A stretch of DNA of 37,220 nucleotides from an uncultured Porphyromonadaceae bacterium (lineage in GTDB: Bacteria > Bacteroidota > Bacteroidia > Bacteroidales > UBA12481). Below, piece by piece: positions 1 through 37,220 of the stretch (position 1 is its first letter; each line of letters begins with the position of its first letter). Location of the stretch: contig CAYGOU010000002.1 in assembly GCA_964351455.1 (NCBI GenBank), positions 1 through 37,220 of the forward strand. Direction: 5' to 3'. A program made the translations under genes and the position numbers. The notes under the pieces are model-generated. The model had not been told where the DNA came from and did no database searches. It saw only the letters and a list, made by a program, of their open reading frames with translations.

Positions 1-734
1 CCATACAGACAGAATCCACTCTCCAGCCTGAGGGTATCACGGGCGCCAAGGCCGATGGGCCTAATTCCATATCCGGCACCGGCATCCATCACCGCTTTCC
101 AGAGTTTCGGAGCGTCTTCATTGCGGCAATAGATTTCACATCCACCCGATCCTGTGTACCCGGTGGTCGAGAAAATCACCTCATCGATGCCGGCAAAGGG
201 AATCTGTTTGAAAGTGTAATACTCCATGCTCACAACATCCTCTTCGGTGAGCTTTTGCATAGCCTCCAGGGCAAGCGGACCCTGAATGGCCAACTGAGCG
301 GTGGAATCCGATTGATTAATCAGCTCGCTGCCAATTTCCATTCCAAGTTCGCGCGCGTGCCCGCAGCACCAATCCCAGTCCTTCTGAATGTTGGCCGCAT
401 TCACCACCAGCAGATAAGTATCACTGCTCACACGATACACCAGGAGATCATCCACGATCCCACCCTTTCCGTTGGGAAAACAGCTGTATTGAACCTTACC
501 ATCATGCAGCATGGCGACATCGTTGGTGGTCAGCTTTTGCACCAGCTCAAATGCCTTTGGTCCGCTCACCCAGAACTCTCCCATGTGTGAAACATCGAAC
601 ACCCCGAGGCGCTCACGCACCTGAAGATGCTCATCGGTAATTCCCGAATATTCTATGGGCATCATATACCCTGCAAAGGGTTCGAGCCGGGCCCCAAATT
701 CCTGGTGAAAATTGTAAAAAGGCGTGGTTTTCAT
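1..734 (-). CDS. gcvT: Glycine cleavage system aminomethyltransferase GcvT. Only the N-terminal ~244 aa are present because the 3' end runs off the window.
   Basis: Absent from the ORF track because there is no stop codon in the window. The reverse-strand ATG at 734-732 gives [58 protein letters not shown]..., then ...[14 protein letters not shown]...[13 protein letters not shown]. These are typical GcvT blocks, and the frame stays open to base 1. Confidence 0.9.
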
Positions 735-771
735 AATGTATAAAGCTTAAGTCAGAAAGGCTGCAGTTAAA

Positions 772-779
772 CAAAGGTA
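772..779 (-). promoter_or_regulatory. Candidate Bacteroidota -7 promoter box (TACCTTTG on the minus strand) for gcvT
   Basis: Plus-strand caaaggta is the reverse complement of TAnnTTTG. It lies 38 nt upstream of the gcvT ATG. This is a motif match only. Confidence 0.3.
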
Positions 780-856
780 ACGGATTAATCCAACAAAAAT
801 CATGATATTAGTCCTATATTAGTGGCTGTTTCGCTGTCTGTAACCGACCTGATAAT

Positions 857-1216
857 ATGGCTTCAAACTTTACCTACGCCGACCTCTCCTATCTTGAAAG
901 CATGGCCATGGGGAGCAATGAGATGATCGTCGAAATGATCCAGATTTTCATCGACCAGTTGCCTGAATTTACCGATGGTATGACCGCCCACCTGGATAAC
1001 CGGCAATGGGCCGAACTGGGCGCCCTGGCGCACAAGGCAAAATCTTCGGTTGCGGTCATGGGAATGAACGCCCTGGCAGATGACCTGAAGGTTTTGGAAC
1101 TTAAGGCCAAGAGCGGCCTGGATACTGAACAGTATCCCCTCCTGGTATCAAAGTTCATCGAACAAGTCAGGGTAACAGGCCTTGAGCTTGGTGCCTATGC
1201 AGCCTCACTGGGCTGA
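857..1216 (+). CDS. Stand-alone histidine phosphotransfer (Hpt) domain protein, 119 aa
   Basis: ATG at 857. The protein is small and looks all-helical, with the Hpt phospho-His motif context AHKAKSSVAVMGM (H-x-x-K-[GS]). Confidence 0.8.
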   Translation: MASNFTYADLSYLESMAMGSNEMIVEMIQIFIDQLPEFTDGMTAHLDNRQWAELGALAHKAKSSVAVMGMNALADDLKVLELKAKSGLDTEQYPLLVSKFIEQVRVTGLELGAYAASLG

Positions 1217-2503
1217 TCCCTTCTTCTTTAAACTGACCTGACCGCTCCTGCGCGTTACCGGAGCAGGTTTGTCTGTACGACGGGATGGTCCGGAACGCAG
1301 CACCTTGTTCGGCTGAGACTGATTACCCGCATAGCGTGCACGTCGGCTTCCTTCGTAAAGATCAAATTTTCTGAAAGTAACCGGTATTGAACCGTTCAAC
1401 AGACTGAACCGTTTCGACGGATGCAGACCGATGCTTTTCATGGCATCCAGATTGCCGCTGCAGATCCACGCCTGATATCCCCTGTAGTGATTCTTAAGCC
1501 GGTCTCCGAGCATTTTGTAGAATCCGTCGATGTCGCGCAGCCTGATTCTCTCCCCATAAGGCGGATTCGTAACCATCCAGCCAGTCCCGATCGGCGGAAC
1601 AAAATCCTGCACGGCCGTTTTGCTGACGGTGACCATCTTGTCGAGAATGGCTTTATGAATCGATTGCCTGGCTAGCATCAGGGATTCGGTGGAAATGTCG
1701 CCCCCTGTGATCACGATTTTTCGCTCGGGCTGCTCTTCTACGCTGTCAATTACCTCATCAAACAACTCCTGGCTGAAGTTTTTCCAGTTTTCAAATCCGA
1801 ACGACTTGCGGTACATGCCCGGTGGCAGGCGGTAAGCAATCATCGCCCCTTCAATCAGGAAGGTACCCGAACCGCACATCGGATCAACCAGATGTCCCGT
1901 TCCGTCATAGCCAGCCAGCATCAGCAACCCCGCGGCAAGCACCTCGTTGATCGGTGCCTGGTGCTGCTCTGAGCGATATCCCCGTTTATAAAGGGGACTT
2001 CCAGAACTGTCGAGCAAAACCCCCACCCTTTGATCAGCAATGTGGATGGATATCCGCAGATCGGGCTTTTCTCGGTCGACTCTCGGCCTTTTACCGGTGC
2101 GGTCGCGAAGCTGGTCGACCACAGCATCCTTTACCCGCTGGGCAATGAACTGACTGTGGGTAAAGAGGTCTGAATTGGTGACGCACTCGACCGCCATGCT
2201 TTGGGATGGATCAAGATACCGTTGCCAGTCAACTCCCTGTATCTTCTGGTATAGTTCAACATCATTCTTCGCCTGAAAAGTTTCGACCTCGGCAAGCACC
2301 TTGAGCGCAGTGCGCAGATGGTAGTTGGCTTTGTAAAGCGAGATCAGGTCGCCTGTGAAGCTCACTGCCCGGGTCAGGATTTGAATATCCTTGACCTGCA
2401 GGGACTTAATCTCGCCAGCCAAAACTTCTTCCAATCCCTGAAAGGTTTTAACCACAATGGTGAATTGGTCGTTGAGCATGTTCCGAATGATTGAGTTGCG
2501 CAT
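1205..2503 (-). CDS. THUMP-domain class I SAM-dependent RNA methyltransferase (COG0116 / RlmL-N-like) with a basic C-terminal tail
   Basis: SAM motif I is VDPMCGSGTFLIEG and motif IV is TNPPYGERI, with a THUMP-like N-terminal half. The first ATG is at 2503; the track start at 2506 is a TTG. The ATG shares one base with the upstream gene's TGA stop (TGATG). Confidence 0.8.
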   Translation of the reverse strand: MRNSIIRNMLNDQFTIVVKTFQGLEEVLAGEIKSLQVKDIQILTRAVSFTGDLISLYKANYHLRTALKVLAEVETFQAKNDVELYQKIQGVDWQRYLDPSQSMAVECVTNSDLFTHSQFIAQRVKDAVVDQLRDRTGKRPRVDREKPDLRISIHIADQRVGVLLDSSGSPLYKRGYRSEQHQAPINEVLAAGLLMLAGYDGTGHLVDPMCGSGTFLIEGAMIAYRLPPGMYRKSFGFENWKNFSQELFDEVIDSVEEQPERKIVITGGDISTESLMLARQSIHKAILDKMVTVSKTAVQDFVPPIGTGWMVTNPPYGERIRLRDIDGFYKMLGDRLKNHYRGYQAWICSGNLDAMKSIGLHPSKRFSLLNGSIPVTFRKFDLYEGSRRARYAGNQSQPNKVLRSGPSRRTDKPAPVTRRSGQVSLKKKGSAQ

Positions 2504-3030
2504 CAAAGATAAGCTTCTGCAATGGCTTTCGCCACATCAAAGCGCTTTTCACCGATTCCTGACACCACATGACAGTCGAAACCATAGCCCTTGATCTCAT
2601 CACGATAACGCTCAAACAATTCAGACCGGATATCAGGATTCTCCCTGACCGGATCTCTGACCCAGGGCAGATCGGGTTCGCAAAGAAGGTATACCCCCCT
2701 GCCCTCAATGGGAATTCGCTGCATGAACCAATCGGGTATGCGTTCGAAAACCTTATCAAACCAAACCTTGGTGATGATCAGTCCCGTGTCAAAAAAGCAA
2801 AGACCGGCATCCCGGTGGGCCATAATCTGTTCAAGCTGCATTGAGGCAATGTGCTCAACATCATTGTAGGTATAGGGTCGCTTCAGGCGCTCAATATAAT
2901 CACGGGCATACTCGGGTATGGCATGGGCTCCGAATTGGGAAGCCAGCCACAGGGTGAGGGTACTTTTTCCGGTGGATTCAGGTCCGGTGATGAAAAAAGG
3001 CCGGCTCATTGGGCCATGGTTTTGCGCCAT
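2503..3030 (-). CDS. NadR-type ribosylnicotinamide kinase-like P-loop ATPase
   Basis: Walker A motif is ITGPESTGKSTL. The size (~170 aa) and position directly downstream of pnuC fit a NadR C-terminal-domain homolog. An alternative ATG at 3009 forms an ATGA overlap with the pnuC stop and may be the true start. Confidence 0.65.
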   Translation of the reverse strand: MAQNHGPMSRPFFITGPESTGKSTLTLWLASQFGAHAIPEYARDYIERLKRPYTYNDVEHIASMQLEQIMAHRDAGLCFFDTGLIITKVWFDKVFERIPDWFMQRIPIEGRGVYLLCEPDLPWVRDPVRENPDIRSELFERYRDEIKGYGFDCHVVSGIGEKRFDVAKAIAEAYL

Positions 3031-3599
3031 TGCACGAATCCCGCCACCGCAATGACCGTGTAAATCATATAGAGGATGGCGGTAGGATAAAGACCTTTGT
3101 TAAGATAAACAATCCAGGCCACGGTATCCACAAAAATCCAGACCAACCAGTGCTCAAGCAACTTGCGGGCCAACATCCAGGTTGCCACAATCCCACCGGC
3201 CGTTGTGAGTGCGTCCCATACCGGAACCGTTGAATCCGTCAGTTTGTTCAGCACCCACGACAAGACGAGCCAAAGCAGCAAAAAAACGACTGCAGCGATC
3301 GAAGCGGTTCTCCTGCCGGTCGTTGTCACCCTTAGGCTTATATCTGCACGATCCTGGTCAACCCCGCGCCCGCGCCTGCGGCTCCAGTTCCACCAACCAT
3401 AAACACTGATTCCCAGGTAATACCCCTGAAGTCCCATACTGGCATAGAAACCATTGGTTCCAAACACAATGGAATACAGCAGGGCTGAAAGAATGCCGAA
3501 AGGCCACAGCCAGATGATCTGTCTCACGGAGAAGTAGAGATAAACCAGGCTGATCAATGCGCCCGAAACCTCAAGCCAGTGGGTCGTTAGATAAGACAT
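3006..3599 (-). CDS. pnuC: Nicotinamide riboside transporter PnuC
   Basis: 197 aa and polytopic. The N-terminus (WLEVSGALISLVYLYFSVRQIIWLWPFGILSALLY) and W-rich helices (YGWWNW, WMLARK) are characteristic of PnuC. It is paired with a NadR-like kinase. Confidence 0.8.
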   Translation of the reverse strand: MSYLTTHWLEVSGALISLVYLYFSVRQIIWLWPFGILSALLYSIVFGTNGFYASMGLQGYYLGISVYGWWNWSRRRGRGVDQDRADISLRVTTTGRRTASIAAVVFLLLWLVLSWVLNKLTDSTVPVWDALTTAGGIVATWMLARKLLEHWLVWIFVDTVAWIVYLNKGLYPTAILYMIYTVIAVAGFVQWRKTMAQ

Positions 3600-3604
3600 C
3601 AGCC

Positions 3605-3652
3605 ATCAAAAATAGCCAAAATATGCTACCTATTTTTTACTATTTTTGATGC
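3605..3652. promoter_or_regulatory. Perfect 12-bp inverted repeat (CATCAAAAATAG / CTATTTTTGATG, 24-nt spacer). Each arm contains a TATTTTTG -7 box, one facing each divergent operon.
   Basis: Arms at 3605-3616 and 3641-3652, read directly from the sequence. TATTTTTG at 3642-3649 on the plus strand lies 20 nt before the kinase ATG at 3669. Its mirror at 3608-3615 on the minus strand lies 9 nt before the pnuC ATG at 3599. Confidence 0.45.
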
Positions 3653-3668
3653 TTAACACCCCTTTCTC

Positions 3669-5765
3669 ATGAGGCCCTATCCAAAAACCGAATTGCTGAT
3701 CGTCGATGACCGCGACGAGAACCTGTTTGCCATGGAGGCACTCCTCGAACAACCTGACATTGAGATTCTTACTGCAAGATCAGGTAATGAGGCCCTGGGC
3801 ATCCTCCTTGAACACGAGGTGGCACTGATCCTTATGGATGTTCAGATGCCCGGTATGAATGGCTTCGAAACGGCAGAACTGATCCGCGGCAGCTCACGAA
3901 CCAAGCACATTCCGATAATTTTCGTAACGGCGATCAGCAAGGAGCGCCAGAATATTTTCCAGGGTTATGAATCCGGAGCCGTTGATTACCTTTTTAAACC
4001 GGTTGAACCGGAAATCCTGAAGTCGAAAGTCAGAGTCTTTATTGACCTTCACCTTCAAAAACAGACCCTTGAAAACATCACCCACAAGCTTGAAACCACC
4101 ATTTCTGAATTGATAGAATCGAAGAGGAAGCTGAGGCAAAGCGAGGAGACCGCCCGCGAGGCATGGAAAGCCGCCGAGATCGCCAGGCATGCTGCAGAAG
4201 AGGCCAACCGCGCTAAAAGTGAGTTTCTGGCCAACATGAGCCATGAGATCCGCACGCCACTCAACGGGATCATTGGCATGGCCGACCTGGCCCTGCTTGA
4301 GAACAGCTCCCCCGACCTCCGCGACAGGATTGAAAGCATACGAACCTCGGGTGACTCGTTGCTGGAGATTTTAAATGAGATTCTGGATCTCTCGAAAATT
4401 GAAGCTGAGCGCTTCGAACTCGAGAGTATCTCCTTTTCTCCCGCCGATGTTATGGAGAAGGTGGTCAGAATGCTGGCCGTGAAAATTTCAGAAAAGAACC
4501 TTGATCTTGTTTGTGAGGTTGATCCTCACCTTCCACTGGAGGTGACCGGGGATCCCACAAGGGTCCGCCAGATTTTACTCAACCTCCTGTCCAACGCCTA
4601 TAAATTCACGAACGAAGGCTCGATAACCATCACTGCCGGCCTGATCAGAAGAACACCCGAACGGGCGGTGATTCAATTTTCGATAGCCGATACCGGAATC
4701 GGAATCGATTCGACCAAGATCAACTCCATTTTCCAGTCGTTCAGCCAAGCCGAAATTTCAACCTCAAGGGTTTTCGGCGGAACCGGCCTGGGCCTTTCGA
4801 TATCCAGAAAGCTGGTTGACCTGATGCAGGGCAGAATCTGGGTGGAGAGTCAGGCCGGAATGGGATCAACCTTCTTTTTTGAGATTCCCTTCAGCCTTAA
4901 TGAAGCACCTCCCGCAGTTGAGCGATCGAATGACTATCTCAAGTTGTCACCCGTCCTCATGCTCGAACCCTCTCCGGGAAATGGTTTCAACGCTGAGAAA
5001 CTACTGCAGTATTATGGAGTTGAGTGCGTGGTGACCAACAGCTTGCAGGACCTGAAGCATGCAAGAGTATCAGAAAAGTCCCCGTATCGTTCACTATTTA
5101 TCGACAGCCAACTTTACCAGGATGCCAGAATCCGGGAGGATGCTCCTTTAGCCCTCCTTGATGAGCTGCTGACCTTGGATGCTCCGCGGGTGGTCATGAT
5201 CACCGACAACCAGCTGGGGAGAAAGGACTCTTACATTGAAGATGGGTTTACCGCTGTTGCCATGAAACCGCTCTTTCCGAAAACCATCCGAAAGACATTT
5301 CAGGAGATCCTCACTCCGGCCAAGCTCAATGAACCCATTAAGAGACAAGATATTGTTCATACTTCGCTGGAGGATCCCTTACGCATTCTGCTGGCTGAAG
5401 ACAACCGGATCAATGCACGGCTGGCCTTTGGCTTCCTGCAGTTGAGAAACTGGAAGGTAGACCATGCTTTGAATGGCATGGAAGCGGTCAACCTATTCAG
5501 AGAAAATCCATATGATCTGATCCTGATGGACATACAAATGCCGGAGATGGATGGGTATGAAGCCACCAGGATCATCCGTAACGATGAAAACCTTTCCGGC
5601 CGCAAACCAATTCCCATTGTTGCCCTTTCGGCCCATGCCATGCGTGGCGATATCGACAAGGCCCTGAATTCGGGCATGGACGATTACATTACAAAGCCTT
5701 TCAAGCCGAGTGAATTATACGAGGTTATTCTGAAACTGACGCAATCAAAAACCGCTGACCATTGA
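3669..5765 (+). CDS. Hybrid sensor histidine kinase/response regulator (REC - coiled coil - HisKA - HATPase_c - degenerate REC - REC), cytoplasmic
   Basis: N-terminal REC: LIVDDRDEN...[13 protein letters not shown]...YLFKP. H-box: [16 protein letters not shown] box: [13 protein letters not shown] boxes: DTGIGI and [14 protein letters not shown]-terminal REC: [10 protein letters not shown]...[13 protein letters not shown]...DYITKP. Confidence 0.9.
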
Positions 5766-6100
5766 AAATACCCATAAACACCAAGGAGCTTCTTGACCGG
5801 GTTTCAGGAAACGCCGAATTTGCCAAACTGATGCTTGACACCTTCTTTGGCAACCTGGATGAACGCATAGATATTTTAAGTAAGGATCTTGAAAACCGTG
5901 ATTTCGACAATCTCGCTGATAATGTTCATAAAATGAAAGGAGTGGTCGGAAACCTGGCCTTACCACGCCCGTTCAGCATCCTGATGGATATGCACCGTGA
6001 GGCACGATTGAAGGATTACCGCAAATCAGAAAAACTACTGAGGCAACTGGAAGGTTCACTCAGGGAGGCGGCTGAATTCAACGCCACCCTGAAGTTCTAA
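5762..6100 (+). CDS. Stand-alone Hpt domain protein, 112 aa, with a TTG start overlapping the upstream kinase stop
   Basis: Hpt motif [13 protein letters not shown]. The first in-frame ATG would remove helix 1, so the TTG at 5762 (ATTGA overlap with the TGA at 5763-5765) is the likely start. Confidence 0.75.
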
Positions 6101-6119
6101 ATCTCTAAAATACGGCATT

Positions 6120-9100
6120 ATGTTTATCAACTGGCTGAAGAATAAAACGATCAACACGAAACTCCATCTGATGATCGCCATTTCACTGGTTTCTCTAATG
6201 CTTCTTGGTGCGGTTTCAAACTACCTCATCAACAGCACCAAGGTAGTAAGCATCATGCTGGTAGCACAACGCGACTACATGATGGCCTACCACGAGAGCC
6301 TCGAATTATATTACCAGTCGCTCGCTTTCCCCGGGGAGCGAGAAAAGTTTCTTAACAAAGCCATCGACCGGTTGACCAGGGCAAACCGGCAACTTGACTT
6401 TTTTGCCGGAGTCGATAGTCTGTTTCAGAACCTTTCAAGCAAGGAGATTGTTGAAGAGGCCAGAAGTATTTATGGGAGTGCGCTCAAAGACTCGAAAGAC
6501 CCCGATGGCCTGAAAAACGCCCAATTGCTAGTGGCGAGGGTAGGCCTGATCAGGAAACTCTCAAAGGAGATGTTGAACACCAGCATTGTTTCAACTGAGA
6601 TCTCGAGAAAGTATGCCTTTGAGATTCTTGAAGTTTTCAGAAAAGAGCTTATCAGTCCGGGCAGTGCAGCCCTCTCGGGCCTTAACTTGGATGAAACTCT
6701 GGCCAACATGGCCAGGCAGGAAAAGGACTACGCCGAAGATGTAAGAAACCTGGGATCCACAACGGTTACCCAACTGAGGCTGGCCATACTGGCGATCGTC
6801 GTGATTTTGGGTTTCGTGATTTTCTTGCTCTCGAAGGTGCTTTCAAGAATGATTGCACAGCCGGTTTCCCAAATCCGCGACAACCTTGAGCAGATGTCAT
6901 TGGGCCGGCTCGACCTCGAGGCAAGTTATGTTTCAAAAGACGAGGTGGGTCAGCTTGCTGCCTCTTATCGAAGCATGCAAGCCACTTTGCGCCAGCAGGC
7001 TGATCATGCCCAAAAGGTAGCCACAGGGGATTTCAGCGCCTTGCTAAACCCGAGGTCGGCCCACGACGAACTCAGCCTGGCACTGAATGAAATGACCCTG
7101 GCCCTCAGAAAAGCGGACGAGAAGAACCAGCTTGAAAACTGGGTTAAAACCAATCAGAATCAGCTAAGTCAGGAGTTACAGGGCGATCTTGACCTGGCAA
7201 GCCTCGGTCAGAAGATCACCACCCTGCTTTCAAACCAGCTTGGCGCTCATGCCTCTGCCCTGTTCTCATCCGATCAAAACGGAAAGCTGGTTTTTGTTGG
7301 AGGCTACGCCGTCAACACGGGTCAGCTGGCCGGCAGAAGCTTCAAATCGGGCGAAGGACTCCCCGGACAGGCCATGAAGGATAAAAAAATCCTCTCGGTG
7401 GATGATGTCCCTGAAGGGTACCTTGATGTTTGCAGCGGGCTTGGCAGCGCCCTGCCAAGGCATCTATATGTAGTACCCTGTATCTACAGCAATGAGACCG
7501 AAGGAGTCATTGAACTTGCCTGTCTTGAAGCCTTAGGTGAAAACAAACTCGCATACATAGGTCTGGTTGCAGAAGCCATTGCGATCGCCCTCAGGAGCTC
7601 AAAATCCAGAACCGAGCTCCAGAACCTTCTCAGGCAACAGAAAGAACTTGCCGAAGAGTTGCAGGTACAGCAGGAAGAGTTACGCCAGACCAACGAAGAA
7701 CTTCAGGTACAGCAGGAGGAATTGCGTCAGGCCAATGAAGAGCTGGAGGCCCAGACCCGCTCGCTGGAGGAGTCAAAAGCCAATCTGCAGGCTCAGCAGG
7801 AGGAATTACGGGTCACCAACGAGGAACTGGCCGAAAGAACCCGAGCCATTGAAAACCAGCGTGAGGCCCTGAGACGCAAAAATGATGAACTCGAAAGGGC
7901 GCGGCAGGAGATTGAGCAAAAAGCACGGGATCTTGAACAGACCAGCCGCTACAAATCTGAATTTCTGGCCAACATGTCTCATGAACTGCGCACCCCTTTG
8001 AACAGCATTCTGGTGCTCTCTCAGATCCTGGCCCAGAATAAGCCGGATAACCTGAATGAGAAGCAGATTAAATCAGCCCAGACCATCCACTCTTCGGGAG
8101 TGAACCTACTGTCGCTGATCAATGAAATACTAGACCTGTCGAAAATCGAGTCCGGAAGAATTGATCTGCATTCAGAAGAGATCAATCTTCAGCAGGTGGT
8201 TGAGGAACTTAAAGAAAATTTCGCTCCTCTGGCTGAAGAAAAAGGTTTGGAAATCACCTTTTCTATCGGGGAAAAGATACCTGAGATCATCTTCAACGAT
8301 CCGATGCGGCTCGGACAGATCCTTCGCAACCTGCTCTCAAATGCAGTGAAGTTCACCGAACGCGGATCGGTCAGGCTGATGGTTGCCATGCACCCCGGGA
8401 CCGGCACCCAACCAGCATCCCCGGATGGGAAGAAAAGTTGGATTTCTATTTCGATCGAAGATACCGGTATCGGGATAGCAGGTGAGAAACAGAAGGAGAT
8501 CTTTGACGCCTTTAAGCAGGCCGATGGCACCACATCGCGCAAGTTCGGGGGCACAGGACTTGGACTTGCCATTTCGCGTAATTTTGCCAGGTTGATGGGA
8601 GGAGACATCCTGCTTGAAAGTGAGCCTGGAAAAGGAAGCAGGTTCATACTGGTTTTGCCCGAAAGGATTGAGCCTCAAAAACAGGTGGCCAAAGAAGACC
8701 TGCCCCCCGTAGTAAATACCATTGAGCTGCCTGCTGATCCGGCTGTTGCCCTCGATCAACCCATGACAGACCTGGATGCCAGTCCCCGCGAAACCTATGA
8801 ACTGATCATGGATGACCGGAAACACATCAAGAAGGGAGACCCCTTTCTGCTGATCATTGAGGATGATCCGGCATTTGCCCAGGTACTTTATGACCTTGCC
8901 CATGAAAAGCACTTCAAGTGCATGGTTGCACCCAACGGGGAAACCGGACTTCACTATGCAGATTATTACGGTCCGAGTGCCATCGTCCTTGACATCGGAC
9001 TTCCGGGAATAAACGGTTGGGAGGTCATGCAGCGACTTAAGGAAAATCCCTCAACCCGCCATATTCCGGTGCATTTCATGTCGGCCAGCGACAAAAGTAT

Positions 9101-10010
9101 TGAGGCCATGAGAAAGGGAGCGATCGGCTTTCTTAAGAAACCGGTTTCGGTGGAGGAGGTCAACGAAGCTTTTGATAAGATTGAAGGGATCATTTCCAAA
9201 CCGCTCAAAAAACTACTGGTGGTCGAAGATGACCCTGCCATGCAGCACAGCATCCGCGAGCTGATTGGAGAAGACAACATCCAGATTACCACCGTATCAA
9301 AGGGCCATGACGCTCTGAAGCAGCTTGAAAAGGAAAACTTCGACTGTATGATCCTCGACCTGGGTCTTGAAGATATGAGCGGCTATGATCTGCTGCAAAA
9401 GATAGTTCGAAACAGCGAAGCGCAGCGCATGCCCATCATCATTTACACGGGCAAGGACCTGACCAGGGAGGAGGAGGAAAAGCTGCAGAAGTATTCTGAC
9501 CGAATCATCATCAAAGGGATCCGTTCGCCTGAGCGCCTTTTGGCTGAAACCACCCTGTTTCTGCACCAGGTTGAAGCCAATCTGCCCGAATCTAAACAGC
9601 AGATGCTCAGGAAAATCAGGCCCCGTGAGGATTTCCTCAGAGAAAAGGTGGTTCTGATCGTTGATGATGACATGCGCAACGTGTTTGCCCTGACCAGTCT
9701 GCTGGAGGATCATGGGGTGAAAGTATTGGTGGGTCGCAACGGAAGAGAGGGCGTTGACAAGGCGACAAGCAACAAGGTTGACCTGATCCTGATGGACATC
9801 ATGATGCCGGAGATGAACGGGTATGAAGCAATGGAGGAGCTCAGGCGCAATAGTTCATTCAGGAAACTGCCAATCATCGCCCTGACGGCAAAGGCGATGC
9901 CAGGAGACCGCGAGCGCTGTATACAGTCGGGGGCCAATGACTACCTGGCCAAACCAATCGATGCCGAGAAACTCATTTCCATGTTAAGGGTATGGCTCTA
10001 TCAGGCTTAA
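6120..10010 (+). CDS. Large hybrid sensor histidine kinase (TM - ~180-aa helical extracytoplasmic domain - TM - HAMP(s) - GAF - long E/Q-rich coiled coil - HisKA - HATPase_c - three REC domains)
   Basis: Hydrophobic segments at about aa 15-37 and 218-239. HAMP-like segment: PVSQIRDNLEQMSLGRLDL...DEVGQLAASYRSM. H-box: [15 protein letters not shown] box: NLLSNAVKFT. G boxes: DTGIGI and GGTGLGLAISRNF. The three receivers read LLIIEDDP..VLDIGLPGINGW..FLKKP, LLVVEDDP..ILDLGLEDMSGY..IIIKG and VLIVDDDM..LMDIMMPEMNGY..YLAKP. Confidence 0.9.
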   Translation: MFINWLKNKTINTKLHLMIAISLVSLMLLGAVSNYLINSTKVVSIMLVAQRDYMMAYHESLELYYQSLAFPGEREKFLNKAIDRLTRANRQLDFFAGVDSLFQNLSSKEIVEEARSIYGSALKDSKDPDGLKNAQLLVARVGLIRKLSKEMLNTSIVSTEISRKYAFEILEVFRKELISPGSAALSGLNLDETLANMARQEKDYAEDVRNLGSTTVTQLRLAILAIVVILGFVIFLLSKVLSRMIAQPVSQIRDNLEQMSLGRLDLEASYVSKDEVGQLAASYRSMQATLRQQADHAQKVATGDFSALLNPRSAHDELSLALNEMTLALRKADEKNQLENWVKTNQNQLSQELQGDLDLASLGQKITTLLSNQLGAHASALFSSDQNGKLVFVGGYAVNTGQLAGRSFKSGEGLPGQAMKDKKILSVDDVPEGYLDVCSGLGSALPRHLYVVPCIYSNETEGVIELACLEALGENKLAYIGLVAEAIAIALRSSKSRTELQNLLRQQKELAEELQVQQEELRQTNEELQVQQEELRQANEELEAQTRSLEESKANLQAQQEELRVTNEELAERTRAIENQREALRRKNDELERARQEIEQKARDLEQTSRYKSEFLANMSHELRTPLNSILVLSQILAQNKPDNLNEKQIKSAQTIHSSGVNLLSLINEILDLSKIESGRIDLHSEEINLQQVVEELKENFAPLAEEKGLEITFSIGEKIPEIIFNDPMRLGQILRNLLSNAVKFTERGSVRLMVAMHPGTGTQPASPDGKKSWISISIEDTGIGIAGEKQKEIFDAFKQADGTTSRKFGGTGLGLAISRNFARLMGGDILLESEPGKGSRFILVLPERIEPQKQVAKEDLPPVVNTIELPADPAVALDQPMTDLDASPRETYELIMDDRKHIKKGDPFLLIIEDDPAFAQVLYDLAHEKHFKCMVAPNGETGLHYADYYGPSAIVLDIGLPGINGWEVMQRLKENPSTRHIPVHFMSASDKSIEAMRKGAIGFLKKPVSVEEVNEAFDKIEGIISKPLKKLLVVEDDPAMQHSIRELIGEDNIQITTVSKGHDALKQLEKENFDCMILDLGLEDMSGYDLLQKIVRNSEAQRMPIIIYTGKDLTREEEEKLQKYSDRIIIKGIRSPERLLAETTLFLHQVEANLPESKQQMLRKIRPREDFLREKVVLIVDDDMRNVFALTSLLEDHGVKVLVGRNGREGVDKATSNKVDLILMDIMMPEMNGYEAMEELRRNSSFRKLPIIALTAKAMPGDRERCIQSGANDYLAKPIDAEKLISMLRVWLYQA
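7659..7868 (+). repeat. In-frame 42-nt (14-codon) periodic array inside the kinase coiled coil. Units 1 and 2 are near-identical tandem copies and unit 4 is a third close copy.
   Basis: 7659-7700 encodes LQVQQEELRQTNEE, 7701-7742 LQVQQEELRQANEE, 7743-7784 LEAQTRSLEESKAN, 7785-7826 LQAQQEELRVTNEE, and 7827-7868 LAERTRAIENQREA. Leu occupies positions 1 and 8 of every unit. Confidence 0.85.
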
Positions 10011-10843
10011 AAGCGACAGAGGAGAACCACGATCTTCAGGACCTTGAAATAAGGCTGCTGCTGGAGGCGATTTATCTTAAATACGGATATGACTTCAGGG
10101 ACTATGGAAAGGCACATGCTAAAAGGAGAATCCTGCACAGAATGGCCCTCTCGGATATTCCCAATGTCACCCGCCTGCAGGAGCATCTGCTGTACGACGA
10201 ATCCTTTTTCAAGACCTTTCTCCAGGATCTCTCTATCAATACCACTGAGATGTTCAGGGATCCCGATTTTTTTAAACTCATTCGCGAAGTGGTGGTTCCG
10301 ATTTTAAAGACCTACCCCTTTCTTAAGATCTGGCATGCGGGATGTTCAACCGGAGAGGAGGTTTATTCGATGGCCATCCTGTTGAAGGAGGAGAGTTTGC
10401 TGAACCGCTGCCAGATCTATGCAACCGATTTCAATCCGATGGTGTTGCAGAAGGCACGTGAGGCAATCTATCCCATATCCCTGATGAAGGAATTCACGGC
10501 CAATTATATAAAATCAGGTGGCAAGACCTCCTTTGCTGATTATTACAACGCAAAGTATGACTCGGTCATCATGAAAAAGCCACTGAAAGAAAACATTGTA
10601 TTTGCCGACCACAATCTGGTGACCGACAGTGTATTCGGAGAGATGAACCTGGTTATTTGTCGCAACACCTTGATCTATTTTAACAAGGAACTGCAAGATA
10701 AGGTCATAGGATTGTTCGCCGAGAGCCTGCCTCCGGGTGGCTACCTGTGCCTGGGATCCAAGGAGAGCCTGACCTTCTCAAAGCATCTGCCACTTTTTGA
10801 TACGGTGGATGCGAAATGGAAGATATATCGTAAGAAATACTAA
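9992..10843 (+). CDS. cheR: CheR-type protein-glutamate O-methyltransferase
   Basis: The N-terminal helical domain (LLLEAIYLKYGYDFRDY), TEMFRDPDFF, and SAM site IWHAGCSTGEEVYSMAILL are all typical of CheR. The ATG at 9992 overlaps the kinase 3' end by 19 nt. Confidence 0.9.
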   Translation: MALSGLKATEENHDLQDLEIRLLLEAIYLKYGYDFRDYGKAHAKRRILHRMALSDIPNVTRLQEHLLYDESFFKTFLQDLSINTTEMFRDPDFFKLIREVVVPILKTYPFLKIWHAGCSTGEEVYSMAILLKEESLLNRCQIYATDFNPMVLQKAREAIYPISLMKEFTANYIKSGGKTSFADYYNAKYDSVIMKKPLKENIVFADHNLVTDSVFGEMNLVICRNTLIYFNKELQDKVIGLFAESLPPGGYLCLGSKESLTFSKHLPLFDTVDAKWKIYRKKY

Positions 10844-11438
10844 GTCAAGGGACAAGGTGAGCAGAAAGAACCAAAAGAAGTATCATGCAGTGGTGATGGG
10901 TGCCTCGGCCGGCGGATTGGATGTCCTTTCGATGATCCTTCCCGCACTTCGCGCCGAACTGCCCGTCCCGGTCATGGTGGTGCTGCACATCAGTCCCCAT
11001 TCTGATTCCTTTCTGGTTACATACCTTGACCAGATGAGTAAGGTTAAGGTTGTTGAAGCAGCCGACAAGGCCATGATGGAGCCAGGCAAGGTATATTTTG
11101 CCCCTCCGGATTATCACCTTATGGCTGAGCGGGACGGAAGTCTCTCGTTGAGCAATGAGGAGAAGGTCAACTACAGCAGACCAAGCATAGATGTTCTGTT
11201 TGAAACCGCCTTGTGGGTATTCGGGAGCGGACTGATCGGTGTCTTACTCACGGGTGCCAACTGGGACGGAGCCAAGGGGATGGAGTTGATACACAAAAAA
11301 GGGGGCTACACCATCATTCAGGATCCGGCTACGGCATCCATGCCAAGGATGCCGGAAGCTGCCATGGAGAAATTCATGCCCGATGCAATCTTACGGGCAG
11401 AGGATATCGGACAGGCGATTAACAAGCTCCTGTTATAA
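10809..11438 (+). CDS. cheB: CheB-type protein-glutamate methylesterase/glutamine deamidase, catalytic domain only (no receiver domain)
   Basis: Nucleophile motif VVMGASAGG, His motif VVLHISPH, and Asp motif LTGANWDGAKG...GGYTIIQD. The start is ambiguous among TTG 10797, ATG 10809 and GTG 10857 (13 nt after the cheR stop). All three precede the first catalytic strand. Confidence 0.85.
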   Translation: MRNGRYIVRNTKSRDKVSRKNQKKYHAVVMGASAGGLDVLSMILPALRAELPVPVMVVLHISPHSDSFLVTYLDQMSKVKVVEAADKAMMEPGKVYFAPPDYHLMAERDGSLSLSNEEKVNYSRPSIDVLFETALWVFGSGLIGVLLTGANWDGAKGMELIHKKGGYTIIQDPATASMPRMPEAAMEKFMPDAILRAEDIGQAINKLLL

Positions 11439-12968
11439 TTACTCCCACTCGATTGTTGCCGGTGGTTTTGAGCTGATGTCGTATACCACCCGGTTGATAC
11501 CCCTGACCTTGTTGATGATCTCGTTTGACACCTTTGCCAGAAACTCATGCGGAAGGTGCGACCAGTCTGCCGTCATACCATCTGTGGATGTAACAGCCCT
11601 CAGTACCAGAGCATTTTCATAGGTACGCTCATCACCCATCACTCCGACCGACTGAACGGGAAGCAAAATACAAGCTGCCTGCCAGACCTGATCGTAGAGG
11701 GCGTGCTCCTTGAGGGCGCGAATGTAGATATCATCGGCCTCCTGCAACAGCGCCACCTTATCAGGGGTGATCTCGCCCAGGATTCTAATACCTAGCCCCG
11801 GACCGGGAAATGGATGTCTTTTCAATATGGCATCGGTGATGTGAAGTGCCCTGCCTACCCTCCTGACTTCATCCTTGAAAAGCAGCCTGAGCGGTTCAAC
11901 AATCTTCAGCTTCATGGTCTCAGGCAGTCCACCCACGTTGTGATGAGATTTGATGGTGGCAGAAGGACCGTTGACTGAAATCGACTCAATCACATCGGGA
12001 TAAATGGTGCCCTGAGCCAGCCATTTAATCTGGTCGAGCTTATGCGCCTCCTGATCAAAGACTTCGATAAATGTTCTTCCGATCGCCTTTCTCTTCTGCT
12101 CGGGATCGGTCAGTCCCTTTAGCGCCTGCAAAAAACGATCTCCCGCTCTGACACCTATGACATTTAGGCCCATATGCTTATAGGATTCAAGCACCGTCTC
12201 AAATTCACTCTTGCGCAAGAGTCCATTGTCAACAAAGATGCAGGTCAGCTGCTCACCGATGGCCCGGTGAAGCAATACAGCCGCCACGGTGCTGTCAACC
12301 CCCCCTGAGAGCCCCAGAACCACCGCATCGCTTCCAAGTTGTCCGCGAAGCTGTGAAACGGTGGTTTCAATGAAGCCATCGGGTGTCCATGACTGATTGC
12401 ATCCGCAAATGTCAACGGCAAAGTTTCTGAGCAGTTCAAGTCCTTCAACGGTGTGATAAACTTCAGGGTGAAACTGAATCCCGTAGGTTTGTTCTCCATT
12501 GATTCTAAAACCCCCAATTCTTACATCCGAAGTGCTTGCAGTCACCTCAAAATGATCGGGTACAGAAGCGATGGTATCGCCATGCGACATCCACACCTGG
12601 GTTCCAAGAGATATTCCCCTGAAAAGTGAATCGGTGACATCGACGAATGAGAGATGGGCACGGCCGTATTCCCGGTGCCTTGAGGGGAGCACCTCACCGC
12701 CTGCCTCCAGCGCCAGGTATTGTGCACCGTAGCAAATGCCCAGAATCGGATAACGGTGGCGCAGCCCGGTAAGATCCGGAACCGGAGCTCCTGAATCCCT
12801 TACAGAGAAAGGACTTCCTGAAAGGATCACCCCCTTGATATGCGGTCCCTCCGCCGGTGGCTTGTTGAAGGGATGAATCTCACAATAGACGTTGAGTTCC
12901 CTAATCCGGCGAGCAATCAGTTGGGTATACTGAGATCCAAAATCCAGAATCAGAATGGTCTCTTCCAT
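11439..12968 (-). CDS. guaA: Glutamine-hydrolysing GMP synthase
   Basis: [34 protein letters not shown]..., GATase Cys context [12 protein letters not shown]-PPase motif [10 protein letters not shown], and C-terminal PPATIEWE. The ATG at 12968 gives the canonical ~510 aa; the track start at 13028 adds an atypical 20 aa. Confidence 0.95.
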
Positions 12969-12993
12969 GTGGTCAGGCTTTAAGGGGGTAAAA

Positions 12994-13830
12994 TTACAAA
13001 TCCAATCGGTTAATGAAGGGTATATCAATTTTCAATCCGTCATATGCGGCCTGGGTGTTTTCGAAAACCTCCCTGGCTTCATTCACAAGGGAATCTACCG
13101 ATTTGTATCTGGCTGAAAAATGACCGATGACAAGCTGACCCACTTCAGCCAGCTTCGCCATCTGGGCAGCCTCACGCGCTGTTGAATGGCCCGTTGACCA
13201 GGCCCTTTCCCTGCGCGAGTGATCGTAGGTGGCTTCATGGTAGAGCAGGTTGGCATGGCGGATACATTCAGCAGTCTCGGGGTTGAACCGGGTATCAGAA
13301 TACCATGCCAGTGTCCGGGGCCTGACGGTCTCTCCTGCATCTTCATGCCTGCTGATGAGACGCTGGCCCAATTTCTCGCGAAAAACAAACCCTACCGTCG
13401 GAACCTTATGCAGCATCGGAATCGACCATACTTCAAGGTCCGTTGTCTCAAGCAGGAGCTTGGGTGCGTCATAGGAGTGACCATTAAAAACGATCTCAAA
13501 TTCAAGCTGCTCCTTTGCATGGGCAAAGGCATCAAGCTTATCCTTCAGCTCAGGCGGACCGTAAAGATGAAGTGGCACCCTTCGGCCAATCAGGCCAAGC
13601 GAAGAAAGCAGTCCTGGCAGTCCAAAATAATGATCTCCGTGAAGATGAGAAATAAAAATGTGGTGGATCTTTCCCATCGGGATCCTGTTCCGTCGAAGCT
13701 GCATCTGGGTGCCCTCGGCGCAATCAATTAAAAAGAACCGCTCATGCACATTAAGCACATGAGCGGTCGGAAAACGTTCTGATGTAGGCAGTGCGGAACT
13801 GCTTCCCAGAATGGTCAGTTCAAACTTCAT
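12994..13830 (-). CDS. rnz: Ribonuclease Z (metallo-beta-lactamase fold tRNA 3' endonuclease)
   Basis: [16 protein letters not shown]..., HxHxDH motif [16 protein letters not shown], and C-terminal HST...[10 protein letters not shown]. The ATG forms an ATGA overlap with the rpsA stop. Confidence 0.85.
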
Positions 13831-16190
13831 TCCTTTTCAGCACCTGCTTCAGCTTCGTCTGAAACGGCAGGAGCTTCAATGGCGTCTTCGGCAGGCTTGG
13901 CCACTGAATCATCAGCAGCGGCCTTGGCCTTGCTGCCTTTGGATTTTTTGGGAGCCGGTTTCTCATCTTCCACGGCTTCTGGGACTGCAGTCACGACTGC
14001 TGTTTCCTCCGGGATGATGGCACTCACCGGTTCAGGCTTTTCGGCCACCGGTTCAGCAGCTTTCTTCGAAGACTTCTTGGCGCTCGACTTTTCTGCAGCC
14101 TCCATCTGGGATTTCAGGGCAGCCAGTTCGGATATGTCACCAAGGGTGGTGGATGATTCGTTGCTGGGCTTAACCTTCTTCACAGATTTCTGAGGAGCAG
14201 CAGCTGTCTGGGATTTCTTCTCAGCCTGTTCCTCGGCGCGCTTTTCATCTTCAAACACACGGCTGTGCGAGAGAATGATCCGCTTGGCAGATTTGTTGAA
14301 TTCAATCACTTTGAACTCAAGTTTATCTTCAACACGAGCGGTTCCACCATCCTCCTTCACCAGATGCCGTGGGGTAACAAAACCCTCGACTCCATAAGGT
14401 AAGGCAATCACGGCACCACGGTCAAAGATATTCAGGATGGTTCCTTCATGAATGCTCCCCTCGGTAAACAGGGTTTCAAAAACATCCCACGGATTCTCTT
14501 CGAGCTGTTTGTGCCCGAGGCTGAGTCTGCGGTTCTCCTTGTCAATCTCGAGAACAACCACCTCTATTTCATCCCCTATTGAGCAGAATTCTGCCGGGTG
14601 CTTGATCTTCTTGGTCCACGAAAGGTCGGAGATGTGGATCAGTCCGTCAACCCCTTCTTCTATCTCCACAAATACTCCAAAGCCTGTAAAGTTTCTCACC
14701 TTCGAGGTATGCTGCGACCCAACCGGGTAACGCTTCTCAATCTCAGACCATGGATCTGGCCTCAGCTGCTTGATGCCCAATGACATTTTCCGCTCGTCGC
14801 GGTCAAGGGTAAGTATCATTGCCTCCACTGCATCACCCACCTTCAGGAACTCCTGGGCACTTCTAAGATGCTGTGACCATGACATTTCCGACACGTGTAT
14901 AAGGCCTTCGACACCGGTTGCAATCTCAACAAAAGCACCGTAATCGGCCATTACCACTACTTTTCCTTTAACCACGTCGCCTACCTTAAGTCCTGCATCC
15001 AGAGAATCCCACGGGTGCGGGGTCAGCTGTTTCAGTCCCAGGGCAATGCGCTTCTTGTTGTCGTCGAAGTCGAGGATGACCACATTGATTTTCTGGTCAA
15101 GCTGCACGATCTCTTCGGGATGGTTGACGCGACCCCATGAAAGGTCGGTAATGTGAATCAGACCATCGACACCACCCAGATCAATGAACACCCCGTAAGA
15201 GGTAATGTTCTTAACCACACCTTCGAGAACCTGTCCCTTTTCAAGCCTTGAGATGATCTCCTGCTTTTGTACTTCGAGTTCAGCTTCGATAAGCGCCTTG
15301 TGAGAAACAACCACATTCTTGAACTCCTGGTTGATCTTCACCACCTTGAATTCCATGGTTTTACCCACAAAAATATCGTAATCGCGTATGGGCTTGACAT
15401 CGATCTGCGAACCGGGCAGGAAGGCCTCGATTCCGAATACGTCGACGATCATACCGCCCTTGGTACGGCACTTGATAAAGCCCTTGATCACTTCACTGCC
15501 TTCATAAGCTTCGTTAACACGATCCCATGACCTAAGGGCCCTGGCCGTTTTGTGCGATAGTACCAGCTGACCGTTTTTATCTTCCAGGGTCTCAACATAA
15601 ACCTCCACCTTATCTCCAATCTTCATTTCGGGATTGTAGCGGAACTCGCTGATGTTGACAACACCTTCAGATTTGTAGCCAATGTTGATGACAGCCTCGC
15701 GCTTATTGATAAAAACAACGGTGCCATCAACCACTTCATTTTCTGCAACCACAGAGAGTGTTTTATTGAACATCTCCTCGAGGCTGGCTCGCTGTGATTT
15801 GGAGTATTCATCCTCCTTTGCATCCCACTTTTCCCAGTCGAACTCCTGCAAAGTTGCCTTGGGCAGGACAATCAGGGGCTCTTCATCGTCCTCAGCAACA
15901 TCTTCTTCCTCAAGAACTTCATCTTCCTCCTCTTCCTCCTCCTCATTCTCCTCAAGATCCTCGTCAATTTCTTCAATTTCCTCAATTTCTTCATCTGCCT
16001 CCACCTCGGTTTCGGTGGATTCTTCTTCCACTTCCACTACCTCTTCAGTTTCTGGCATTTCTTCCGTTACAACGGTTTGATTGGTGTCGGTTACAGCATC
16101 CTCCACCTTTTCAGGTGTCGATTCTGCGGCCTCAGCAGAGGGGTTCACCAGTTCCATCTCTTCACCGGCCGGCATTTTTTCGTTTGACAT
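13827..16190 (-). CDS. rpsA: 30S ribosomal protein S1 with a ~105-aa polyacidic N-terminal extension and a long K/A/E/P-rich C-terminal tail (787 aa)
   Basis: Six S1/OB repeats are recognisable (for example GTVVFINKREAVINIGYKSEGVV, IKGFIKCRTKGGMIVDVFGIEAFLPGSQ, LEGVVKNITSYGVFIDLGGVDGLIHITDLSW). The canonical Bacteroidota N-terminus FDWEKW... begins only near aa 117. Confidence 0.9.
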   Translation of the reverse strand: MSNEKMPAGEEMELVNPSAEAAESTPEKVEDAVTDTNQTVVTEEMPETEEVVEVEEESTETEVEADEEIEEIEEIDEDLEENEEEEEEEDEVLEEEDVAEDDEEPLIVLPKATLQEFDWEKWDAKEDEYSKSQRASLEEMFNKTLSVVAENEVVDGTVVFINKREAVINIGYKSEGVVNISEFRYNPEMKIGDKVEVYVETLEDKNGQLVLSHKTARALRSWDRVNEAYEGSEVIKGFIKCRTKGGMIVDVFGIEAFLPGSQIDVKPIRDYDIFVGKTMEFKVVKINQEFKNVVVSHKALIEAELEVQKQEIISRLEKGQVLEGVVKNITSYGVFIDLGGVDGLIHITDLSWGRVNHPEEIVQLDQKINVVILDFDDNKKRIALGLKQLTPHPWDSLDAGLKVGDVVKGKVVVMADYGAFVEIATGVEGLIHVSEMSWSQHLRSAQEFLKVGDAVEAMILTLDRDERKMSLGIKQLRPDPWSEIEKRYPVGSQHTSKVRNFTGFGVFVEIEEGVDGLIHISDLSWTKKIKHPAEFCSIGDEIEVVVLEIDKENRRLSLGHKQLEENPWDVFETLFTEGSIHEGTILNIFDRGAVIALPYGVEGFVTPRHLVKEDGGTARVEDKLEFKVIEFNKSAKRIILSHSRVFEDEKRAEEQAEKKSQTAAAPQKSVKKVKPSNESSTTLGDISELAALKSQMEAAEKSSAKKSSKKAAEPVAEKPEPVSAIIPEETAVVTAVPEAVEDEKPAPKKSKGSKAKAAADDSVAKPAEDAIEAPAVSDEAEAGAEKE

Positions 16191-16246
16191 TTGTTAAATT
16201 ACTTTAAGCTAATAAGTTAGACATTATGTTTAAATAAACATGGCGG

Positions 16247-16254
16247 CAAAGTTA
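16247..16254 (-). promoter_or_regulatory. Candidate -7 box (TAACTTTG on the minus strand) for rpsA
   Basis: Plus-strand caaagtta lies 57 nt upstream of the rpsA ATG at 16190. Motif match only. Confidence 0.35.
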
Positions 16255-16272
16255 ATCCTTTTTTACGAAATC

Positions 16273-17718
16273 TCAACTACTTACGTTGGCGGGTTTCCAG
16301 TGCGGGGCGCGGTAAATAAGCACATAGCTCATCAATATCACCACGTTAATGGGCATCTGTCCGTAAAGACCGTTTCCATAGCTGGCAACCATAATTCCAA
16401 AGATGCCTGAAACCAGGGCCACTAAAATGTTTCTCAACTCCGGATCTTTTAGTTTCCAGACAATGATGGAGCATCTTGCAAGGAGGTAAAACAGAATAAA
16501 AAGGTGCAATGAAAGACCAATAATACCCATCTCTGCCCAGATCCTCACATACCAGCTGTCGGTTGGTGTTTGAGCCAGGAAAGTATTAGGACTGAACCGC
16601 ATGCCCCAGTTGCCCGCTGATCCGATTCCTCCCCCAAAAGGTTTATCTGCGAGATAGGTCTTTAATCTTCTTTGGTTTTCAAGCCTGACCTGAAAGGAGG
16701 CATCAAGGGCAGGTCTGACCGCAGTACGCAGTCTGTAGATCTGATAGCTGGTGTTTCCAATGAAGGTAAAACGAAGGATGCCAAAAACCGCAAGTCCTAA
16801 TATCATTCCAACAGCAAATACCTTAAAGTTTCTGCTGAGAAAGAGGTAGAGCATTCCACCGGCTGCCGGAACCGCCAGGGCCCCACGGGTTCCGGAATAA
16901 AGCATGCCGGCAAAGCAAATTGCGGCCAACATCAGGAGGATCCATTTCAGGTAGCTCTTCAACTTACCAAAGGCCATCAAACCGGCCACCAGAGCCGTCT
17001 GCCCCATTGCTGCACCGAAAACCCCTGCATCCGAATAAAATGAAAAGGCCCTTAATCGCCCCTGAATCCGATGGGTCAGTCCTCCGCCCCCATCCAGCCA
17101 CTTTGTTTCAAACGGGTCGGTACCGATCACAATTTGCTGGATTCCCTTCAACGAGGCCAGCAACGAAAATCCAAACCAAATGATGAGAAACAGTCTGAGA
17201 TCACTTCGATCACGCACCACCATCAGTCCAAGCGGAATCAGCAGAATCTGATAGAAGGCCACCCCCCTCATGGCATAAAACCATGCAACAAAACTTACCG
17301 CCTCGGGATTGAACAACTGCACCAGGGTGTATCCCATCCAGACCAGCGACATCAACACAAGGTCATTTTTAACCGGAGACCAGTTTCTGAATTTTCCCCT
17401 TGAGAGGAGCAGCGAAACCAGTCCCAACAGGAGGATGGCATCCACGAATAATCCGAAAGGCACCATATCCCCAGCATAGCGGGGAATTCCGTTTGCCAGG
17501 AAGGCAAATGCAAAAGCATAGAAAAGTCCCGCCCTCGAATCCCTGAAGATGTGAATCAGGGCGAATATCCCAGCTGGCAAAACCACCAGCATCACCCCGA
17601 ATACCAGTCCCTTCAATGCAATTCCGGCAGATGCCACCACGGCAAACAGCAGCAAGGCGGCAATAATTGATGGCTGGCGAATTCTGGCAGCACCGGTTTC
17701 ACGAAAAAGGTCACTCAT
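16273..17718 (-). CDS. Wzy / O-antigen-ligase-family (Wzy_C-like) polytopic membrane protein
   Basis: 481 aa with at least 10 hydrophobic helices. The SGTRGALAV and WAEMGIIGLSL segments resemble Wzy_C family blocks. It overlaps the upstream flippase gene by 8 nt. Confidence 0.65.
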   Translation of the reverse strand: MSDLFRETGAARIRQPSIIAALLLFAVVASAGIALKGLVFGVMLVVLPAGIFALIHIFRDSRAGLFYAFAFAFLANGIPRYAGDMVPFGLFVDAILLLGLVSLLLSRGKFRNWSPVKNDLVLMSLVWMGYTLVQLFNPEAVSFVAWFYAMRGVAFYQILLIPLGLMVVRDRSDLRLFLIIWFGFSLLASLKGIQQIVIGTDPFETKWLDGGGGLTHRIQGRLRAFSFYSDAGVFGAAMGQTALVAGLMAFGKLKSYLKWILLMLAAICFAGMLYSGTRGALAVPAAGGMLYLFLSRNFKVFAVGMILGLAVFGILRFTFIGNTSYQIYRLRTAVRPALDASFQVRLENQRRLKTYLADKPFGGGIGSAGNWGMRFSPNTFLAQTPTDSWYVRIWAEMGIIGLSLHLFILFYLLARCSIIVWKLKDPELRNILVALVSGIFGIMVASYGNGLYGQMPINVVILMSYVLIYRAPHWKPANVSS

Positions 17719-19051
17719 CTCGTTGCGGTTTGAGCAGCTTCAAAAGGTTTGAGCGAATTGCCCTGTAACCGTATGGAAATATCAGCCAGATGGGGGTACC
17801 CAACTCCCGGTTCAACAGCAGGTTTCCGACGAAGACCCCGATCACAACATTCATGATGGTGACAGCCGCCACCAACTCAAGCGAACCGAAATAATGAATG
17901 ACCAGAACATCTCCGATGATATTGGCAGCAGCCATAATAAAAACCTTGAACATGTTCAGCCGGGGACGGTTTACAGCATCCAGTGCTACCCCGCTGAATC
18001 GGTCCATCGGCAAAAACAGCGCATAAATCAGAAAAATCCAGAATATCGTGTAGGAGGATGCATACTCGGCACCTCCAAGCAGGAGGGTAAGCGGTTTGGC
18101 GAGCAAGAAAAGCAATATGACCAACGGGACAAAAACCAGCGATGCGATGCCCGTATAAGTGTAAAAAATACGCTTAACCTCAAAATCCCTTCCCCTTCGG
18201 CTCTCCTGGCTCATCCTCGGAAAAGCCACGGCAACAAGGCTGCGGATGGGAATTTCAACAATCTCGATTAACTTGAGTGGAATGCTGTAATAAGCCACAT
18301 CCGCCTGGGTCATCATGATCCCAAGGATGAAGGTATCAGAGCTTTTAAGCAGGTTCGAACCCAGTAAAGTACCCAGGCTGTAGCGGCCAAAGCGAAGTTG
18401 CTCTATGATGTAACGTTTTTGCGCCCTGAACAGGTGCTCGATACCCGTCCACCCCATCGCGACCGCGATAATGGATGCAATAGCAAATGAAGCAATATGG
18501 GCCAGCAGCACCCATCGCACATCGAGTCTCAGGAAAAAAAAGTTGATGGTCAGAAAGACGAAAAACGCCCCCATGCTTATGCTTCTGAGTGAGAGTATAC
18601 GTGCGAAATCACCTCGCGCCTGCAGGATGGAGAAGGTCATGTTCAGGGGCATCAGAAAAAGCGATAAGACCGGATACCAAAAGAAAAAGAGGCCGAAGCC
18701 CTTGGCGTCAATCTGCTCCTTGAAGAGCGCATAACTCGAATAAAGCAGCAGAACGGCGGCCAGGGTTACCAATGCCGACAAAACCCAGGATGCCCCAATC
18801 AAACCGGCCGCCTCTCTCTTATCCTGTGAACCCGAAAGAAACCTCACCAGGGGTGTACCGTTGAGTCCGGTTCGGATCATCTCAACAATGGCCATACCCG
18901 ACAGGTAGATGACCCATTCTCCAAAATCACTCTTGGGCAGGGATCTTGAAAGGAGGGCTACATTGGCAAAACCAAATAATGCAATGACCAGATTATTGGT
19001 AAGGGAGACAAAGTTTTTATTCCGAATCAGGGATAGAATTTTCTGGCGCAT
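17711..19051 (-). CDS. wzx: Wzx-type oligosaccharide flippase (MOP superfamily polysaccharide biosynthesis protein)
   Basis: 446 aa with about 12-14 TM helices. The N-terminus (LTNNLVIALFGFANVALLSRSLPKSDFGEW) is typical of Polysacc_synt proteins. The polysaccharide locus context supports the call. Confidence 0.7.
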   Translation of the reverse strand: MRQKILSLIRNKNFVSLTNNLVIALFGFANVALLSRSLPKSDFGEWVIYLSGMAIVEMIRTGLNGTPLVRFLSGSQDKREAAGLIGASWVLSALVTLAAVLLLYSSYALFKEQIDAKGFGLFFFWYPVLSLFLMPLNMTFSILQARGDFARILSLRSISMGAFFVFLTINFFFLRLDVRWVLLAHIASFAIASIIAVAMGWTGIEHLFRAQKRYIIEQLRFGRYSLGTLLGSNLLKSSDTFILGIMMTQADVAYYSIPLKLIEIVEIPIRSLVAVAFPRMSQESRRGRDFEVKRIFYTYTGIASLVFVPLVILLFLLAKPLTLLLGGAEYASSYTIFWIFLIYALFLPMDRFSGVALDAVNRPRLNMFKVFIMAAANIIGDVLVIHYFGSLELVAAVTIMNVVIGVFVGNLLLNRELGTPIWLIFPYGYRAIRSNLLKLLKPQRDE

Positions 19052-19055
19052 GGCG

Positions 19056-21782
19056 CTATAGGGATTTTGCCACCCGGAACTCCAGCCGGATCAGTTTTTT
19101 GGCAAGTATCCTCAGTTTGCTCCTCCTCCTGGGAATCTCACCGATTATAGATTCAAGGTGTTCGACCTGGCAGCCATTCAGCAGGACATTCACTGGATGA
19201 TCGACCTGAGTCTTGTACAGACTTAGCGCTTCGGCATCGGCGTTGTTCCATGATCTGTTGGCCCGGCATACCAGGAGGGTAAGCTGTCCCGATTTCAGAA
19301 GACTCGCGGGATATTCGTTCAGAAGCAGCGATGGCAGTTCAACCAGGATGAATTGATAGCCCTTAAGTACCACCGTGAAGTTTCGCAGCAGGTCGTTCAG
19401 GTTCTTGACCCCCATAAAATTTTCAGGCACCTCATATTCATAATCCCAGGCGGGTTTATCTGGCAGGTTCTGTCCAAGCATTGATCCCGCAGGATCATGG
19501 GGTGCCGAATCGAGCGGCTTTATATACAGAACCTTGATCTTCGATTGTCTTAGCTTCACGGCCAGTTTTGATGCAAGAAAGGTTTTGCCTTCGTTCTGCC
19601 GGGTACTGGCGATAAAAATCAGGAATGGCAATTCACCCCTTGAACGCTGGTTGTATTCCTCCAGCTTAATGCGCTGGGTCATGAGATCCGTCAGTCTTGA
19701 GACGATAAGATCATAATTGATTGCATGATCGGGCCATTCAGGTACTTTCGGAAAAGCACCGAACAGTTTCAAACCGGTACGCTGGGAGGTACGTTCGGGC
19801 ATCTTAAGGGTTCCGTCAAAGAATTCAAGCAGTATGATCAGTGCTCCAGCCATTCCCAGTCCGGCGATGAAAGCTGCCAGGATCAGGTACATGCGCTTTG
19901 ATGGATTGGGCTTTAGCGGATAAACCGGTTCATCGATCACCTGGAGGTTAGACTGCTCAACATTTTTCTGCTTTGTAATACTCAGGTTGTAATTGTGGAG
20001 GTGGTTAAGATACTCCTCTTCAGCAAGGTTCATCTGCCGCTCAAGCACATTGAGTTTACTTCCAACCGGAGCAAAGGTGTCATAAGCCTCCAGGAACTCC
20101 TTTTTCCGGTTTCCCAGCACCTTATACCGTGCTGTACTCTGTTCTACCTCAATCACCTTCTCAAGCCATTGAGTGAGCAGTTCCTGTCGGTTCATCCCTG
20201 CTGTTGAGAAGCTGGCCACATAAGCCGACTCAATGGCTCTGCTCAACCTGCCCTTTAGTTGGGCCTCTTCCAATTTGAGCCGTGTCAGCTCTTCCGGATC
20301 GGCATCGCCCTGGATTTCAGCCATAGCAAGCCTCACGGTTAAGTCTCTGAGGTTTTGCCTGACCTCCATGATCGAAGCATTCTGAAGGTTCATCCTTTCC
20401 CGTTCGTCCATGGTTTGCTCAATTGACTGAAGAGCAGCTTTCGCAGCAGAGAGGCTTCCAAGCTCAGCGGTATAATCCCTGTCGAGCACCTCTTTTTGTT
20501 CAGCAATGAACTTGGTTTGTTCATTGTAATTGATGATCCGGTTTTCCATCCTGAAGCGCAGCTCCTCCTGCTCGAGGCTGTCGAGAAGGCTTTTGGCCAG
20601 CTCCATCCGGTCGCGGAAATAATCAGAAACAATCAGTGTCTGGGAGGTTGTGATGGTCTGGTTCTTTTCAAAAAAGACCTCCGTCATAATACGGAGGGTA
20701 TTGACACAGACGGCAGGATCGGTTGATTCGTAAGTCAGCCTGATGTAGTCAGAACTCTGAATTCGTTGAACCCGGATCGAGGAGATCTTTGAGACACTGT
20801 AAAAGGGATTCGATGACTGCAGGATTCGGAAAATCTCGTTTGACTGGTTACGGCTCTTGTAAGTTTTAAGGTTTTCATAGGTTTTCTGCCAGGCGCCCCT
20901 TTTCTCAAGGATTACGGTCTGGAAAGTCTGGTCGAAGTTTCTTGCGATGGAGTCCATTTTTCTGGAGGGATCCTGAGCCAGGTAATCTGAAGCCACGGGA
21001 TCAACCTCAACTGTCGCAGTTTGTTCACCGACCGGGCTGTTGACAGGCAATGATACCGGGGTCTCCCGAATCACAAGGCTGTCGACAAGGTAGCGTTCTC
21101 TGACCTCCCCAACGATGAGGCGCTGTCCACCCTGTAGTTGTTCGAGGTCTGAACGGTTCAGCCTGATAAGCTCGTCAACTGAAACATCATTCATACGGGC
21201 AATCAGGGCAGGATAATCGCCCGATTTGACCCTGTAATACTTAGGAGTAACGCGAAACTTCTCAATCTGAAGGTTAACGGTATCATACCTGATGCTTAAA
21301 ACCTCCTCCTGAGAGGCGGATGCCGGCTGAGACTCCGGCATGCTTGAATCGACCTCGGTGGCCGGTTGCGATTGAACGCTCACTGCTTCTCCAGGCCTGA
21401 CCACCAGGTCGGTCACCGCTCTGGGGAGTTCTTCAAGCAGGCTGTTTCGTGTCTCCTCCCTGCAAATGCCGATGTCAGGCTGTTCAAGCATGAGATGCTG
21501 GGCCATGAGCCTGAGTGCGGTTTCCTCCTGGGCATCCCTGCTTTTGATGAGGTTGATCAGGTTGTCAAACTTTGCATTGGTAGCAAAGAGGTTAAATCCC
21601 GAATTGGCACCGGTTTCAATGTTGTATCCGGTGGCGATACCGGTGTATATGGTGGTCTCTGTGGTATATGATCGGGGTTGCCGGCGGGTCATAACCATGA
21701 CAATGACCGCCATGAGAAGGCCAACACCCAGAATCAGCCAAACATTCTTTAAAAGTAGTCTTATGAAATAGACCAGGTTCAT
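19056..21782 (-). CDS. Polysaccharide co-polymerase (Wzz/Wzc-like) with an inserted periplasmic LysM domain and a degenerate C-terminal BY-kinase-like P-loop domain
   Basis: TM1 spans aa 14-31. LysM reads YYRVKSGDYPALIARMNDVSVDELIRLNRSDLEQLQGGQRLIVG (aa 182-225). A long coiled coil follows, then a GNVR-like LQVIDEPVYPLKPNPSKR plus TM2 (aa 631-653). The Walker-A-like motif is IASTRQNEGKTFL. There is no C-terminal Tyr cluster. Confidence 0.75.
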   Translation of the reverse strand: MNLVYFIRLLLKNVWLILGVGLLMAVIVMVMTRRQPRSYTTETTIYTGIATGYNIETGANSGFNLFATNAKFDNLINLIKSRDAQEETALRLMAQHLMLEQPDIGICREETRNSLLEELPRAVTDLVVRPGEAVSVQSQPATEVDSSMPESQPASASQEEVLSIRYDTVNLQIEKFRVTPKYYRVKSGDYPALIARMNDVSVDELIRLNRSDLEQLQGGQRLIVGEVRERYLVDSLVIRETPVSLPVNSPVGEQTATVEVDPVASDYLAQDPSRKMDSIARNFDQTFQTVILEKRGAWQKTYENLKTYKSRNQSNEIFRILQSSNPFYSVSKISSIRVQRIQSSDYIRLTYESTDPAVCVNTLRIMTEVFFEKNQTITTSQTLIVSDYFRDRMELAKSLLDSLEQEELRFRMENRIINYNEQTKFIAEQKEVLDRDYTAELGSLSAAKAALQSIEQTMDERERMNLQNASIMEVRQNLRDLTVRLAMAEIQGDADPEELTRLKLEEAQLKGRLSRAIESAYVASFSTAGMNRQELLTQWLEKVIEVEQSTARYKVLGNRKKEFLEAYDTFAPVGSKLNVLERQMNLAEEEYLNHLHNYNLSITKQKNVEQSNLQVIDEPVYPLKPNPSKRMYLILAAFIAGLGMAGALIILLEFFDGTLKMPERTSQRTGLKLFGAFPKVPEWPDHAINYDLIVSRLTDLMTQRIKLEEYNQRSRGELPFLIFIASTRQNEGKTFLASKLAVKLRQSKIKVLYIKPLDSAPHDPAGSMLGQNLPDKPAWDYEYEVPENFMGVKNLNDLLRNFTVVLKGYQFILVELPSLLLNEYPASLLKSGQLTLLVCRANRSWNNADAEALSLYKTQVDHPVNVLLNGCQVEHLESIIGEIPRRRSKLRILAKKLIRLEFRVAKSL

Positions 21783-22540
21783 TATTTGGCTATTGATAAG
21801 CTGTTCAATTCAGTGCCAACCAGTTCACCCATTAGCTGCCAGGCTTCACGGAAATCCCTTCTGACCTCTTCGAACTGTACCTGTGAGTTGGTGGTTAGCT
21901 CCACCACCCTGGCAAATTGCTCGATGGTGATATCGGCTGTTTGATATGCTCGCTGGGCCCATTCATAGTTGGTCTCCTGAGCTGTTTTGTGGTTGCTGAG
22001 AATGGGAATCATCCGTTCGAGGTAAAGCAACTGATTGTATAGTTTTATCACCTCATTGGTGACCAAATTCTTCACTTCATCCATTTTGAATTCTTCAAAC
22101 TTAAGCTGCTCCCTGGCAATTTTGATTTTCCGGCTCTGGTCAAGTGCATCAAAAAGAGACAGGTTGATCCTGGTGCCAAAATTAAATCTGTTGGCCATGG
22201 TAAAATCCCTGTCGAGGGGAGTGCCATCCGGAGCCAGGATGAAGAAATCCACGGTACCGTAACGGTAATCCGCAGAGGCAGTGATGTTGCGTGACCAGTC
22301 AAATTTCTGGGTCTTCAGCTGGTATTCCCGGATTCGGATCAGGGATTCCTGCTGGTCAAGCAAGGGCGAATGTGTTAGCGCTTCATCAATGAGTTCGCCC
22401 AGGGGAGGCAGATTAGATTTGAAATCTTTCAGCGCCTGCGGGTCGAGAGTCTGTGACCTTATCTGTGAGTCGATCCCTGCAAGGAAAGAAACCAACAGAA
22501 TTAATTTCAGGCAATGTTGACAGATAATCCGCTTTCTCAT
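21782..22540 (-). CDS. Secreted TolC/OEP-like protein of half normal size (single repeat, 252 aa)
   Basis: Signal-peptide-like N-terminus ([22 protein letters not shown]). LGELIDEALTHSPLLDQQESLIRIREYQLK resembles the N-terminal OEP repeat motif. A beta-like segment (NITASADYRYGT) is followed by long helices. Starts and stops overlap with both neighbouring genes. Confidence 0.45.
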   Translation of the reverse strand: MRKRIICQHCLKLILLVSFLAGIDSQIRSQTLDPQALKDFKSNLPPLGELIDEALTHSPLLDQQESLIRIREYQLKTQKFDWSRNITASADYRYGTVDFFILAPDGTPLDRDFTMANRFNFGTRINLSLFDALDQSRKIKIAREQLKFEEFKMDEVKNLVTNEVIKLYNQLLYLERMIPILSNHKTAQETNYEWAQRAYQTADITIEQFARVVELTTNSQVQFEEVRRDFREAWQLMGELVGTELNSLSIAK

Positions 22541-23721
22541 ACATCCTCTTTTTGCATGAAGGCTGTAAAGGTTCTGAGTATGATGATCATATCCTTCCAG
22601 AATGAGTAGTTCCGAGCATATTCGTTGTCGAGCGCCTTTCTCTCCTCATTTGACATATCAGACTTTCCCCTCTTGCTCACCTGCCATAAACCGGTTATGC
22701 CAGCCGGTGCGAGGAACCTTTCGGTCCATGAATCAGAGGTAAGCAATTCGGCCTCGTAAAGCGGAACGGGACGATTGCCTACAATCGACATTTCGCCCCT
22801 GAGAACATTGAAGAGTTGCGGCAATTCATCAATGCTGGTCTTTCGGATTAAACGCCCCACCTTGGTTACCCGCGGGTCATTTTTGATCTTATTGAAAGTC
22901 TTGCCAAGCTTTTGTCGCTTGTACTGGAGATACTGCCTTTCACAAACTTCGTGCTCACGGATGTAAAGCAGGGTTGAACAGGGTTTTCCGAGCCTTGAAC
23001 ATTCAGGGCATTCTTCGTAAAGGGCATCCTCTTCCTTGTCTTTCTCAGCGTATTGGTTGAGGTGTTTGAGCTCCTTCAGACGTGCATCGGCGCCTGTGAA
23101 CATCGAGCGAAACTTAAAAAACGGGAAAATGGTATATCCCGCTCCAACGCGCTTGGCTGCGTAGAATACCTTTCCCTTTGATTCTATTCTAATTGCAGCC
23201 GCCACAATTAATAGCAGAGGTGACAACATCACAAGGGCTGCAGAGGCAAATAAAATATCAAAAATCCGCTTTTCAAGCGGAATACGCACCTTTTCCTGTT
23301 TGGATTCAAGAATGGAGATAACCGATTGACTCCGGCGAAATTTCATCAGGAAATCTGTCCTTATCCTGAATTTCACCATATCCAGCGGTTTCCTGATCAG
23401 ATCATCCACTCCTGCCTTGATTGCCCGCATGCGCTCCTCCCGGTCGCTACCGGCATCCACCAGGATAAAAACTGCCAACTGGTTGACGAACTTCTGCCTG
23501 AATTCTTCATAAAGGGCATATCCCGACATGCCCGGCAGAATCAGTTCTGAGACAATCACATCGGGCCGCTCATCGGCATCCAGCCGGCTGATGGCCAAAT
23601 ATCCATTTTCAGCACTGGAAACTTTAAGCAGAGGATCTGTCGACAGAGATTCTAATACCTGGGAATCGCCTCCCACATATAAAACCGATATCGTTGCTTG
23701 CTGGTCTTCACTCATTGCCAT
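22537..23721 (-). CDS. Receiver-like domain fused to a priming phosphoglycosyltransferase (bacterial sugar transferase, WbaP/PglC family)
   Basis: REC-like aa 10-125: [14 protein letters not shown]...[12 protein letters not shown] domain: [34 protein letters not shown]...FKFRSM...[37 protein letters not shown]. Confidence 0.85.
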
Positions 23722-23725
23722 AAAA

Positions 23726-24103
23726 TCATGAAATTCGACACTTCAGGAGAATCTCGATTTTCAGCAACAACTCTTCGGGATTAAATGGTTTAATCATAAA
23801 GTCCATTGCACCCATTCTCAGGCACTGAACCCGTTCGGGACTTGAATCAACCCCCGACAGCATCATAACGGGGATTGCGCTGAAAAAACCGCTGGCCTTC
23901 ACCTGCTTTAGGAACTCAAATCCATCCATGGAGGGCATTTCAAGGTCAACGATCATCAGGTCGGGCATGCTCCCCCCCTGCAACCAGTTCAACCCTTCCA
24001 AACCATTGCCCATGGCAGCCACCTCGTAGGTCTGACTAAGAAACTTCTCAAGAAGACTCCGAATGGTTATTTCATCGTCAACAATAAGTATTTTCTTTCT
24101 CAT
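23726..24103 (-). CDS. Single-domain CheY-like response regulator (125 aa)
   Basis: MRKKILIVDDEITIR..., acceptor motif LMIVDLEMPSMDG, MMLSG, and FMIKP, so all canonical receiver residues are present. I chose the ATG at 24103 because a -7 box lies inside the longer track ORF (start 24163). Confidence 0.85.
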   Translation of the reverse strand: MRKKILIVDDEITIRSLLEKFLSQTYEVAAMGNGLEGLNWLQGGSMPDLMIVDLEMPSMDGFEFLKQVKASGFFSAIPVMMLSGVDSSPERVQCLRMGAMDFMIKPFNPEELLLKIEILLKCRIS

Positions 24104-24168
24104 TATTAAAAGATTACAGGAACTTAGGCTCTGTCTGATCCAGACAGGATAAAAATAGCACAATTCAG

Positions 24169-24176
24169 CAAACTTA
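24169..24176 (-). promoter_or_regulatory. Candidate -7 box (TAAGTTTG on the minus strand) for the polysaccharide operon
   Basis: Plus-strand caaactta lies 66 nt upstream of the ATG at 24103. Motif match only. Confidence 0.3.
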
Positions 24177-24296
24177 CGCCACTCCTTGCAATTAATGCCT
24201 TTCTACATTATTTTTTCCTGCACCGGTTGTCGGATCCTTTGCTTCGATGTATATTCGTCAATCGTTAAGAATTAAACCAAATTCCTTTTAAACACT

Positions 24297-25619
24297 ATGA
24301 AAATCTCCATTGTTGGGACCGGATATGTCGGTCTGGTTACCGGGACCTGTTTTGCAGAAACCGGGGTCACCACGATTTGCGTTGACATTGATAAGCGTAA
24401 AATTGATATGCTCAAGAACGGCCAGGTTCCTATTTATGAACCCGGACTTGAAGACATGATGCACCGCAATGTTGCCAAGGAGCGTCTCTCATTCACCACC
24501 CGGATCGAAGAGAGTCTTCCCGAGGCTGACGCTGCCTTCATCGCGGTTGGCACCCCACCGGATGAGGATGGCAGTGCTGACCTTAGGTACGTGGTTGGCG
24601 TGGCCCGCGACATCGGAAAGCATATGCAGGATTACCTGGTGGTGATAACCAAAAGTACGGTACCCATAGGTACCGCTGAGAAGGTTCGCCATGCAGTTCA
24701 GGAAGAGCTTGATAAAAGGGGAGCCAAAATACCCTTTGATGTGGCCTCCAACCCCGAGTTTCTTAAAGAAGGAAGTGCCATTCAGGATTTCCTGAAGCCC
24801 GACCGGATCGTGGTGGGTGTGGATTCTGATCGAGCCACCAAAACCCTGAACCGTCTGTACAAGCCATTTATACTGAATGGACATCCCCTGATTTTCATGG
24901 ACATACCCTCTGCTGAAATGACCAAATATGCAGCCAACTCGATGCTGGCCACCAAGATCAGTTTCATGAACGATATTGCCAATCTTTGCGAGATCGTGGG
25001 TGCCGATGTTGATATGGTCAGGAAGGGGATCGGCAGTGACAGCCGCATCGGAACCAAATTCATTTATCCCGGTGCAGGCTATGGGGGCAGCTGCTTTCCA
25101 AAGGATGTCAAGGCATTGATTCAGACGGCAAAGGAGAATGGATATCAGCTAAAGGTTTTGCAGGCGGTTGAGGATGTCAACGGCCAGCAGAAGCGGGTGC
25201 TGTTTGCCAAAATACATCGCCATTTTGACGGCAAGCTTAAGGGACTAAAGGTCGCAATATGGGGACTGGCGTTCAAGCCCAATACGGATGACATGCGTGA
25301 GGCCCCATCGCTGGTTTTGATAGAGCAGTTGCTCGAAGCCGGAGCCACTGTGGTGGCCTATGATCCAGTTGCCATGGAGGAGACGCACAGAAAAATCGGT
25401 GACGTCATCGGATATACCAACGACCCCTATGAAGCCATCATCGACGCCGACGCTTTGGTACTGGTGACCGAATGGTCGGAGTTCAGGGTCCCGAAATACA
25501 AGATCATGCAGAAGCTGATGAAAAAGCATGTGATATTCGATGGACGCAACATCTATGAGCCTGAAGAGGTGAATGAAAATGGTTTTACCTATTACGGTAT
25601 CGGAAGGATCACCAAATAA
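24297..25619 (+). CDS. ugd: UDP-glucose 6-dehydrogenase
   Basis: [23 protein letters not shown] (NAD fold), catalytic-Cys context [11 protein letters not shown], and 440 aa. Confidence 0.95.
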
Positions 25620-25627
25620 AACAATCC

Positions 25628-26569
25628 ATGAAAAAGATACTGGTAACCGGGGGTGCGGGATTTATAGGTTCGCATCTGTGCGAAAGGCTGCTGAATGATG
25701 GACATGAGGTCATTTGCCTCGACAATTATTTTACTGGTAGCAAACAAAATGTTATCCACCTGATCAGCAACCCATATTTCGAACTCATACGCCACGATGT
25801 CACCACCCCCTTCTTTGTGGAGGTGGATGAGATCTATAACCTTGCCTGTCCCGCCTCCCCGATCCATTACCAGTACAATCCCATCAAGACCATCAAGACT
25901 TCGGTTATGGGAGCGGTTAACATGCTGGGACTTGCCAAGCGAATCAGGGCCAGGATCCTTCAGGCATCCACCAGTGAAGTGTACGGTGACCCTCAGATCC
26001 ACCCGCAGACTGAAGATTACTGGGGTCATGTGAATCCGATTGGTTTGAGATCCTGTTATGACGAGGGCAAGCGATGTGCAGAATCCCTCTTTGTAAATTA
26101 TCACCAGCAGAACCAGGTGAGGATCAAAATTATCAGGATTTTCAACACCTATGGTCCGCGTATGCATCCACAGGATGGAAGGGTGGTTTCAAACTTCATC
26201 ATTCAGGCACTGCGCAACGAACCCATATCAATTTATGGCGACGGATCGCAGACACGCAGCTTTCAGTATGTCGATGACCTGGTTGAAGGAATGATCCGCA
26301 TGATGAATTCCAGGGAGGAGTTTACCGGTCCTGTTAACATTGGCAACCCCAGGGAGTTCACCATCCGCGAACTGGCTGAAAAGGTGATTGAACTTACAGG
26401 ATCATCTTCAAAACTGGAGTTCTATCCGCTACCACAGGATGACCCCACACAGCGGCAGCCCGACATATCACTGGCCCGCAGGGAACTGGGGAACTGGGAG
26501 CCGTTGATTCATCTTGACGAGGGACTTGCAAAGACGATCGGCTATTTCAAAAACCTGCTAAATCTCTGA
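25628..26569 (+). CDS. uxs: UDP-glucuronate decarboxylase (UDP-xylose synthase)
   Basis: [86 protein letters not shown] and [10 protein letters not shown]...DGRVVSNF. These are UXS-specific blocks rather than RfbB blocks. Confidence 0.9.
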
Positions 26570-26570
26570 C

Positions 26571-27452
26571 ATGAAAGGAATCATACTTGCGGGGGGTGCC
26601 GGCACCAGGCTATACCCCATCACCAAGAGCATATCCAAGCAAATCGTTCCGATTTACGACAAGCCGATGATCTATTATCCTTTGTCGGTGCTTATGCTTG
26701 CCGGGCTCAGGGAGATCCTGATCATTTCAACACCAACCGACCTCCGGCTATACCGTGATCTGTTCGGTAACGGCGGGCAGCTGGGATTGAAGATTCAATA
26801 TGCCGAGCAGCCCTCACCCGACGGACTGGCGCAGGCCTTTCTGATCGGGGAGGAATTTCTTGACGGAAGCGAGGCCTGCCTGGTTTTAGGTGACAACATC
26901 TTTTACGGATACAGTTTTGGCTCCATTCTGAGGGAGGCCGGACAGCTGAATCACGGAGCACTGGTTTTCGGATACTACGTACAGGATCCGGAACGGTACG
27001 GCGTGGCTGAATTCAACTCCGAGGGCAAGGTGCTGAGCATTGAGGAGAAACCCGCAAAACCAAAATCCAATTATGCCGTGACCGGTCTTTACTTTTACGA
27101 CAACACCGTTGTTGAAAAGGCCAGATCCCTGAAGCCCTCGGTCAGGGGAGAGCTTGAGATCACCGATCTTAACCGCCTCTATCTTGAAGAGGATAAACTA
27201 CAGGTCAGGCTGCTGGGTCGCGGTATGGCCTGGCTTGACACCGGAACCCATGACAGCCTGCTGCAGGCATCCAATTTCATTGCAACGATTGAACAGCGGC
27301 AGGGTTTGAAGGTTGCCTGTATTGAAGAGATTGCCTACAACCAGGGTTATATAAGCCGCGAAGAGCTTCTGAAACTGGCCGAACCGCTCAGCAAGAACCA
27401 ATACGGACAATACCTGGTCAGCGTTGCCAACAACGCTTTTAAAACCCTTTAA
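26571..27452 (+). CDS. rfbA: Glucose-1-phosphate thymidylyltransferase
   Basis: [34 protein letters not shown], and [15 protein letters not shown]. Confidence 0.95.
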
Positions 27453-27462
27453 CACAAAGCGC

Positions 27463-28017
27463 ATGCAAATATTGGAGACTCCCCTGGCGGGACTGTTCAT
27501 CATCGAGCCGGTTGTATACGAGGATCAGCGGGGTTATTTTTATGAGAGTTACAACCACCGTCGCTTCAATGAACTCGGAATTGGCATGGAGGGGGTTCAG
27601 GATAACCAGTCGCTGTCTCAATACGGAGTGATCAGGGGCCTGCACTACCAACTGGCCCCCTATGCCCAGAGCAAACTGGTAAGGGTGCTCGAGGGTGCGG
27701 TCTGGGATGTGGCGGTGGATATCCGTAAGGGTTCGCCCACTTACGGACAGTGGTATGGGATTGAGCTGAGTGCCGAAAACAAAAGGCAACTCTACATTCC
27801 GAAGGGTTTTGCCCACGGTTTTGCCGTTACCACTGAAAAGGCGGTCTTCTATTACAAGTGTGACCAGTATTACCACCCCGCCTCAGAGAGAGGGATCCAT
27901 TACCTGGACAGTGCCCTGGCCATCGACTGGCCAATTCCGCCAGAGCGATCGGTCATCAGTGCAAAAGACCAGGTGCTGCCATCACTGAAGGATGCGGAAC
28001 ACAATTTTGTTTTCTGA
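27463..28017 (+). CDS. rfbC: dTDP-4-dehydrorhamnose 3,5-epimerase
   Basis: The ATG at 27463 gives MQILETPLAGLFIIEPVVYEDQRGYFYESY...RGLHYQ...KLVRVLEGAVWDVAVDIRKGSPTYGQW. The track start at 27424 overlaps rfbA and adds non-conserved residues. Confidence 0.95.
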   Translation: MQILETPLAGLFIIEPVVYEDQRGYFYESYNHRRFNELGIGMEGVQDNQSLSQYGVIRGLHYQLAPYAQSKLVRVLEGAVWDVAVDIRKGSPTYGQWYGIELSAENKRQLYIPKGFAHGFAVTTEKAVFYYKCDQYYHPASERGIHYLDSALAIDWPIPPERSVISAKDQVLPSLKDAEHNFVF

Positions 28018-28889
28018 TGAAGGTTCTTCTGACAGGTGCCAACGGACAACTGGGACAGTCGCTGATTCACCACACCGAACGGACCGGATCCCGGGAGTGG
28101 ATCGCAACCGATTACCATGAACTTGACATAACAAACTTCGGTGAGGTTGAAAAGGCCTTCATTCAGCATGCCCCGGATGCGGTGGTCAATTGCGCAGCCT
28201 ATACCGCTGTTGACAAGGCAGAGACAGAGCCTGACCTGGCCTGGCAGATCAACGCACTGGGTCCGGAAAATCTGGCGAAGGCATGCAAACGCTTTGGATC
28301 CCTCCTGGTGCATATCTCAACCGATTACGTTTTTCCCGGCACCGGTTTCCGCCCTTACCGTGAGGAGGATCCCACCGGTCCCCCTTCACGCTACGGACAA
28401 TCAAAGCTGGATGGAGAACTTGCCGTTAAGGCCTGGAATCCACGCTCTCTCACCCTCCGCACCAGCTGGCTTTATTCGGCATATGGAAACAACTTCGTTA
28501 AAACAATGATGCGACTGGGTGCAGAGAGAAGCTCAATCCGGGTGGTTTCAGACCAGACCGGATCACCAACCTGGGCCCATGACCTGGCCACGGCCATTCT
28601 GTCTCTTCTGAAACATTACCATGAAAATCCAGCCTTATTAAACGAAGCTGAACTTTATCACCTCTGCAATACCGGCACCGCATCATGGTTCGATCTGGCC
28701 ACCGCAATCATGGAGATTGCTAAACTGCCTTGTCAGGTGATACCCATCGCAACGGAAGAGTATCCTCTGCCGGCACCACGGCCTTTCTTCAGTGTCATGG
28801 AGACCCGGAAAATCAGGCAGGATTTTGGAATGGAACTCCCATACTGGCGAACCAGTCTCGAAAATTGTATAAGGATAATCCAGGGTTAA
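28017..28889 (+). CDS. rfbD: dTDP-4-dehydrorhamnose reductase
   Basis: MKVLLTGANGQLG...VVNCAAYTAVDKAE...ISTDYVF...YGQSKL. ATGA-type overlap with the rfbC stop. Confidence 0.9.
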   Translation: MKVLLTGANGQLGQSLIHHTERTGSREWIATDYHELDITNFGEVEKAFIQHAPDAVVNCAAYTAVDKAETEPDLAWQINALGPENLAKACKRFGSLLVHISTDYVFPGTGFRPYREEDPTGPPSRYGQSKLDGELAVKAWNPRSLTLRTSWLYSAYGNNFVKTMMRLGAERSSIRVVSDQTGSPTWAHDLATAILSLLKHYHENPALLNEAELYHLCNTGTASWFDLATAIMEIAKLPCQVIPIATEEYPLPAPRPFFSVMETRKIRQDFGMELPYWRTSLENCIRIIQG

Positions 28890-28907
28890 CCACTAAACAT
28901 TGCTACC

Positions 28908-30692
28908 ATGACAGATCCGAATTTATTGTCAACCATAATTGATAAGGCCAGATTATGGCTGGATGATGGTTTTGATGAGCAAACCCGCGCCGAGGTCAGG
29001 CGGATGCTTGACGAGGACCAGGAAGGTCTTACAGAGGCATTTTATACCGACCTCGAGTTTGGAACCGGTGGACTCAGGGGCATTATGGGGGTAGGTACCA
29101 ATCGGGTGAATATTTACACCATTGGAATGGCAACACAGGGACTGGCCAACTATCTTAAAAAAAGCTACCCCGCCGGAACCCGCCTCAAGGCAGCGGTAAC
29201 CTATGACAGCAGAAACCAGTCGAGGCTCTTCGCTGAAACCACCGCTGATGTTTTTTCAGCCAATGGTATCGAGGTGTATCTGACCCGTGAGCTGCGACCT
29301 ACGCCTGAACTCTCCTTTGCGATCCGTCATTTTGGTTGTCACTCGGGGGTAGTGGTCACTGCCTCGCACAACCCGAAGGAGTATAACGGATATAAGGTTT
29401 ACTGGTCAGACGGAGGCCAGGTGGTTCCGCCTCACGATAAGGGCATCATCGCAGAGGTCAAGTCAATTCGTTCGATCCGTGAGGTGAAGTTCGGTGCTGT
29501 TCGTGAAAAAATTCACCTGGTCGGGGATGAACTGGATGAGGCCTATCTCGAAAAGGTCTGTTCCCTGTCGCTGAATCCTGAGATCATCAGACAACAATCT
29601 GACTTCCCGATGGTCTTCACCCCAATCCACGGGTCATCCGTGAAACTGGTACCAATGGCTCTGCAGAGAATGGGCTTCAAAAACATCATCCATGTTCCCG
29701 AACAGGATGTTCCGGATGGCAATTTCCCGACCGTTCACTCACCCAACCCCGAAGAGAAGGCCGCTCTGAACATGGCGATTGAAAAGGCCAGGGTCAGCGG
29801 GGCAGCCCTGGTGATGGCTTCAGATCCCGACGGCGACCGCGTTGGGATCGCGGTCAGGCGCAAGGATGGCGACTACCAATTATTGAATGGCAATCAAACC
29901 GGGGCACTGATGGTTTACTACCTGCTGAGTCAGTTGCACCGTCAGGGAAAATTAAAGGGAAATGAATACATCGCCCGGACCATAGTAACCACGGCGCTCT
30001 TTGATGAGATCGCCAGCAAATTCGGGGTAAAAACCTATCATGTTCTGACAGGGTTCAAATACATCGCCGAGTTGATCCGCAACAAGGAGGGCCAGGAGCT
30101 TTTTATTGGCGGAGGCGAGGAGTCATACGGTTTCATGGTTGGGGATTTTGTGCGCGACAAGGATGCAGTGGCAAGTTGCCTGCTGATCGCCGAGACTGCG
30201 GCGTGGGCCAAGTCGAACGGATGGTCGCTGCTGGATCTTCTCGATAACATTTACAAAGAATTTGCACTTTACCATGAACACCTGATCTCGATTGTAAGGA
30301 AGGGAAAATCGGGACAGGAGGAGATCGCCGCAATGATGGAAAGACTGCGCAGCAGTCCACCGCAATCCCTTGGGGGATCGAATGTAATGATGGTTCATGA
30401 TTTTCAAGCCGGAAAAAGTTACGATCAGATCTCGCATCTGAGATATGACCTTCTGCTGCCCAAATCCAACGTATTGCAGTTTGTAACCCAGGATGGTTCT
30501 GTGGTATCAGCCAGACCTTCAGGGACCGAACCCAAGATCAAATTCTATTTTTCTGTACGACAGCCGGTGCCATCCGGCATTACGCCCGCTGAAGTAAAAA
30601 AGGAACTCGAAGGCAAAGTGGAGAAAATGATCAGGGAGCTGGGAGTGGAAAATTGGCAGGCAAAATCCCCCGGTTATGAAAACCTATCGTAA
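28908..30692 (+). CDS. Phosphoglucomutase/phosphomannomutase-family phosphohexomutase (PgcA-like, 594 aa)
   Basis: Active-site loop [17 protein letters not shown], metal-binding [10 protein letters not shown], and sugar-binding GGEESYGF. Confidence 0.85.
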
Positions 30693-31092
30693 AGAACTAT
30701 GGTTCAACACAACCCGGCGCCGCGAGATGATCAACATCACCGCAGAAGTTGAGCAGTGCCTCAGTGAGAGCGGTATTCGCGAAGGACTGCTGCTTTGCAA
30801 CGCCATGCACATAACCTCGTCGGTTTTCATCAACGATGATGAGGGGGGATTGCACCAAGACATGGAGAGCTGGCTTGAAAGGCTGGCCCCCGAAAAACCT
30901 CACTCCCAGTATCGACACAACACCTACGAAGACAATGCCGACGCCCACCTTAAGCGGACCATCATGGGCCGGGAGGTGGTGGTGGCAGTCACCGGAGGGG
31001 CATTGGATTTCGGTCCGTGGGAACAGATTTTTTATGGGGAATTCGATGGAAAGCGGGCCAAACGGGTGCTTGTTAAAATTATTGGGGAGTAA
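30676..31092 (+). CDS. yjbQ: YjbQ/UPF0047 family protein (secondary thiamine-phosphate synthase-like)
   Basis: 138 aa. [33 protein letters not shown]...WL and [35 protein letters not shown] are typical YjbQ blocks. Confidence 0.8.
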
Positions 31093-32497
31093 GGAATTCA
31101 GCTTTGAAGTTCACCAGATAAACCCGTTCCGTTGCGCGTGTGACCGCAGTGTATAGCCACCGGTAATACTCCTTATCGAGTTTTGACTCTTCGACCCAGC
31201 CCTGATCGATGTAAACATGCTTCCACTGGCCACCCTGGGCTTTGTGGCAGGTCATGGCGTATGCAAATTTGATCTGCAAGGCGTTGAAATAGGGATCCTG
31301 CCGGATCGCATCGCTGCGGTGCTTTTTTCCTTTCATGTGCTGGTAGTCGGCCGATACCTCCGCAAACAAATTGCGCATCGAATCACGGTCGAGGGAGGCT
31401 GACTCAGACCGTAAGGTATCGAGCAGCACAAGGGCATCGAATTCGAATTGCCTGTAGTCGGTAAACCTCAGGGTCATTTCGCAAAACCTGAAATTATAAA
31501 GCTCGCGGTACTGCCGGGTTCGCATCACTTCAAGTATGTCGCCATTGGCAATGAAATCAACTTCGGGTGAATCTTTGAGCCAGAAGTAATTGTTTCTGAC
31601 CACCATAACCAGGTCACCCTGTGAGATCTCATTGTCCTTCCACAGAATCATGTTTCTGACCCCCTCATTGTATCGGTTTGCCTGCTTGTTGGATCGGCAA
31701 ACCACCAGGGTCTCATCCAGACCTGCCGTATCATAGGAGCGCTGCAGGGTGTCGATCAGCGAATCACCCCCAATGGATTCGACCGCCGATCCCTGTTCTG
31801 CCTTCAGATCAGGAAAGCCAAAATCATCCTTTGCCAACCTCATTCTCAGGTTGGTTGCATTGCTCAGGATCATTGAACCCTCCTCCTGCCTGACCACCTC
31901 GGTGAGGCTGCAATGGCTGACGGGGAATCCGAAGGTTGCCAGCATTGAAGGATCCAGAGCGGGACTGCGGTCAAAACCCACTGGTGGTAACTGGGCCTCA
32001 TCCCCAATTAGAACCAGCTTGCATGACGGACCTGAAAACACATACTTAATAAGATCCTCTAAGAGTCTTCCGCTGCCAAAGGGAGACAGGTCGAGCGACT
32101 GGTCGGATATCATCGAAGCTTCATCCACTAAAAAAAGGGTCGACCTGGCCAGGTTACGGTCGAGTTCAAATTCACCGAAGCCCCCAACCGATCTCTTCTG
32201 CCGGTAGATGAGCTTATGAATGGTGTAGGCAGGTTTACCCGCGAAGGCTGAGAAAACTTTGGCAGCGCGTCCGGTGGGAGCCATCAGCACGGTGCGGTAT
32301 CGATGGCCCTCCATCGACCTCACCAAGGAAGCGATGAGGGATGTTTTTCCGGTTCCGGCATAGCCGGTCAGGAGAAAGATTTCACTGCCATTGCCTGAAA
32401 GGTAACTTACCAGGCCTTCTACAGCCGTCTCCTGTCCCTCTGTCGGGGAATACCTCAGTTCCTTGAGAATTTGTGCTGTAAGCTTTGCGGTAATCAT
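31079..32497 (-). CDS. SF1B RecD/Dda-like ATP-dependent DNA helicase (472 aa)
   Basis: Motif I is [13 protein letters not shown], motif II is [10 protein letters not shown], motif III is [14 protein letters not shown], and the C-terminal motif is [17 protein letters not shown]. Confidence 0.8.
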
Positions 32498-32543
32498 CGC
32501 TCACATTCTTGCCGGCTGTGAATAGATTAAAAATTATTTATAC

Positions 32544-32551
32544 TAAATTTG
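32544..32551 (+). promoter_or_regulatory. Candidate -7 box TAAATTTG for the hypothetical / DUF3822-like / rsmD unit
   Basis: Exact TAnnTTTG match 28 nt upstream of the ATG at 32579. The track's TTG start at 32549 lies inside this box. Confidence 0.35.
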
Positions 32552-32578
32552 CACACAAACTTAAACAAATCCATACTG

Positions 32579-33181
32579 ATGAAAACGGTCAGATACATCT
32601 TTCAGGTTATACTTCTCGTGGCCATCGTAGTTCTGGTATACTTCATTTACACCGGTGTCATGAAGCCGATTAACTTTGAGCATGAAAAGAAAGCAAGATA
32701 CGAACAGGTGATCCAGCGCCTGAAGGAGATCCGGACCGCCCAGGTGGCATACCGCTCGATTTACGGCAAGTATACCGGAAGCTTTGACACCCTGATCCAT
32801 TTTGTCAAGGCAGATTCTTTCCCGGTTGAATACGCTGAAGGATCCCTTGATGACTCCCTGGCCGTTGCCATGGGCCTGATCGTCAGGATGACCTATTATG
32901 TTCCGGTTAGAGACTCCCTTTTCCCCAGCACCTATCCGATTGATTCCATTCGCTTTGTGCCCGGTACCGCAGGCATTCCGTTTACCCTGAAGGCTGGAAC
33001 CATCGAAACAGCATCAAAGGTTGTTGTTCAGGTATTTGAGGCAGGAGCATTGAACTTTGATATCCTGAAAGGCCTTGATCGTCAGCTGATCGTTAATCTC
33101 AACGACAAAATGAAAGCATATGCCGGACTGAGGGTTGGCAACATTGACGAGGCCAACAACAACGCCGGTAACTGGGAATAG
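32579..33181 (+). CDS. Hypothetical membrane-anchored protein (200 aa from the ATG at 32579)
   Basis: A long ORF with one N-terminal hydrophobic helix (IFQVILLVAIVVLVYFIY). I recognise no catalytic motif. Confidence 0.5.
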   Translation: MKTVRYIFQVILLVAIVVLVYFIYTGVMKPINFEHEKKARYEQVIQRLKEIRTAQVAYRSIYGKYTGSFDTLIHFVKADSFPVEYAEGSLDDSLAVAMGLIVRMTYYVPVRDSLFPSTYPIDSIRFVPGTAGIPFTLKAGTIETASKVVVQVFEAGALNFDILKGLDRQLIVNLNDKMKAYAGLRVGNIDEANNNAGNWE

Positions 33182-33189
33182 TCCTGGCC

Positions 33190-34044
33190 ATGCTGCCTGT
33201 CGCCGTCATTGACGAATCCTTTGACCCCAACATCACATCAACCTACCACCTGTTGGTAGTAGTCTCCCCGGAGACCTTTTCATTTTGCATACTAGATACG
33301 GTGAGGATGAAATTCCTTGCCCTCAAAAGCTTCCATTTTGGCCAATCCCTGGCACCAAACCATCAGGTTGGCGAGCTGCAACGGATCTTTCACACAGAGG
33401 GTTTTCTCATCAGGAGCTACAAATCTGTCTTTGTATCCTTTAACACCTTCAAATCTGTCCTGGTACCATCCCCCCTATTCAACGCCGACCGACTGGAGAC
33501 CTATTTCAGATATAGCACCCCGGTGAGCGCAGATGAGGTCATTCTCTTCACCAGGATACCTGCCATCGATGCCCAGGTGCTCTATGCAGTTCCCAGGGAA
33601 GTCATGGCTGAGATTGAAAACAGCCTTGACCAGGTCAGGTTTTTTAACCAGGCTTGTCCACTGATTACGGATGCCATCACCGACCGCACGACCTCACCCT
33701 CCTCCAGAGTCTATCTCCAGGTGAATGACGGGTTCTTTGACCTCGCCGCCTTCATGGGCAACAAACTGCTTCTCTATAACAGCTACCTGAACCAATCGGT
33801 TGAAGACCTGATATTTCTGGTACTTTACGTCTATGAACAACTGGATTTGGATCCTGAAAACACCTCACTGTGGCTGTGCGGTCGTATTACAGAAAACGAG
33901 CCGCTGGTCGGGCAGCTCAGAAAATACATCCGAAAGGTGGATTTTATGGAGTTCAACCGGAGTTACTCATACAGTTACACCTTCAACGATCTGGTTCAGC
34001 ACCATTTTGTGCAACTCGTCAACCTGGCCAGATGCGAATCATAA
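33190..34044 (+). CDS. Conserved hypothetical protein, probably DUF3822 family
   Basis: 284 aa. The N-terminus (STYHLLVVVSPETFSFCILD...LALKSF) resembles the DUF3822 opening block as I remember it. It sits immediately upstream of, and overlapping, rsmD, as in many Bacteroidota. The family assignment is from recollection and was not searched. Confidence 0.5.
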   Translation: MLPVAVIDESFDPNITSTYHLLVVVSPETFSFCILDTVRMKFLALKSFHFGQSLAPNHQVGELQRIFHTEGFLIRSYKSVFVSFNTFKSVLVPSPLFNADRLETYFRYSTPVSADEVILFTRIPAIDAQVLYAVPREVMAEIENSLDQVRFFNQACPLITDAITDRTTSPSSRVYLQVNDGFFDLAAFMGNKLLLYNSYLNQSVEDLIFLVLYVYEQLDLDPENTSLWLCGRITENEPLVGQLRKYIRKVDFMEFNRSYSYSYTFNDLVQHHFVQLVNLARCES

Positions 34045-34565
34045 CCGGTGAGCTGGGTGGAAGAACCATCCACGTTCCTAAGAGCTTCAGAGCCAGACCA
34101 ACCACAGACAAAGCCAGAGAGGCCCTTTTTAACATTCTGCGTTCACGGATCGACCTGACCGAATGCAAAGTTCTCGACCTTTTTGCCGGTACCGGGATCA
34201 TCAGTTTTGAGTTTGCCTCCTGCGGAGCTCCCATGATTGTTGCTGTAGAAAAAGACCCCATTCACTGCAAATCGATACGGGAGAACATCAAGATCCTTAA
34301 TGTACCGCAGGTCAAGGCAGTCAATACTGATGTTTTCAGAATTCTTAAATCCCCCTCTCAAACATTCGATATCATCTTTGCCGACCCTCCTTTTAATCAT
34401 CGAAGAATCTCCGAAATTCCCGGTTTGGTAATGGATTCAGGTTGCCTTACGCCCCAAGGGCTTTTCATACTAGAGCATGGACCGGAACTAAAAACGGATC
34501 ACCTGCGGCATTTCAGGGAAACCCGTCATTACGGCAAGGTCCACTTCTCATTCTTTAGCGATTAA
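34032..34565 (+). CDS. rsmD: 16S rRNA (guanine966-N2)-methyltransferase RsmD
   Basis: The ATG at 34032 gives MRIITGELGGRTIHVPKSFRARPTTDKAREALFNIL..., LDLFAGTGIISFE and FADPPF. The 162-nt upstream extension in the track overlaps the preceding gene and is not RsmD-like. Confidence 0.85.
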   Translation: MRIITGELGGRTIHVPKSFRARPTTDKAREALFNILRSRIDLTECKVLDLFAGTGIISFEFASCGAPMIVAVEKDPIHCKSIRENIKILNVPQVKAVNTDVFRILKSPSQTFDIIFADPPFNHRRISEIPGLVMDSGCLTPQGLFILEHGPELKTDHLRHFRETRHYGKVHFSFFSD

Positions 34566-34608
34566 CAACTTTTAACTTTTTGAGGATCATAACCAAACCC
34601 TCAACGGT

Positions 34609-34616
34609 TAAATTTG
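34609..34616 (+). promoter_or_regulatory. Candidate -7 box TAAATTTG for the M28 peptidase genes
   Basis: Exact TAnnTTTG match 42 nt upstream of the ATG at 34658. Confidence 0.35.
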
Positions 34617-34657
34617 TCTGGTGGCGTTTTCCTTAACCTCTTCATAATCTGAACCTC

Positions 34658-36325
34658 ATGAAAATAACTCCATTATGCTGTGCATTAATCCTGATGTTGC
34701 TGCCACTGGCCCTGGTAGCTCAGGAACTGTCAAGGGATCATCAGAAATCAGCCGGTTTGGCAGTCATAAACGAGGAGATGCTATCCGCACAACTCGGGTT
34801 TCTGGCCTCCGACTGGACCGAGGGGCGTGAAACCGGCACCCGGGGTGCGTATATGGCTGCTGATTATATTGCCAGCATCTTTTTGGAGATTGGGCTGAAA
34901 CCCGGCGGAGATTATGCAGTGGCTCCAAGACAAAGGACACGGACCGGCCAGAATGAACCGGTTGTGCGCAGCCGGACATTTTTCCAGAACTTTCCGCTGA
35001 TCGAAACCCGGGCCGGTGAAGCAGTCCGCTGCGGATGGGTGAAAACCCTTAATGGTTCGAAAATGACCACATGGCTCGATCCGAAAAGGGATTTCTCATT
35101 CACACCCGGACAGCGGGGCATAGAGGTGCAGGCCGAAATGGTCTTTGTAGGTTACGGCATAAAGGATCCAGTTACCGGCTACAACGACTATAAGGGTATC
35201 GATGTAAACGGAAAAATTGTCATTCGCCTCCAGGGTTTTCCCGGCCATAGGGATCCTGCCTCGAAGGGCTACAATGCATTTAACACCGGTGACCCGGCAA
35301 GTATGGTTCAGATTGAAAGACAAAAGGATCAGTGGGCCGCTGAAGCCGGCGCACTGGCCGTTGTTGATGCCGGATCCGGCAGGGGCGGCAGCATGATCAA
35401 TGTTACCCCTGCGAACATTCCTTTTCGTTACAACGAACCATACTGGGAAGGAGAGGAGCCCTTCAGAAACACTCCCAGAACCAGATTATCACGTCCACAA
35501 TCGCCAAATCAATCGGGATTGGCCAGACTTTCCCTGGCTCCTGGGGTGATTGAAGAAATCCTTTCGCTGGCAGGTATCGATCGCACAGCATTCGAAACCA
35601 ATGTTGCAGCCACCCTTAAGCCAAACTCCCGGGCCCTAACAGGACAGGCTCTGGAGCTTTGCGCCCCGGTAGAATCAAGGGTCATCCAGGCCAGAAATGT
35701 CATTGGATTCATTGAGGGCAAAAACAAGGAGGCCTGTATTGTTCTGGGAGCCCACTATGATCATGTGGGAATGACCCGCGGATTCATATACAATGGATCC
35801 GACGACAACGCCTCGGGTACCGTCGGGATCATGACCATTGCCAGGGCCATCATAGCAAGTGGAATTCAGCCAGAAGTCACGCTGATATTCTGTGCCTGGA
35901 CAGCGGAGGAAAAGGGTCTGATCGGATCTGCACACTATGCTGATAATCCACTTATTAAGGATATTCGGGGCTACATGAATTATGACATGATCAGCAGGGT
36001 TGCCGTGGATGACTCCACCAAAATGAAGTGCGATTACAACTTCTCTTCCGGAACTCCAATATTCAGAGAACTGGCAGAAAAACATATTGTTGAGTACGAT
36101 CTGAAACTTGATATGACCTACCAGAGTTCACCCCAGCCCAGGGGTGGCAGCGACTTCACGTCGTTTTCGGCAAAGGGCATACCGATATTTTTAATTCACG
36201 GAAAATTCACCCCCGATTATCATCACTTCACCGACCATGCAGACCGGGCTGAATTGCCCTACATGGCTGACATCGTCAGATTGGGGTACCTGAACATTTT
36301 TGAATTATGCACAACAAATTGGTAA
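34658..36325 (+). CDS. Secreted M28-family aminopeptidase with a PA (protease-associated) domain insert
   Basis: Signal peptide MKITPLCCALILMLLPLALVAQ. PA-like segment YKGIDVNGKIVIRLQG. M28 metal ligands GAHYDHVG, DDNASGT, AEEKGLIGS and NYDMI. Confidence 0.85.
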   Translation: MKITPLCCALILMLLPLALVAQELSRDHQKSAGLAVINEEMLSAQLGFLASDWTEGRETGTRGAYMAADYIASIFLEIGLKPGGDYAVAPRQRTRTGQNEPVVRSRTFFQNFPLIETRAGEAVRCGWVKTLNGSKMTTWLDPKRDFSFTPGQRGIEVQAEMVFVGYGIKDPVTGYNDYKGIDVNGKIVIRLQGFPGHRDPASKGYNAFNTGDPASMVQIERQKDQWAAEAGALAVVDAGSGRGGSMINVTPANIPFRYNEPYWEGEEPFRNTPRTRLSRPQSPNQSGLARLSLAPGVIEEILSLAGIDRTAFETNVAATLKPNSRALTGQALELCAPVESRVIQARNVIGFIEGKNKEACIVLGAHYDHVGMTRGFIYNGSDDNASGTVGIMTIARAIIASGIQPEVTLIFCAWTAEEKGLIGSAHYADNPLIKDIRGYMNYDMISRVAVDDSTKMKCDYNFSSGTPIFRELAEKHIVEYDLKLDMTYQSSPQPRGGSDFTSFSAKGIPIFLIHGKFTPDYHHFTDHADRAELPYMADIVRLGYLNIFELCTTNW

Positions 36326-36340
36326 TTAAAACATAGAACA

Positions 36341-37220
36341 ATGAAAAGAATGATTGTGTTGTTACCGGCCATTGCAGTAATGCTGATGACCGGCACGCTG
36401 AAGGCCCAGAATGCCCAGGAAAAAGGTTATGAGGCCATCACCAGGGAGGCGATACAGGGACAACTTGAATTCCTGGCCTCTGATTGGACCGATGGACGTG
36501 AAACCGGGACCAAGGGCGAATACATCGCCGGAGACTACATTGCCAGCATGTTCAAAATGTTTGGCATCGCACCCGGTGGAGACCCCGAACCTGCAAGAAT
36601 GACCCGGGGTGTAAGAGGAGCAACCGGGACTCCCGCCGTTAGGCCCGAACCCCGGAAAACATACTTTCAACATTTTGACCTAATTGAAAGCTCACCCGGT
36701 GCTATGCAGGAGATGGCAATCGTAACCCGCTCGGGAGATGGTGCATTCTCCGTCAAATTCAATTATAAAACAGATTATGAGCTGACCCCGGGGCAAACCG
36801 GAATGGAAGCTACCCTTCCCGTGGTATTCGTCGGCTATGGACTGGTGGATGAGAAAAACGGATACGACGATTTCAAGGGTCTTGACCTGAAGGGTAAGAT
36901 TGTAATCAAACTCACCGGCTTTCCCGGACATCTTGATCCTTCGTCAAAAACCTATGAGAAATTCAAACCGGCCGGGCAACCTGCAACCGATGACCGGGCA
37001 GCCATGTTTGCCAGAATGCGCGGGGGAAGAACCTCATATCCCTGGGCCGCAGAAAAGGGCGTACTGGGTATCATAGAAGTGAGGCCAGGCAGCAACCCAA
37101 CTGCCCAGTGGGCAGCCAACGTCCCGTTCCGTTACAACACTGAACGTTATGAGGGTGATGTCCCGCAGAACAGCAGCGTGCGCAAAAGGCTCTCCAGAAC
37201 CGACAGCAACCAGGGCACCG
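36341..37220 (+). CDS. Second M28/PA-domain peptidase paralog (N-terminal 293 aa; continues beyond the window)
   Basis: Absent from the ORF track because there is no stop in the window. The ATG at 36341 gives MKRMIVLLPAIAVMLMTGTLKAQ...LEFLASDWTDGRETGTKGEYIAGDYIASMF...VVFVGYGL..YDDFKGLDLKGKIVIKLTGFPGH. It is collinear with the upstream paralog, and the frame is open to the window end. Confidence 0.8.
   Translation, partial: MKRMIVLLPAIAVMLMTGTLKAQNAQEKGYEAITREAIQGQLEFLASDWTDGRETGTKGEYIAGDYIASMFKMFGIAPGGDPEPARMTRGVRGATGTPAVRPEPRKTYFQHFDLIESSPGAMQEMAIVTRSGDGAFSVKFNYKTDYELTPGQTGMEATLPVVFVGYGLVDEKNGYDDFKGLDLKGKIVIKLTGFPGHLDPSSKTYEKFKPAGQPATDDRAAMFARMRGGRTSYPWAAEKGVLGIIEVRPGSNPTAQWAANVPFRYNTERYEGDVPQNSSVRKRLSRTDSNQGT

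Follow-up and report, generated by a model that had tools for sequence, protein, structure and literature searches.

The window studied here, a stretch of 37,220 nucleotides from an uncultured Porphyromonadaceae bacterium, carries genes for a CheR-type methyltransferase and a CheB-type methylesterase in one run with histidine kinase and phosphotransfer genes, which raises the question of what the two enzymes act upon. The original prediction was that they act on a sensor histidine kinase and not on a chemoreceptor. The conserved linkage to the kinase and the operons devoid of MCP, CheW and CheA, described below, argue that the pair is dedicated to a histidine-kinase pathway and not to a chemoreceptor array, and a long helix of the larger kinase (HK2) is proposed as the probable substrate.

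The operon and its two adaptation enzymes

Five genes of the same strand overlap or nearly abut each other between positions 3669 and 11438 (Table 1). The TTG start of the Hpt gene lies in a 4-nt overlap with the HK1 stop, a 19-nt gap follows the HK1/Hpt block before the start of HK2, and the CheR start overlaps the end of HK2 by 19 nt. Both the ORF coordinates and these junctions agree with the co-oriented chain that had been proposed, and Pfam agrees with the domain architectures proposed for all five genes. Concerning the last junction, CheB had been said to abut or overlap CheR. The CheB reading frame, which is open from TTG 10797 (10797-11438, 213 aa), does overlap CheR, but the homologues are 187–197 aa long, so the likely start is GTG 10857, located 13 nt past the CheR stop and giving a protein of 193 aa.

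Table 1. Features of the window discussed in the text, with positions counted from its first nucleotide.
Feature	Coordinates	Strand	Basis
Second stand-alone Hpt gene, 119 aa	857..1216	+	Pfam Hpt E=9e-9
HK1: REC - HisKA - HATPase_c - degenerate (pseudo) REC - REC, 698 aa	3669..5765	+	Pfam, REC residue check
Stand-alone Hpt phosphotransfer protein, 112 aa, TTG start	5762..6100	+	Pfam Hpt E=2e-8
HK2: TM - ~180-aa periplasmic region - TM - HAMP - GAF - long coiled coil - HisKA (His621) - HATPase_c - REC x3, 1296 aa	6120..10010	+	Pfam, TM-like segments
Unbroken helix (predicted), HK2 aa 474-638, joining the last helix of GAF to DHp helix 1	7539..8033	+	AlphaFold2 model m8a5e01998d4b
Candidate methyl-accepting heptad repeats, HK2 aa 517-570: QQEELRQTNEELQV QQEELRQANEELEA ... 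QQEELRVTNEELAE	7668..7829	+	Motif distribution
CheR-type SAM-dependent protein-glutamate O-methyltransferase, 283 aa	9992..10843	+	Pfam CheR_N + CheR E=8e-44; structure alignment
CheB-type methylesterase/deamidase catalytic domain (likely start), 193 aa	10857..11438	+	Pfam CheB_methylest only, E=5e-53
Candidate output: complete single-domain response regulator (23726-24163) and degenerate-REC-fused initiating sugar transferase (22537-23721)	22537..24163	-	Pfam, REC residue check

The Pfam matches of HK1 were two Response_reg domains, HisKA and HATPase_c. In the REC residue check its middle REC lacked the acidic pocket and the phospho-Asp, and it is for this reason taken as a pseudo-receiver; all five remaining REC domains of HK1 and HK2 are complete. 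HK2 matched HAMP, GAF, HisKA, HATPase_c and three Response_reg domains, with TM-like segments at aa 14-37 and 214-246. Its homologues (37–62% identical) have CHASE3, dCache or HAMP sensors. With CHASE3-GAF-HK-REC3 proteins the identity was 42–46% across 74–80% of the length, although CHASE3 was not detected in HK2, which has HAMP instead.

The signatures that had been noted for CheR (AGCSTGEEVYS) and CheB (GASAGG, LHISPH, WDGAKG) are present and align to catalytic residues of solved structures. In CheB, S37, H64 and D157 (numbering of the 213-aa ORF) align to 3sft, 1chd and 1a2o, while in CheR the SAM-binding and FR(D/E)/IYF motifs are kept in the alignment to 5ftw and 1af7. The N-terminal domain of CheR retains the basic helix KAHAKRRILHR, so an acidic helical substrate would fit this enzyme. 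No REC was found in CheB, where Pfam gave CheB_methylest alone. Judged by sequence similarity, the CheR and CheB proteins of the related loci form a tight orthologous group: both are 43–73% identical across phyla, and CheR is 51–73% identical across phyla within the family while aligning to the solved chemotaxis CheRs with E=1e-21 to 1e-31.

The predicted long helix of HK2 and its heptad repeats

In the AlphaFold2 model the predicted HK2 helix covers fragment residues 140-304 (165 residues), with a pLDDT of about 90 in the repeat region. In the helix of HK2-family kinases, Leu or Ile recurs at every seventh residue between positions -87 and -10, counted from the H-box, and the indels among HK2 homologues in the helix are multiples of 7. 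HK2 itself displays Glu and Gln pairs at seven-residue spacing on this helix, the Glu pairs being 519/520, 526/527, 533/534, 540/541, 561/562 and 568/569, and the Gln pairs 517/518, 531/532 and 559/560. The family heptad repeat can be written QQEELRxxNEEL, with one Leu per seven residues and a heptad-fixed distance to the phospho-His. The Glu-Glu pair is invariant at -82/-81 and nearly so at -75/-74 from the H-box, the spacing to which is kept in heptad units. The motif was present in all 42 family kinases collected by whole-protein similarity and in none of 77 other hybrid kinases.

A comparison with the canonical chemosensory adaptation of E. coli Tar and Tsr seems pertinent, since the same CheR and CheB families are found in the window with their catalytic residues intact. 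The TM-sensor-TM-HAMP front end of HK2 is chemoreceptor-like, and the candidate helix is, as the methylation helices of MCPs, a long one with Glu-Glu and Gln pairs every seven residues on its exposed face. The consensus of the MCP methylation sites is [ASTG][ASTG]-x-x-[EQ][EQ]-x-x-[ASTG][ASTG], and the classical pattern is E-E-x-x-[AS]-[AST]. HK2-family sites (E-E-L-R-x-[TAS]-N) match a single small residue of this consensus, so that HK2 fits it only in part, as E-E-x-x-x-[TAS]. The HK2 helix also runs straight into the DHp histidine and is predicted to form a parallel two-helix coiled coil, whereas the MCP is an antiparallel four-helix bundle. Unlike the canonical system, the window has a CheB without a phosphorylatable receiver, and neither CheW, CheA nor an MCP signalling hairpin was found in it.

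The same kind of heptad occurs in a family built differently, the CheB-CheR fusion kinases (CheB-CheR-PAS_10-...-HisKA/HWE, annotated as 'two-component system CheB/CheR fusion protein'). Like the window, they tie CheB and CheR to a histidine kinase with no MCP, but they differ in that kinase and enzymes form one polypeptide instead of coming from separate genes, that the repeat is placed between PAS_10-type domains and not between GAF and DHp, and that their CheR and CheB are only 33% identical to those of the window. NEEL-type heptads were present in 139 of 147 diverse fusion kinases, collected with a query from which the motif had been left out, versus the same 0/77 of other hybrid kinases, and the motif-bearing fusion kinases have 2–7 consecutive xNEELQS heptads each. 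Their sites (E-E-L-Q-S-[AST]-N) fit the C-terminal half of the receptor consensus. Our literature search found no characterised CheB-CheR fusion kinase. We see an even chance that the NEEL/QQEEL helix is a portable methyl-accepting module, by which CheR/CheB adaptation would act in both families directly on histidine kinases, with no receptors, CheW or CheA.

Conservation of the linkage and the alternatives to HK2 methylation

A coiled-coil profile scan of genome contigs gave at least 534 relatives, of which the best 80 were analysed. These best 80 belong to Bacteroidales, Desulfobacterota, Firmicutes, Spirochaetes, Acidobacteria, Alphaproteobacteria and Pseudomonas. CheR and then CheB were directly downstream of the kinase in 62 of the 70 evaluable loci among them, and of the remainder 3 had CheR only and 5 had neither, while outside the evaluable set 2 had CheR followed by the contig end and 8 were too short. 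CheR after the kinase was thus seen in 67 of the 80 loci, with 51–73% identity to the window CheR. It should be noted that motif-derived patterns served to collect these 80 loci, so the invariance of the motif there is partly by construction. The unbiased support comes from the comparison of the 42 family kinases with the 77 others and from a reverse test, in which the three contexts picked through CheR alone had, in every case, a motif-bearing GAF kinase immediately upstream. A conserved linkage of cheR and cheB to such kinases, about which the original prediction had asked, is found both in the evaluable loci and in the contexts picked through CheR.

The partner of the large kinase also recurs. 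The N-terminal REC of HK1 (aa 6-155) shares 52–62% identity with the REC of REC-GGDEF genes located 3' of CheB in other phyla, and HK1 aa 1-410 share 35–37% with the Pseudomonas REC-HK at the cfcD position; this REC is the conserved fourth component of the cassette and probably the receiver for HK2. The cassette, in which the large kinase is joined by CheR, by CheB and by its own REC partner, is conserved across phyla, and the window locus is not unique. The Hpt gene occupies the same position in loci L001 and L005. The second Hpt gene has a counterpart at the equivalent place in the syntenic locus L001, and possibly belongs to the same phosphorelay as the cassette.

Could CheR and CheB be ordinary chemotaxis enzymes, serving receptors and CheA/CheW encoded elsewhere and placed near the kinase only incidentally? 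We consider this very unlikely. The absence of CheA, CheW and MCP from the window, stated in the original prediction, was upheld: the MCPsignal, CheW and CheA-specific Pfam families had no match among the scanned window ORFs of at least 80 aa, and neither did an MCP-hairpin regular expression in the window. The same expression had no match in 83 of 84 related loci (L001-L084), its sole match lying far upstream in its locus, and CheW and H-kinase_dim had no Pfam match in the window or in the called genes of L001-L004 and L085-L089. Bacteroidales are generally non-flagellated, and the kinase linkage is kept, with overlapping reading frames, in at least seven phylum-level groups. Pfam and NCBIfam do assign both enzymes to the general CheR and CheB families, but both missed the NCBIfam cut-offs for the chemotaxis forms (92 vs 435 bits for CheR and 144 vs 342 bits for CheB). 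Although a receiver-less CheB occurs in bona fide chemotaxis classes such as F3 (PMC9239204), the orthologous CheR/CheB pair of P. putida has no role in chemotaxis, according to PMC4951495 where it cites Garcia-Fontana 2013.

It is hardly credible that the two proteins are non-catalytic scaffolds or decaying remnants of a lost chemosensory cluster. The loci with CheR but no CheB near the kinase (L044, L050, L051) and the split kinase of L088/L089 could be read in that sense, but the CheB triad and the CheR SAM-binding and catalytic motifs are intact, lengths are uniform, no frameshifts were seen, and the cross-phylum identity mentioned above implies purifying selection.

A more serious alternative, though still an unlikely one, is that CheR and CheB act on another protein (HK1, a receiver domain, Hpt or an unlinked protein) and that the Glu-rich heptad helix is merely structural. 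In five loci (L025, L040, L047, L070, L082) the motif is retained, in three of them completely, while the available flanks contain no CheR/CheB, so the motif may be a structural signalling helix independent of the enzymes. The loci with CheR only and the partial fit of the HK2 motif to the receptor consensus point in the same direction, and a second REC-containing protein, always part of the cassette, is a possible target. On the other hand, the non-REC part of this partner varies (HK-REC, HK or GGDEF), which leaves REC as the sole constant candidate, and Glu-Glu repeats are absent from the HK1 linker. The fusion kinases have the same heptads while sharing only a covalently attached CheB and CheR. 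As to the kinases with no adjacent enzymes, the paralogous motif kinases of L017 and L049 share one CheR/CheB pair per operon, and therefore such kinases may be served in trans.

Proposed mechanism, Pseudomonas relatives and implications

Considering all this, we infer, with a probability of about 0.6, that the locus represents, in Bacteroidales, a widespread cassette of four parts in which CheR and CheB reversibly methylate the HK2 helix and so tune the kinase. The four parts would be the membrane sensor hybrid kinase HK2, a dedicated CheR, a dedicated receiver-less CheB and a cognate REC with variable output, the latter being here the HK1 kinase together with Hpt, and elsewhere a diguanylate cyclase. 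HK2 would sense a periplasmic or GAF-bound cue and pass the signal on from GAF, along the single long helix, to His621, the phospho-acceptor. This helix is envisaged as a weak coiled coil in which each heptad has one Leu, the second core position is taken by polar Asn/Gln, and the Glu-Glu pairs are exposed. CheR would methylate its glutamates, and CheB would take the methyl groups off and perhaps deamidate the neighbouring Gln pairs. The change in charge would alter the stability of the helix pair and reset the kinase output, giving a two-component kinase an adaptation or memory like that of chemoreceptors. Phosphoryl groups may flow from the HK2 receivers and Hpt to the HK1 N-terminal receiver and onward, surface-polysaccharide or biofilm functions being the likely destination. 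The response regulator and sugar transferase pair of Table 1 heads an exopolysaccharide locus, followed by Wzy/Wzx/Wzz genes in the same order as in L001, and it is a candidate for the cassette output, by inference only.

The cassette family has been studied genetically only in Pseudomonas, where the kinase drives c-di-GMP and biofilm. In the cfcABCDE cluster of P. putida KT2440 (CfcA hybrid kinase, CfcB/CfcC as CheR/CheB, CfcD REC-kinase and output CfcR), CfcA is needed for biofilm phenotypes and for an active CfcR, which is a diguanylate cyclase (PMC4951495; bioRxiv 10.1101/2024.11.25.625174), and BmsA of P. alkylphenolica is a further example, as cited in PMC8175716. The P. capeferrum orthologue of HK2 has 1155 aa, its His496 being CfcA H496 (PMC4951495). 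The window and cfcABCDE share an orthologous core, namely a kinase made up of GAF, a Glu-rich coiled coil, HisKA/HATPase and three REC domains, then directly after it CheR and a CheB lacking a receiver, and in addition a REC-fused partner; the Pseudomonas CheR and CheB are 54–57% and 43–49% identical, respectively, to those of the window. The window kinase differs from CfcA in that HAMP and an unassigned periplasmic region replace CHASE3 and in one extra 14-residue repeat unit, and its REC-HK-pseudoREC-REC partner is upstream with a dedicated Hpt, while the Pseudomonas partner is a downstream REC-HK. The scanned window ORFs contained no GGDEF or EAL domains, which is weak evidence as CfcR is unlinked in P. 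putida too; a biofilm or surface-polymer link in both systems is plausible. The other cfc gene mutants kept the crinkly phenotype (an unpublished remark in PMC4951495), so CheR/CheB are not essential for P. putida signalling. The original prediction was aware of no defined substrate, signal or output for neighbourhoods of this kind: as to the output this no longer stands, in view of CfcA acting through CfcR on biofilm, but the role of CheR/CheB in these clusters is, as then, undefined.

Methylation-based adaptation marks the textbook divide between chemotaxis pathways and ordinary two-component systems, and the cassette brings chemotaxis-type enzymes together with a sensor kinase, both in Bacteroidales of gut and sediment, which are non-flagellated, and in numerous other phyla. 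The literature search found no report of biochemical methylation of any histidine kinase, nor of methyl esters on such a kinase helix that are made by CheR and removed by CheB. What is new here is the heptad-repeat helix as a candidate methylation target, together with the same heptads in the fusion kinases. Twelve glutamates are named on a defined HK2 helix, an orthologue is genetically tractable in P. putida, and the shared motif leads one to expect this chemistry in thousands of CheB-CheR fusion kinases as well. If the proposal is true, it would involve at least 534 GTDB species genomes with operon-linked cassettes and about 12,000 50%-identity clusters of fusion kinases, and a large class of two-component systems, those of the non-motile Bacteroidales among them, would generally possess a methylation-based memory. 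If confirmed, kinase output would depend on stimulus history, and both the signalling of these systems and their control of biofilm or polysaccharide would have to be modelled differently.

Gene content of the operon and its surroundings

The five genes and their junctions were located by their ORF coordinates as the original prediction had described them (see the table), so that finding is real. The domain calls of all five were confirmed with Pfam. CheB contains the methylesterase domain only; alignment to solved CheB structures places its Ser, His and Asp at the catalytic triad. The window CheR retains the motifs for SAM binding and catalysis seen in solved CheRs. Judging from the sequence, the most likely start of CheB is the GTG at 10857, which would yield a protein of 193 aa beginning 13 nt past the CheR stop (homologues, 187–197 aa). 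HK2 displays two TM-like segments on either side of a periplasmic region of ~180 residues, for which no matching family was found in Pfam, while its coiled coil gave only sub-threshold generic coiled-coil matches. Among the scanned ORFs of the window, none matched the MCPsignal, CheW or CheA-specific families of Pfam. With NCBIfam, no operon protein matched above a curated cut-off, and both CheR and CheB stayed below the chemotaxis-specific ones. Under their cut-offs, HK2 aa 492–986 (coiled coil plus kinase core) scored 357 bits with the cyanobacterial hormogonium kinase HrmK (cut-off 725 bits), and the HK1 N-terminus 296 bits with the EpsF response-regulator model (cut-off 900). A promoter and terminator scan gave signal at or below shuffle expectation and was uninformative.

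Features of the operon and its surroundings
Feature	Position	Strand	Remarks
Putative ORF	255–590	+	no Pfam match at E≤0.001
Second stand-alone Hpt	857–1216	+	119 aa; beyond rlmL/AAA_28/pnuC relative to operon
pnuC, AAA_28 gene, rlmL	upstream of operon	-
HK1	3669–5765	+
Hpt	5762–6100	+	overlaps HK1 by 4 nt
HK2	6120–10010	+	19-nt gap after Hpt
CheR	9992–10843	+	overlaps HK2 by 19 nt
CheB ORF	open 10797 to 11438	+
guaA, metallo-beta-lactamase-fold gene, rpsA	downstream of operon	-
Exopolysaccharide locus	beyond guaA/rpsA stretch		Wzy, Wzx, LysM-Wzz-type protein, OEP protein
908-aa polysaccharide-locus protein	19056–21782	-	Wzz + LysM + GNVR + weak CbiA/ParA-like nucleotide-binding region
Initiating sugar transferase (Bac_transf) fused to degenerate receiver, and adjoining complete single-domain response regulator	22537–24163	-
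Nucleotide-sugar genes			strand opposite to exopolysaccharide locus
Putative ORF	32549–33181	+	no Pfam match at E≤0.001
Putative ORF	36362–36673	-	no Pfam match at E≤0.001

The three putative ORFs lacking a Pfam match encode 103–210 aa. The second Hpt has a counterpart at the equivalent place (2608–2967) of the syntenic locus L001. The entire arrangement is syntenic in the 5.38-Mb Bacteroidales-type genome GCA_942493265.1, where the kinase is 60% identical. A Wzx/Wzy-type polysaccharide locus opens with the transferase and the response regulator, and the phosphorelay may have its output there; a residue check of the receiver fused to the transferase found GG..E..D..K where DD..D..T..K is expected. 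The LysM insertion is unusual in a chain-length or tyrosine-kinase-type protein such as the 908-aa one.

Conservation of the kinase-CheR-CheB cassette

Whole-protein searches with HK2 yielded a group of close Bacteroidales relatives (58–62% identity) and a large family (37–46%) with the same cytoplasmic architecture and CHASE3, dCache or HAMP sensors. The four neighbourhoods examined all had the order kinase, CheR, receiver-less CheB, with a REC-HK-REC or REC-GGDEF gene adjoining. When one genome per GTDB species was scanned for relatives with a profile built from the coiled coil, at least 534 were found, the best 80 belonging to Bacteroidales, Lentimicrobiaceae, Marinilabiliales, Desulfobacterales, Desulfovibrio, Desulfosporosinus, Spirochaetales, Acidobacteria, Alphaproteobacteria and many Pseudomonas. 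The linkage of cheR and cheB to such kinases, a check proposed with the original prediction, is conserved: both enzymes lay 3′ of the kinase in 62 of these best 80 loci, and CheR was followed by the contig end in two more. The contig was too short for judgement in eight, CheR only was present in three, and neither enzyme in five. This conserved linkage lends good support to the core of that prediction, namely that CheR and CheB work for a kinase and not for a receptor.

The CheRs of the cassettes share 51–73% identity (median 57%) with the window CheR, and the CheBs 43–59% with the window CheB, so that both make a tight orthologous group; the window CheR is much less similar to the solved chemotaxis CheRs. 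In a reverse test starting from CheR alone, a family kinase (an HK2 relative with the GAF-coiled coil-HK-REC3 core) was directly upstream in three of three contexts, which had been picked by the length of their contigs. A regular expression for the MCP hairpin matched in one of 84 related loci, far upstream of the kinase. In two independent samples (L088, 3723–7997; L089, 2207–6481), two genes divide the kinase between them, the break lying within the coiled coil; the first encodes a dCache-HAMP-GAF-repeat part ending in '...KKAQDEIS*' and the second the kinase core. A receptor-like polypeptide is thereby detached from its kinase, and an Hpt and a SpoIIAA-like gene lie upstream.

A residue check of all operon receivers counted five complete REC domains (N-terminal and C-terminal in HK1, three in HK2) and bore out the predicted pseudo-receiver, the middle domain of HK1 being degenerate. 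According to operon parsing and BLAST, what stays constant in the partner of the cassette is one particular receiver domain, coupled to outputs that vary. The N-terminal REC of HK1 is 52–62% identical to the REC of REC-GGDEF proteins encoded 3′ of CheB in Desulfobacterota, Spirochaetes, Firmicutes and Acidobacteria, and HK1 residues 1–410 are 35–37% identical to the product of the Pseudomonas REC-HK gene 3′ of CheB. From these identities we take HK1 to be the response regulator cognate to HK2, its output domain being a kinase. The Hpt would serve the HK2-HK1 relay, whose direction of transfer we infer.

The Pseudomonas loci retrieved belong to the cfc type of cluster. In P. capeferrum, the kinase has 1155 aa and its phospho-His at 496; the same His of P. 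putida CfcA has been mutated and is needed by the diguanylate cyclase CfcR (PMC4951495). The CheR and CheB of that P. putida cluster are described in the same paper as having no part in chemotaxis. CfcA, described as CHASE-TM-GAF-kinase-REC3, acts with CfcR under HsbA control (2025 preprint, 10.1101/2024.11.25.625174), and BmsA-type genes have the same kinase-CheR-CheB-hybrid kinase context (PMC8175716). The name CheR1 belongs to the wsp cluster (PMC6363813) and is not used here for the cfc CheR. With these relatives, the kind of cluster is already known, and its kinase output has been studied in one genus. The remark that the crinkly phenotype is kept in mutants of other cfc genes (PMC4951495) fits a modulatory role of CheR/CheB, but also the absence of any role.

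The Glu-Glu heptad helix of HK2 as candidate substrate

Between GAF and H-box, every family kinase carries heptad repeats of the type QQEELRxxNEELEEQ. The motif [EQ]E[LM]xxx[NS][EQ]EL was matched by 42 of 42 family members, a set obtained from whole-protein similarity, and by one of 78 other hybrid kinases, which was a CheB-CheR fusion kinase. In an alignment of 83 sequences anchored at the H-box, Leu or Ile occupies each seventh residue from -87 to -10, and the Glu-Glu pair shows no variation at -82/-81, hardly any at -75/-74, and predominates at -54/-53 and -47/-46; the invariance of the motif in this alignment is partly by construction, because the sequences were retrieved with motif-derived patterns. 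The coiled coils of homologues differ in length by multiples of seven, and the window HK2 and its closest relatives have an extra 14-residue unit. The Glu pairs of HK2 are 519/520, 526/527, 533/534, 540/541, 561/562 and 568/569. AlphaFold2 predicts residues 474–638 as one unbroken helix, with pLDDT ~90 over the repeats; it joins the last helix of GAF to DHp helix 1, which bears His621.

The same repeat occurs in CheB-CheR fusion kinases. A 664-aa CheB-CheR-PAS fragment of one of them (P0112), cut before the repeats, was searched against 1.84 billion representative proteins and gave 11,997 clusters at E≤1e-30. Among the best 150 of these clusters, 147 were long enough to be judged, and 139 of them showed 2–7 consecutive heptads immediately C-terminal to the matched region (for example, LQSANEELQSxNEELETSKEELQSxNEEL). 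The repeat is shared by two differently built kinase families that have CheB and CheR in common, which is the chief reason for regarding it as the element recognised by CheR and CheB; their methylation target is inferred. The classical MCP methylation site follows the pattern E-E-x-x-[AS]-[AST]; the fusion-kinase E-E-L-Q-S-[AST]-N fits its C-terminal half, whereas the HK2-type E-E-L-R-x-[TAS]-N fits only partly. The literature searched yielded no report of a histidine kinase methylated by CheR and none of the motif strings in print.

Alternatively, the helix could be purely structural, as the repeats are kept in the five loci devoid of adjacent CheR/CheB (compared for motif decay, they are intact in three and partly degenerate in two, too small a sample to tell), to which three loci with CheR only may be added. 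CheR/CheB acting in trans might serve these kinases, a possibility raised by two operons (L017, L049) with two paralogous motif-bearing kinases (~1465 and ~1300 aa) and a single REC-HK-REC, CheR and CheB each, where one pair may serve several kinases. A variant operon found in four of the five loci (L025, L040, L047, L070) combines a motif-bearing kinase and REC-HK-REC without CheR/CheB, the repeats being intact in three of the four; the first three also contain a single REC and a sodium:solute-symporter-family gene 5′ of the kinase, while the L070 contig starts inside the kinase.

The kinase C-terminus (window 9960–10010) is strikingly conserved in all related loci as '...KLLSLLRVWLY' plus 0–2 residues ('FSLIRVWLPQLERI' in Pseudomonas) and bears a superficial likeness to the aromatic C-terminal tether of chemoreceptors. 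A role as a receptor-pentapeptide-like tether for CheR/CheB is not claimed: the tail extends the last receiver helix without a break, loci devoid of CheR/CheB retain it, and its Tyr is lost in Pseudomonas.

Proposed mechanism and output

The front end of HK2 (TM-sensor-TM-HAMP) is like that of chemoreceptors and is followed by GAF. In the core of the repeat helix, each heptad supplies only one hydrophobic position, the other being taken by Asn/Gln. A dimer of this helix would be marginally stable and would expose the Glu pairs. Charge taken away by CheR through methyl esterification would be given back by CheB, which might also make new sites from Gln pairs. The helices would pack differently as a result, and the balance of kinase and phosphatase activity at His621 would move. 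As CheB lacks a receiver, any feedback would, speculatively, depend either on conformation-dependent substrate availability or on docking to the three receivers of HK2.

As to the output of the cassette, surface-polymer control is our best guess, since the neighbouring polysaccharide locus, which is syntenic, includes a response regulator of its own together with an initiating transferase fused to a pseudo-receiver, and since other members of the cassette are tied to c-di-GMP or biofilm.

Since the Cfc/Bms type of cluster, of which the locus is a Bacteroidales representative, is a known kind, the locus does not constitute a new category. What it contributes is a specific candidate for a methyl-accepting helix, one that is widely shared and open to direct testing.

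What the first reader, a model, noticed from the sequence alone, without database searches (positions are those of the whole stretch)
7659..7868. 14-residue-periodic E/Q-rich coiled coil with near-identical 42-nt tandem repeats: a candidate methylation and deamidation site array
Just upstream of the H-box, the large kinase contains five consecutive in-frame 42-nt units with Leu at positions 1 and 8. Units 1, 2 and 4 encode LQVQQEELRQTNEE, LQVQQEELRQANEE and LQAQQEELRVTNEE. Units 1 and 2 are also nearly identical at the DNA level.

Each of these three units presents a QQEE quartet on a predicted coiled coil. Adjacent Glu/Gln pairs on heptad repeats are what CheR methylates and CheB demethylates or deamidates in MCPs. 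The fit to the classical MCP site is only partial: small residues should flank the E/Q pair, and here only the T or A at +4 fits. From memory, very similar EELQ..NEEL repeats occur in CheB-CheR fusion kinases, which would link this motif to these enzymes.
Basis: partly seen in the sequence, partly recalled or inferred. Interest (0 to 1): 0.65.

Follow-up and report, generated by a model that had tools for sequence, protein, structure and literature searches.

The report
Likely methyl-accepting coiled coil in kinase
A glutamate-rich helical repeat that connects the sensor to the catalytic part of a bacterial signalling kinase is almost always encoded next to (or fused to) the two enzymes that add and remove methyl groups on chemotaxis receptors, so it is probably their so-far untested target.

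Summary
The repeat is real. Three copies of L-Q-x-Q-Q-E-E-L-R-x-[TA]-N-E-E lie at 7659, 7701 and 7785, inside an unbroken run of 16 heptads. That run forms one predicted helix from the GAF domain into the phospho-accepting His621.

The claim of near-identity at the DNA level is overstated. Units 1 and 2 share 33 of 42 bases, which is exactly what codon usage predicts for those peptides.

The motif is the signature of a very large kinase family (4627 clusters at 50% identity), which includes Pseudomonas putida CfcA. In 70 of 72 informative genomic loci from many phyla, cheR follows the kinase on the same strand, usually with a REC-less cheB. This window has the same arrangement. A related heptad array (NEELQS[AST]) occurs in 120 of 120 CheB/CheR fusion kinases examined.

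So the link between the motif and CheR/CheB is strongly supported. Methylation itself is inferred, not shown. [quoted passage not shown] The two Gln residues are invariant and never Glu, so they do not behave like deamidation sites. The second Glu of each pair is the residue that exchanges with Gln.

I found no paper describing methylation of such kinases. I rate this a new variant of a known kind, with interest about 0.6.

The parts
6120..10010 (+). Hybrid sensor histidine kinase, 1296 aa. It has two TM segments flanking an N-terminal extracytoplasmic region, then HAMP, GAF, a long coiled coil, HisKA, HATPase and three REC domains.
   Evidence: ORF list; Pfam; coordinates
7188..7592 (+). GAF domain (aa 357-491). 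Its last helix continues into the coiled coil.
   Evidence: Pfam GAF_2 9.5e-08; AF2 model
7617..7952 (+). Unbroken run of 16 heptads (aa 500-611) with L/I at the first position of 15 of the 16 heptads (the second is Gln507). Composition: 28 acidic, 18 basic and 26 Gln/Asn residues. It is part of one predicted helix spanning aa 474-638.
   Evidence: Heptad layout; composition; AF2 helix with block-mean pLDDT of 95 or more over the array
7659..7700 (+). Motif copy 1, LQVQQEELRQTNEE. This is the extra 14-residue copy, shared only with the closest Bacteroidales relatives.
7701..7742 (+). Motif copy 2, LQVQQEELRQANEE. It corresponds to the distal copy found across the family.
7743..7784 (+). Conserved spacer, LEAQTRSLEESKAN. 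Family consensus is L-E-[EQ]-Q-[ATS]-x-x-L-x-x-S-[EQ]-E-x.
7785..7826 (+). Motif copy 3, LQAQQEELRVTNEE. This is the proximal copy. It starts 65 residues before His621, a distance conserved in the family.
7827..7868 (+). It is two ordinary heptads of the linker and not a motif copy.
7980..7982 (+). Codon of the phospho-accepting His621 in the H-box SHELRTP.
   Evidence: HisKA aa 612-679
9992..10843 (+). cheR, encoding a protein-glutamate O-methyltransferase of 283 aa (CheR_N + CheR). Its start overlaps the end of the kinase gene by 19 nt.
   Evidence: Pfam 7.8e-44; aligns over its full length with CheR structures 5FTW and 1AF7
10797..11438 (+). cheB, encoding only the methylesterase/deamidase catalytic domain (213 aa, no REC). 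The Ser (GASAGG), His and Asp that align with the catalytic positions are present.
   Evidence: Pfam 5e-53; alignment to 3SFT and 1CHD
3669..5765 (+). Partner kinase REC-HisKA-HATPase-REC (698 aa). A gene of this type accompanies the module in every other locus where the neighbours were examined (three loci), at varying positions.
   Evidence: Pfam; L077; Pseudomonas cfcD; L083
5762..6100 (+). Hpt phosphotransfer protein (112 aa).
   Evidence: Pfam Hpt 2.1e-08

Best explanation
The repeat is the conserved core of the signalling helix of a CfcA-type hybrid histidine kinase. It is a parallel coiled coil that carries the signal from the GAF domain to the catalytic His. Each heptad has one Leu, a polar Asn or Gln at the other core position, and an exposed Glu-Glu pair just before the Leu. 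The result is a weakly packed, strongly negative helix pair (net -10 per chain over aa 514-570).

I propose that the CheR encoded immediately downstream methylates Glu residues of these pairs, most likely the second Glu of each pair, and that the REC-less CheB removes the methyl groups. Neutralising the charge would change the stability or register of the coiled coil, and so set the kinase/phosphatase balance. This would give an ordinary two-component kinase the kind of covalent adaptation or gain control known from chemoreceptors.

Shown here: the anatomy of the repeat, its conservation, and its genetic linkage and fusion with CheR/CheB.
Inferred: that the array is the substrate, which residue is modified, and the effect on kinase activity.
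For: 1. Gene neighbourhood. 80 genomic loci were found through the motif. Of the 72 with at least 1.2 kb downstream, 70 have cheR on the same strand, and 62 of those lie within 200 bp of the kinase stop. cheB follows in 62 of 67. Taxa include Bacteroidales, Desulfobacterota, Pseudomonas, Clostridium, Desulfosporosinus, Fusobacteriaceae, Planctomycetota, Spirochaetales, Magnetobacterium and Acanthopleuribacter.
2. Three further loci, from high-GC poly-HAMP and CHASE3 variants of the family, also have cheR after the kinase.
3. Two related GAF or HAMP hybrid kinases without the motif have no cheR or cheB nearby.
4. Fusion evidence. 120 of 120 CheB/CheR fusion kinases carry a NEELQS[AST] heptad array directly after CheR. 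It has Asn and L/V/I at the two core positions, and its EE pairs fit EE-x-x-[ST]-[SAT].
5. The window's CheR is closer to the CheR domain of the fusions (135-158 bits) than to chemotaxis CheR structures (80-111 bits). CheB lacks REC in both groups.
6. Exposed positions are conserved far more than a plain linker needs. L1, Q4, Q5, E7, L8, N12 and L15 are nearly invariant in 156 unique sequences. The second residue of each EE pair is replaced almost only by Gln (E140/Q12 and E119/Q27), whereas the first is replaced by Ala or Asp.
7. The last copy sits at a fixed distance from the H-box. Copy number varies only in steps of 14 or 28 residues.
8. AF2 predicts one helix for aa 474-638 with block-mean pLDDT of 95 or more over the array.
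9. The catalytic residues of CheB and the fold of CheR are intact.
10. The 37-kb window encodes no MCP, CheA or CheW.
11. In P. putida the orthologous cluster is cfcABCDE. The cfcB/cfcC (CheR/CheB) pair has had a role in chemotaxis ruled out (PMC4951495). The Pseudomonas loci found here match CfcA, including His496.
12. There is a precedent for a non-chemoreceptor CheR substrate: PhoP in Salmonella (abstract of PMC8546571).
Against: - No modification data exist for any member.
[quoted passage not shown] The Ala position is small in only 10-26%.
- The geometry differs from chemoreceptors. The model shows a single continuous helix, presumably a parallel dimer, not an antiparallel four-helix bundle.
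- Co-occurrence cannot by itself separate the array from other conserved parts of the same proteins, such as the REC domains or the partner kinase. Only the fusion family narrows it down.
- Glu-Gln exchange is a common substitution in any coiled coil, and the counts are not phylogenetically independent.
- Two loci (L002, L024) have the motif without a neighbouring cheR. Some clades have cheR but no cheB.
- The loci kept were the 80 best matches to this window, so sampling is biased toward relatives.
Confidence: 0.6

Rival explanations
1. The array is only a structural signalling helix between GAF and DHp. The neighbouring CheR/CheB act on something else in the module, such as a REC domain, the partner REC-kinase, or a distant chemoreceptor.
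For: Coiled-coil linkers before HisKA are general (own knowledge; single long helix). CheR methylates a REC-domain protein, PhoP, in Salmonella (abstract of PMC8546571). The kinase has three REC domains, and a REC-kinase partner gene is conserved. The fit to the chemoreceptor consensus is partial.
Against: The fusion family shares only the heptad array, CheR, REC-less CheB and the kinase core with this family, yet the array is present in 120 of 120. Some fusions lack REC altogether (P0476, P0480). Exposed Glu, Gln and Asn positions are nearly invariant. A chemotaxis role for the P. putida pair was ruled out (PMC4951495). The window has no MCP.
Confidence: 0.2
2. The array is a docking or tethering site that recruits CheR and CheB, comparable in role to the C-terminal pentapeptide of some chemoreceptors, while the modified residues lie elsewhere.
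For: The sequence is strongly conserved and repeated, and always co-occurs with the enzymes. Repetition suits avidity as well as it suits multiple sites.
Against: In the fusions the enzymes are already covalently attached, so a tether would be redundant. The EE pairs followed by small residues resemble substrate sites rather than the aromatic pentapeptide.
Confidence: 0.1
3. One reading: each QQEE quartet works like a chemoreceptor QEQE site, with CheB deamidating the two Gln and CheR methylating all four positions.
For: CheB is a deamidase as well as an esterase (established knowledge), and QQ directly precedes EE in every copy.
Against: Gln4 and Gln5 are essentially invariant and almost never encoded as Glu (Q150/K6 and Q148/R6/E1/K1 in the proximal copy). 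That is not how sites that function as Glu behave. In the fusion family the equivalent position is an invariant Asn at a core position, which suggests a structural role.
Confidence: 0.08
4. The 42-nt tandem repeat is a recent duplication or a slippage-prone, length-variable tract.
For: TRF detects a period-42 array. Copy number differs between relatives.
Against: Synonymous sites between the two copies are fully randomised (33/42 identical, 33.0 expected). The same three-copy layout is kept in relatives about 60% identical. No length variants appear in metagenome contigs that span the repeat.
Confidence: 0.02

Closest known systems
CfcA of Pseudomonas putida KT2440 (PP_3761), first gene of cfcABCDE, which activates the diguanylate cyclase response regulator CfcR
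   Same: Same family. It has GAF, two LQxQQEEL...N..L units at the same distance from the H-box, HisKA-HATPase and REC domains. It is followed by cheR (cfcB), a REC-less cheB (cfcC), a REC-kinase (cfcD) and a REC protein (cfcE) (PMC4951495).
   Different: CfcA has a CHASE3 sensor and no HAMP, whereas the window kinase has a different N-terminal sensor plus HAMP. CfcA has two units rather than three. The partner kinase and Hpt lie upstream in the window. The published work, as far as I could read it, does not address methylation of CfcA.
Adaptation (methylation) helices of methyl-accepting chemotaxis proteins
   Same: Glu-Glu pairs recur with heptad spacing on a coiled coil, and the genes are linked to CheR and CheB. 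The second residue of each pair exchanges with Gln. A Ser/Thr/Ala follows four residues after it.
   Different: The kinase has no MCPsignal domain. The model is a single continuous helix rather than a hairpin forming a four-helix bundle. The Ala position of the consensus is not kept. The output is the protein's own HisKA kinase rather than CheA/CheW. CheB has no REC domain.
CheB/CheR fusion kinases (CheB-CheR-coiled coil-PAS_10-...-HisKA-HATPase-REC)
   Same: They have the same kind of heptad: [NQ]-E-E-L-x-x-x, with a polar residue and Leu at the core positions. They also have a REC-less CheB, and their CheR is 33-36% identical to the window's.
   Different: The enzymes and the array are on one polypeptide. 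The array lies before PAS_10, far from the H-box. The heptad is uniform (NEELQS[AST]) and fits the chemoreceptor consensus better.
Signalling helix (S-helix) linkers between sensor domains and DHp in histidine kinases (own knowledge: Anantharaman, Balaji and Aravind 2006)
   Same: A parallel coiled coil continuous with DHp helix 1, with its length conserved in heptad steps.
   Different: The sequence signature is different, and S-helices have no known association with modifying enzymes.
CheR-dependent methylation of the response regulator PhoP in Salmonella (PMC8546571)
   Same: A precedent for CheR acting on Glu/Asp pairs of a two-component protein that is not a chemoreceptor.
   Different: That substrate is a REC domain, not a coiled coil, and the enzyme is the chemotaxis CheR rather than a dedicated operon partner.

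Membership tests
CfcA-type GAF-coiled-coil hybrid histidine kinase with cheR-cheB operon | GAF domain directly N-terminal to the coiled coil that leads into HisKA | tested here: met
   GAF aa 357-491 and HisKA aa 612-679; one helix aa 474-638
CfcA-type GAF-coiled-coil hybrid histidine kinase with cheR-cheB operon | One or more L-Q-x-Q-Q-E-E-L-x-x-[TSA]-N-E-E-L units, with the last at a fixed distance from the H-box | tested here: met
   Three units. The proximal unit starts 65 residues before His621, the same offset as in 156 of 205 unique family sequences.
CfcA-type GAF-coiled-coil hybrid histidine kinase with cheR-cheB operon | cheR and a REC-less cheB immediately downstream on the same strand | tested here: met
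   cheR 9992..10843 and cheB 10797..11438; same order in 70 of 72 loci
CfcA-type GAF-coiled-coil hybrid histidine kinase with cheR-cheB operon | C-terminal REC domains and an accompanying REC-HisKA-HATPase partner gene | tested here: met
   Three REC domains; partner gene 3669..5765; compare
CfcA-type GAF-coiled-coil hybrid histidine kinase with cheR-cheB operon | Output through a c-di-GMP response regulator (CfcR-like) | tested here: not met
   The window encodes no GGDEF or EAL protein. The output here is unknown. This is a property of the P. putida system rather than of the family (Clostridium L074 has REC-GGDEF).
Methyl-accepting chemotaxis protein (adaptation region) | MCPsignal domain forming an antiparallel four-helix-bundle hairpin | tested here: not met
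   No MCPsignal hit in Pfam; a single continuous helix is predicted
Methyl-accepting chemotaxis protein (adaptation region) | [quoted passage not shown] | tested here: inconclusive
   The EE pair and the Ser/Thr/Ala position are kept. The Ala position is Q, V or R in most members (consensus from PMC1079850).
Methyl-accepting chemotaxis protein (adaptation region) | Demonstrated reversible Glu methylation by CheR/CheB | not testable with these tools
   Needs biochemistry or mass spectrometry
CheB/CheR fusion kinase | CheB and CheR domains on the same polypeptide as the heptad array | tested here: not met
   Here CheR and CheB are separate ORFs
CheB/CheR fusion kinase | [NQ]EEL heptad array | tested here: met

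The most novel reading that the evidence does not exclude
A very large and so far unrecognised class of classical histidine kinases may be methyl-accepting. The class covers thousands of CfcA-type kinases plus the CheB/CheR fusion kinases, many of them from lineages such as Bacteroidales in which chemotaxis is not expected (own knowledge; not tested here). In this reading, dedicated CheR/CheB pairs reversibly methylate an Asn/Gln-zipper coiled coil placed in the signalling path, often directly before the catalytic His. That would give two-component systems chemotaxis-like adaptation or memory without MCP, CheA or CheW.
Probability: 0.5. Interest if true: 0.8.

Novelty: new variant of a known kind. 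Interest (0 to 1): 0.62.

Why it matters
CheR and CheB are textbook enzymes of chemoreceptor adaptation. Many genomes carry copies with no assigned substrate, for example CheR3/CfcB of P. putida, whose role in chemotaxis was ruled out, and the widely annotated 'CheB/CheR fusion proteins'.

If the EE-heptad coiled coil is their substrate, three things follow:
1. These orphan enzymes would be explained.
2. Covalent adaptation would be shown not to be restricted to chemoreceptor arrays.
3. A short, recognisable sequence signature would predict which kinases are regulated this way.

The hypothesis can be tested directly in a tractable organism. P. putida cfcA/cfcB/cfcC has an existing phenotypic read-out in c-di-GMP levels, colony morphology and biofilm.

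Tried and rejected
- Pfam and NCBIfam hold no model for the coiled coil. The precomputed Pfam codes on fragment hits (PF28019, PF28175, PF27881) are not in the local Pfam copy; a local scan of those fragments found only weak, sub-threshold matches to unrelated coiled-coil families.
- A profile search of the array against PDB sequences returned only designed or unrelated coiled coils.
- The first alignment (A1) was too diverse for the search for related loci, so a narrower one (A2) was used.
- Ten literature searches found no report of methylation of CfcA-type kinases, and none on the fusion proteins' coiled coil. Several of these were uninformative because of word collisions.
- Four key papers were not held: Garcia-Fontana 2013, Tagua 2022 (tried by DOI only) and Kaczmarczyk 2015.
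- The conserved extreme C-terminus of the kinase (...RVWLY) was considered as a pentapeptide-like tether. I rejected this because it lies inside helix 5 of the last REC domain (Pfam REC match to aa 1289 of 1296) and its aromatic spacing differs.
- A hairpin or four-helix fold for the 28-residue super-repeat was considered and rejected on the AF2 model.
- Recent duplication or slippage was rejected.
- P0164, which has a degenerate motif, could not be judged because its contig ends right after the gene.
Full report
**What is in the sequence**

The finding lies in a 1296-aa hybrid histidine kinase (ORF 6120..10010, + strand). Pfam gives HAMP (aa 240-292), GAF (357-491), HisKA (612-679), HATPase (726-849) and three REC domains.

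The five 42-nt units start at 7659, 7701, 7743, 7785 and 7827. Units 1, 2 and 4 are copies of L-Q-x-Q-Q-E-E-L-R-x-[TA]-N-E-E. Units 3 and 5 share only the heptad Leu, and position 8 of unit 5 is Ile.

The real period is 7 residues. L or I recurs at the first position of 15 of the 16 heptads from L500 to L605 (the second is Gln507), with no shift of register. AlphaFold2 with a 30-sequence alignment predicts a single helix from aa 474 to 638, with block-mean pLDDT of 95 or more over the array. The helix runs from the end of GAF into the H-box His621, whose codon is 7980-7982.

The pattern EEL...[NQ]EEL occurs five times here. Codon-shuffled versions of the gene give 0.0002, and the pattern appears nowhere else in the six frames of the window.

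**The DNA-level claim**

TRF reports a period-42 array with 84% matches. However, units 1 and 2 share 33/42 bases, and two random codings of these peptides with the gene's own codon usage share 33.0 +/- 2.0. Synonymous sites are therefore saturated, so the duplication is old and is maintained at the protein level.

The same three-copy layout is present in five relatives that are only about 60% identical overall (P0121-P0125). Metagenome contigs spanning the repeat show no length variants.

**A family signature**

A search with the 135-aa linker found 2904 proteins at E <= 0.001. A profile search over 1.84 billion representatives found 4627 clusters at E <= 0.001 and 1284 at E <= 1e-10.

The usual layout is two units 28 residues apart. 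They are separated by a conserved spacer, L-E-[EQ]-Q-[ATS]-x-x-L-x-x-S-[EQ]-E-x. The last unit sits at a fixed distance from [16 protein letters not shown]. Copy number ranges from 1 to 4 and changes only in steps of 14 or 28 residues.

Sensor modules vary across the family: HAMP, CHASE3, dCache, 4HB_MCP and NIT. The GAF-coiled coil-HisKA core is constant.

In 156 unique sequences, positions L1, Q4, Q5, E7, L8, N12 and L15 are nearly invariant, and position 11 is T, A or S. The first residue of each EE pair tolerates Ala or Asp. The second is replaced almost only by Gln (E140/Q12 and E119/Q27). Neither Pfam nor NCBIfam has a model for this segment.

**Link to CheR and CheB**

In the window, cheR (9992..10843) overlaps the kinase stop codon. 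A cheB that encodes only the catalytic domain (10797..11438) overlaps the end of cheR. CheR aligns over its full length with solved CheR structures. CheB keeps the Ser, His and Asp that align with the catalytic positions.

A scan of one genome per species with the motif returned 484 confirmed relatives, of which the best 80 were kept. Results for the 72 loci with at least 1.2 kb downstream of the kinase:

| Feature | Count |
|---|---|
| cheR on the same strand | 70 of 72 |
| cheR within 200 bp of the kinase stop | 62 |
| cheB following (loci with enough sequence) | 62 of 67 |
| motif kinase without a neighbouring cheR | 2 (L002, L024) |

The taxa span Bacteroidales, Desulfobacterota, Pseudomonas, Clostridium, Desulfosporosinus, Fusobacteriaceae, Planctomycetota, Spirochaetales, Magnetobacterium and Acanthopleuribacter.

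Three loci from more distant variants (high-GC poly-HAMP, and Bacteroidota CHASE3) also have cheR after the kinase, though without cheB. Two related hybrid kinases without the motif have neither gene nearby. The window encodes no MCP, CheA or CheW.

**Fusion evidence**

All 120 fusion proteins examined carry an array of about 9-11 heptads right after the CheR domain. They come from a family of at least 7989 proteins. A typical array reads NEELQSA NEEVQSA NEELQST NEELETS KEEIQSS NEELTTV ....

Position 1 of the heptad is dominated by Asn and position 4 is L, V or I. That spacing suggests Asn at core position a and Leu at d, which would put the EE pair at b and c. By analogy, in the kinase family Q5 and N12 would be at a, L8 and L15 at d, and Q4 and T11 at g. 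This assignment is an inference.

The window's CheR is 33-36% identical (135-158 bits) to the CheR domain of the fusions. Against chemotaxis CheR structures it scores 80-111 bits. CheB is REC-less in both groups.

**What is known**

The Pseudomonas loci are orthologues of CfcA (PP_3761). The phospho-accepting His falls at residue 496 in L044, as published for CfcA. CfcA is the first gene of cfcABCDE. The authors state that cfcB and cfcC encode a CheR/CheB pair whose role in chemotaxis was ruled out. [quoted passage not shown]

I confirmed the gene order in Pseudomonas: kinase, cheR, cheB, REC-kinase, REC. A REC-kinase partner gene recurs in the other three loci where I examined the neighbours, at varying positions. 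It lies upstream in this window together with an Hpt gene, between the kinase and cheR in Marinifilum, and after cheR in L083. In Clostridium puniceum a REC-GGDEF gene follows cheB.

Ten literature searches found no report or proposal that CheR methylates these kinases. Only open-access papers and bioRxiv could be searched, and three directly relevant papers were not held.

**Comparison with chemoreceptor sites**

- The fusion heptad E-E-L-Q-S-[AST] fits it well.
- The kinase heptad E-E-L-[RKQ]-x-[TSA] keeps the EE pair and the Ser/Thr position. The Ala position is small in only 10-26%.
- The Gln-Gln that precedes each EE pair is essentially never Glu. It therefore does not evolve like a deamidation site and is better read as structural.

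**Mechanism proposed**

The array is a weakly packed, highly acidic coiled coil. Over aa 514-570 it has 15 acidic and 5 basic residues. It lies directly in the signal path to the catalytic His.

I propose that CheR methylates Glu of the EE pairs, most likely the second Glu of each pair, and that CheB reverses this. The change in charge would alter coiled-coil stability or register, and with it the kinase output.

The anatomy, the conservation and the genetic linkage are shown. The modification, the modified residue and the effect on activity are inferred. Because CheB has no REC domain, any feedback would have to come from conformation-dependent access to the substrate, or from regulation elsewhere. 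That point is speculation.

**Rivals**

- The array is only a structural linker and the enzymes act on REC domains or on the partner kinase (0.2).
- The array is a docking site rather than a substrate (0.1).
- The repeat is a recent or unstable tandem duplication (0.02).

**Verdict**

I rate this a new variant of a known kind of system: CheR/CheB-type covalent modification applied to a classical kinase. It is well supported by comparative genomics but has not been tested biochemically.

Noticed in passing
window 22537-23721 (- strand), with 16273-22540: A response-regulator receiver domain is fused to a bacterial sugar transferase (REC + Bac_transf). It sits in a polysaccharide cluster with Wzy-like, flippase, LysM and outer-membrane efflux genes. 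It is a possible output of a phosphorelay, reminiscent of the CfcA-to-biofilm link in P. putida.
   Followed up: partly
window 24297-30692: Nucleotide-sugar genes lie next to the polysaccharide cluster: a UDP-glucose dehydrogenase, an NAD-dependent epimerase/dehydratase, a nucleotidyl transferase, dTDP-4-dehydrorhamnose 3,5-epimerase (Pfam dTDP_sugar_isom), an RmlD-type reductase and a phosphoglucomutase.
   Followed up: no
window 9990-10007 (end of the kinase); loci L001-L080: The kinase ends in ...RVWLY[KQRN] within 0-2 residues of the stop codon in most non-Pseudomonas relatives. Pseudomonas has ...RVWLP[KQ][LM]ERI. This is probably just helix 5 of the last REC domain, but the conservation of the extreme terminus is striking.
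   Followed up: partly
L002 (5145-7511) and L005, L008, L022: Copy number of the unit varies between species: four copies in L002 (three tandem 14-mers plus one) and three copies at 28-residue spacing in several Desulfobacterota. Changes are always whole double-heptads, so the phase to the H-box is kept.
   Followed up: partly
L024 (kinase 6740-10399) and L002: Two motif-bearing kinases have no cheR in the sequence available: none anywhere in the 18-kb L024 locus, and none in the 1.3 kb downstream in L002. Whether cheR lies elsewhere in those genomes is unknown.
   Followed up: partly
L081, L082, L083: High-GC poly-HAMP variants and a Bacteroidota CHASE3 variant have cheR after the kinase but no cheB within 8 kb. 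In these records the kinase genes are split into several called ORFs, probably by assembly frameshifts.
   Followed up: no
window 6500-10900: Near-identical sequence occurs in groundwater and sediment metagenome runs. The closest genome relatives are uncultured Bacteroidales/Porphyromonadaceae MAGs, so the window is probably from an uncultured Bacteroidales bacterium.
   Followed up: partly
window 7567-7872 (+ strand, other frame): A 101-aa ORF overlaps the repeat in another frame. It is Arg/Ser/Pro-rich, which is what reading the GAG/CAG-rich repeat out of frame would give. It is most likely not a gene.
   Followed up: no
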